The notes under the pieces: model-generated
The model's database searches: none
What the model saw: the letters and a program-made list of their open reading frames with translations, nothing else
What the model was told of the DNA's origin: nothing
Program-made: the position numbers and the translations under genes
Shown here: piece after piece, positions 1 to 64,000 of the stretch
Position numbering within the stretch: the first letter of the stretch is position 1
Layout of the letters: the number at the start of each line of letters is the position of its first letter
From: Chara braunii
Taxonomy: Eukaryota; Plantae; Charophyceae
Direction of reading: 5' to 3'
DNA: 64,000 nucleotides
NCBI GenBank assembly: GCA_003427395.1
Contig: BFEA01000005.1
Span: forward strand, 4,539,414-4,603,413

Positions 1-170
1 TCGAGCAATCTGGGGCAGGATACGCAGGTCCACATTTTCCATTACGAGGACGCCCGCCGACCCGCGCCCTGACCATCGCCCAACTTTCCTGTCCTTTCTC
101 TGGCTGCAACTCTGTGGGCGCTCGCTTCCGGGACTTCTCGGCATGTCCTTCACACCCCACCCCACTCCAA

Positions 171-174
<4 letters not shown>

Positions 175-250
<76 letters not shown>

Positions 251-256
251 CGCGCG
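175..256. repeat. (CT)n followed by (CG)11 microsatellite in intron 1 of SDP6
   Basis: Direct reading: CT repeat 175-234, CG repeat 235-256. Confidence 0.97.
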
Positions 257-605
257 AGCAGAGAGTCGCCCCTGTGTGTGGGTGTACATGCCAGAGCGCA
301 TCAGAGCACATGTCCTTCACGTAAAATAAAAATCTTAAAATACCAGAAGTTACCAGTTTCAAGATAATTCCCGCTAAGGTCCAACAATGGGTGGTCCTGG
401 AGGAAAAACGGCTCCCACGATTACTGACAACAGAAGCTACGATCTAATACTACTAAATATTCGGCCGAGGATGACGTGTGAACAAGAAGGGTAAGGGCTG
501 CTGAGAGGGAAAGCGAAGGAGGAAAGGAAAAGATAGAACGTTAGGCGAAGGAGAAAGACGGGGGATCAGCGAGAGGAGGAAGAGGAACAGGTCCTGAGTT
601 CGAAC

Positions 606-939
606 CTCCATGAACGAGCTTCGTGCTCCTCGATGAGGTGCCTGAGCCGAAGTCCTCCCTCTCCACAAGTGCCACCTTCAGCCCCCGCGTGACCGCGTCC
701 AAAGCCACCCCGGTGCCGGTCGCTCCGCCGCCAATGACCAGCACATCGTACGGATTAGCGGCGCTGCTCCCGCGCAGTGCACTGAGCATTGTTTCGCGCG
801 ACGGCACTTCGTCGGCCAACACGGGCAGGTTGACCTCCCTCTTCTTTGAACGACTGCGGCTGTATGAGCTGTTGGCCACATAGGTGGCCGATGCCACCGC
901 CACCGCCAAAATCAGCCGAGAGGAATTCCTGAGAGCCAT
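606..939 (-). CDS. SDP6: First coding exon of mitochondrial FAD-dependent glycerol-3-phosphate dehydrogenase; gene continues leftward out of the window
   Basis: ATG at 939 gives [20 protein letters not shown]..., then the FAD-binding motif [47 protein letters not shown]. Homology stops at a phase-1 GT donor (G|GTTCG, 605-604), where the family continues GVRYL. Confidence 0.93.
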
Positions 940-2794
940 TTTGACGGTTACGTCGTCAGACACGTGGCAGCCTCGCTGCGTTTTGCGGTCGCCGATCAGC
1001 CACGTTAGTCAACGGCAAAGATCCGGTCATCACACCATTGCCGCAGCAGATCGAGTAGTAACTTCCCAATTGCCAAACGCCTGAACCAAAAAGGCGCCAG
1101 TGCCAGTTGGTGAGCATCGGAATGAAAAAAATGCGCGCCGACAGCAAAGATCGAGATCAAAGTCGCGCCCGAAACCGCGCCAACTGCGACGATCGATATC
1201 CAATTGACGCCAAGCACGAGTCACACACACGACGTTACGCGCTATATCGCTCCTCAGCGGTGCTCCGCCCGTGCTTGGATCGTCATGGAATCATATCATA
1301 TCACATTGACAACAATTGCATGCGAAAACCGACGAACCGGGTCGTTGGCGCGCGCGCTCCAGCACTTCCCCTCCCACCTCTTCTTCCCGCCATTCCAACG
1401 ACATCACCGATCTCTGCATCCATCGACTTCCAGTTCACTCTCTCCGTCTTTCTACCCTGACCCTCCCGCGTGTCTCGCTTTTCGGAGTCTGATCGGTAAC
1501 GTAGCCTGCGCGCACACGCCGCCTAGCCTACTTGTGTTGTGCCGTTCGTCTCGATGAATTGAGAGCCGACGGCGAGCCTTTCTGTTACCCAAATAAATAC
1601 TACATTACCCCAAAAACGCGTGGTATATATAGCGTATTAGGATAGATGCACGTGCCAAAGAAACATAAAGCGGGGCATGAGGGATTCCCTTGCCACTGCG
1701 GATGACAAGCTGGACTCCTTGCGTGCTGACTCGGTCCGTTCATCGGGGGCTGTGATTCGTCGTCACCTCCGCAAGAAAAGAAACAGCCCAAGAAAGTCCG
1801 CAAAGCAGACTCCTAGGAGGCTTACCATGAATTCGCCTACTACCAAACCGACCGTAACCAATAAACCACCTCAGCGGACCCCTCGAATGGGCCAAGGACT
1901 GCATTCATTACTCAGGGTGTGATCACAAGGCATTCGATCCGAGGTATGCACAGCTTAGGATGAACACGGTGCGCCTGCTCACTAGGATTGCATGGACAGA
2001 CATAGGTGACTCCCAGGAGGGTTAGGACCAGACCACTCTGGCGCTATGCCCCAGCTGAATAAGCAGGACCCTGGTACAGGGCACGGCTATATGGCAGTTG
2101 CCTCAGTAGTCAGCCATTTAGTTGTCCCGATACTTTCTTTATGAGACCACCTTCCCTACCCGTTCTCTCATCAATTCTCCTGGCCCACCACAACTCCAAC
2201 TATCCTACCTCCAGTATCCCGCCCAGCTATTGATGTTGAGCCTACAAAAGCCCTGCGCGCAGTTTTCTACCGAACCACCAGCGCACCAAAAGCTTTTTCT
2301 TTTGGCTGGCGCCGCCAGCCATTGTGGCCCAGTGGCCCCGACGCCTGCAAGTTGCGGGGCGTTAACGACAAGGGGCCGCGGCCAATGTATGGGCCAGATA
2401 CTGGTGGCTTGATCACTCAAGACCATCACCCGTCTACCATCTTCGAGGAGTGACTTTGACCCAATGGAGGTTATAGGCACCAGGGATGGGAAAATAGCCC
2501 CACCCAGCCCTAGTTGAACCATGATCGGACGAGCCTTGTCGTACAGGTACTCCAGACTCAAAACTCAAGCATTCTTCTACCGGTCCCATATGATACCCAA
2601 ACCCCTCAAGCTTATCACTTGGCCATGCCTGATAAGCCCCCCAAGCCCAAATCTAGCCTATGACACCCTCTAGAGGATGCCAGGCACCCCTAAATTGTTC
2701 TCTAAGCCCCGCAGATTGCCATTATAGTTGGTATCATACAGATAATCTCGGGGTTCTGGTTTTCTAATCAGCATATGACGGAGTACCATTACAC

Positions 2795-3150
2795 TGTCGA
2801 GCACATCAGTCCCACACAGGGACCCTCACGCACTCATCACGCAGAATTTCGCCATTTGTGTCGCAAAGCGTTTTCAGGAGCAGTATTGTCCTGGTCGAGT
2901 GCGCCAGCTATACCTTTCTCAAGTTCCTACGATAGGATAGGATCTCGCAAGGTATAACTTACCTCCACCCGGGGGAGTTGTCACCATCTCTGGGTGGGTA
3001 TATCCCCGTCGAGCCAGAGGTCCCCGTGCGAGAGTTTTTCCATGCGGTCGCAGAGATGGATCAACCAAGGGTGTTTCTCGTTCGTTGTAATATAGGGGGT
3101 ACGTGTGGTGTCGGTGCGGTCGCAGAGGTGGATCAACCAAGGGTATTTGT
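2795..3150 (+). mobile_element. Left end of TGTCG-family element, copy 1, containing structured motif A
   Basis: Starts TGTCGAGCACATCAGTC, matching TGTCGAGCGCATCGGTC at 27952. Shares blocks GAGTGCGCCA, ACTTACCT, GTTGTCACC, GGTGTTTCTC and TAGGGGGTACG with copies at 12344, 27952 and 36710(-). Confidence 0.75.
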
Positions 3151-3288
3151 GCGTATTTTTGTGTCTCGCACGAGACGCATCTTAGATCATATTTGAGAGA
3201 GTAGCACATTTTTGTGCAGCCCGCAACCGACTCTCATAAGTCAGAACAGCAAGCACGCATGTGATCAAATTAGATAGTGTGTGAGCCT

Positions 3289-3934
3289 TGTCGGTGCGAA
3301 TACCCTTGCAAGGGTATCCGCCCTATGTTTTTGTGGCGGTCACCAGGTATGGTGCTTCGTCTAGGATAGAGATGGAGATGGAGGATGATGGTGGAGCAAG
3401 ATGACACAACGCAACTCCCACGTAGACTCCAACGCACGTACTCCAAACTGTACGGATGTAGAATGATCCGAAGTACAAACTCTGGTTGGGCTATACCCCA
3501 GCGGACTTACAGGAATGGACTGGACTGGCTGGTACCGAGAGAGGTACCGACCTAGACAGGACTACCCCGAATACAGCACAGGCCTGTGAGAACATGCCAA
3601 GGGGCTGGTCTCACAGGCCAACCAGAGGTCCGCTACATGATCCTCGGCCTGTGATGGATCGCCTAGATACAAGCACGCTTCCACCAAGAAGCGGAACTCT
3701 ACCAAAGGAAAGAAAACTCGAGTAGTCTAGGATGCGGAGCAAGCTCCATGCTGAGTCCATGCGATGCAACCTAGGATAGAAAATGTCACAAAAGCAGCAA
3801 TATCACAGCTAACATCCTAAGTGAAAGCAGAAAGCAACTAACTAGTATACATGTCCTAGGAAAGCAGAAAGTAATGACAACTAAATCCTAGAATGTTGGA
3901 GGTAGTACCCTCAGTCTGAGAGCTCCACGGACTT
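3289..3934 (-). mobile_element. Probable LTR segment ending in the hairpin-CCGACA terminus
   Basis: Plus strand begins TGTCGGTGCGAATACCCTTGCAAGGGTATCCGC, nearly identical to 22240 and to the reverse complement of 21640-21674. It lies 3' of the minus-strand pol at 4504-6860. Confidence 0.55.
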
Positions 3935-4503
3935 TGTCACGACCAGCTGTACCTATTTCAGACGTCGTCACTCTCTTACCACTTTACCCTGTACAGTACC
4001 CTGGTTGTGTCGCATGATGGTCTCCCTTAGCCGGGTTCCTCCGAGTTGGGCTCTCCCGTGGTATACGCATAGGCATCGGGACCGTAGCGTTGCCCTGGCT
4101 TCCCAGCTTACGGATCTAGCTCCAACTTTCCTCACCTTAGGAGTCATCTGTATGATTCCCTTACCCATTACTTTTTCTACGCTCTGCCGACCCTCACGCC
4201 CTAGTTAGGCAGCCTTGCATGCTTCATCTAGGTGCGCCCAGTATACCAGGCTCCCTTATTCCCTTGCATGGTCGACCCTCCATAGCGGTCATCCCTTTAG
4301 TCGAGCATTACCCGGCCTGATGATCTATCTGTTAAGGTCATTGGTTCTATTCGCTCTCAGTTTCCTACCCTCATTAAGCCTGATGACATGTGTTTCCCTG
4401 TCTTTATGTGTGGATGCCATTAGGAGTTATCGCCCCTAGGCTGCATTTGCCACCCTCAAAGACCATCTCACCCTGTGGTTTGCAACACACCCTTCTTGTG
4501 ACA
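3935..4503. mobile_element. Solo-LTR-like segment (TGTCAC...GTGACA)
   Basis: Inverted 6-bp termini; internal part homologous in reverse complement to 26830-27180. No matching TSD seen. Confidence 0.5.
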
Positions 4504-6860
4504 TATAGTTGTCTTGTTACTGTTGTGTTTGTCCATGAAGAGAAGTCCGGGATCCCGTCGAGGAAGAGTCGCAACGTCGACGAGTTGAAGTAGCAAAACT
4601 GGAGTGGATGGAGTACTGAGAAGTCAAAGACGTGGGAAGATAAGTCAGAGTCAATCGTCGTATCGAGCAGGACGACGACGAGTGCGTTGTTGACGCTCAT
4701 AAGCACCCAGCTGTTGCCAAAGGCCTGCCTCAGATGGACCAGGCTCGACTTCAGCGGTCTCCTCAACCGAGCGAGAAGGAAGAGGGTCAGTGGGTTGAGG
4801 AGGAACAGTAAACCCAACACGACGAGCACGGTCATAGGCACGCACCAATATGCGAGAGTGCTGCAAGTGTTCGAGGGGCTCCCAAGTAGCCTCATCAGGG
4901 TAACCCTTCCAATGTACGAGATACTCGACGTGAGGAGCGTTGTCGTCGGTGACTCATTGACCAATGATGTATGAAACGAGGAACTCCTCGTGGCCATCCA
5001 CCATGATGGGTGGAGGGTGGTCGTACGACCGTCCAACGAAACGATCAGACGGTCTGCGGTAGGGGCGCAGTAACGAGAAGTGGTAGACATCGTGCACACG
5101 AGCCTGACGTAGGTAGTCGGACAGCTTCATACGAAAGCTGACCGGGCTAGATATCGTATCAGATTCGATGGCTTGGAGAATGCGGCATGGGTCAAAGAAG
5201 TGACGTCGGAACTTGTAAAGCGTGTCCGCTTCGAGCTGTAAGTGGCGGGTGTCGCGAGCACATCATCAACAACTTTGAATGGATGATCCATCCTCGATCG
5301 GTTCGGATGTGCGGCCATGCGAGTCTGGGAAGCGGCTATGTGCTCATGCGCGGTCTTCATGATTGACATCATGTGTGCAACCCAATCATCCAGCGCGGGA
5401 CAACTCGTGTCGAGGTGCATCTGTGATGGTCGCAGGAAGTCCGGGGGAACACGAGGGTGATAGCCGAGGTCGCAATAATAAGGCAACATCCCTGTGGTTG
5501 GCGAGATCGCGTGGTTGTAGGCTATCTCCGCGTGGGCAAGATGAAGATCCCATTGCTCGTCATCACGAACAATCTTTCGGAGAATATCTCTTAGAGTCAT
5601 GTTCGTGACGTCGGTCTAACCATCAATCTGGGGATGGTAAAACGAGGAGAAGTGGAGTTAGGTACCGAACACCTCGTCAAGTCGTCGCTAGAATCAGCTG
5701 GTAAAGCACGGGTCACGGTCAGATATGATGCTCAGAGGTAAGTTGTGGTCACGCACGACTCGATCAAACATGCTGTCGGCGACCTCACGTGCACTGATGG
5801 CATAGCGGGACGGAACAAAGCGTTTGTGCTTCGTGAAGCGGTCGAGGACGACCAGGATAGCATAATGACCGCGGGGGGTAGGAGGACGAAGAGAACCGAT
5901 AAAGTCCATCGAGATGGACTTCTAACGACCCTCAGGAATAGCAAGAGGATGGCGCAAACTATAAGGCAGGTGGTTCGGACTATTCACCTCTTGATAGGTG
6001 GGACATTCTGCGAAGTAGTCGTTCACAAAGTCCTTGCACTTCGGCTAGACATACAGGCGGCTCACACGAGCCAACGTCTTGTGGAAGCCCATATGATCGA
6101 TGACTGTCTAGTCATGGAACTCTTTGACTACCCAGACACGTAGCTGTCCTGTGGAGGGAACGCAAATGCAGGGCTCTCTGGTGCCATGTGAACCGTGCCA
6201 GTACACAAGACCGGTGTCCTTGAGAGAGTAGTTCGAGACGGTCTTGCCACTCCGAAGGGTCGCATGGATGTCGCGATAGTCGGGGTAGTGGCGGTACTGA
6301 GTGCGAAACTCGTTGGTCACCGAGTGGTGGACAGTGGTGACCGGGATGGCACCGAGCTGAATCTGCTCAAGATTATGGTCAGGGCGTCGGGATAAGGCAT
6401 CTGCGACTCGGTTGGTCTCACCCTTGATGTGCTCAGTGGTGAAACTAAACTCGGAAAGGTCGCGCCACCAGCGAGCCTCTTGAGGAGTGAGCTTAGGCTT
6501 TGTAAGAAAAGCCTGGACAACAGAGTTGTTTCTGCGCACTGTGAATGGTGCCCCGTACCGGTAGTGGCACTAGTGCCGAGTGGCATAAACTATTGCGAGA
6601 ACCTCATGTTCATCAACAGTGTAGTTTATCTTGGCGAGTAGGAGCTGACAGGAGTAGAAGGCTATCAGACAATCACTTGAGTGAGACTCGACAATGCCGT
6701 CCCCGACAATGGTATGGGAATAGTCAATAGAAGGTTCGTCAGTAGCTGAACAAGTAGGCGTCAGGCGGAAAGCAGTGGTAGGGGTAGGAGGTGGGCAGTG
6801 AGGGATGCGAGGATTGAAGGGAACGAGCGAAATTTATAGAGGTGGGAAGTTAGATCCGGC
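4504..6860 (-). mobile_element. Degenerate Ty3/Gypsy chromovirus pol 3' half (RNase H, integrase, chromodomain)
   Basis: Broken frames contain NRVADALSRRPD, MDFIGSL...VVLDRFTK...IISDRDPCFTS, AEIAYNHA, HPFKV, and the chromodomain YLVHWKGYPDEATWEPLEHL. Confidence 0.93.
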
Positions 6861-7800
6861 CACCGGTGCCGCGGACTTTATAGAGGTGACCGTCTAAAGC
6901 TTTGTTGTGTAGCACACGATGCGGTAAGGCATTCTAATTGCCTATATGGCAGTATGGTTTGGCATGGTAGCCAATATATGCGATGGTTATGAGTGGGGCA
7001 TGACACTTTGTGCGGTAAGCGTGAGAAGCGGCAACTGTAAGTATGGCCGATAGGCCAAGGAGTGGCCTTGGGAGTGTGCGACGAAGCCACACAGCAAGCG
7101 GGACCCGTTTAAATGAATTTCCGCTAATGCTAAAATCAGCCTGGACCTAGCACTATCGGTTATAATGTCGGACTTCCACGCTGCAAATTTGAGGATAAAG
7201 GCTGGTGGGCGACAGCGTAGGGGCATTAGAGCAGTTCGAAGAGGCCGAGGGGTTGAGGGCCTGGCGGGGCCATCCCACTTGGTTTTGTTGTCAACAACGT
7301 CTGCGGGTCCGATATATGGGACCAAGGGTATGTTAGAGTTTCCTCCCTCTCCTTCATTACTATTTATATATTTATATTTTATTTGATTTTTTAGCCTTTT
7401 ATTCGTATTCCATTTTTCTTTTGAGACAGGTACTAGTTCCGATGCCAGATCCGTGACCGGAACTTATACTGAAGCCGACAGGCCTGGCTCATTCGGTACA
7501 CCTCTAAACTGTTGAAAGATAGATGTATGCTCAAACTCCACGAGAAGCAGATGACTGAAATGCCCTAAATTCTTAATTACTTAGGGCCGATCACTTCGAT
7601 GGTGATACCTCAAGGCTGGTACCAGTGGCACCGCCCTTTGGGACATCCGTTGAAATTGGAACGATATTGAGAAGATTAGCATGACCTTGTGCAAGACTGA
7701 CACACCTACAGTATGCTACATTTGCTCGAATCTGACGAACGGGGAGGATCAAATTCATACGATGCAGGTTTTGCCGAGGCTTGAGCAAGCGAAGCACAAA

Positions 7801-8031
7801 CGGGTGTATCATCTGCCACCTTATCCGCTAGGAGAGGTTTGAGTGTAGGCATACCATTGAGACCGAAATATGGTAAACTATGACTGGGCAGAGTGGGCCT
7901 AAGGCATTGTGGGGAGACTCGCAGCGATACCGCATGCAAATCATTCGTCGGACTTGGGTATAGGAGTGGAAGGTTACTCGAACCGTCTAGTAGCTGGTTC
8001 CCTCCGAAGTTCCCCTCATGATGGTTGTAGC
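7801..8031 (+). pseudogene. Diverged 25S/28S (LSU) rRNA fragment, domain II
   Basis: GCAAATCATTCGTCGGACTTGGGTATAGG...TCGAACCGTCTAGTAGCTGGTTCCCTCCGAAGTTCCCCTCA and the upstream GACCGAAATATGGTAAACTATG match the conserved eukaryotic LSU rRNA core. Confidence 0.9.
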
Positions 8032-8269
8032 GGTTGAGGAATTCTCACATGGTTGCCGGACCCCGGGCTACAATGACCCACAACCTGGCATCACTTCCAC
8101 CCCTGCACCGGCCCCGATATTTGCCGCCTCAGTGCAGGCCCATCATCCTCTCTCCCCTCGCCGTCAGCACAACGGTCGCCCCCCCTTGTGCGTCTGTCGG
8201 ATATACCTGACTATTATGGTACATTTTGTGTGTCGCATTGGTTGCAGGCCGCCACACGTACGCTGACAC

Positions 8270-11200
8270 TAACAAACACTAGTTAGAAGTTGTGGTGCTC
8301 TATGCTCGCAACTAAATTGTGAGGCAACACTTTCTTCGCATGGGAGAACTACTATACCCATCGTACTCGCTCGGGTGAGGCTCCCATTTTCATGGACTTC
8401 ACCACGTTCCTTCATGATCGCTATGAAACTCTACACAACGTGACCAACGCCTTAGATCGGGGCACCCAGACATAATGGCGCCGGTCCTCCGCACCAGCAG
8501 ACCTCGAGCGTCACATCCAAGTGTTTCAAAACGCTCGCCTCATTTGCAATGAGGCACTCCTACCTGAGGTCCTTTTGACCAACAAGTTCCTCTTCAACCT
8601 TTCGACTGATTACCGCATCGAGCTCTGGCGACAAACCTTCCCCTCCACAGAGCAGGCCTATGAGGCTGTTCGACAGTACCAGAAGATGCAGAATCGCTTC
8701 TCTGACACCCCATATTCTTCGCGATCCATTGCCGCCACCCAGTCACGCGACTCGGGGTCAATCCTCTTTTGCTGGCCGCTTTTGCCGACCAGCTCGGCCG
8801 GGAGCGCCATTCTCTCGATGCTACAGTTCTCTCGAGTATGACGAGGATGCTTTAGTTGACCTTGGGCGTGCCCTCAAGGACCTCGAGCTTCGGGACGTCA
8901 TCCAGTACCACTTGGATGACGACACTGTCCAGGTGGCCGACCGCTTGCAAATGACAATGTCCATCATGGGTCATGCATGCAGTCGGGTTGCAAAGGCGGG
9001 CACCCGCACGTTCCGGTCCCTCAGATAGACCTTCCGCAGGGTTTCGTCCCTCCTCTCCGCCTATCCTTTGAGGAGCTTGTCACGGTTGCCTTCATTGTCG
9101 CCAGGATGAACACACCTCCTCACGGTGTCCATATCATGCCGCCCTCGATCAACACTATACTGACATTTCTCGTCAGCGCCGATCTCAGTCCCCCCCCCGG
9201 CCCGCCCGACCAGTCTCATCCAGCTAGCCACGGTGCAGTGCGTCGCTCAGACCTCGCACGTAGCTGACTTCTCGACCACCGAGTCGCGGCTTGCCCCTCT
9301 GGCTACCACATCAGAGGATCCTCAAGACACGACAGACGCAGTTCCCTCTGCCCCGTCGTCTGTCGAGGTACCGTCTGCCCCACTGCATACCGCCGCATCT
9401 AGTGTTTTCCCTCCGCAACTTCCGATGCGTCGCGCCATTCGCACAACTCGTTGTAGCACCCAACTATCGACTCGCGATAACGTTGTGTCATCTCTCCTAG
9501 ATTTGAGAAGTTTTCAGGCTCGTCAGGAGTGACCCACAAGATATGTAAACGTCCCACATCGTCTTCTCGCTCTGCTCTCGGATCCTGATCACACCCTCCT
9601 TATCATTCCTATCCGCTTGGGGACATCTATGAGGGTGTACCGCACTTTATGGGACTTCGACTCGCAGGGAGATTTCGTCCACCCTCGCATGGTTGAGGAA
9701 GCTCGTCTAGCTACCTTCGAGTCTCGTTCTCCTATCTTCGCTACCTTCAGAGATAACAAGACGTAGCGCTTCTTCGATCAGACGGTCCCAACTTCCACTT
9801 TTCCCTCACCATCCAGCCACCGGATAGTATTCAGACGCCTCACTGCTACCATTCCTCCGCATACTTCAACGTGCAAGAGACTGGGTACGACTAGGCACAC
9901 GGGCCGAATAGGCAACCGAGACACTCGTTCTCAAAACGAAGTGTGGTCAGACCCATCGAGTCTCCTCAATTGGAACCACGAGCGACACTCTTTCCGACCT
10001 ACCTTCCCAGGACTCTCGTCCCTCTAGGTTCCTCCCAGAAATCGCCTTCACTTCTCTTCGCCAGTTTGCTCACTTCATACGACAGGAGAACGTCACGTTC
10101 TACTTAGTGAACGCCATGGATCTTCTTCCCTATGATCCACTCTGTCCAGAGGTTGAACTCATTTCATTGGAGTCCGATCCCCCTGACCCTCTCTCTATCT
10201 TCGCGGCTCTCATCTCTACTTCCACTTCTCAGCCTGCACATACCCACTCCACATCCCAGGTCCCTACGCCATTCACTAACGAGTCCACACATACGTCTCG
10301 TGCCGACACAGATATTGAGGAACTCGCACAGTTTACGACCGACTTAGAGTCCGCTGTTCCCGATCTGATTCGAGAGTACTGCGATATTTTCCCCCCGTAT
10401 TTCTCATACAACGGGATCCCTCCGATGCGCAGTATTGAGCATTCTATCCATTTCGTGCCTGACTATCGTGTCCACCATCAGGCACCCTACCGAAACTCAA
10501 CCGTCAGCTTGAGGAACTCCTTCGACTGGTTTTTATTAAACCCAGTAACTCCCCTTGGGGTACACTCGTCCTCTTTGCTCGCACAGTGGATGAAACTCTT
10601 CACCTCTACATTGACTATCGCGACCTTAACCGTTACACTGTTAAGAACAACATCTCATGCCTCACGCAGATGAGTTGTTTTACTGTCTAGCAGACAACCG
10701 TTTCTTCACGAAGATCGATCTTCGTAGAGGTAACCACCAGATCTGTGCCGCCGCAGAGGACCAGTCGAAGGCCGCCTTTCGGTCGCGCTTCGACCACTAC
10801 GAGTTCACAATGATGCCATTCGGCCTCACCAACGCACCCGCCACCTTCCATAAGACGATGAATGATATCTTCAGGAACATCCTTGAAAAATACGTTCTCG
10901 TATACCTGGACGACATCTTGGTCTACAGTCATACCTTAAAAGACCATCTAAGACACCTCCGCGATGTCCTACAATGCTTATGCAATGATGACTTCTATGC
11001 CACGCTCAGTAAGTGCCTCTTTGCCCAGCTCAAAGTGGACTTCCTAGGACATTGTGTGTCTGACCAGGGTCTCCACATGAGTGACTCGTTCCCACATCCG
11101 TCAAGCAACCTTGCAGTTTCCTAGGCCTCACTAGTTGCTATAGTAATTTCATCCGCGGATATGCTAGGTATTCCTACGTCCTTACCTCCACCCTCCTCCG

Positions 11201-12343
11201 GAAGAACCCGCAATGGTTTTGAACACCCCTTTGCGAGGACGCCTTTTGCGCTCTCAAGAAGGCGGTGACTTGTGCGTCAGTTCTCAGTCTCCCCGATTTT
11301 GACCGTCTCTTCATCGTCATCATTGATGCGTCAAATTTTGCAGTCGGAGTTGTACTTTCTTAGATGTTCCCCTCTCCTCTTGATTCACCTTATCCCCATG
11401 TTCCTTACTTCCCCCCTCCTCCTGGTGACATTGCTTCTCGACTGACGTCTATCCTCCCACCAGTTTCCTCAACTGACAATCCTCGCGTCACTTACTTCCC
11501 GACCATCGTGGAGGGTGAGACTGTTGATGCTCATGTTTGGAATTGCTCGATCACTTTCTACTCCCTTCAGCTACTGTCTGTCGAGATAAACTACACTGTC
11601 GATGAACGTAAGGTTCTTGCAGTAGTTTATGCTACCTGACATTGGCGTCATTCTCTGCACGGGACGCCCTTCACAGTACGCACAAATAACTCAAATATCA
11701 AGACTTTCCTCACGAAACCCAAACTTTCTCCTCGACAAACACGTTGGTGGCGTCATTTCTCCGAGTTCAGTTTCACCACTTTGCCTATCAAGGGTGAAAT
11801 GAACCAGGTCGTCGATGCCTTATCCCGTCATCTTGATCACAATCAGGAACCTATCCATATTGTTGCCATCTCCATCACCACTGTTGATCAGTCGATGATC
11901 GACACATGTCACACTAAGTACCGTTACTGTCCAGATTATTGCGTCATCCACGCGATATTGCAAAGTGGCAATACCGTTCCTTCATACTCCCTAGGTGAGA
12001 ACGGTCTCGTGTACTGGCCGTGGCAGAGTTCCACGACCAGGTAGTTGTCTGTCATATGGGATTCCATAAGATTTTGACTCGTTTTTGTCGCCTATACGTC
12101 TGGCCGAAGTCCAAGGATTTTGTCAAGGCCTACATACAAGAGTGTGCTACCTGTCAGGAGGTGAACAATGCGAACCACCTTCTGTATGGGTTACTGCAGC
12201 CACTACCCATACCTGAGGGTCATTGGTAGTCCATCTCGATGTATTTTGTTGGTCTCATTCTTCCACCCACTAAGCGCAGTCATGATGTTATCTTGGTCGT
12301 CGTCGATCGCTTCACAAAACGTACACGTTTTGTCCCGTGCCAC
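8270..12343 (+). mobile_element. Degenerate Ty3/Gypsy chromovirus gag-pol, part 1 (gag, protease, RT, RNase H, start of integrase)
   Basis: RT motifs FFTKIDLRRG, MPFGLTNAPATF, YVLVYLDDILVYS, VDFLGH; RNase H DASNFAVG; integrase H..MGFHK...CATC and VVVDRFTK. The frame is cut at FVPCH (12343) by an insertion. Confidence 0.93.
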
Positions 12344-13969
12344 TATCGCGCGTGGTGGTTTCACACCCTGTTGGGAAGTGCTGAACCTCACGGTCGTGTC
12401 ACGTAGGAGGTTTCTTCAGAGTTGTTGAAAAGAACCAGTCACCACTTTGACCGTGCGCGCGTGCTATACCTCTCACGACGCTTCACGACAGGTCGGGGCA
12501 TCGCGAGGTAAAACTTACCTCTACCCAAGGGGTTGTCACCACCCTTAGGTAGGAGTATCCCTGTTGATCTACCGACCCACATGCGAAGGTTTTTACTTGC
12601 CTTTGTAGAGGTAGGTCGGCCGAGGGTGTTTGCTAGATCATCGCAACATAGGAATGGGGTACGTGCGGTAAGACGCCTAAGACTGACCCGTTAATCAAGT
12701 CAAGTTCAGGATGTGATCTCCCTATCTCGAACTTCTAGATACTCAGGTCGAACTCTTATTAGGCTGTATATATCTCCTTCTGAATCAAAAATGTATTATT
12801 CTCCTACCAATGGAGAATAAGGTACCAATAAAATCATCTTACTACCTAGGGCATTATATCCTACTTAACTGGTCATGACTTAAATGAACATCAGATATTA
12901 CAAAAGTTAAATATGACAGATAATGAATATAAAGGTATTACTGCCAAGAACTCTTCCCACTTTCACAAGCGTTGTGTGTCCAAGACTCTTCACGAGATCA
13001 AACCCGGTTCAATCCAAACTACGCACAAAATAGACCTGCACAGAATAATGCAAAGACAGTTCACATGCCATGCACTAATGACGTCAACCATCAACCATTG
13101 ACCTTGTCCCCCACTTCCCAAAACCATGTATGACAACTCTATCTTTACTGAGACGTAAGCCCAACCCCCACACATTTCTTCGAAGGACCTTTGAGAGTGA
13201 CTACGACCATTTAGGCAATGACCACATGTGACGATTTTACTGACCACAGGGTTTGACTTTAGACGTGGGTATCAAGTCGAAGAGAGAAAAATTCAATCGA
13301 TAACAACCGACATGTTATCGAATGATAACATAAAGTTTGGATCCTTTTGTAGATCTTTTCTTTCAAATACAATAGTAAAAATGAGCCCAGACCTGCACAC
13401 ACATAGGTTAACGACAATTCAACATCCCCTCCTAGTTTTTCACCCATCATTTCCGAGGGTCGGACCCTCAGATGAAGATCACAAACCCTGGAAACTATAT
13501 CTTAAGGTCCAATTCCTACTACTACTCCTACAAACCTTCCAGTCTGTCCCTTTCTCCTTTTCAAGGAGTCCTTTTCAAGGAGATTCATACCCACGTTCTA
13601 CATCGTTTAAAAAAGAACCTTTTTTTCTTTACTTCCAATCCTCTCATTTTCTCTCATCCGGGTAAGCACATTCCTTCTGGTGCTTATGTGGTAGTCTGGT
13701 TGAGATCAACTCATGACAGTGGTGGTTTCTCCCTCAGGAGTTTATCACTGAACTGAGGTTATGCGAAACTTCTTCTTTTCTAATTATTTTTCCCCACGGT
13801 ATTTACCATTTATTCTGTTTTTTTTCAGGGCATTTGGAGTCACTCCCGCCAGAGCACTCACTTTTTTCTTTCTCTTCTTCTTATCCGGACATACTCAAGT
13901 AGCTGACTAATTTACATGGGAATCTTCCACAACTTGATCAATTCCAGACAAAACGGTTAGTCAAACGAG

Positions 13970-15370
13970 TAGTCGAGTAGCCCCACGGGAGCACTCAACC
14001 ACCCTTCAAAATTCATGCAGTCTTTATGCAATCAATCTTTTGGAACCATCTTATGCAAAAAACCAGATAACTCACATGAGAGTATCTCTTTATTAGTTAC
14101 AACAAGTAGTTGAGAAGACCTTGTTGAAGCACTTCCAACACTTGTTCTAACATTCATCAACAATTCAGATCATCTCTTTATAAAAGATCAGTACAAAATT
14201 CAAATCAACAATAGGTGGCCTTCACGAAAGTCCCCTATTATTCCTTTATCAGAGATCAGTCTATTCTTAAGAGCGTAATGGGATAGCCCCACGGGAGCTA
14301 CCCTACTACTTTCTCAGAGTTAGACGAGCTATGATTGAGTTAGCAAACACAGACAAACACTAGGTCCTCCTTTTGCTGGAGTATCCTACTGGGCTTGTTA
14401 AGGTAGAACCAAGCAATCAATAGGATGACCCCTCGGGAGTCTCTCTATTCCTTCCTTGGGTAGTAAATAGTTTATCTTTAGAGTATGACCCTGGGGTAAC
14501 ACACAAAAATTTACCTATTGCCTACTCGATGAATAAATAACCCAGGTGTATGTAGGTTGTCAGAGATTGAATAGTAAGGTGATCTCTTTCCTTTTCTTGT
14601 GTTAATAACCAGCTCAGGTTCGAGCTTGTAATGGAATGACCCCACGAGAGTTATCCTACTACTACCAGAATGACTGCGAATACCATTCCTTTGATCAAGC
14701 GATAGGACGACCCCACGGGAATCTCCCATAACCTCATTCAATGTTAAACAGATAGATCGTTAGTAACTACTCATGTCATCCATCAGTCATACCCAAACAA
14801 GTAGTAGGGTTACTCACCCGGGAGTATCCGTCTACTGTCCAAACACAGTCACCTCATTTCTTTTCTCGTTACTTGATCTTCAGCTCAAACAAGTATTTAG
14901 AACGACCCCACGGGAGTTATCCTACTACCAGTTTGTTGCGTCAGAGATCAGTCAAAACAACTCTTAGTTAAGTTGTTCTGACCGTTCACCTACCTTGCCT
15001 AGGCATCGTGAATAAGCAAGAGGTATGTCAAACCCACGGGAGTTCTCACCCCTCTTGGCTTTCGCTATGCATATTTCAGCTAATGGCGGAAATAGTTTGT
15101 ATGAAACTGTTTCCTCACCTTCTTCTCAATTCCAAGCAGACCATTCAATTGGAGATAAGGTAGTTCCCATGGGAAACCCCCTTTTCCCACCTTTTAGTCG
15201 GATGGATCGTCCTAGACTTAGGAGTTTGTGTACTCACGCGGTGAGTACTTAATTCTTTTCCAAATCTAGTCCGATAGGTGATAGGAGAGCCCCACGTGAG
15301 CCTCCTACTACCTCTGTTTACGTTAGTCGTCCGAGCCTAGAAGCCATGTACCCCACGGAAGTACCGGATT
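13970..15370 (-). repeat. Hairpin array 1: >=12 interspaced units with core CCCCACGGGAG (plus strand)
   Basis: Cores at about 13981, 14287, 14429, 14489, 14640, 14711, 14813, 14906, 15033, 15166, 15233, 15290 and 15351, with self-complementary flanks that differ between units. Confidence 0.85.
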
Positions 15371-16959
15371 ACCTTCTAGGTGTAGTTCGTAAGGTAACAA
15401 AGAAAACGCACGACAACTTTCCGTCACCAACGCTGGAGCCAAACAAACATTTCATCAGTTCGTTACTTAGTCGAGTGAAATGGCAGGGTAATTCGCATGA
15501 GAGTATCCCATCATTCACCTTAGTCAGTTCATACAAGCAGTGTGATGATTTTACAGGAGCCTCCATCACACGACTTTGTCTCTCAAACCCAAGCAGACTA
15601 GGTTCCTTCTTCGTTCTCCTAGGTTCCTTCCTTACTTCAGACAAGGTTCTTACTTCATGCATATGTTAATTCACCCTTTCTGAAAGTTTTACTCCTGAAA
15701 AAAAAAAAAAAAAAAAAATGTATAGCACACACTCATTCATGCAGTCTGATAGAGAGTTGTAACTGGTAAGGGATAAGGGAAAGGATAAATCCATGCGTAC
15801 CTTATGGTTCCCTGCCTCCAGAGTTCCTCCTGAACTCCGACAAAGCACTCGCAATCGCCCTGTATTCGGTCAAGTATGATCTATGCAATTGATTGTCTGG
15901 ATCTTTTAAAGTAAAAAAAAAAAACAAAGTTATCTTCAGCGGGTGTACATCATCAGATACTTCTAGTCGAGAAGTCAAGTGCCTTAAGGATAAGAATGGA
16001 GGAGAATGGAGGAGGTAGCCACCATCACACATCGATATTGTCTCTCTCCTCTCCAATGCCTCGTACTCTCTTCCTCTCTGACCTCTATTTATCTGATGAT
16101 GTTTTAATAGTGAAACAACAACCAATAATAATTAAAAAAAATAAAAAATAAAAAATAATAATAGTAGTATCAGAAGGTAAGCGTGCAAAGGCGAATGAGA
16201 AATCCCAGATTACGAAATCACATTTGAAAGCCAGAAAGTCCGACACTGTTCAAAAAGTAGTAATGCACCACTTCTACACCAACGGAGAATTAGGATACCG
16301 CATCAAATTGTCAATGGGAGCACATTCTCGTCGTCACCAACATAAGTATTCAGATTCCATCTCCATACTTGGTGCTCGATGCTCAGACTATTGACGTGCA
16401 ACCAATGTCGGTCTACGATTTGACATTGCACCCAGTTGACATCATGAAGATGCCGACCCTTATAGACCACTGGCAAGATCAGGTACGTGGCCTTTCTTTT
16501 TTCATTCTCACCTTTCTCTTTTTTTTTCTCTGTGCGTGCGTTTGTTTGTTGGTGTCTACCTGTCTATTTGCCTGTTTGTATCTGTTTTGTATTTGTCTCT
16601 CCTCTCTTCTCTAGTTCTGATAGTGATACAATTAAAATAGTTTTCACGTTTACAGTAGCAGATGCAGTTCCCAGGCTCGATCCCTCACCCATGTATAGTA
16701 TCACTTGTGGGTGCGAGCTTGAACGGTAAGTCTGAAGATTAGAGGTCCGAGTAGTGGTAGAAGTAGTAGCTACTATAGTTCCGAAGGGTCCAGTGCGCAG
16801 TCCTCTGGAAGCTCCGGAACAGACCCTCCATGAGCCCAAGGATGCAGTCCGTAGGCAGGTGGTCAAGTGGGCAGTCCTTCCCAGTCTAGTCAGCGGTACC
16901 CAGTCCTGGTCGCACTCTGTCAAGTCAGCAAGTACCATGTCGGACTGTGTGCACCCCGG

Positions 16960-17510
16960 TTCTTTCTCCCTCCTCTTATTCTTCTCATTCTTCTACCTCC
17001 GTACGTGCATCTTTATTGGCCCCACCTGCTACCTCTTTCTCTGTGTCTGTCTGTCGCAGTTTGTCTGTCTATATCAGTCTGTCCGACTGTTTGTGTCCAT
17101 TTGATTGACCAGCTGTGTCTGTTTGGTTGCCTGACTGTGTCCATCTATTCATTTGTTTGTCTGTGCCCATCTGTTTGTTTGTCTACCGGCGTCCGACTGC
17201 CTTTTATTCGCCTGCGTTGTCTGCACCTGTCTCTTTTTCCTCCCTTCTTTTCTCTCCCTCTCTCTCTTGTGTCTGTCGTCTCTTTTGTCTGTCGTCTTTT
17301 TTGGCTGTCGGTCTGTCACTGTCCGTCTGTCTGTATTTGTCTGCCTGTCTGACTGTATGTTTGTTTTGTATCCGTATGTTTTTGTCCGTGTCTGTTCGTC
17401 TTGTTGAATTGTCTACTTGTCTGGTTGTCTGTGTCCATCCGTTTGTTTATCAGTCGGCATCTGTTTGTGTTTGTCTCTCTTCTGTTTGTCAAACTGTGTT
17501 TGTACCTACC
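16960..17510. repeat. Degenerate (GTCT/GTTT)n low-complexity tract
   Basis: Direct reading; similar tract at 63415-63915. Confidence 0.85.
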
Positions 17511-17783
17511 TTTGGGACATTATTCTTGCCTGTGGAACGACCCTTTTGCTCGTGGGATGCGACTCTTCAATATGACTTTTCATCATGAGACGTCTCTGTT
17601 GTCTCTAAGATGTAACTGTTTGCTGAGTGGCAGTGAGTGCCTATTGGACTGGATTGCTCAGGTACCCGACTGTGACTTTCTGAATTTGACGAACTCGGCC
17701 TCTCTTGAGGAGGGCCTCTGTCCCTGAGGCCCGAATATGGGGCCTGAATCGTGGAAGGCCTTTTCAATGATATCAACAACAAT

Positions 17784-17843
17784 CAATAGTAATAATAATA
17801 AAATAATGATAAAAAAATAATGATGATAAATAATAATAATATA

Positions 17844-17915
<72 letters not shown>
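17784..17915. repeat. (AAT)n microsatellite
   Basis: Direct reading. Confidence 0.95.
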
Positions 17916-18377
17916 TCTAAAATAAAAGTAGTTGCAAGAAATACGAGTGTGAACGATATAAAAAAAAACAAGTTGCGAAGTCACACAGATGTCCAAGTAC
18001 TTATGTAGGCGCAAAGAGTATAATTGCACCGAGAATCCATCCAAATAGAGCAATATAATGAAGTAATGAGCCAATGTTCAAGCCTGCAGGCCACACCAAC
18101 AAAGTATCCAAAGTCGCTCCTCTCTGTCTGGCACCCAACACCTAGCCTACTCTACTTGTCTATCCTACCTACAACTGTGTTCACTCAACGAGCTCTCTTC
18201 GACTCTCGAAGACCAATGTACATGATGTCAACTCCATAGCCGACCTCTCTTCATGCACCAGGTGCGTATCTCGTCACGCTCATCATACCTTGATACCCCA
18301 CACTCGCCTCTTTCTTGGAAGACCACTAGATTGCCTCTTACCCCCTCCGTGCATGCACCCCCTACTCTAGTGATTCG

Positions 18378-18495
<118 letters not shown>

Positions 18496-20421
18496 TGCAT
18501 ACACACATATACCTCTTCCCTCACACGCAGACCATCGCACATATGCCTCTGTCAGACTCAAATACACGTGTAGATGAACCAAGGAACTCTCACATTCTCT
18601 CCCTTCTTACCGTCTTATCTCGCATTCCCTCAGTGCCTGCTCATTATCTCAACGTTCACAGTCGAGGCGCACGCAGCGATTTGCAACAGTCGGGCCAAAA
18701 ATAAAGCCAGGACACCCAAGTCGGAAACCACAAGGCGTGGATTACAATCGGCTGAATCAGAGCGTCTTTGCCAATTGTTTGACCGACGACGTTACACTCT
18801 CTCTCCTTCTCTCTCGCTCTTTCTTCTCAACACTCGTTCTCTTTCTTCTGTTGCGCACACAACGCCAAAAAAAAAATAAAAAAAAATAAAAAAAAAAATA
18901 AAAAAAAAATAATAACAATAATAATAACAGTAATATAATAAATACTAATAAGACAATTCAATTGTAATAATAATAATAAATAATAATTGAATAACTTTAT
19001 TATAATACGATAGTGATAAATGTATACTGGATATCTCTCTGGTTCAATACACCAATGTCGGGTGTTCCGTTCAAGGGAAAAACATGCGCGACAGCGGTAT
19101 CATCTAACAACAGGTACGACTTGCTTTCTCTCAAACACACACACACACATACGTGTAGGCGTGCATTCCTCCATATTCCAGCGGTAGATTCGTTCGATTT
19201 TGCTCATCCTATGTCGCGTTGTTAGCCGCGCGATCAGCACATACGCACACACACACGTATAGCAATGTATAGTTCCCTGCTGTAGCGGTAAATTTGTTCT
19301 ATTTCACTCATTTCATCGATAGAAGTAGCGTTAGACCAACCGAGGGGTTGAAGTACGTAATTTTCCATGTTCTAGTCGTAGATACATTCGATGTTGCTCG
19401 TCCTATCGTTGAAGGTAGCGTGAGGTCGTGGTGATTCACATACACGCACACACACACATAAGTGTGAAGGATGTATATTTCCTTGTTCTAGCGGTAGATG
19501 CATTCGAGATTTCCCATCCCGTCGAAGAAAATACCCCAAGGTCACCTGCGAGTTTGAAGACTTACCTGCCGACCGCTGCTTTGCTCGTCCTACCGATGGA
19601 AAATTCTCCCTCTCACATTGCCTTCGTCGCCTGTCGTCAGCGCTCGACACCCCGTAAGCCTCCACCCTCACATATGGTAAGTAGCGAATGCGGTCAGGTG
19701 AGTATCCTCTCCCTCTCTCTCTTCTTCTCCTCCTCCTCCTTCTTTTTTTTTTTTTTTTTTTTTTTTTTTCTTCTTCTCTTGCTTCACTCGCAAGCCCGCA
19801 TCCATCCTGCGCTACCCCCGCGCCTATTTCCTCTCGTNNNNNNNNNNNNNNNNNNNNNNNNNNNNNNNNNNNNNNNNNNNNNNNNNNNNNNNNNNNNNNN
19901 NNNNNNNNNNNNNNNNNNNNNNNNNNNNNNNNNNNNNNNNNNNNNNNNNNNNNNNNNNNNNNNNNNNNNNNNNNNNNNNNNNNNNNNNNNNNNNNNNNNN
20001 NNNNNNNNNNNNNNNNNNNNNNNNNNNNNNNNNNNNNNNNNNNNNNNNNNNNNNNNNNNNNNNNNNNNNNNNNNNNNNNNNNNNNNNNNNNNNNNNNNNN
20101 NNNNNNNNNNNNNNNNNNNNNNNNNNNNNNNNNNNNNNNNNNNNNNNNNNNNNNNNNNNNNNNNNNNNNNNNNNNNNNNNNNNNNNNNNNNNNNNNNNNN
20201 NNNNNNNNNNNNNNNNNNNNNNNNNNNNNNNNNNNNNNNNNNNNNNNNNNNNNNNNNNNNNNNNNNNNNNNNNNNNNNNNNNNNNNNNNNNNNNNNNNNN
20301 NNNNNNAAAAGTAAAATAAAAAAATAAAACTAACAAAATCTAACGGTTAACCGCCCTAACCTGCCAAGTGTCGGCCTGCTGTACTCGACTTTAACTACCC
20401 AACAAACCTTAACTAAGACCG

Positions 20422-21215
20422 ATATTAAGGTCGTGGGTTTGAGCCCCGACCAAAAAAATGTTGCGGGGCTCCCTCACAAAAGGAGCTAGGTCAGGGGCCG
20501 AGTAGATTCGTTCTCTGCACCCTGTGCTTGACAGTCCCACACCTAAACCTACTGAGCTAGCTCCCACTTCAAGTAAAAGAGGAGCAGTTTAGTATAAATA
20601 TAGTAGCGGGGCTCAGTCCGACCAGTGGCCTGAACCCGTTTTTCTAAGTTTGTGTCTGTGTACGTTTGCTGGTATGCATGCCTGTCTGAGTGCTTGTTGG
20701 TCTTGAGTGTGTGTGTGTCCTGCAAGGGCACTTGGTTGATCGGATGGCCCGAAGGGACGGTACTTACCCGCGGTCATGACATTGAGAGTTGCCGCGGGGA
20801 AGACACTCAAGTGATGGGGAAAGAGGTCTGTGCCACTTAGGAACGGCGGGAAAATACTCAAGTAGCAGGTAGACCGGTATCACCCTACTTAGGGGTAGGC
20901 GTGCCGGGTACTCAAGGCCTCGCTAAGGAAGACAACAGTTGTTGTTGTTGTTGTTTTTTTTTTCTTTTTTTTTAATTTTTAGAGGCCCAACACAGTTAGG
21001 TAGGCGGATACCAGTTCAAGTAGTCTGAGTTTAGGCCTTGTGCGGACGATATCAGAGGTTGATGTGGTGTTTCCCTCTGCAAAGGGACAAAGGCACCGGT
21101 CGTTCGGGTGGTCGCGTGGACACGAAGTCGCCGCTCAAGAGGCGATTTTCTCTCTACATATGGAAAGCTGAATGGTAGCCCCAACCTTACTCACGACATT
21201 CGAGTAAGACCAGAT
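20422..21215 (+). ncRNA. Putative structured RNA motif B, copy 1 (repeat-borne)
   Basis: Colinear homology with 34883-35635; conserved stems with GCAA loop; tRNA T-arm-like start AAGGTCGTGGGTTTGAGCCCC. Transcription not shown. Confidence 0.45.
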
Positions 21216-21674
21216 GTACCGGCTGTCGTCACCTATTATGGTAGGCAGTGTGTTTCCTTTGGCTGCCCCGGCCTTATGACCAGGGTTATATTAATTTTTC
21301 AGTCGTCCTTAGATTTTATGGCGGCTAGACCTGCCGACTTTCCGTACCGACCGGTCAGACGCTAAATTCTTTCGTATTTGTTTTACTGCCTGAAACTTCG
21401 CCTGTTTTAGCTCGTGGTCGCCGCATCCCGAGCGACCTTTTCTGGTTTTCTTCCAATCCTCCGTCCCTTGCGGGCGAAGACTTTTAACTTTTACTAACCT
21501 TTACCTGTTTTTTTACCTGACGTATCACGACATATGATCACCTAGCGACCTCATCCTTAATGGTCGAGAAATTTGCTTCATGGTGTCATGCCAAAAATTC
21601 TCAATTTTCACTTCAGGCTGCATCGAATGCAAAAAACATGAGCAAATACCCTTGTAAGGGTGTTTGCTCCGACA

Positions 21675-22239
21675 CCACTATCTCATTAGCGCTTGTGAGG
21701 TCGCTGACATCGTCTTCAACCGAATCGTGAGAGATCACGGCTTACCTCAGAGCATCATCTCCGACCGTGATCCGTGCTCTACGAGCACATTATGACAACG
21801 CCTACATGAGGTGTACGGATCCCAGCTCCGCTTCTCATCGTCTTACCACCCTTAGACATATGGTCAGACTCAGATCACAAATAGAACTCTCGGGAATATC
21901 CTCCGAAAGTTTATTCAGGATGACCAGTAGTGAGACTTATACTTAGCCAACGTGGAGATTGCGTACAACCACGCAGTTTTGCTAGCCACGAGGAGGTTGC
22001 TATTCTATTGCGAACTCGACTAGCACCCTTGCGTGCCCGCGGATTTCCTCTGACTGTCGCAGTTGCGCCCAGACACTTCTTGTTTTGCGCTTGACGACTA
22101 GATTGCCCACATGGCGGCGATTATGAGGCGCTCATACGAGAGTCTAGCTGACACCTAGACCCGCATGGCCGCACGAGCGAACCGATCACAAATGAATCAT
22201 CCATTCAAAGTCGGCGACGATGCGCTCGTCGACAAACGC
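21675..22239 (+). mobile_element. Chromovirus pol part 2 (integrase core to HPFKVGD)
   Basis: IISDRDP, SSYHP, EIAYNHA, ANRSQMNHPFKVGDDALVDK; bounded by two TGTCG-family insertions. Confidence 0.9.
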
Positions 22240-24438
22240 TGTCGGTGCGAATACCCTTACAAGGGTATCCGCCCTGTTTTTTTGCATGCGACAAAGAATA
22301 GGTTTGGTTTAAAATTTAAGTATTCCGCGCGAGGTGCAGCTGCGGCGATGTGTTTACGACGACTGGATGGTTGACTAGAATAGAGAGTGTGTGGGCGCGC
22401 GGACTTTTGAGGCACGCGTGATCTTTTTATCTGTTGGTGATTGAGGGGTCGGCGTGATCGCCGGTCATAACTTTTTTCTTTTTCTGATTAGGCTATGATT
22501 AAAAAATTTTATGTCCTTGATTGACGTATTTGCTTGTGACTTGTGAGTACGTACGGAGGACGGCGTCGACAGCGACAGTGCGATTTTGTGCGGTAAACGG
22601 AGTATGCGAGGAATAGAAACGCGGGCCGGGTTTCCGCGTGTTTGATTGCAGGAGCTTGGCGGGCGTAGAGTGTTGACGGCCAGGTGCGGGCCTCTGAGGC
22701 CTAGGGGTGCACGGCCGCGTTGAGCACCCGACAGGACCTGTGAAACCCCCCCCACATCGGCCTCGAAGCCCTCATCTGAATAATTGCTGCTACCACCAAG
22801 ATCCGCGACGGGGCCTGCTGCACTTGGGACCATGCTACGGGCATGCGGCAGGGACGTTCCGCCGACACTGCGGCCATTGTCTGTGTTTGAGCTGCCCATA
22901 GGAGGCTTGAAAGGGTAGTAAGCCCCACCTGAACGGAGCGGACTAGATGGGCTGCGGTGGAGGCCGCAGCGGTACTAACGTGCCTACCCTTCGCCGGACT
23001 TGGGTACAAGGGGCAAAGGACTACCGTCCAGTAGCTGGTTCCCTCTGGAGTTTCCTTCTGGAAAGTCGGAGCTGCTGAGCGGTTTCGTTGCTCGGCCGAT
23101 GGGACTGAGAGCCTCACTGCCACCCATTGTTAAGGATCAGCTCGACAAGTGAGAGTTACCACTCCTTGGTGGCCTCGATTTCGTGTCGTCGAACACACTC
23201 TGCGGTGTTTGGACTAGCACACAGCGGAGCAGCGACCAGGGGCGGAGCAAGAAAGTGGCCAGGGAAAGACGAAGGCAGAAGGGTGAATCTGGGCCCGAAG
23301 CTGCGCCGGATGCATGCGGGAGAAGGAAGAACACAGTGACGAGCGCAGGAGAGCGGTAATGGGCAGGAGAGAGGCGCTGAGCAGGGAGCAACGATAGACC
23401 GGGCGGGCGGAGCCTGGCAGAGTACGAGGAAATGGCGGGAGTGGGCTGGAGGTGAGGTGCGATCGCGCCCAGCAGAACAAGGGCGGTGTCTAGGCACAGA
23501 TGAGCAGCGAGCAAAAGGGGCCGGGGAGTCAAGAGTGGCTGACTGCGCGGCAGCGAGAGCGAGAGGAAGACAAGGCGAGGCAACGAATGAACCTAGACCG
23601 GGATAGCGTCGGGGTGCGTACGGAGGAGGAAAGTAGGACAAGTGGGTGAGTGGAGCAAGGCCCGACACAGCAAAGACGGGTGAGTCTGAACGGGATCCTT
23701 GCTAGGCGTGTGCGCGGTGAAGGGGAGTGGAGTGTAGAGTGAACTTGGACCGGGAAGCACGTCAGGTGCTTACGAGCACTACGGGCTATGGTGGGCGTTG
23801 GGCAGAGCATCGTGGGGTGTGCATATCTCACTCGATTTTTGCCAAATCGGGTGAGTAGAAGGGCGATCCTGGGCTTTTAGGCTCGGGCGAATCTGAATCT
23901 GACCTCGGCGTAGGAGATGGGTTAGTGATTCCGGAGGTTAGTGAAGAAAGCCGTGCGCGGAGCTAAGGAGATGACAGGGAGAGGGGAAAGGAAGCATGCG
24001 TAGTGTGGTCAATCGGGAATGAAGTTAGTCAAAAAGAGGGGGCATTCCTACCGTTTTTTGGGTAGGCGAATCAGATTCTGAAGTCAGAATCGAAGGAAGA
24101 TCAGTAGAAACAGGAGTTAATGAGAAAGGTAGTGGGCGGGTTATGGCGGAAGCGAAGGAGGCGAAGAGTGAGAAATGCCTATCTCGCTCGTTTCCGGATG
24201 AAATGGAGCGGGAAAGGTCTTGATTTAGGGGTTTTCGTATACTACGAATCCAATGGTGGAGCTAGTTTTGAATGTCGAGGGTTAGTTTTTGTGCAGTGTC
24301 GATACGAAGCTGCGCCCAGGGGTGGAGTTCGACGAAGTGCTAATGCACCTAGTCATGTTCTAGAGTAAGGTTCATGGAGGTTTTGTTCGCCCTATTGAGA
24401 GAAGTAGCGTGGGGGCTAGTTGCGCTGTGCCTACAGAG

Positions 24439-24440
<2 letters not shown>
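22240..24440 (-). mobile_element. Hairpin-CCGACA end of a second TGTCG-family insertion (4-bp TSD ACGC)
   Basis: TGTCGGTGCGAATACCCTTACAAGGGTATCCGC follows ACGC (22236-22239). The matching TSD is GCGT (reverse complement) at 27948-27951. Right boundary uncertain. Confidence 0.65.
22880..23073 (+). pseudogene. Second diverged LSU rRNA fragment, same region as 7801-8031
   Basis: GGTGGAGGCCGCAGCGGTACTAACGTGC...TTCGCCGGACTTGGGTACAAGGGGCAAAGGACTACCGTCCAGTAGCTGGTTCCCTCTGGAGTTTCC matches the LSU rRNA core. Confidence 0.85.
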
Positions 24441-24526
<86 letters not shown>

Positions 24527-24527
24527 N

Positions 24528-24602
<75 letters not shown>
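24434..24602. repeat. (GA)n microsatellite containing a single-N contig join at 24527
   Basis: Direct reading. Confidence 0.97.
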
Positions 24603-24606
<4 letters not shown>

Positions 24607-26039
24607 AATACTTATCTGGCCGGGGCGCATCCAGGAGAAGGTACTTCAAGTGCAACATGTTTTAACGGACGAATCCTTACCTTCTGGCTTATTGCAGTAG
24701 GCGGACTGCAGAACAGTGGTTGAGTATCAACCTCATGAATCTTCCCGAGTTTTAAGGGAGATTCATTCTTATTTTGTATGTTTGGCAAGACAACGAAACT
24801 CTGGCTATAGCCCTGCTCTCGCTGATGTGATCACAACGTCAGGCTGATCACAACCAGGCTGCTCGTTGTGATCGTCATGCCGTCATTATCCCGAGTGTGT
24901 ATGTCGAACCCCTCGTCCTGTGCGCTAACTCAGACACCACGACCTCGGGTAGACAGAACAGGTGATGTGGGATGAGCCGAGAAGCGAGCTACGGAGGCGC
25001 ACTGCAGTGCGTCGAAAGCTTCATTCCGATTGTGTTCATCTCGACGCTTGGAGCAAGAAGGAGCTTGCTTGGAGGGAGGGGATTGGTGAAGTCAGAGAAT
25101 GGTGGTTGCTGATTGGTGGAGCAGCTGGTTTGTGAGCTACGGCTTACTAAACTGCTGCAGTGGGCTGCCGCACTAGGCTTTGGCTGCGCTGAGTGTTGCT
25201 GCAGTATACCGCTATCATGCCCTTCTGTGACGTGATTGCGGGCCGCCGTTACCATACGGACTTGTTGTGACCGTACTCGAATGAAGCACAGGGAAGTGCT
25301 CTATTAGGAGGGGCCTCCCTGGACTGTGTGGTTGATCGAGAGAGGCAGCACCATGGCCTGAGGTGGCGATCAAGTATCGGCGAAGGAGTGGCTTGCAAAT
25401 AGAGTAGGTGATCAAGCTCGGATAGAGGGTGTTATTGTTGCGAAGTGGGAGGTCGTCAGAAAGTCAGCAACTAGTGGTTCGACTTCAGTTGACCGGCGGC
25501 TGCGTGTTTTGGCCACCATTGGGGGGCCCTCAGGCGACTGAAGGATTCAAGGCCCTCTCTTGGGAGTTGAGTTGTCCCCCTCTTGTGTCTCGAGCGTCTG
25601 AAACCCCTTGTTCTGCCTTTCTTACTCTAAGTCTGGTCTACTTGGTCCTGAGAGGAAGGCGGCAGGCGGGATTGCAACCCGTAGGCCCGCAGCAAGGCCT
25701 TCGTGGGAGGTTACCCCACCGATTGCGGGAGCTCTGCCGGAACTCAGGAGGAGTTTTGGAGGCAGGGAATTGAGAGGTAACCACCCATCCCCCTCTATGA
25801 ACCCAGATTATAACCTTACATGTACTACCCATGGCATGATTTGATTGAGTATATGGCGTGCATCCCTGCTTTGACTTTTGTCTGGCCTTCAGGACACGAA
25901 TCGGATAAAGTAAAGGAGTGCATGCAAGTCTCAGTTTCAGTTTTGTTGATTGCCTGAAAGCATATTGTGAACAAAAGGGAAGTGTGTCTGGGAGGAAGGC
26001 AGTTTTGCCTGAAGTTTGGCTGGGTCATTAAGGCTGGGA

Positions 26040-26650
26040 GGTCCCCATAAGTTTGGGGAAACCCAACGCTTTGTTTATTTTGGATTGTGTGGAGCATCAG
26101 ACCGTTCTATAAGTTTAGGTGGTCTGATTGCTCTGGAGGCTGGGAAGTCCCCATAAGTTTGGGGAGACCTAGTGCTGTGAATTTGTATGGAGAATCAGGT
26201 CATTCTATAAGTTTATGTGATCTGGTTGCTCTGATTTGCGAGGGCTAATTGTGTTAGACTTTTTTGGGGGCCAGGTGCATTTTGTAAGTTTAGGTGCCTT
26301 GGTTGCCTTGGTTATTTTGGGGTTTCCTCTGTTTTATTTGGTTATGAACGAGGAGGTCTGAGCCGTTCTATAAGTTTAGGTGGCTCGGCCTCTTCCTGCT
26401 TTATTATGAGAAAATGAACTTGACAAAGGGCGGACCGTTCTGTAAGTTCAGGTGGTCTATCCCAATGCCACGCACATCCTGGATCAGAGAGGAACAAATT
26501 AGGCAGAGAGCCAGACTGTTTTGTAATTTCAGGTGGTCTGACTCAAAGCCCACAATGCTCGAACCCAAAGGTTATAATTTGGCTATATCTTATTATTATT
26601 CTATCTATGAACGAGCTAATCAGACCGTTCTATAAGTTTAGGTGGTCTGA
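26040..26650 (+). repeat. Hairpin array 2: 29-bp repeat CAGACCGTTCTATAAGTTTAGGTGGTCTG with 43-80 bp spacers
   Basis: Units start at 26098, 26196, 26272, 26359, 26431, 26512 and 26621; short variants TCCCCA-TAAGTT-TGGGGA at 26042 and 26148. Confidence 0.92.
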
Positions 26651-26770
26651 CTATAGCGTATCACAACCTGAAGAGAGTATAATTAAGAGTATAACTGAAG
26701 GTAACTTGGGTTGACTTAGCATTGTTTCTAAGATGAATGACTCAGTCTTACACCCCCTTTGAAGATTAAG

Positions 26771-26806
<36 letters not shown>

Positions 26807-27179
26807 GGCTATGTAAACAGTTTAGGGCGACTAGAATGACCTAGTCATATGCCCAAAGAAGACCATCAGGACGGGTAATGCTCGACAAAAGGGTGACACC
26901 AGGCAGGGTCGACCATGAATGGGGATTCTAGAATAGGATGGACGTATGCCTAATTGAAGGCATGCAATGGCCTGTACTAGGGTGATGATGGATGTAGTGG
27001 ATGGGGGAAACATACACAACTCATTGACTGGGGTAGGGAGCTAGATCTGGGAGCAGGGAAACCAAGATAACGCTACGGTCCTAATGCCTATGAGATACCG
27101 AGGGAGATCCCAACTCAGGGAGACCCAGCTAAGTGAGAACCGTCATTCGACACATACGAGGGAATGTACAGGGTAGGGA

Positions 27180-27951
27180 TGTCGCGTGAAGTAGTCACGT
27201 CCAAAGTAGCTGAAGCCGATAAAGTGGCTGATGTCGTCGAAGTGGTCGATGACGTCGATGAAGTAGGAGTCGAGTTGATGTTGAAACAGAGTCGCAAAAC
27301 GCTAACACATCTTTAAATAGTTGATGATGGAGTACCTGAAGGTGTAAATCAGTAGGGAGAAGGTCGATGATCAAAGTGTCAGTCGTCAAGACGCCAAGGA
27401 CGTCGACGAGTGCGTTGTGGACGCGCAGAGGCGTTCGTCTGTCGCTGAAGAACAGCCTCGGAGGGAGCAGGCTCATCCTTAGCAATCTCCTCAGCCGGAG
27501 GAGGAGAAAAGGGATCAGTCGGCTGAGTAGGAGCAGATGTCTCAGCACGACGAGCACGATCATATGAACGCACCAATATTCGGGCGTGCTCCAAGTGCTC
27601 GAGGGGCTCCCAAGTAGCCTCCTCATCAGGATAGTCCTTCCAACGCACAAGGTTATTTATGCTTGGAGGGGTATCATTGGTAACTCGGCGATATACGATG
27701 TCAGAAACGACGAACTCCTCGTGACTGTCCACCATGATAGGTGGAGGGCGCTCATAAGGACGTTTGACAAAGCGCTCGGATGGTCTGAGATAAGGACGCA
27801 GCAAGAAGAAATGGTAAACATCGTATAGGCGAATTTGTCGAAGGTAGATAGGTAGCTTTACACGGAAGCGGACCGGACTAGTGGCAGTATCGGAGTCAAC
27901 GGCCTAAATTTGAACTTGCAAAGCGTATCCGATTCGAGCTGCAAGTGGCGT
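27180..27951 (-). mobile_element. Chromovirus pol part 3 (GPF-region and chromodomain), inverted relative to parts 1-2
   Basis: RHLQLESDTLCKF continues LVDK from 22239; chromodomain HEEFVVSDIV...LVRWKDYPDEEATWEPLEHL. Confidence 0.9.
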
Positions 27952-28693
27952 TGTCGAGCGCATCGGTCCGGCACCGCACGGGGCAGCGCGGGACCCTCCC
28001 GGTTGCGTCACGCAGGAGTTGGTTTAAATCCTTCGTCGCAATATACATGGAGTTTCCGCAAGCCGCTCCGTCCGAGTGCGCCATCCATACCTTCTGCGAA
28101 CCCCTACGACAGGATATGGCCTACGCGAGGCACGACTTACCTCCACCTTACGGGAGTTGTCACCTCCCTTCGGTGGGCGTATCCTCGTCGAGCTACCAGT
28201 CCGCAGTACGAAAGCTAATCAGCTGCAATCGCAGAGGTGGACCAGCCGATGGTGTTTCTCGTTCGTTGTAGCATAGGGGGTACGCGCGGTAATACACCTC
28301 TATCGGACCCGGACGTGAACCGACATCTTGGGGGGGCTGAGGTCCCAAGCGCGACTCGTCATCGGTCGGCTAGGACGTATCCCACAAACCACGCGGACAC
28401 CACTCTACGAACACAAAAACGAAAACACACACCCACACACATCGAAACAACGCGACAACACTCCTAGTCCCGTCAGTAGTCATCCCATAACTTTCCGATG
28501 CGGAAATCGGATAGACGTCGCGCGCGAGACTTAATATAAAACCGCGCGGACACAGGGCTAACTCATATCGATTCACAATGCAGACATACGCAAGCGGTCG
28601 CAATGAAGGCGTACTACGTAGTACCCATACTCACCCGATCCTCGTTAATCTTGAGGGTCGCGTTCGACACTCAAATGTCGACTGACACGCGCC
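27952..28693 (+). mobile_element. Motif-A end of TGTCG-family element, copy 3
   Basis: TGTCGAGCGCATCGGTC terminus; colinear with the reverse complement of 36041-36710 over ~700 bp. Confidence 0.8.
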
Positions 28694-29699
28694 TTGAGGG
28701 TTAATCTCTCGACACTAGACAACCGTCATGCATGGTTGAAGACCACACACCCTCTTCTGCACCCTATGCAGAGTGGGTGGTACACAGGTCCATACCTGTG
28801 GTGACAGTCGTTTTTTACTGCCCCACTCCAGGCCTAGACAGAAGTCAAGGGGTTTGACTTTGACGACTGCCACGGACTACAACGTCCAACCATAGAAATC
28901 TAAAAAACAAAGAATAGCAGAGGGTCTCCCTTTTCTCTCAAGCCATAATCTGGTTACCCCTTGCGCACGATCACAATAAGCCGCGCGCATACCCAAGGCA
29001 TATATAGATATATACATAAGGTTTATTTATATAGGACGATCACTTCTCACAGTCACAGTGAGACTCTTCTCAGCCATAGATGTATGTAATCGCAGATAGT
29101 CATATCCAGAGTCCGAAACCACAAATATACATGCAATCACATCAAAGATCCAACAAAAATCCACGCACTACACGAGGTCAACTTCAACCATCCTCTGTGC
29201 TCATACCCCTTGCTTTAGCCATACAAACCTCACTCTTGTGTAACTCTCCAAAATGAATACTCAGTACTTTTGTTAAATGACCATTAAGTGGAGTCCGGGT
29301 GAAAACACAATGAAACAATTCAAACCACAAGGCTAAAGCCTTTAGGTTGAGTGACAAAAGTGGATTGGAGTTGAATCGTAAACCGACGAATCGACAACCG
29401 ACCTATTATCAGTGATAACAGAAGATGATCCTCCTAGGATCAAGCTGAATCTAACCCAAATCCTGAATCAAACGGTCAAGAAGACCTGTAACACAAGACA
29501 GGTTAATCCCCAAGCTAAACCTATAAGTCCGTGGAGAATAATCTCCATATCACGATCTCACTCAAAGATCTTCCTAAATAACTAAGCCTGCATCTACCGC
29601 TAAGTAGTGCCCAAAGCAAGGATAGATCCTGGCATAATGTCCCCTACACAGGGTTGATCGAATTGTCACCTGTCAAAATATAATCTATCTCCTGTAAAC

Positions 29700-30089
29700 T
29701 AAGAAAATTTCAGCAGCGCTTCACGTAGGAAAAGTGTCTTTCCATAATTTATATCAGCCCGAATATGAAAACAGAAACAGTCTTTGACTTTTCAAAGTCC
29801 AATTTTGTCGAACTCCTTGAATCAGCAAAAATTTGAGAAGCACTCCCTTTAGAAAACGAGACTTTTCAAATTTTTACTAAGCCATATATGAACTTTAGAC
29901 AAGTCGAACTTTGAAAAGTCAAAAAGTTGACTAACTCCTTGGATTTGCAGAAATTTTGGCAGCGCTTCCCGTAGAGAAAGTAGCTTACCAAAATTTATAC
30001 AAAGCCAAGCATAACAAAAGATCCCAGAAAATGCAGAAAGTGACCTACAAGCATAACAAAAGATCCCAGAAAATGCAGAAAGTGACCTA
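29700..30089. repeat. Three degenerate ~125-bp tandem units plus an exact 42-bp duplication
   Basis: AAATTT..CAGCGCTTC.CGTAG..AAAG-like units near 29705, 29829 and 29952; CAAGCATAAC...GACCTA repeated at 30006-30047 and 30048-30089. Confidence 0.8.
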
Positions 30090-31923
30090 AGTAAAAAAAT
30101 TGAACTCAGAAATGCAGGAATCGAAACTAATTCCTATGACTCTAGCACGTCGCGAGCGACTAAAGCAACTACCTATCAAACTGAAACTCGGACCAAGTTG
30201 TAGCCTCACTCATACACATGCAGGTCAAACCACAAAGGTAAGTATTCTCACCATCCCAAAATATACCTGAACAAACAATAGTTCATGATCTTTCAATGTT
30301 TTATCCCCTTATACCCAGCTTACATAAGGCATAAGGTCAGGGCAACCTATGACTGAGGGATTAAAAGTTTTTAAACTTTAGTCACGACGCTTGTAGCATC
30401 CGAGAGTAACGATAATAATTGGCAATGCTTCACTTTTGTCGAGGTCGCAGAAGAGCGAGGACATGGAAATGCTAGAGTTAGACCTACCCTACCCAAAATA
30501 ACAGCCTCACAATTTAGGGCCTAGGTAGGCTAAAAAGAACGGTCGCGCCAGGCATGGGGCCGCGACGTGGAAGGAATATGAAGTTTTTTTTATTATTTTT
30601 ATCTCTTGGGCTGCGGGGCTTGACCTCGAGCGAGGGGGGGTCAGCAGTCCGATGCCGAGGCCTACCCGTTGAGTGACCCCGAAGCCGTGGATGGGCAGCC
30701 ATCCACGTGAAAGTGGTAGACAGGCATAAAGGCGAGGCCTGCATGGCCGCAGTTAGGCGGGGTCTGCAAGACCTCTGGCAGACAGTGGCTGCAAGGCCAC
30801 AGGCAGGAAGGATGCCCAAGGCCAAGCTCTTCTTATAGAAGAGCGGCTCCTATCATCGTCATGATAGGAGGTACCCTAGTAGGTTACAACACCAGACTAC
30901 TACCCAACAGACACCAAGATCGAATCGGATATGCCGCGCCCTACTGGGCATAGCTCCTGTTGGGAGTTGTCACATTCACAACCAAGTGGCGCGGTCGATC
31001 TCGAAGATCGCCCGACCGAGATCAGGTGCGTGCGGATTAGCATGTGCCCTACGCAAGGATGATAAGCATATATCGGGGGGNNNNNNNNNNNNNNNNNNNN
31101 NNNNNNNNNNNNNNNNNNNNNNNNNNNNNNNNNNNNNNNNNNNNNNNNNNNNNNNNNNNNNNNNNNNNNNNNNNNNNNNNNNNNNNNNNNNNNNNNNNNN
31201 NNNNNNNNNNNNNNNNNNNNNNNNNNNNNNNNNNNNNNNNNNNNNNNNNNNNNNNNNNNNNNNNNNNNNNNNNNNNNNNNNNNNNNNNNNNNNNNNNNNN
31301 NNNNNNNNNNNNNNNNNNNNNNNNNNNNNNNNNNNNNNNNNNNNNTTTTTTTCCTATTCTATTAATAATTTGATTTATTAGATATTTATTTCCTATTTTG
31401 GTATCATATACTATTTATGTCTATATTCTATGTATATTTATTATGTATATTTATATCCATATTTTCATATTTTTCTTCGAATCCGAAAGGATTCGATCTC
31501 AGGTCTGGATTTTAGGGGTTGTGGCTGAAAAGCCACGTGAGGTGACGTGCCCGTTGGCCTAGGCCAACGGAAAAAGGTAAGGGAAAAAAAAAAAAAAGCA
31601 AAAATTGAAGCGCCAAATGCCGCACTAAAAACTAACGGGGACTTAGAGTCCCCATGAAGGGCAACAGGTGTCATTTCACAAACGACTGTTTTTCCCTATA
31701 AGCTATTTTTTTTTCTTTTGTTTTCTTTTTCTTTTTTTCTGTAGATTTTTGTTAGATTTCGTTTTCTTAATTTCGTTCTTAGATTCTTGTTTTTAGATTC
31801 CTTCCCCTCACTTCTCGTTTGAACTGTGTTAGTGTCCATTCATTTTTACGAACGAGCCTTTTCCAATGAAGGGATGAACGAAATCGCATGTACCCATCCC
31901 TAGAACATGGAACTGTTCATTCC

Positions 31924-32015
<92 letters not shown>

Positions 32016-33249
32016 AAGAAGTGACTTACGTGGCGGCGGACCTCTCGGTACTTCCATCGATAGGATGAGCAAAATCGAATGAATCTACTACCAGAACATG
32101 GAAATATACACCACCATAGTTTTCCCCCCTCCTCTGTCTTCTTAAGAGTCACCTGCGCCCGTTCGTTTTGCTGAACGGGCTGCAGATGGGCACCCAAACC
32201 TGGTGCTGATGGCGCCTAGAAGTACGTGCAACGGGAGGTAAGTGTTTTTTGTTCTTTTTTTTTCTTTTTTTTCCTGATTTTGTTTTTCCTCTTCTATTAC
32301 ATTCCTCCCCCCATTTTGTCGCAATGCAGTTTGCTGCGCCCGTTCGTTTTAGAAAATGGGCTGCAACACTCAACGGCGCGTCCGAACCTGGTGCTTTACC
32401 TGCGCCAAGTGCATGCGGGAATGGGTGAAGAAGACCCTGTTGAGCCTGACGTTCGACTCAGTTAAATGACTGAGGGGCGCCTGTTTATTTTTTAGCAACG
32501 GGCTGCCACCCTGCAAAGGGAAATGAAGGGGGGAACAAGGGAAGGAAAAAAAAAAAAAGGAAAGGGAAAAAAAAATAACGGCCACGTACGTGGCCGGGGC
32601 CACCGAACAGGTGCAGCCCCAGAAGGTTCTAGGGGGTGATCGGACTTCGCCTGTTCGTTTTGAACAGGCTGAAGTAAATGGTTGAGTACAACCATTTACA
32701 GGAGTATTTGGTCTGGGAAAACGACCAGATACTTTTGGGGGTTGATGACCTTGGTTCCCCGAGGGGAAAACCAAGGCATGGAGCTCCTAGCCGTTGATCT
32801 AGATCAAGGGCCAGGAGCACCGACGAATTTTGTATGGCTGTGGGCAAAGCAACTGCCCACATGCCTTCAACTGACTATAAAAGTCAGCACTCCGCCCAGC
32901 AGCCTCACACTTGTGGCAGTGCTGCTGGGGCATTCACTTGTGTGAATGTTGGCTGGCTGCTGCATGCTACTGTAGAGGGGAAGTGCTGTTGGTGGAGGAA
33001 CTGGAGGTCTGCAGGATTAAGGCAGATGCTGTTGGGGGAGAGACAGGCGGTAGCCATAGCCGAGGTTGGGAGCTCACTGCCTCACCTCTACATGGGTGTC
33101 GCGGCTGGTGGGCTGCGTTAGGGTCTGGACGGTGCAACAAGCGGCACTTTTTTTAGTGAGGTTGTGCTGCCGGACTGCCGCCTCGACGTGTTGCCGAATT
33201 TTTCGTGCGGCGCTTAAGTTTTTTTTTAATGTGAGTGTAGGGAGGCGAT

Positions 33250-33760
33250 GCTTGACTGGTGCCGCAACGGTATCAAGGCCTTCCTAAGGGGAAGTGCTGT
33301 CTGTTTGGAGACACGACAACGACGACAGTTTTAGTGGGGGAATTATCCTGCCAAAATTTTGGCGGCAACGCACTTCGGTGGCGAGGCGCTGCCGGACTGA
33401 CGACATGGCGGCATCAAGTTCTCCCTCAGAGGAGGTGCTGTCCGTTTGGCGGCACAACAACGAGGGCATTTTTTTGTGAGGTTACGCTGCAAAAGTTTTG
33501 GCATGGTAGCGACACTTCGGTGGGAAGCTGCTGCCAATTTTTTGGCACGGTGGCGTGGTACCGGTTTTGGAGGCACGACAGCGGCGATAATTTTAGTGGG
33601 GCAGTTGTACTACCAAAATTAATTCGCGACTGAGACATTAAAGCGTTAATTTGGTGAGGAGGTGCTGCCGAAATTGTGTGGCGAAGCAATTTTTTTTGGG
33701 ATGAGCAACGGTACTGCCAAAATTGTGCAGCGGAATGAATTTTTTTACGGCGCTAATGTC
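33250..33760. repeat. Degenerate ~130-bp tandem repeat
   Basis: Recurrent GTGCTGTC.GTTTGG...CAC.ACAACG, CCAAAATTTTGGC and CACTTCGGTGG blocks. Confidence 0.75.
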
Positions 33761-33779
33761 TTAACGATTAGAAGCGGGA

Positions 33780-36040
33780 TGATTTTTTTACAGCTTCTTA
33801 ACGATTGATTTTGCTCATCGTATCGATGGAAAACTCTCTCTCACTTACACACACAGGGTTGTAGAAGTGTATTCTTCGATGTTAAGTGGCAGATTCATTC
33901 ATTTTCGATCATCCTATCAATGGAAATTTCGGGCAGTCAGCTGTAGTTTGAAAACTTACATGTTTTATCTCTATTCCCCGTCGCCGTCGCCAGCTAACGT
34001 AGCTCGATGCCGTTGTGAAAGCCCTCTAAGAGAGTCGAGTAGAGGTCCGATTTGCACTGAAGATTCTTCAATTGACCACCAGAAAACGACTCGCCCGTCC
34101 CTCGCAAATTGGAAACCATACAAAGCATGTGTAGAGAGTCCCTCGTATCTCAAACACAAGGTCCCAAAACCCATGCCCGAAACGTCGTCATCACCGACTC
34201 CAAGGGGTAAGTTGTCCTCCCCATCCTCTGTCTTCTTCTTCTTCTTCTTCTTCTTCTTGCGCGCCGTTGCGAGCGCAAACACGAAGTCATTACCATCACA
34301 AAGCCGTAGTCGCTCTCCCCAAAACTTTACGGAATGAGAGTGCTGAAGTTGAGCTTCGGTGACAGGCACCGCCTCCACCATCTGCACCCCCGGGAGGTCG
34401 CCATCATTCGTCCACAACGCCAGGTAGGTCACCCTCTTCCCTCTCTCTCTCCTTTCCCGTCTTCTTTTTTTTCCTTGCACTCACTCCCCTCCGACTCGTG
34501 CCACCTCTATGCGATTCTCCTCTGATCGCCCTTCCTTCCACTCGTGAGGGCAGTCCTCCTCCTACTTGCTTCCAAGCCCCTCGTGTTCATGTGGACACAG
34601 CGCGATCAAGATTGCAACGAGATCTCACTAGAAAACCTTTGATTCACTCCTCGCTGAATCTGTCTGTTTTTTTAGACAGATTCAGTAACGTGAATATACG
34701 AAAACTACATACGGGAATGGTTAAACGAGACGAAAATAAAGAATACAACACAAAAGAAAGACGAATCTATAACTAAATAATGAAAATAAAAATAAAATAA
34801 ATAAATAAAAGGAAAATAACCCAACAACTAACCCCCCCGTTGTACCAACTGTCACCACGGACTCTAACCGTAACAAGTTCTAATATCAAGGTCACTGGTT
34901 CGAGGCCTGGCCGACCGAAACCTGGGCGAAATACAGTTGAGCTCCTCGTAAAAAAAAAGCTAACTCAGGGGTCGATAGGCCTCGATCCCTACCTCCCCTG
35001 TTTAGCGAACAACACCTAAGCCTACCGAGCTAGCTCCCACTTCGAGTAGAAGGGAAGCAACTCTAATATGTATAGGGTCGTGACTCAGTCCGACTAGTGG
35101 CCTAAGGCCGCTCTAAGTCTGAGTGCCTGTCTGAGTGCTTTACCGGCTTGAGTGTGTGAGTGACCCGCAAGGGCACTTGGTTGATCAGAAGGCCCGAAGA
35201 GCTGGTACTTACCTGTAGCCGTAACATTGAGGGCCGCAGTGGGAAAAACACTCTAGTGGCGGGGAAGACGACACACGATACTTAAGCTCAACAAAAATAC
35301 TCAAGTAGCAGGTAGGGCGGTACCACACCAAGTAGAGGTAAATGTGCCGGGTATTCGAGGTCGAGCAAAGGAAGACAAAAGTTGACATTTTTAGAGGCGC
35401 AGTACTGATAGATAAGCGGGTACCGGTTCAAGTAGCATGAGTCTAAGGCAAGTGCGAGCGATACCAAACTCCAAAATGATGTTTTCCTCTTAAAGAGACG
35501 AAAACACCAGTTGTTTGGGTGACCGTGTGGTCGGGAAGTCACCGTCCAAGAGGCAAACACCCCCTCCCTTCACATGGGAGGCCGAGCGAGAGCCTCAACC
35601 TCACTTGTGATATACGAGTAAGGTCAGAGGTACAACTCGAGCAAGTGCTAGCAATCCGGGTGCTACAACAAACCCGATGATCACACAATTTTAATCGCTC
35701 CAGCCGTATGGCCGGGGCGTACATTGGTTATCCTGACTAATATACTGATGATTAAGTCTCACTGTGCGTCGTAGATCTACCTAACATAACACTAATCCAA
35801 TCGACCCCTCGACCTCTTCGGTCGAAGGGCATTACTACCAATTCTAACCATCAGGGCGTGCATCTCAATAACACGCATGGATACTTAACGAAAATTTCTC
35901 ACCGATTTTCCCTAGCTTCAATGGTCGAGGAAATCGTTTCAAAGTGTTGTGTGAAAAACGCACGCGACTTGATCTTCGAACCAGCCCCGTCTCGGTAGCC
36001 GATGTCATCGTCGTGTCGATTGCAAAAGCATGGTCCGATA
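33780..36040 (+). mobile_element. Right-end segment of TGTCG-family element homologous to 19400-21674, containing motif B copy 2
   Basis: Colinear blocks, including AATGGTCGAG.AA and TCGA.TGCAAAA.CATG; ends CCGATA (mutated CCGACA) with the terminal hairpin deleted. Confidence 0.7.
34883..35635 (+). ncRNA. Putative structured RNA motif B, copy 2
   Basis: Homologue of 20422-21215; CCC-GCAA-GGG tetraloop; B-box-like GGTTCGAGGCC near its start. Confidence 0.45.
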
Positions 36041-36710
36041 GCGCGTGTCAGCCGGCACTTGAGTGCCGAAAGAAACCCTCGAAACCATTCAGGGCCGCAT
36101 AATTATGGGTACTATATAGTACGCCATCACTGCGACTGCTTGCGTATTCATGCATGGTTAGTTGATATGACAAAGCCTGTGTCCTCGCGATATTTATTTA
36201 AGTCTCGCGTGTGACGTTCAACTGCTCCCTGTGGTGAAAAGTTACGGGTTAAATATAAAAAGGGACTAGGTGCGATTTGAGTGTGTAACTTGATTTTTGT
36301 TTCAGAGTGGTGTACTGCACGGTTAGATGGACCGTCGTAGTCGACCGAGGTCGAGTCGCGCATGGGACATCAGCCCCCAGAGCGTCAGTTATCGTACGGG
36401 TCCAATAGAGGCGTGCGACCTCGCCTACCCCCTATGCTACAGTGTATGAGAAACGCCACCGCGATTGCAACTGAGCAGCTTTCGCACATGGTTCGATAGC
36501 TAGCGGGGGATAGCTCTGTCCATGGGTGGTGACAACCTCTTAGGCAAAGGTAAGTTGTACATCGCGTCACCCTATCCTGTCGTAGGGGTTCGCGAGAGGT
36601 ATGGCTGGCGCACTCGGTAGGGGAGGCGAAAGCTCCACCACAAAAAATCCTGCATAAATCCTGCGTGACGCGGTCAGGAAGGTCCCCTTGCGTGACCGAT
36701 GCGCTCGAGA
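36041..36710 (-). mobile_element. Motif-A end of TGTCG-family element, copy 4
   Basis: Minus strand starts TCTCGAGCGCATCGGTC; motif A core at 36398-36615. Confidence 0.8.
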
Positions 36711-39142
36711 GGTGGCGTCCTTGTCGGGGATCTCGGTACACTTTTAATGGTTTCCTTACCTTTGCGCTTCCTTTCTCTCCTTACTGTGATCGACTCCAAG
36801 ATTTTCCGTTTTGTTTTCTTCTTGTCTTTTCCCTAGCTATTTCTGACACCTAAGACTCTATCCCACCTCCTTTTTATAGGTCTTTCATAAGATTCTCCTC
36901 TCTCATAAGTGGACGGCCTAAACTCCTTCATGGACTCTATTGAGGGCTCTTCTAGAGGTTCTACATGTTTCTCCTCAACCTTCTCCTTTCCGTTCTCCTT
37001 CTTCATAATCAAGCGAGTCTCCTTGCTCTTTAAATGCTTTTAAACGAGCGCCGGACACCGGTTCCTTCCATCTAGCCTCATCCAACTCCTCTAGCAGGTA
37101 GGCCCGCCTTCTAATCTTTTAATCACGCAGTAGGGCCCCATCCATCTGTTCGCTAGTTTCTTTGTCCATGTTTTCTTCATAGCAGAATCATAGAGTAACA
37201 CTAGGCTCCCAATAGGTATTCCTGCCTACCTAACCATAAGGTTTTTATCCACATTTCTTTATTCTTTCCCCTTTGAATTTTCAGCTTTTCTATAATGTCC
37301 AGGGTGCTATTCTCGAGTGTCTCACCTATTTGTCTAATCCTATCACCTAGTAACTGCTCCCTAGTCGATACCTCTTTCTAGTCAATCTTCGGCCATGAGT
37401 CCATGCAGAATTCTATGGGTAAAGGGCAATGTCTCCCGAACCATAAGGTGTAGGGCGGGTACCGAGTGGTGGATCGAACAGTAACGTTATCTACTCAGAC
37501 TGCGAATCGCAGATACTTTGACCACTTCTTCTTTTTTCCCTTGCACCACATCCACTAGAGATTGGTGTCCCCTTTCAACAGGGGCGTTAGTTTGAGGGTT
37601 GTATGTCGTGGACAATGAAACTCGGATTCCCGCTCTTTGGAGCAACGTCTGGACTTCTTTAGCCATGAACTCGGACCCCCTGTCCATGACGATCTTCCGA
37701 ACACACCTGTATCGAGTGATATTTTATATCAGAGACTCACTAACCGCTTTTCCCGTCTTTTGACACAGTGCCCATGCTTCTACAAACCAAGTTAGGTCGT
37801 CTTTGATATCCATGATAAAATTCATTCCTCCTTCACCTTTGGGCATCTTGACTAAGTCCACGTGAACTTTCTGCCCTATCGCGGTCCGATAGGAAGGGAA
37901 CAACGACCTCTTGTATTTAACAGTGACTTTTTTATGACATTCCACGCATGTTCGGCAATAGGACTCTACATCTCTATATAAAGCATCCCACCAGTAAAGA
38001 TTCCGGACCTTCTCAAAGGTCCCTCTTACCCCTCTATGACCCCCAATGATCCCACCGTGAAGCTCCGCTATTATTTCTTTCTGCTCTCCCTCATCGCAAA
38101 CTATCCTCATCGGCATATCGTTCTTAGGTGGTCTCTTAAAGAGGTGGTCTTCCTTAAGACAGTACAACTGAGCTTTCTTCTTGAGCTTATCATCGACCTC
38201 AATCTCCTGTAAGATATTTTTCTATTTGGTAGTACTTAGCGGTACATAGGTTCTCTAGGAACAGAGAGGCACCACTAGTACATGGCTCCATCTTCAACGA
38301 ACCTATTTCCATCTGCAAAATCTTATCAATCCCTCCGGGCGATCCCAAGTTTCCTTCTTCCAGCGGGATCCACGACAGCCCATCCGTTACCGAGTTTTCA
38401 GCCCCAGATATCCGCTCAACGATATAATCGAACATCCTTCTGTGAATGAGCCACCTAGTTATCGTATGGTCTGTCAAAGAGAAGTATTTTTATAATACAG
38501 CAACTACCGCCCTTGGGTTGACCTGCAAAACGAATCTCCATCCGTAAATATAATGTCGAAAGACATTCAAGCGATGCAGCACCCCGAGAACCTTTTTCTT
38601 AAACTGTAAATATTTTTTCTTGGTGGTGTTCAATGTTTTACTCTCGAATCTAAGGGGCTTTTCCTTACCATTAGGGTTTTTTTGAGTCAAGATTCCATCG
38701 ACGGATGTCGTCCCAGCGTCGGTGCATACCACAAACGGTCTCTTCTCTTCATCCTCGAAATAAGGAACATCTAGGACTTGACCCCCTTCCTTAAACTCAT
38801 CCTTCAACACTTTTACCACGTCCTCTTGTTCATTCTTCCATTTCCATTATACCCCTTTACGTAGTAGCCTTCTCAACGGCTCTGTCTTTTCATCGTACCC
38901 TTTTATGAAATTCTTCCAAAACCCGACCACACCTAAAAATTGACATATGTTAGTAATATGTCGAAGCGGAGTAGGCCTGTTCATAAGTTTTTCTAGCTTT
39001 GACGGGTCCGACCGCCTGCTGTTTTTGTCACAGATATAGCTCAATATCCTGATGGAAGATACTGCCCACCTACTTTTGGTCCCACTCACCGTGAGATTCG
39101 CATCTTTTAGCTTCACTAGCACCTTTTTGATGTCGTCGGCGT

Positions 39143-40909
39143 CTGTGTGTCCAAACAACGGACAACGCGGGTCGTTAAATTTCGTTGAACCCCGTTGAAT
39201 CACCCCAGGGGCCCCACTGAATCCCGTTTAATGGAAAAACGGGGGTCTCCCGTTCAATCTGAAAAAACGGGATGGGTGCGTTGGGCCTCGGACAAGTGAC
39301 CCTATGCGCCCAAACAGTAAAAACAGGAAAAAAAAAAAAAGTTGACAGACAATACACAATGCCCAACACACAACCAACATGCCAAAGAAATATAGGAAAC
39401 ACAAAAAACGTTCCCAAAAAAGTTGAAGTATCAAAAAATAAACAACCGAAAAAAATAAAATAAAACTGATGATAGATTGTTTCATCGGAGTTGCACCGAC
39501 TCATCAGGAGGTTGAACCCTCAACAATCTACAAAATCTCCGTATTTGATGGTTTGGGTCATGAACCCTTTGACCCTTGTTGAAGGCAGACTGTCCCTAAG
39601 CGGAACATAGCAGCAGGCAACAACCTTGTGGAGCACCAGGCAACATAATAGAGGCAACACAGCTGCACAACGCCAAAAAACGACGGCAAGGAACGACATG
39701 GCACACAGGACATGCAGCGCAACAACTGTGTAGTGAAGCGCAAGGCAACACAAGCAAGGCAACCACACTGGAAGGGACGACAGAGCGAGTGGACCACCAA
39801 CCCGGCAACTGTGAAGCGATGCACAAGGAACTCGCAATAAGTCAACCACGAGCAAGGCCCGCAGGCAGCAACCACGGAAGGCACGGCCAGCGGAAGGGCA
39901 GCAAGGCAACGGAGCAGCGAAGCGCAAGGCAACACCAACAACACTGCCACACCACATAACGAACACATCAACTTGCAAAGAACCACATGTGAAGCAAGCG
40001 GGGCAAGCAGCAAGGCAGCGGCGAAGCGCAAACGAGGCCGTCCACACATCCAACACGGAGCAAAGCAGCGCATGACCTACTCACATCACGATTGAACCCC
40101 GCAGACTGTTGGTTCCCACCGCCCATTGAGCCAGGGATTCACTCCGACAAGCATCCGTCATCACCTACGGGCAACACAGACATCCCGAACTGAGCGGCCC
40201 CCATAAGAGTGCAGTCGACACTCCAAACGAGGAACCACCGACTGTTTGGCACTATTTAAGGGTGCTCAGTTAGGTAAGTAAAAATAGTTAGAAAAAGTAG
40301 AGGAAGAAATCAAGAGAAAGGAATTGGAAGAAAAACAGACAGCAAGAGGAAAAACAGACAGATATAAAACTGATTTTATGTGTGTGTGTGTGTTTATGTG
40401 TTTATGTGTGCTGTGTGTCTGTCGGACTATGTGTCTGTGTGTGTGTGCGTGTGTCTTTTTTTCCTTTTTTATTTGTTTCACTATGGTTTTGATTTTTTAA
40501 AAAATACCCGAAGTTCAAAAAAATAAAAATAAAATGTTGTTATAGATCTTTGAAAGATCTACAACCCTATAATTTTTATTTGTTTTTCTAGTTTTTTTTA
40601 ACCCTTAAAAAATCTATGTAACCCCCCCCCCAAAAAATACTCATGTCATTTTCTGTTTTAATTTTTTTCATTGTGCTTATGTTTTTATTTTTTTTTTAAT
40701 ATATTCAAAGATCAAAAAAAAAAAAAAAAAATATAGGGTTGCAGACCTCAAAACGATCTACAACCCCATATATATATATATCGTCACAAACAGAACTGCC
40801 CGGTAAACCGTAGGCAGAGAGAGAGAAGAGGACATATATATATATATACCTCGTTTGTTGTCCTCTTCTCTCTCTCTGCCTATGGTTTACCGGGCAGTTC
40901 TGTTTGTGA

Positions 40910-40948
<39 letters not shown>

Positions 40949-41079
40949 TTTTGGATTAGGTTTAGCCCAAGAAAAAAATCATTGCAGACCTCGTTTTTCC
41001 CTGTCTAACGGGCGTTTGAAAGGGGATTCAACGCGAATTCAACGCAAAACCCGTGTTGAATCCAAAATCGGACACACAG
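39143..41079. mobile_element. Non-autonomous hAT-type DNA transposon inserted in RT
   Basis: 10-bp TIR CTGTGTGTCC/GGACACACAG; 8-bp TSD GTCGGCGT (39135-39142) / CTCGGCGT (41080-41087); subterminal CGTTGAA repeats. Confidence 0.85.
40784..40909. repeat. 51-bp inverted repeat (MITE-like foldback) in a (TA)n tract
   Basis: Arms 40784-40834 and 40859-40909 with one mismatch; TA runs on both sides and in the loop. Confidence 0.9.
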
Positions 41080-43248
41080 CTCGGCGTGAGTTGCGACCAA
41101 CTTCCTTACTCTAGGCCTCACGTAAGTCTCATCCTTCTTGCACGACCCTTTGACCGGAAAGTCGTCTAAGAAAACTTCCACCAAATTAGGTATAAGCTCT
41201 CCCAGCACTGCCACCATCGCTCTCCGAAAGACTACAACGTCATTAGCCAATCCAATCGGCACCACCATCATCTGGATTAATCCCAATGACATGTGCATCG
41301 GAGTTAAGTGTCGGTCCCTATAGTTAAGCAGAATCTCATCGTATCCTGAGAAAATATCGCAGATGGAGCAAATCGAACGTCTAGCTGACCCTTCGGATAT
41401 AAAATCTACATTTGGAATGGACCCAACGTCTTTAACTGTGACTTTCTTCGTTTTCTGCAGATCTTGTATCCACTGCAACTTCCCATTTCACTTCTGTATG
41501 AAGAACAACCTGTTTGCATAGTCACTCTCACACAGTTCTGCTACGAACGTCCTGATTTTCCCCTTCAAGAAATCCACTATCATCTCTTCCTTCTAAGCAC
41601 ACTTCCACCCTGCGTTATTTCATGGTACATGCGGGACCTTATAGATTCTCGTGGGTTTAGCATATCTTGGATCTATTCCTCATCTCCGCGTCACAGAAAA
41701 TAACCGCCTTATCACATGCTCTTAATGTCTCTATTATTAGCTCTCTCTCCTCCTCAGTTATATTCCGATCGCCTATGTTCATTCCTTTCAACCTCTCTTC
41801 AATAATTCTTTGCCCTTCAGTAGCTATCATCTAAGTTATTTCTTCTTCGGTGATCCCTATTTCTCCTATCCTATCACGGCTAACCGCAACCGGTTTAATC
41901 TTTTGGGCTACAATTTTGTATCTTTTCCCCCCGCCGTGTGGGGGGATACCTCTAAAAAAAACAGGTTTATGCACCCTTCAAACTCATCGTCGTCGCTTTC
42001 CTTTGGGTAAACAGCCCCGTCTACCACATATTTGTCTTTCAAATCTTCAACCTCAATCCTCTTCTCTTTGACTTTATGAGGCCCTAGGGTGAGTTCCTCC
42101 GGAACCATTTGGTAACTCCGCGTCATTAACTGACCTTTACTCTGCAAGGAAACTTTGTGTCGTTTGTCAAATTCATTCACGGTTTTCAGTGTAACCCTGC
42201 TCCCCTCAGGCCCATCTATGGTGACTGTCTGGCTTCCATCCCGCTTATTCTCGGTGGTGGCGTTCACATGTGTCTACCAAGTCCTCCCAAGGATTAGCTC
42301 TGATGAACAATGTTCCACCGTGAAAACTGGCACGGTGGCCTCGACTCCAGCCACCACCACCCTGACCTTATGACATACTCCAAGCGCTGGTTGCCTCAAC
42401 TTGTTAACTGATACCATGGTCATGACAATGCTTCTATCCACTTCTAGTCCAAGCTTCCATGCCACCTTATCTTCGCAAACAGTAGATTTTGAACCATCAT
42501 CCACAATAGCCTCCATCCTGACTCCATTCACAGTGGCGTTTAGTTTTCCACTGCCAATGACGTAAAAGTAATTGCTCTCACCCTCAATAGTTTCTCTTTC
42601 TTTCTCTACCATTTTTTCCGTTGTTAATATAGAAGTCTTTGCATCCACTTTAGAGTCTTCGACGCCCGTCGTCTCTGGTAGTGACACTTTAGTTTTCTTC
42701 ATCATTCCTATCAGTTCATCTCTCGCGGGGCCACATCCGACTATGAACTCCTTAAGAGCAATGGGGATGAGCATGTCCATCGCTCTTCTTAACCGTTCTC
42801 TCATGTCTACTTTATCCAGTGTGTTTTTTAACTAGAACTTCTTAGACCCCCTTTTCCTAGGGGACATGGGCGACTTGGGCTACTCCACCTGCTCATCCGT
42901 CATTGGTTGGCCCGGGTCTTCTTTCTTCCCGTGACTCGACTTCCCAACTCCTTGGGTACAGACGAAAGTCTCGCTATCGCTCATCGCTTCCTCAAACTTA
43001 ATAGAGGAGACCCCTATTCTCGGGCTCTCGGGTGCTTCATCAATCTCATCTTCGAAGGTTACCCTGGAAACCTTCGTTGCCAAGGGTACCTGCACTTGTT
43101 TAGTCTTCACCTCGTTCATTCTTCTTCTTCGGATATTAACGTTAATTTTCATCGAAGGCAAGAAGGGCACAAGTTTCCCCTCATCTGCCCTCATCACACA
43201 TTTTCTATCATCTAATTCGATAATCTTTTTTTTTAGCGCGTCTAGTAT

Positions 43249-43286
43249 CTGTCTCTTATACACATCTAGATGTGTATAAGAGACAG
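43249..43286. other. Nextera mate-pair junction adapter (assembly artefact)
   Basis: Exact CTGTCTCTTATACACATCT-AGATGTGTATAAGAGACAG, flanked by a direct duplication 43084-43248 = 43287-43451. Confidence 0.99.
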
Positions 43287-44459
43287 GGGTACCTGCACTT
43301 GTTTAGTCTTCACCTCGTTCATTCTTCTTCTTCGGATATTAACGTTAATTTTCATCGAAGGCAAGAAGGGCACAAGTTTCCCCTCATCTGCCCTCATCAC
43401 ACATTTTCTATCATCTAATTCGATAATCTTTTTTTTTAGCGCGTCTAGTATGGCTTGACAATCCCTCTTTCTGCGATCTTCATCACCACAGTAAATGCAA
43501 GCCTTAGCATTACATGTCCGTTTTGGACTAGGGTCTCATTTTTCTCGCCCTTCAGGTCGCGGAGTGGCTCGGACAGGCAGTTCCTCCTTTTTCTGACGGC
43601 TATTCTTCAGTTTCTCCATCTTCGTTTTCAATGTCTCTATCTCCCTTGCCATTTAATCTTCTCGTTTTTCCGGTTTCCTGGCCTCTATCTCATCCCTAGA
43701 CTTCCACCGGTTGTCTTTGGTATTGGACCATTTAGAGGTTCTCCATTCCCCGTCATTTCTTTTCCAATCTTCTCGGTTCTCTTTCCTCCATTCGCCGTCA
43801 CTTCTACTAGGTTTCTCCTATCCTGTTTGAAGCCTTCCTCCCCCTCTTCCCGAAGTTAACCCCTTTCCTAGGTTATCGAGGACTTTTAGGATATATGTTT
43901 TAGCGCTCTGCCCCTCCATGTCGTGAGCTAAACTCTTTACTTGCGCAAACGTCACCCCTCTTAGAGGGTAGTTTCCTCACAATCATCTCACACCTCTCCC
44001 TCCGTAAGGATCCTAGGAATATTCCGCATCTTTCTAGTTCCCCCATAAATCCGCCATCCACCAGCGGGTTCAAGGCCTTCTCATATCTCCTCGCAAACGC
44101 AACCAGTTTTTCCTCCTCCTCTTTCTTCATTTCTTTCAGATCCTCTACCGAGTAGGAGATCTCATCACAAGCAAAGACTCTAGTAACCTTCTCCCTGAAC
44201 GTCAACCAACGACCATCGTCAGGAATGACGTTCCTTACTTTCCGGTCTATCTTTGGTGTCGTATAGTGGAGGAAGTTTGCAATCATCTCCTGGTCAGTCC
44301 ACTCTCCTTTTATTTCAATTACCTCTCAATCATCTAGGAATTTGAAGACATTCTTTCCTGTGAAGATCGTTTGGATCCCGGTCAACGCCGGCGGTTGGTA
44401 CACTTGGGGCCCAAAGAAAGGAGACACATAGAAGCCTGACTCGTACGCCATAGAGTAAG

Positions 44460-47400
44460 GGTTCCTTCAATAAGACTCACCGGGAACCTGTCTCCACGAC
44501 TCCCTAACTCTTGAATCAGTGAACCTAGGTGCTCTGGGCCTAGTCAAGACGTCTCTCCTCCAACCTTCGCCCTTTTCACTTCGCCCTTCCAACTCTTTGA
44601 CCCGAATCTCTAACTCTCTTTAGGGTTTCCTTAGGTTTTCAGTGTCGTTTATAGACTCCACACCCATCTTTCTCTCAGGGTTATTAGTCCTTGACTCTTG
44701 CGTTTTCACGTCACCCCCTATCGAGGTCAGATAAGCTCCCTCAGCATCCATCCTCCCTAACTAATTTCCCGATACTCGGTTCAAGGCAATTAAAATCCTC
44801 TCGATCGAATCCTCTAGTACTTCTTGCAGCGCTTCGAAGTCAGCGTCCTCTCCTTAAACTCTAACAACTAAAGCAGTGGTCAACACAACCTTTGAATAGC
44901 GCGAGTTAGCTTCCAAAGTTCTCAACGAAACACCGTCGACTATGTCATTAGAAAACTCTCTGAGGTCTCCGGCTTCCTCCCTTAGTTTTATTCTTGCCTC
45001 AGCTATGGTCTTCCGCCACTCTCGGAAAAACGTCTCTCCTTCAAACGGTATCGTGTAGATTTCAATTTTCGCCAATCGAAGTTCATCGGCTGCTTTCCAG
45101 ATAGCACATATCCTAACATCCCTAATAGCCTTTCTAGCGGATTCAGCTTCTTTCTCCTGGTTCATCTTCTCGTCATGTATCACTTCTACTCTTGCTCGCA
45201 CCAAGGAACCTTCTATCTTCGCTCCTCCAATGAGTTGATACTTTTTGTCCACTCCTCTACTGCTAGTTATCCCTTCTCTCTTTAGCCTCGCTACGGATCT
45301 CTCTTATTTCTCTAGCCAGAAACTCCTCCCTCCAGTTAATTATTTTTTCTCTTTCTTTGTTGTAGATCACAACCAATTCTTCAACTCCCTTTTCAAGCGC
45401 AAGAAGTCCTTGTTCATCTGTAGAACCGCACCTACCCTTGTACCCATCCACTAGCTACACTACTTTATCGTTTATCGGGTCAAGAAACAACTCAATGAGC
45501 GAATTAATATTCTCGTCTCTTCCTCTCACACGTAGAATCGTGCCTCTTAGACGGTCTCGTCCTTCTCCACCTCGTATTTCAGCCATCCCTGCGACCAAAC
45601 CATTACATGGTAGGTTATTTGTCTTTCGGTCACTGCTAAGGTAAGCAACCTACGCCGCTCTCGCTCAACTGCCTCCTCGGCCAAGCTGCGACAGCCACGG
45701 TCATCCAGCGACCTCGTCGTCAGAATCCGAATTATTGATGTTAATCTTCCCACAAAGGATACCCTGCTCACTTCCACCTCGTCAGTCGTTGGGCCCGACA
45801 TCTCCTTGTGTCTCAGTTGAATTTTTATCCTTCAACTCGTTTCCCTTAACTCTTTGTACGAATTCTATCACCGCCTCCCATCCATTTCTTTGCAGCGCAG
45901 TCAAACTCGGCTGGGGTTTCGGCATCCCTACGAAAGGCACAACATCCGTGCTCCAAACGTGGATTTCGCCCTCCCTTTCAATCTTATTTTCTCTTCCAAG
46001 ACGATTCCAACCGCTCGCTTCCAACAACTATTATACCATTCTTCCCTATATCTAACCTTCGGAATGTAGATCCCTGCATCATACTCGCGGAGGTCAAGGA
46101 AGTAGCTCGTTAATACGTAGAGACTATCATGTTCAAAATCAAGTTCCTTCATAATTTTATACCTTCCAATCACATAAGGAAATATTACTTCCTTATAAGA
46201 CAACGAGTTTAAGGAGTCTAAAAGCCGCTTGGTCTCTTCTTTGCTTAACCTGCCCGCCCCTCTCCCTCGTGGGAACCAAGGGCGGAATGGCAGTACGTGG
46301 CTCATCAAGCCTTTAGTTCTCTTGTTCTTTACAACCCTCAATATAACTCCCACTGTCCCTCTTTCGTCTCGAACTTCGTGTTCACCTTCTATTCCAAATA
46401 GGCCAGTGTCAAGATAAAGCTCGCCTCCTTGCCCCTCAACGCACGTGGCACCTCTCCTAATCTCTACTAATCCAGTTTCACGGCACCTTAACCTCCTACA
46501 GATCGAAGTTCCTAGCGAGCATAAGTCTTCGTGAGACCATGCTCTCAATAATCGGTGTAAGTCATTCGACTTCTTCCGAGCAAGCTCCCATTTTAGTCCT
46601 TCTCGAATTACGTTACCGTTATCGGATCGGGGATCACCATCTCTGACCATTTGCAGCCCTTTAATTTAGAGGTTCTCCTTTAATTCAATATTCACTATTG
46701 CAGTGTAGTACTCAATCACGTACAAAAAAGGCTCACCCAAAGTCGAGGGAGTCCAATTTTCTAATAAGGTTTCAATGGTTGGATCACTAGACGATGGCAA
46801 CCCCTAGTTTACCCCTTCTTCCCAAGAGAGTTTACTCGTTAAGAGTTACACCATTTCTAACCTTTGAGCTCATCCTGACCCTTAATCTTGGCCACTACTT
46901 TTTAGCACATCTTTCGATCTCAATCACATTCCTAAAATACCCTACCCTTTCCTTGAAAAAATCTCGTATGTCTTCCCACTCCTCAGGTCCCTCTTGCAGT
47001 TCTTCCCATTCTTCTTGGACCCAATCTTCCTCCCCGTATTCCTCCTCCTCGTCTTTTGGCTCTAGGATACGATAGTGCAAATACAACTCATATGGATCTA
47101 TGAGTGACCTTACTCTATCGATGCCGTCAATATCCCAACTTCCAAATAACTTTGTTAGTCCTGTCACGTATAGGGGTGGCTCTCGGATGGCCTTATCGAA
47201 GCTGATCCAAAACTCGACCGACTGATCTTGTCTAGGGGCTTCCCACAAACTCCTAGGCGAAGCCACTCTAATCAGTTCCACGAGCTCTAACCCCGCATCG
47301 CCGAATCTAGGTTACGTCTTCCACAAGGCGTAATACGCATGATGCTCGTCACTATTCCTCAAGAGCTATGTTGCACGCCCGGCCGCGGCCGGGGGGTCCA

Positions 47401-50134
47401 AGTCGGTCGCGGCCTAGGCCGATGGCCGAATAGGCCGGGTTCGGCCTAGGCCGACCAGCCGACTTCGGTGCAAGATTTTTATTGTTTTTTTTAATACATG
47501 AAAAAAAAATAAAAAAATATGGACGTGTAGGGCTAAAAAAACCCTACATTTCCATATTTTTGTTTTTGGAATCCGACTTTGTTTAAGATTTTTCAAAAAT
47601 CAAAAACTAAAATCGATTTAAACAAAATTAAAAAATATATATAAAGAAAAGCAGGATTTTTTTTTGGTCATTTTTTATCATGAGATATATAGTCCGTGAG
47701 TTTAGCTGTATTTTTTAAGAAATGAATTTATGTTTTTTTGCAGAAGTATGAGGTGTTTTGAAAAAATGCAGATGCAAAANNNNNNNNNNNNNNNNNNNNN
47801 NNNNNNNNNNNNNNNNNNNNNNNNNNNNNNNNNNNNNNNNNNNNNNNNNNNNNNNNNNNNNNNNNNNNNNNNNNNNNNNNNNNNNNNNNNNNNNNNNNNN
47901 NNNNNNNNNNNNNNNNNNNNNNNNNNNNNNNNNNNNNNNNNNNNNNNNNNNNNNNNNNNNNNNNNNNNNNNNNNNNNNNNNNNNNNNNNNNNNNNNNNNN
48001 NNNNNNNNNNNNNNNNNNNNNNNNNNNNNNNNNNNNNNNNNNNNNNNNNNNNNNNNNNNNNNNNNNNNNNNNNNNNNNNNNNNNNNNNNNNNNNNNNNNN
48101 NNNNNNNNNNNNNNNNNNNNNNNNNNNNNNNNNNNNNNNNNNNNNNNNNNNNNNNNNNNNNNNNNNNNNNNNNNNNNNNNNNNNNNNNNNNNNNNNNNNN
48201 NNNNNNNNNNNNNNNNNNNNNNNNNNNNNNNNNNNNNNNNNNNNNNNNNNNNNNNNNNNNNNNNNNNNNNNNNNNNNNNNNNNNNNNNNNNNNNNNNNNN
48301 NNNNNNNNNNNNNNNNNNNNNNNNNNNNNNNNNNNNNNNNNNNNNNNNNNNNNNNNNNNNNNNNNNNNNNNNNNNNNNNNNNNNNNNNNNNNNNNNNNNN
48401 NNNNNNNNNNNNNNNNNNNNNNNNNNNNNNNNNNNNNNNNNNNNNNNNNNNNNNNNNNNNNNNNNNNNNNNNNNNNNNNNNNNNNNNNNNNNNNNNNNNN
48501 NNNNNNNNNNNNNNNNNNNNNNNNNNNNNNNNNNNNNNNNNNNNNNNNNNNNNNNNNNNNNNNNNNNNNNNNNNNNNNNNNNNNNNNNNNNNNNNNNNNN
48601 NNNNNNNNNNNNNNNNNNNNNNNNNNNNNNNNNNNNNNNNNNNNNNNNNNNNNNNNNNNNNNNNNNNNNNNNNNNNNNNNNNNNNNNNNNNNNNNNNNNN
48701 NNNNNNNNNNNNNNNNNNNNNNNNNNNNNNNNNNNNNNNNNNNNNNNNNNNNNNNNNNNTTTTAATTATCGGCCGCGTTCGGCCGCGGCCGGGGGGTGGG
48801 CGGCCTAGGCCAGGCGGCCTCGGCCGTGGCTGAACCAGGCCGCGGCCTACGTGCAACATAGCTCAAGAGGCTCTGGACCTGCAGGAATGCCCAATGGACC
48901 TGAATTAGATGATCCAAACCCCCGAGGAATGCCTCTAAAATGAAAATCGCGATAGGAAGTCTCAACACCCCTTCGGATTGCGGCAAGAACCCTTCCCGGG
49001 CAAGGCGGAGGGAAACCACTACTGATTTAGATTCCCTGTCCCAACAGAGTTCCTTCTCCCGGAGTTTGGCCACCTCTTCCTGCAATATGTTTCAGACTGT
49101 TACATCGTCCTGCCAGGTATAAAAGTCGAGACTTGGCACTGTTCCTAGGTCCAGGTCCCTATGGCCTTGCTCAACCGCCTTGAGAATTATATCAGCTAAT
49201 ACAGAGGTTTGGTAGTAGAGGAAGCCTTTTACCACTAATGTCAGCGACTCCACTATTATTCTTCCCCTCCTATCCCGGTCGAATCCGACTGACGCTACAA
49301 CCAACAGCCAACCCCCCGGTCTTAACAGGATAGACCTCCAAGTCCTGTCCACCTTCGCCCTGTTAGGTGTCCAAATCGCCCTCCCAGGTAAGGTAAATTC
49401 CACCCAGTCTTCGTTAATGAATTCAAGCTCATTGTACCGGAATTGGCGGAATTCAACAGGGTACTCTTCACCGTGTTGAGGCATCTAGTCCTCTACCGGC
49501 TCTGCGTCCAATATCCTGGCCCTGTTAATCTCGCCTGTGGTCGCCCCTTCTCGTAACTCTGCTCTAATTCGAAAAAAAAAACGCCTTAATTCTTTGTGAG
49601 TAGGGACAACTCTATCCAGATAGCTCTCGTGAGCGTACCTACCAACCTCAAATGACTACCAACACTCCCAAAGATGAAACCGGTCAGGAACTTAGGGACA
49701 GTCGTAGCTCTAACTACCGTGGCTCGGGGAAACTCCCAGTCATACGCGTATCGGACCCTATACCGACCAATGGTATCCGGCCTCACTGAAAACTCACTAA
49801 ACAACTGCGAACCGTACCTACGGCTAAGAGATATCAGACAGAAGAGTGTCCGACAATGACTCGCAAGGTCTATCACTAGAGACCTGCACTCATCGGATGA
49901 GAAATATATTCTAATGTTCACCTCTGCAATAAGCGGCTCACTCTCTCTATCCCTTTTCACACAGGGTCCGGGTTGACAGTCGATCCTCACCCACAGAAAA
50001 ACTCCTCTTGCTATCAGCCCTTGCTCTCTGGTGGGTCTATACTTGCTTCTCCCTTCCAATGGCAGGCTCACGACATCAAACGGCCTTTCCTCATGTCTAA
50101 GATGGATTTGGGTGTTTGATTCAATAAATATCAT
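44460..50134 (-). pseudogene. Degenerate accessory ORF region between PBS and gag of the Athila-like element; unknown product
   Basis: Nine consecutive minus-strand, protein-like ORF pieces (49586-50134, 49092-49484, 48870-49085, 46895-47281, 45928-46650, 45782-46027, 45547-45801, 45263-45451, 44854-45252). Confidence 0.65.
47366..48861. mobile_element. Non-autonomous hAT-type DNA transposon spanning an N gap
   Basis: 12-bp TIR CTATGTTGCACG/CGTGCAACATAG; perfect 8-bp TSD CTCAAGAG (47358-47365, 48862-48869); GGCCGCGGCC subterminal repeats. Confidence 0.92.
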
Positions 50135-50965
50135 TCCTAATCAACTGCCAATAGTTCTCTCAACACTCCTTTCCCTGTGCCCACTCTCAGACTGATGAGC
50201 TCATAGACCCCCGCGATAGGGCCCCATTGATCGCTCCTATATCCCCTCAAGACGTCAACAGGCCTAGGAAAGAACCGCCCTCTGGCGTATCTCTCCCTAC
50301 CCTCATGTCAAGAAGGAGGATTGATCAGCGTACCATCATCGCTGACCTACCACCTCCGCCACGACCTTGACACGAGTCGCCCAACTCATATGCCCTAGGG
50401 TGGACCAAAGTCACACGCGAACGAAGGGGCAGTGTCTCACTTGTACATCCTCATTCTCCTATCCACGCCTCTACTCGGCCCACCTCAGGCATGGTCTTTC
50501 ACCGACTCGTGTTGTGGTTCCAACCCCCCAGCTATCCATCATGATCGTCTAGCCTATCTAGCCCCACTCTGCTCCTTGCAAATCCGGGGCGCTTCTCCCC
50601 TCCCCTTCACTCCCTCCAATTCTTCTCATGCTCACCCTTTTTTTCTCTTGGAATTTAAATCAGGGTGGACTGACCTAAGGGTAGGGAAAAATCAGAACAA
50701 TCTCCCTCAATCACAAGAAATATGCAGGAAGAAAAATACAAGAAATCATGAGAATGAAATAATCGATGAGATCATGAGAATGCAACATCCACGTCTCACC
50801 GGAAACGTCGAAAAAACAGGTTGGTCGTCCGTCGTCCGCTTGCTCGCGCTCACGCTGCACCTGCATACACCAAGAAATTTTCAGGCGTGAGTCCTGAGAC
50901 AATCAACTGCAATTCTCCACGCCCCCGCGGTTACAGCCGGACTAAAGTCCCGAGAGGCATCCTTT

Positions 50966-50981
50966 CCCGGCAACGGCGCCA
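50966..50981 (-). promoter_or_regulatory. Primer-binding site complementary to tRNA-Asp 3' end
   Basis: Minus strand reads ...GTCGACA-A-TGGCGCCGTTGCCGGG, the PBS typical of Athila elements, one base after a CA LTR end. Confidence 0.88.
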
Positions 50982-50982
50982 T

Positions 50983-53750
50983 TGTCGACCGGTAGAAGTG
51001 ATCTGTCGGCACGGCGAACCAAACTCTATACCTCGCGCCGTGTCTGCCACCCACGGGAGAGTCGGTCAGGGCTCTTGTAACCTGCAAGAAAAATGTTAGT
51101 TCACATCGACATAAACAAAGACCGGAGTCGACTATAGACACAACCACGAGTCTCCCGCAGTCCGCGGTTTGGAATAAACAAAATAAATGTTTTCATTTAG
51201 TCCAAAATAATTGGGTTCATTACGCTACTTCCAGCCCCAGGGATAAATCTCGTGTCCAAGTCGAGAAAGTCGGACTGAGTGTCAACGGACCGTACCAACA
51301 GCCTACGACGAATCCGCCTCCCTATCGGGTGTCGTCGGTAGCGAGCCCACTGGTCCCATGGAACTGCACTCGTACTCTCGGTGTCCGAACCGGACTCTCG
51401 TGCCCATTGGGGCCACAACTCAAGATCAAGTTTCACCATTAAGCCTCATGTATGTCCGTCGTCAGTTCCCGTGTCACTGATTGTTGTACAACGACTGGTC
51501 CCTTCCCGATCTCAGTTCGCGAGCCCCTAATTGGGAGGTTTCCCTTAACGAAAACTTCCGCTATGCCTTACCCCTCTGGCGAGTTTTCGTAGTCCCGGCC
51601 CACACCCCTATGTTTCGGTTTGTCTATGTCAGATAGATCTTGAAGTTCTCACTTGGTCGAGGTGTCTCAATTAGTCCCAAAATGTTCCGGTCTGGCATTC
51701 GAACTCGAGTGTCTCGGTCCGGACTTCTAATGCTCCACCCTGAAACCCCAGTCCGGTCCAAATTCACTGTATGGCCCCAAGTCTCGGTTTGACCAAGGAT
51801 TCAAGTCTGGTCCGAAGCCCAGACAATGCTAAAAAATCGGAGGTCCTGATTTGGCCCGAAGACCCATACTCAGAGTCCCGATTGTTCCCCAAAGGCCCGA
51901 CTTTGACCCAAAAAATCCCGGTCTAATACTCGGTTCCTGCTGGGTCCCCAAGTCCTGAAGCCGTTGTATGTTTTTCGCCTTTCTGAGTGCAGCGTGTGAA
52001 CCTGTCCGAGGTCTCGCGATCTCGGCCCAACCCGTGTCCGACTTCGCCGCTCCGACACAAGACTTGGACCTGAGTCTCGACAAAGCCCAGTCACCCCCCT
52101 GAGTTCCACGCCAGTGGCCTGCGGTGCTGGATTCGGCGTTCTTTTAGTATTGAGACGGCCGCAGTACACTACCGCGAGCCTAAATCCCGTATCGCTACGC
52201 GCCCTAGAGTGGCTTCTCGTATAGTGCGCGGTTGTCTGACAGTGCAATTGTCTATCCGTTAGTGCACCGAGGTCCTCCAAGTGCACACAGGTTTTTCAGA
52301 ATCGCTCGCAAGGCGAATCCCGTGTGGAATTGTCGCGGTTGTATCGCGCGCTCGCCCACCCTCGCGAGTAGCCCCCCGTGGATGGACGCAGGCGAGCGGG
52401 CGCAGCGCACATGCGCGCTCGGTTCTGTCAATAGGCGTGGTCGTGTGCGGCTGAGCGCGGGTGTGCATGTGGCTCCTTGTCAATGCGCGCGGTTGCGCGT
52501 AGCTCAGTACGCGCGCGTGTGTGGCTTCCCCCTTGTGCGCTCAGACGTCCGCCCGGGATCTGTAGTGCGCCGAATGCCCCGTCTGTGCGCCGTCTTGCTC
52601 TCGTCTTCTTCGGTCGCGCGCAATTCTCACAAGTAGGAGCGAGTGCAGACGAGCCAGCGCTTGTGCTCGTGCGGCCCCCGGATCATGTGCACGAGTGCGC
52701 GCAAGGCCCGCACATGCACTTCCGCAGCCTCCTCGTCGTACGAGAGATCGCGCGCAAGCCCACGCGGGTTCGTGACTAACCTTCTCAACGTGCACCCATC
52801 CGCGTGCAGTCCCGTCCTGACTCCGCGCACGTGCGAGCACAACTGCACATGCTCGACCGTGCGCAGTACGCTTGAGTATGAGCGTGTATCTGCTGATGCA
52901 CGCTACCACCCGCGCCCAACCTCGATTAGTGCGCTTGAATGCATGAGCGCGCGAGTAAGCGTGTATGACGCATGAGAGTGGCTCTTCCACCAGATCGCGC
53001 ACTGGCATGCGATGTCGTGCGTGGCTCAAGGCGCCTCGATCACGTTGGTGGCGCACTCCTCAATGCACAAGGTTATAGCTTACCTCCTCTCTTCCTCGTT
53101 CGTCCTTCGTTGTTCTTCCCAGCGCGTCGCTTCCATAGGTGCGCCAACGCGTGAAACACCTGTCGTAGTTCCTCTCCCCGCACGCCTGACTGTCCAGTTC
53201 CAAGTCTCCTAGGACCCTCCTGTGCGCCTGCACGGGCGCCAGTCCGAAGTCGCCCCCCGTCTTCTGCTCTCCCCGATGAGCTCCACTTATGCGCCTCGAC
53301 GTGCGCAAGTGGGAAGTCCCCGTTCCTTGGGCCTAGTTGGGCTTATAAAGTTTGCTGGGTCCACCTCCACGAGGCTCCAACAGTCCGTGTGCCGCTGGAG
53401 TCGAGAACTTTGCAGCGCCCCGGTGTCGTGGCACCCGCCGAACCTAGGCCCGGGCCTATTTAGGCCCCCGAAAGGTTTTTTGGCGAAAGGGGCCTTCCTG
53501 TCGGGTACCGGGCCCTTTGCAGCGCCCCGGTACTGGAATCATCCCGAACCTAGGCCCGAGCCTGCCTAGGCTCCAGCAGTCCGCACATGGGCGGTACCGC
53601 GGCCCACAATTTCCGTAGGGCCTGGCCCATCGAAGTTGCGGACTTATTAGTCCAAGGGCCCTTTTTCTCCGCCTAAGGCCCCAAATTAGGACCGGAAGCC
53701 AAGGTCCCAAGCGCGGCTGCTTAGCGGTTTCCCTTCATTTTGGCCGTGCG
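50983..53750 (-). mobile_element. Probable 5' LTR of the Athila-like element (outer boundary not identified)
   Basis: Begins at the CA end next to the PBS; non-coding, CpG-rich, with internal repeats (e.g. CTTTGCAGCGCCCCGGT near 53408 and 53515). Confidence 0.5.
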
Positions 53751-55474
53751 ATGAATTCCGGTACTACCGCAACTTACCCCGTCGGAGGGCTTGTAGTCGA
53801 TCTGCTTTTATGATCTGCCAGCCGTTAGCCTCAATAATTCCCCCAGGAGAATGCCCACGCAGAATTCAACGCCCCACTCCTCCCAGACGCCCAGGTCTTG
53901 ATGCCCATGACACGGGTCCAATGTCGAAATTTCTCGAAGTTGATCATGCTCTCGTTAGGCAAAACACTCAAATCCAGCTCCTGTCAGCGTTATTATCAAG
54001 GAAGTAAAGGACTGCGTAAGGCTGGAGCCGCCCAACAATGGGACCTCTCAACTTCCTTATTCTTTTCCTTACCGTCCTCTATTTCCTACTGATCCATTTT
54101 CCATGGGGCGTCCTTTCCATGCCACGCGGCCGTCAAAACCCCTTTTACCGCTTTGTCACGTCACAAGCCCTTGGTCCGCTTGTTTCAAAAATAATATCTT
54201 TTGCACTTGATCTTCGTGACCTCTGCATTTTTAATATGTCGTTGACGTCAACATTCCGATCATTCTTGCCTTGGAACGGAGTCGTTCTGCCCATGTCTGT
54301 CCATCTATTCCTTTCAAAAAAAAAAAAAAAAAAAAAAAAAAAACAATCCTCGAATGTAGCTTCAGATGTTGGTAGGAGCAGACATCTCTATCTACTTCCA
54401 AGGAGACTCCATCTATTAGTGGGCAGTTGCACCTGTTGGAAAACGGGCCCAACAACCCCTTTTACAAATTAAAAGAAATCACACATAAATTATTCCCAGG
54501 GGAGTGCCTCCAGAGTTCGACAACCGGGCTGTTGAGCAGCAAACCCTTAAACTATTCCACCACACTCTTTGAGGCCAGTTGTTCCTCTCCCATTGAGTTG
54601 CAAACCCCTAAACCCTTTTCCCTAAACCCTTAATTCTTCAACCCTTCTTGTGGTTATGGGGAAAACTGTCTTTTCCAGTTTCCCCCATAATCCTCTCAAA
54701 CTATCCCTCATTCTTGTTATTGGACTCTCCCTAAGTCTAGTTGATGTCTTTGCCCCATAGCGCCACTTCTACTGCGGCCCCTGCTTTTTCCTGTGTGTCT
54801 TGTTGGTCCCGAGTCCCATCTCGGGCCCTTGGTCTCAGTGGTCTTGTTCTCGTCGCTCATCTTGCCTTTCCATTTTCTCTCATCACATCCTTACGGACTC
54901 CTCTACTGTACACATTCTTGTTATATATCCTGTCTCACGTGCCAGGACTAGATTTGAGAACCAAAGGTTCCAGCAATGGGCAATTACCCGTGCTCACTTT
55001 CAGGGTGGCAAACCTCAACTCCATACAAGTCTCAACTCATCCCACTGCGCCCAATCCCGATAGAGAAACACTAGCTACTGATCGCGTTAACCCCAACGAA
55101 AATTGCCACCTCGACAAAACAGCGATGGCTAGCGGCAGAGGGATCGGGTTGAACAAATAAGTGCACGCACACAATATCCCTGGTCGACTGCGCATGCGGC
55201 CGGGTGTGCGACGAAGTTGACACGTGACACTTGTGCTAACAGGGAAGAGGGGTAGGAGGCCGGCAACGATCTCACACACACTCTACGGACGGGGATCAAC
55301 TATTAGTCGAGAAGGGAAAGAGGGTATCAACATACCCCAAATATCCTGGGTCCGCACTCATGCGCTAAGCAAGATGAAGACACCACACACCTTCAATACC
55401 CATACATCCATAGACTTTCTGATAGCAAAACATTTAACATCCATATACGAACAACCAAAGCCATACACACGACT

Positions 55475-55622
55475 GCGTATCCACACTTAGTCTTTAGCAT
55501 ATATACAACCAATGGATGAAGCCTCCATGGAGAAGAAGCGAGTTCCTCGCGTATCCACACTTAGTCTTTAGCATATACAACCAATGGATGAAGCATGGAT
55601 GGAGAAGAAGCGAGTTCCTCGC
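55475..55622. repeat. ~73-bp tandem duplication
   Basis: GCGTATCCACACTTAGTCTTTAGCATATA...GGAGAAGAAGCGAGTTCCTC occurs twice. Confidence 0.9.
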
Positions 55623-58600
55623 TATTCAAAAATCACAACCACGCTGACACTCTGTGTGCGCAGCCACCAAACCGGACGGAACGCGAGCCAGTCATAGCCG
55701 CCATTCCCGTCTCCATCATTGCTCGGTCCCTCCGGCTGCCTTACCCCGAGTCTACCACTAATTCCACCCCACGCTGGCACTTCGCCTATTCCTTGGGCAC
55801 GTCGAGCCTGTTCGGCGCCGCAAGGTCAAGATCGTGAAGGTGTTGGGCAAATTTATACCAGGGCATCAACATGCAATGTGGATAGCGAGGGGCGTAGATG
55901 AGGAGGAGAGAAGGAAGAAGCTTCCAGAAAATCGACGAAGGCGGATGATTGAATTTTTTGCTCACTTGGGGTGGTTGTTCAAGCCGCATGCGTCAGTCCG
56001 CCTTTGTGGCTTGATCCAACCAACCCAACTGGTGACCAATCAACCACACCAAAGAATCAATGATGGTATCTGACGAACGGACTGGAGGAAGACAAAGAGG
56101 TGCACCGAGACGAAGGACAGCAAGAAAGGGAGTTGGCGTGCCCGCGCAAAGCGGGAAGCGAGCTTGCGTGGCAAGCAAGATTTAAAAAACGGCCGCCCGT
56201 GCGCCTTCTGATGCAAGGAAATATCAAAAATGCAACCAAAGTTCATAACTGTTTCTTAAAACTCCCTCGCAGTTACTTGTGCGCGGCGTGAGACTACTTT
56301 GAACAAGGACAAGGGCAAATCCAAAGGATGCATGCAGAATCGCAGATGGCCCTAAGGAATTCAAAACGGACCAGATTTCTGTAGTCAGCCAAGATTCATA
56401 CATCGGGGATTACTTGGGGCTTAATCCGAAGGGTACGCAAAGCCGCGAGGTACGACACTTGGCTTATCACAAGCGTGGCGAACAGTCGCTGACGACTACC
56501 GCGGTGCACCTCAGAGGTTTGCCAGCCATTTCGTGAACAAATCGTCGATCCATCACGCCATTCCTGCTGATTGGGGGAGCGATGATGCGTGGCCGCCTGC
56601 TTGCAGGAGAAAAAAACGAGTCATTTTGCGAAACCAGAAAATGACAACACAGTTCGCAATGATGAAAAGGGAAGCGCAGCTACGAGTAAAATGGCCAGTC
56701 TTAGCGTTAGCCAGACCCCCCCCCGGCAACCCCACCCCATCTCTGACAACCGCTGTTGGCAATCCCTTCATTGTCAGATAGCTATGCTTACAGGGGTCCC
56801 CTCTATATATCCTTAGGAGTAGTAGTAGGTAGGTAGTAAAAGGCAAAACAAAATTGAGAGAAGAAGATAGTGTAGTTTTATTTATAAAAAACACACACGC
56901 ACACACACAAAAAAATAAAATAAAATAAAAATCATCACGAACTCAATTTCCTAAAATGAAAACGACGACAAAAACAAAATTTCGTCCTTTTCTTTTCCTT
57001 TTGTTGCGAAGTCAGGCCCACGGGATGTCCAGAAAACATGAGGGCGGACATCCCTGACACCCCCTCGGATGTCTCCACCATGGGAATCACCGGTCCCACC
57101 TCTTGGGTCACTGGCCTGTTGACACCCGCTAATCTGGATGCCGACCGGATGCGCGTACACCGTTTCGCCTTGCCGGGACCACCCGTCGACGCAAATTTAT
57201 GACGGGGGGGTTAGTTGTGGTTGAAGTGCTCCCCTGCGCTGAAGGCTCCATCTATTCCTGGGGAGCTGCACCTGCCGGAAACTGGGTCCAGCGTCCCAAT
57301 ATGGTGCAATGGTACAATGCTACAAAGAACATTGTCCTGAAGAGTAGGGACTGTGTGAAGGGACACAATAGACTGCCTCTTCAGCCTTTATCCAGTCCGC
57401 CTGAAAAAGGAAGCAATTGCCTTGCAGCATTATACCCCTCAGTCCCTAGCTGGCCCAGACTATTTACAGCACGGCGAATAGCAGAAGAGGCACCAACCAC
57501 ATTCCTTCCAGTTGTCGCTCGCTTGTTGACTCTTCCTTGCTGCCCTTGTGCAGGGGCCGCGCTAATCTTTCTCTGTATCGTTCCAATGGATGTCCTCGAG
57601 AACCTTTTGCAAATTTCTCGTGTTGAGGGGGTGCCCAGGGGAGAATATCTGTCAGCTTTTAAGTTCGAGATTTCGGTGTCCAGCTGCATGAGGAGTGGGA
57701 ATACCCATTGAGCCTTTTGCACCCTTTGGTAAACCACTAGTGCACCATGGGATGTTTCCGCTGCAGCGCCCATGTACACTAAAGGCCTTTTCAACCCACC
57801 AACCTTGCTGCAGCGCATCCAATACAAAATGGATGGGAGAATAAATTCACTGCAGGAGGAGGAGATCCCCTGCTGTGGAAGGGTTGAGAATCCCTGATGG
57901 TGTTGTATCAGGGCGTGTGGTAAAGGAGTTGGTGAGGTCATGATAATAAAGCTCACATCATCTTCTTCGTAATTGATTATTGTGTCGATCGTGTTCTGAT
58001 CCCCTGCTGTGCACTGGTGGTTTATTCCAAGTTTGACATTTCATCTCCAGTAGTACGCGCAAGTGTGAGGCTGGCCACCCAATTTTCTGATTGTACTTGT
58101 CGTAACAAGCGAAGATCAGTTGACATTCCTCGAGTTGTATCACGACCCTGCACTGCATCCAAAACTTTCGAGGCCCAACCACACATTGGTTCAGCAAGTC
58201 AGGTTCAGGCTGGCAGGGGGTCTGTCACAACAGCTTTGAGACGAGTGGCGTGTGAGGTCTACTTTTGCCATTTTTCATACGTGGGGGTACCAGACAGTTG
58301 CAGCACGCCAGTTGGTTACAGGGCAACGTGAGCCTTCCCTGGCTCTTTCCAGAAGCAGCAGCTGCGTTGTACAGTTGAGCCCACAGCTCGTACGGTTGAG
58401 GCCCTGGGCACACGCATTGAGAGGCCGACAAGTCACGCAGCGGCCACGGACCAATGAGAAAGCAGCTCCTTCGTCACACACATGCCACGAGCCAATGGGA
58501 TTGCAACGAACACTCGGAGCCTCGTGGGCTACCTGGACGTGCCTAAATGCACGGGGCCCAGGCCAGTATCTGAAACTGGTCCTAGGCGCAGATACTGGGG

Positions 58601-59817
58601 CCAGACTGGAAACTCACCCAGCCAGGCCCAAGGCACGACAAACAGGGCTCACTTTCCACAAAGGAAAGTGAGCACTCCAGCCAAAGATCATTCTGGCCTG
58701 TGCAGGCAATGTGGCCACGCTGCTGCGTTGACGAACAAGCAGCTGCGCTAGTGCTGCTGGTCAGAGCTCGCACGGGCATTGGAGGTGAGAGGGGCGCTGC
58801 GGTGGCAGCGGGCGCACGGTGGCCATAGCCGGGCTGCTGGGCGAGTGCATGGTGATGGCGATGGTGGTCTTAGGGTAGGAGGCGCATGCCGAGGGGAGAC
58901 AGGGATGGTGAGGAGAGGAGTGAGACACGTATCTGGTGTATGCTGGCAGTCTGCATTGGCAATGATGTCACGTACATTGGTCTTCAACTTCGATGTGAAC
59001 CTCTTGCATGAACGTAGATAGGCTAGATAGGCTGAGTAGTGTGCCCTACCAGTGGGCGCTGAGCGCCAATCAGGAGCGACATCGGATACTATGTTGGTGT
59101 GGCCAGAGACCGTCGACATTGACATCTGGGTTCATTGTATTGCTCTTATTTGGATGGGTATCTTGGTGCGTTGTTCTCTCTGCTTGGTACATGACTATCT
59201 CAGTCTATCTGGACTACAGTGTGATTTTGCAATTTGGATTTCTGTCTATTGCAGAATTATCTTGACCAATGTAAACCGCCAGTACATCAACCAGGCAAAC
59301 TTGAGAATCCAAATTGAGCCAATCCAGTCCTTTGGAAGTTTGGATGAACAGTGTTACCGAACCAAACTGGCCAGCGGTGCCAGCCAAGAAAGAAAAGAAA
59401 TGTGCCCTTGGCGGTTCGTTTTTAAATGGTGCACAGTACAAATCCACGCGCGTTGGGAAAAAGAGGCTCAGAGGTCCCCGTGGTTTTAGATCACTCATTG
59501 GACAGAATGCATAGCGAATGATAGCCCTTACTACATCGCCAGAGACACTTGTGTGAGTAATGCCCTTCAGCTCCTCCAGCCTGGTGATCGCAATTGCCCT
59601 TCATGAAGTCCAGAAGACAAGACCATTTCCATAAGAGCATCAAGACGCAACACCATACCGATCATGCAAAAGTTGTGTTCTCTCAAGTTTTGAGCTTGAA
59701 CAGTTGTTACAGCCATTTGTACCACAAGCACCACCTTCTGCCCACAGGACATTCAAGTGCATCCCACTGAACGACTGAGGGTTAATTTGATGCACTTGAC
59801 GCAGCAACCTGTGTACA

Positions 59818-60004
<187 letters not shown>

Positions 60005-60374
60005 CTGGCACAATTCCAGCAAAGCACTGTTTCACTTCATAGACAACTAAGTTGGCATACACATCCATTGTGATGTGGATCTGGGACAAAGATACTTTTC
60101 ACAGAAATTTTCTGTCAAGTTCCGAATCCTCATGATAACACTGAAACGCCATCTTTCTGCCAAATAGGTCAATGTTCAAGGACCACTCCGCCGAGAAGTC
60201 ATTTCACATATACACTCGATCAAATGTAGAAAAGGGTGTTTTTGCACATATAACCTCTGCTATACACAAAAACGGAAGGCATTCTGCATATGCCCTCCAA
60301 TGTAGGTGCTGCAGAGAGAAACATATACCTTCGCACACCGGATCTGTACATGAAGAAAAGGACGCAGCAGTCCA

Positions 60375-60454
60375 GTTGATGTAGCTCGGTGGTTAGAACA
60401 CCGGTTGGAAATGCGCATTGTTGTATAAGGTTGCGGGTTCAAAACCCCACAGCC
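60375..60454 (+). mobile_element. tRNA-derived head (SINE or tRNA pseudogene)
   Basis: A-box TAGCTCGGTGGTTAGA (60382-) and T-arm/B-box AAGGTTGCGGGTTCAAAACCC; no convincing acceptor or anticodon stem. Confidence 0.65.
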
Positions 60455-60794
60455 TTGTGCATGGACACCGGCAGGGTGTTAGATTGACGCACGGCTGGAC
60501 ACACATCCCCTTGGGCTGACACATGGTACTATCACAGATACTGCCTGCGCACCACCCAAGGGCAGTCCATGGTGTTGTATGTTGGTTCTGGGTTCCGCAG
60601 GGGTTGCTTGGGGGTGTTGGTTCTTGGGTGTTCTGTTGATCTCCCCAGTCTGGCATATCACACATTCGTGCCATTTCCAATACTTGACCATATGGTGGAG
60701 TCTTTGATTACATGTTACAAGGTCACGGACTTGAGTTGGTTCGGACCTTGGGGGGGTGTCCTTGTCCAGCTCGCCCCGTTCTCTCCTCGATATA

Positions 60795-61000
60795 CACACA
60801 TGATGCTGTCTGTACATCCCGATACATAGATTCACAGAGCACACACAGCCTTCGGGCATACATATCGCCTACAGGCTATATACACAAGTTTCCACACACG
60901 ATGCTGTCTGTACATCTCGATACATTGATTCACAGAGCATACACAGCCTTCGGGTATGCATATAGCTTGCGAACTACACATCGCCTACGGGCTACATGCA
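60795..61000. repeat. ~99-bp tandem duplication
   Basis: GATGCTGTCTGTACATC.CGATACAT.GATTCACAGAGCA.ACACAGCCTTCGGG occurs twice. Confidence 0.88.
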
Positions 61001-61132
61001 CAGGTTTCCAGGTGCGTACATACATACAACTATAATATCAGGCTGGGGGGTCTAGTCACTGGTGGGGTCTAGTATCCGCAGTAGGTTCAGGTAAGGGATT
61101 CCTACTGACATTCGGATAGAACTGTCTGGTGG

Positions 61133-61173
<41 letters not shown>

Positions 61174-63414
61174 CTTAGACCCTAGGGTAAGGGTAAGGAT
61201 ATAAGCCGCTCAGGCCAGTCTGAGTTCCGCCTGGCCTTGGGTAAGCTAGGGGAAGGACGGTAAGACTGCTTCAGTGGGTGCTACACACTGAGGTAGGGTA
61301 GTGGGATAGGGGGTGCACTAGGAGTATTGACGTGAGGATGGGATGGGAGGTGATCTCATATTCCAGGACACCCACGGCTCACAGCTCCAGGTGATCACTG
61401 TGCACTCAGTGACTGGCCTCTACAACACCCTGGACTTTTTGAAAAAGGAAAGAAAAAAAAAAGAAAAAAAGAAAAGAAAAGGACGCAGTTATATACAATA
61501 ATGAAAAGGTGTGTGCCTGTTGGAATGAAGCAGGGCTCAATCCCTGGACCTCATATTTGCACGCATGGGCGGTACCTCCTACCTATGTAGCAAAACCCCT
61601 CTCAAGCGTCCACACCTTCACGATTCATGTTCCTGCTGGAACTCAGGCCCACTGTTGTGCCTGCCTGTCCAGTTCCCCCAAAATGCTGTGAGCGCAGGGC
61701 ACAGTCATTCCTCGTCTGCACCCTCCCACCCAGAGCATTGTTACATCTGCATCCCAGATGATTCTGTGAGGCAGGACCTGCTGAGGGAGGTCACCTCGGG
61801 GATGGAAGGCCACTTAGGTCGTTGTAGCATATGGATGTAATGAGAGCTAAACCTCTCTCAGCATCAGTTTCCCAGATGGCAACGTACAATGTGGCTCCCC
61901 GAGTGGGGGCCGAGGTTGAAGAGACAAGTGCCCTTATTCAAACATATATTCTTCAAGCGCCTCACTATACTCTGTCTACGAGCCAAAACCGGGATAGTCC
62001 AGTTATCATCCTCGCTATATTCTGTCTACTGAGAGTAGTTACAGCTCAGTTATCTGTATATTCTATCTACGAGCCAAATCCAGGATAGTCCAGTTATCAT
62101 CCTGGCTATATTCTGGACTGTTCTTCAAGAGCCTCGCTATATTCTGTCTACTGAGGGTAGGTACTGCTTGTGCAAGTCATATTTTACAATCTACACTTCA
62201 AGAGCATGGTTGTCTATGGTGTAGTGCCTGTATAATAGTTGAATACTGCCCCCTGTGATCACCAAATGAAATTAAATAGGCCGCCGCTTCGCGGCGGTAA
62301 CAGTCAACGCTGCGCCCATCCATTTACATTTCATTTCACTTGGAGTCATCCATTCCATCCGGCATGGTTCTGTTTAACAACACGGAGGCACGAGGATCGA
62401 TCGATGATAATTGCTAGGTTTATAGAACGTTGTACCCGTTTCTGGGCACTTGTGTATTCTGACAGGGCTGAAATCTTGCTATATGAAACCGGGATAGTCC
62501 AGTGATCATCCTCGTCTCATGAGTGTGGAGAACATCGGGGGGAGGGGAGCATGGCGAGAAACGTAGCAGGGTTATGAGGTAAGCACCAGGGCTATGGGCC
62601 ACGCCCCTCTTGCACTGAGAAAGTACACGTGACTGTCCTCTCCCACCTCTGACTTGGACACGATGATCCGATTGAACAAATGTTCACGACTCTCAATTCC
62701 ACAGACCATGGAGGCTCACATTCATGTAACAAGGGGTTGAAAGCAAACGACTGCTATCAATGAACACACATCTACCCCTGCCCTCCGTTTTCCCAAGTTC
62801 ATAAATGCTCGCTGAGGTGTACCCCCCAAATGTTCCTATACACGAATGCCCACCTCGCCCTCACCTTGTGCATTCCGAGCTTCACACACCTGAAAAGACT
62901 GTTTTGTCAGAGTTTCACGGACTCATCAGTATATATTGTCACATAACTATGCACTAAAAGAGTGCACTTTGTGAAACAAACGGCAAAAATTAAAAATTTA
63001 AAAACAAGACAAACATGAAGGGCACACTGAAACCATTCATTCTTCTCATTCTTCTTTTAACTCCCCTTTCACCGTGACTCTCACGTACAAGGCTCGCCAT
63101 GTTGATGAAGTTGAGCGTGAGTACAAGGCTCACCCGTGTACCATAACGGCCCACTTGTACGCTGTGAAAAAGAGGCAGAGTGAAGGGGGAGGGGATAAAC
63201 ACAGGGAGGAGAGATGAAGAACAGACCTGAGTTGCACGGCGTACACGTACGCAGTCCCCGCGCACATGCGTACACGCGTACATGTATGCACGTGCGCGCG
63301 TACGTACCGCGTACGTGTGCGCGTGTACGTCAAAAAGGGCCCCGCGTACGTGGTAGCAGGGGACCCTTTCCGGGCCGGTTTTTGGCCCAATCGGGGTTGG
63401 GGTTAGTGGGGTGA

Positions 63415-63917
63415 CCGTGTGTCTGCCCATCAGTCTGTCTGGCTGGCTGTACAGCTGTCTGTCAGTCTGTCAGTCTCTCAGTCAGTCAAGTTGTGCCGTG
63501 GTCAATTTGTCTGTCTGTTTGTCTGTCTGTTTGTTTGTCTGTTTGTCTGTCACTCTGGGTGGTTTGTGTGTGTTTGTCTGTCAGTCTGTCTGTCTGTCTG
63601 CAAGAGCCTGTCACATGTACCTGTCTGTCTGTCTGTCTGTCTGTCTGTCACTCTACCACCCTGTCCATGTGCCACGTCATTCTGTCACCCTGTTCATATG
63701 CGTGTCTGTAGGTCTGTCCATCTGTGTGTACGCAGCTGTCTGTCGGTCTGTTTGTCAGTCTTAGGTAGCTGTCTGTCGATCTGTCCGTCTGCCTGTTTAT
63801 CCTTCTGTCCGTCTATCTGTTTGTCTGTTATGTCTGACTGCAGTGACTGTCTGTCTGTCTGTCACTCACTCTGTTAAGCAGTCCGTATGTGACAGTCAAA
63901 CTGTCTGACAGACAGAC

Positions 63918-63984
<67 letters not shown>
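63415..63984. repeat. Degenerate (GTCT)n tract followed by (GT)n
   Basis: Direct reading. Confidence 0.92.
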
Positions 63985-63988
<4 letters not shown>

Positions 63989-64000
63989 CTGTGTATGTGT

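Follow-up and report, generated by a model that had tools for sequence, protein, structure and literature searches.

What could a short RNA-like block be doing when it stands, almost unchanged, ahead of two arrays of hairpins that have nothing in common with each other? This question is raised by a stretch of 64,000 nt of the Chara braunii genome (hereafter the window). It had been proposed, from the sequence of the window, that a 50-nt leader and the interspaced hairpins downstream of it form a non-coding transcript borne by a repeat, the hairpins being protein-binding or processing sites. The answer depends on the kind of element that carries the two modules, on how the leader and the arrays evolve and on what is transcribed.

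Location of the modules in giant LTRs

Both modules sit midway in giant (~7-9 kb) solo LTRs, and both LTRs, hereafter A and B, are inserted in one chromovirus-type Ty3/gypsy element. The parts of these LTRs and the related sequences that serve to orient them are the following (positions preceded by L and a number refer to further Chara loci).

22240-26855, + strand: 5' part of LTR A, starting with TGTCGG, with the left target duplication ACGC at 22236-22239, in the integrase region of the chromovirus-type Ty3/gypsy element; the 3' limit is approximate and comes from the alignment to locus L003
27952-30420, - strand: 3' part of LTR A, on an inverted segment; this part ends with CTCGACA, after which come ACGC and the resumed host; the upper limit is approximate
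12344-21674, - strand: solo LTR B, 9.3 kb including a gap of 469 N, with a TGTCGG start, a GATA (for GACA) end and the target duplication GTGG
12444-12679, - strand: 3' structured motif, close to the end of LTR B and common to LTR A (28066-28300, - strand) and to an LTR ending at 36710
36713-36730, + strand: primer-binding-site-like sequence of tRNA-Asp/Asn, Athila type (15/18), two bases behind the LTR end 36710

The identification as solo LTRs is based on termini of the TG...CA type (B ending with GATA), on the duplications GTGG for B and ACGC for A, and on the host sequence, which is uninterrupted at the insertion region in locus L008. The target duplications (22236-22239 and 21675-21678) measure 4 nt when CA is taken as the end of the LTR; a 5-nt duplication, the length with which Athila elements are scored, fits only when the terminal A is assigned to the target. 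The insertion sites of the two LTRs in this one host are no more than 570 nt apart.

The two parts of LTR A are joined in locus L003, where 26532-26861 is followed by the reverse of 30252-30334. In the window, the segment 26860-31000 is inverted relative to both the host element and LTR A, and has an AT run and an N gap at its borders. This inversion may be real or may be an assembly error, as a mate-pair adapter has been assembled elsewhere in the window. This junction adapter, an assembly artefact, is found at 43249-43286, flanked by a 168-nt duplication (43081-43248 and 43284-43451), and also at L011:19001-19041.

LTRs A and B are alike only in their 5' terminus, in the 3' structured motif and in the 50-nt block. 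The LTR start is 3.5 kb away from this block in A and 5.8 kb away in B, and the LTR end is ~3.5 kb away in both. Furthermore, the LTR ending at 36710 matches the 3' part of LTR A over 625 nt at 70%. The primer-site-like sequence behind this related LTR, recognised by comparison with the Athila-type motif (bioRxiv 10.64898/2026.03.20.713144), fixes the orientation of the LTRs, so that the strand of the arrays is the sense strand.

The LTRs of C. braunii resemble those of the plant OTA (Athila/Tat) elements, which have long LTRs of up to ~5 kb and repeat arrays (PMC6317226), by their TG...CA ends, the tRNA-Asp/Asn-type primer site on a related LTR, their very large size and their non-coding repeats. 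However, they reach 7-9 kb instead of ~5 kb, their duplication reads 4 nt and no pol is tied to them. An intact element with two such LTRs around gag and pol was found neither in the window nor in twelve further Chara loci. Nearly all proteins related to the nearby integrase are from Chara braunii. The window also contains a decayed Athila-like element (37000-50981, - strand), whose primer site at 50981 is near-perfect and which has long additional reading frames ahead of gag. Upstream of this element, no leader of the present type was found.

The leader hairpin

The structured blocks found within the LTRs are listed below.

25720-25769, + strand: leader A, with a two-tier 14-pair hairpin at 25732-25767, an AGGAG loop and a GGA bulge
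15808-15857, - strand: leader B, with its hairpin at 15845-15810, inside an exon-like block (15902-15801) that follows a U-rich AG
25653-25776, + strand: exon-like structured block of family A, made of successive small hairpins, the last of which is the leader, and recognised from folds and DNA depth
25494-25560, + strand: second conserved block upstream of leader A, transcribed from the + strand, with a DNA depth of 27k-59k and a stranded RNA depth of 14.5, matching L003:332-377

Recomputing the comparison of the two 50-nt blocks gave again 41 identical positions out of 50, with a BLAST E-value of 4e-9 for a comparison within the 64-kb window. As had been claimed, the differences preserve the hairpin. 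Around AGGAG, two pairs of the inner stem are compensatory (A-U to G-C and C-G to U-A), and the outer stem keeps 7 of its 7 pairs, using G-U wobbles. Neither BLAST nor a covariance model revealed a third copy in the window, weak matches at 52088 and 54518 being unconfirmed by the covariance model.

The twelve further loci, which amount to 227 kb without N and were obtained through unrelated integrase proteins, contain one more leader, at L003:962-1011. In the three full copies (A, B and L003), each of the 14 pairs is formed in each copy (42 of 42 cells) and three pairs are changed on both sides. This covariation (20/500 shuffles, for three full copies only, two of them of one lineage) is no more than suggestive, and the double change of the L003 leader could be due to cytosine deamination. 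When the nine A/B changes were placed at random, all pairs were kept together with two double changes in 0.4% of the trials, the tested structure having itself been chosen from the A and B sequences. The 50-mer folded alone has a modest stability only (z from -1.6 to -2.1).

In family A, conservation extends 5' of the leader, a point absent from the original prediction, and the exon-like block so delimited measures 124 nt (123 nt in L003), its counterpart in B measuring 102 nt. The upstream hairpins of this block carry further compensatory pairs. The first of them (25670-25686; L003:910-926) has a compensatory pair and a loop with the palindrome UUGCAA, which would be a possible dimerisation site. 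Searches of Rfam, at the gathering score and with E-values up to 5, gave nothing relevant for the module, and a comparison by eye with the patterns of hammerhead, HDV-like, twister and kink-turn structures showed no fit.

The hairpin arrays

An array lies downstream of each leader on the same strand, as stated in the original prediction, starting ~260 nt behind leader A and ~430 nt behind leader B.

26034-26652, + strand: array A, nine two-tier hairpins with a UAAGUU loop
13966-15380, - strand: array B, at least eight clear CUCC-CGU-GGGG hairpins and ~4 variants (~12 in all)

The units of the two arrays are unrelated, since a profile model of either unit has no match in the other array. In locus L003, an array of six hairpins begins ~270 nt behind the leader, and its six loops are all of the UAAGAU type where those of A are UAAGUU. 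With this copy, all three leaders found (A, B and L003) precede an array, and they come from two independent lineages.

Units of both arrays fold far better than shuffled sequences (mean z of -3.5 each) and fold better on the strand of the leader than on the opposite strand. The covariation of the units is strong in array A (0/500 shuffles) and not significant in array B (49/500 shuffles, ungapped register). In array A, the loop is constant, the arms vary with compensation and many pairs are G-U. The spacers are irregular, from 7 to over 200 nt, low in complexity and U- or purine-rich; none of them has a match elsewhere in 290 kb.

Abundance of the leader

Family A and the L003 copy are 92% identical in the leader (46/50) and 79% identical in the 67 nt before it, while their flanks share only 57-67%. 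Genomic read depth at 80% likeness, which is not a copy number, reaches 167,000-416,000 over 25638-25781, the peak of abundance of the LTR, and falls ~300-fold in the adjoining bin; it is ~500-1,000 just behind the leader and 5,000-85,000 over array A, and the depth of exact single-copy pieces is ~10. From these values, we infer about ten thousand leader copies per genome, the depth agreeing in order with the three copies found in 290 kb. The 50-nt block could serve as a handy single probe to find and classify giant LTRs.

A short LTR (3.5 kb, L010:18358-21917), which belongs to the same superfamily, has the same 5' terminus and the same 3' motif, but neither a leader nor an array could be recognised in it. 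Patterns of the module had no match in the metagenome and viral contigs scanned.

Splice-site-like sequences and transcription

A feature absent from the original prediction marks the 3' limit of the conserved block. Conservation stops sharply at a splice-donor-like AG/GUA (the slash marks the putative cut), seven bases behind the hairpin. After five variable bases, AG/GUA is invariant in five flank variants, namely A, B, L003 and two read-derived consensuses.

25775-25781, + strand: splice-donor-like AG/GTAAC of family A, cut after 25776, at the same position in A, B and L003
15796-15802, - strand: splice-donor-like AG/GTACG of B, cut after 15801
30262-30280, - strand: acceptor-like site (U-rich tract, CAG/G) behind array A, with 30267 as the last intron base, conserved in L003 at 2026

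For B, a candidate acceptor is located at 13036. The leader is transcribed in the sense direction: in the stranded poly(A) library X5, the leader side has 146 sense against 5.6 antisense, with the usual strand convention assumed. Relative to DNA depth, X5 RNA amounts to 3.5e-4 on the leader side and to 0.74e-4 over the array, a 4.7-fold drop that rests on 185 reads. The unstranded, DNA-like run X6 has no such drop (23 versus 26e-4); its two strands are equal and it tracks DNA depth. The X5 drop fits an intron that would contain the array, but it can also be due to expressed leader copies from families with other arrays.

Some reads run through the donor unspliced. No read was placed across a donor-acceptor junction, in a mapped region that excluded the acceptor, and the loose RNA ends behind the donor had no match among the sequences compared. 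It was also considered that the block could be an internal exon using an upstream acceptor. The DNA fits this possibility, but RNA passes through this acceptor-like site unspliced, and an internal exon is therefore not claimed.

A putative mark of unspliced genomic RNA

The best reading of the leader is that of a cis-acting RNA element located near the 5' end of the transcript in a superfamily of giant-LTR Ty3/gypsy retrotransposons of Chara braunii, primed in an Athila-like way. We give a probability of about 0.5 to the proposal that the conserved site is the major splice donor and that the intronic array, through its family loop, marks the unspliced genomic RNA for packaging or export. The 14-pair hairpin would have its 3' foot seven bases before this major donor, which would open an intron that encloses the array. 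Spliced RNAs would lose the array and full-length RNA would keep it; as splicing would remove it from spliced RNAs only, the array could be a multivalent mark of unspliced genomic RNA. The loop (UAAGUU, UAAGAU or CGU) would be a family-specific mark for packaging by Gag or for nuclear export, while the slowly evolving hairpin would be the common part, controlling the use of the donor or binding a factor that serves all families.

What had been proposed holds in part. A non-coding and strand-specific leader common to repeat lineages with different loops is retained. The stand-alone leader-array transcript is unsupported, since the module is internal to giant LTRs and a donor-like site splits the leader from the array.

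In HIV-1, the packaging hairpins SL2 and SL3 adjoin the major splice donor. A Gag packaging signal is the best guess for the arrays of Chara. Most likely, the module would work like a retroviral 5' leader such as that of MMTV, whose Gag reads a purine loop only in unspliced RNA (PMC8096270). Like this leader, it would present a chain of hairpins with a purine-rich loop beside a splice donor(-like site) near the 5' end, a layout able to tell unspliced from spliced RNA. Unlike it, the Chara module is internal to the LTR and so precedes the primer site, and its putative downstream signal consists of 6-12 look-alike hairpins with family-specific loops.

More tentatively, at odds clearly below even, the whole could be a modular system of RNA addressing in which a universal gate, made of the hairpin and the donor, is combined with an exchangeable intronic array, the loop being a family code read by the family's own Gag or by an LTR-encoded protein. 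If so, each family would single out the unspliced RNA that belongs to it from those of tens of thousands of relatives, and the system would be a natural counterpart of engineered multi-hairpin tags, with orthogonal loop-protein pairs. The means by which a plant Ty3/gypsy element recognises its own genomic RNA at packaging are a largely open question, and so are the ways in which a non-autonomous family makes use of the proteins of another family or evades them. About ten thousand copies combining a hairpin and donor with arrays of family loops would provide natural covariation data and a direct loop-swap test. Literature searches retrieved no description of arrays whose hairpins covary, keep a constant loop and follow a donor hairpin common to several families; the window adds that unrelated arrays share one leader and that this leader is the most conserved part.

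Alternative explanations

The conserved donor could have another use. In foamy virus, the major splice donor is gated by RNA structure and lies inside the R region of the LTR (PMC3694450). By comparison, the hairpin and donor of Chara could control 3'-end formation: U1 bound at the donor would suppress premature polyadenylation in the long 5' LTR, an alternative fold would release this block on polyadenylation in the 3' LTR, and the array would be a separate platform for transcription, stability or anti-silencing instead of a mark for packaging or export. We regard this as rather unlikely, although several observations fit it. The Chara donor-like site, in the manner of the foamy virus donor, is embedded in RNA structure, is present in both LTRs and is located within the LTR, with 3.5 kb left to the 3' end; furthermore, a donor can act in this way without splicing, and unspliced reads through the donor are present. 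However, two observations fit real splicing: an acceptor-like site is conserved beyond the array, and poly(A) RNA is lower over the array than on the leader side. The Chara LTRs also differ from those of foamy virus by their length (7-9 kb) and by the array behind the donor. Such a control of polyadenylation and the marking of unspliced RNA by an intronic array are not mutually exclusive.

It is improbable that the block is conserved as protein, either as a small exon of a spliced gene carried by the LTR or as an antisense ORF, the hairpin being incidental. The exon-like blocks of L003 (123 nt) and B (102 nt) are multiples of three, and between A and B, one sense frame has four synonymous and three replacement codons, while in one antisense frame all replacements are conservative. 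However, the A block has 124 nt and no frame is favoured in both comparisons: with L003, none of four codon changes is synonymous in those two frames and a third frame contains a stop. In the frame IA.AL.E.RR..GGRE, which had been named as an example of possible codon conservation, two synonymous changes face five replacements. Of the four changes that separate the inner stems of A and B, most replace an amino acid, yet the four are exactly complementary, and compensatory pairs also occur in the upstream hairpins. Protein searches with frames over the leader and upstream pieces were blank or spurious, and no homologue was found in protein, Pfam or Atlas searches, which is weak evidence for pieces so short. 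Base pairing explains the substitutions of the leader better than codons do, and coding is disfavoured.

Equally doubtful is a module acting at the DNA level, i.e., a promoter or enhancer with palindromic protein-binding repeats whose hairpins would be a by-product mainly feeding siRNA production; a role of this kind has been proposed for the LTRs of Sireviruses. The position in the middle of the LTR and the TATA-like word behind the leader in L003 are consistent with it, and arrays of symmetric motifs are known from the cis-regions of LTRs. In the Ty1/copia Sireviruses, LTR palindromes have conserved arms and a variable centre and lie upstream of the TATA box (PMC4728375). These elements and those of Chara are plant retrotransposons with several hairpin-forming motifs per LTR that differ between families. 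However, the combination found in Sireviruses (arms more conserved than the centre, position upstream of the TATA box, Ty1/copia membership) was not recovered here. The Chara pattern is the reverse, with constant loops and arms that vary with compensation; its array is in transcribed sequence behind a donor-like site, its many G-U pairs make folding strand-specific and sense RNA covers the leader.

Lastly, a CRISPR-like array, whose transcript would be cut at each hairpin to release spacer RNAs as guides, is highly improbable: its likeness to the Chara module is one of appearance only (a leader, then interspaced hairpin repeats, the constant loop of which could be a cleavage mark), whereas the repeats are not identical since their stems covary, the spacers are neither of fixed length nor foreign, being irregular, low-complexity sequences unmatched in 290 kb, no read ends pile up at the hairpins in poly(A) libraries (which are blind to small RNAs), and the module belongs to a eukaryotic retrotransposon LTR with no associated nuclease or cas gene.

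Other features of the window

Decayed coding remnants that look spliced are present on the opposite strand upstream of both leaders, at 16200-16940 (+ strand) and 24620-25300 (- strand), and also at L008:14725-14927; each has a donor-like site, and no protein relative of them was found. The 3' structured motif occurs just before LTR ends across lineages, since it was also identified at 2891-3110, 36408-36624, L004:26648-26843 and L010:21651-21776. Another conserved non-coding block is located near the 5' end of LTR B (20539-21219) and recurs at 35012-35633 and L001:31086-31481. A piece of the chromovirus 3' region (3921-4529) is inverted compared with its copies in L002, L009, L010 and L012. 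At 7633-7996, a degenerate piece of U6 snRNA adjoins a piece of LSU rRNA, and the latter recurs in LTR A at 22965-23079.
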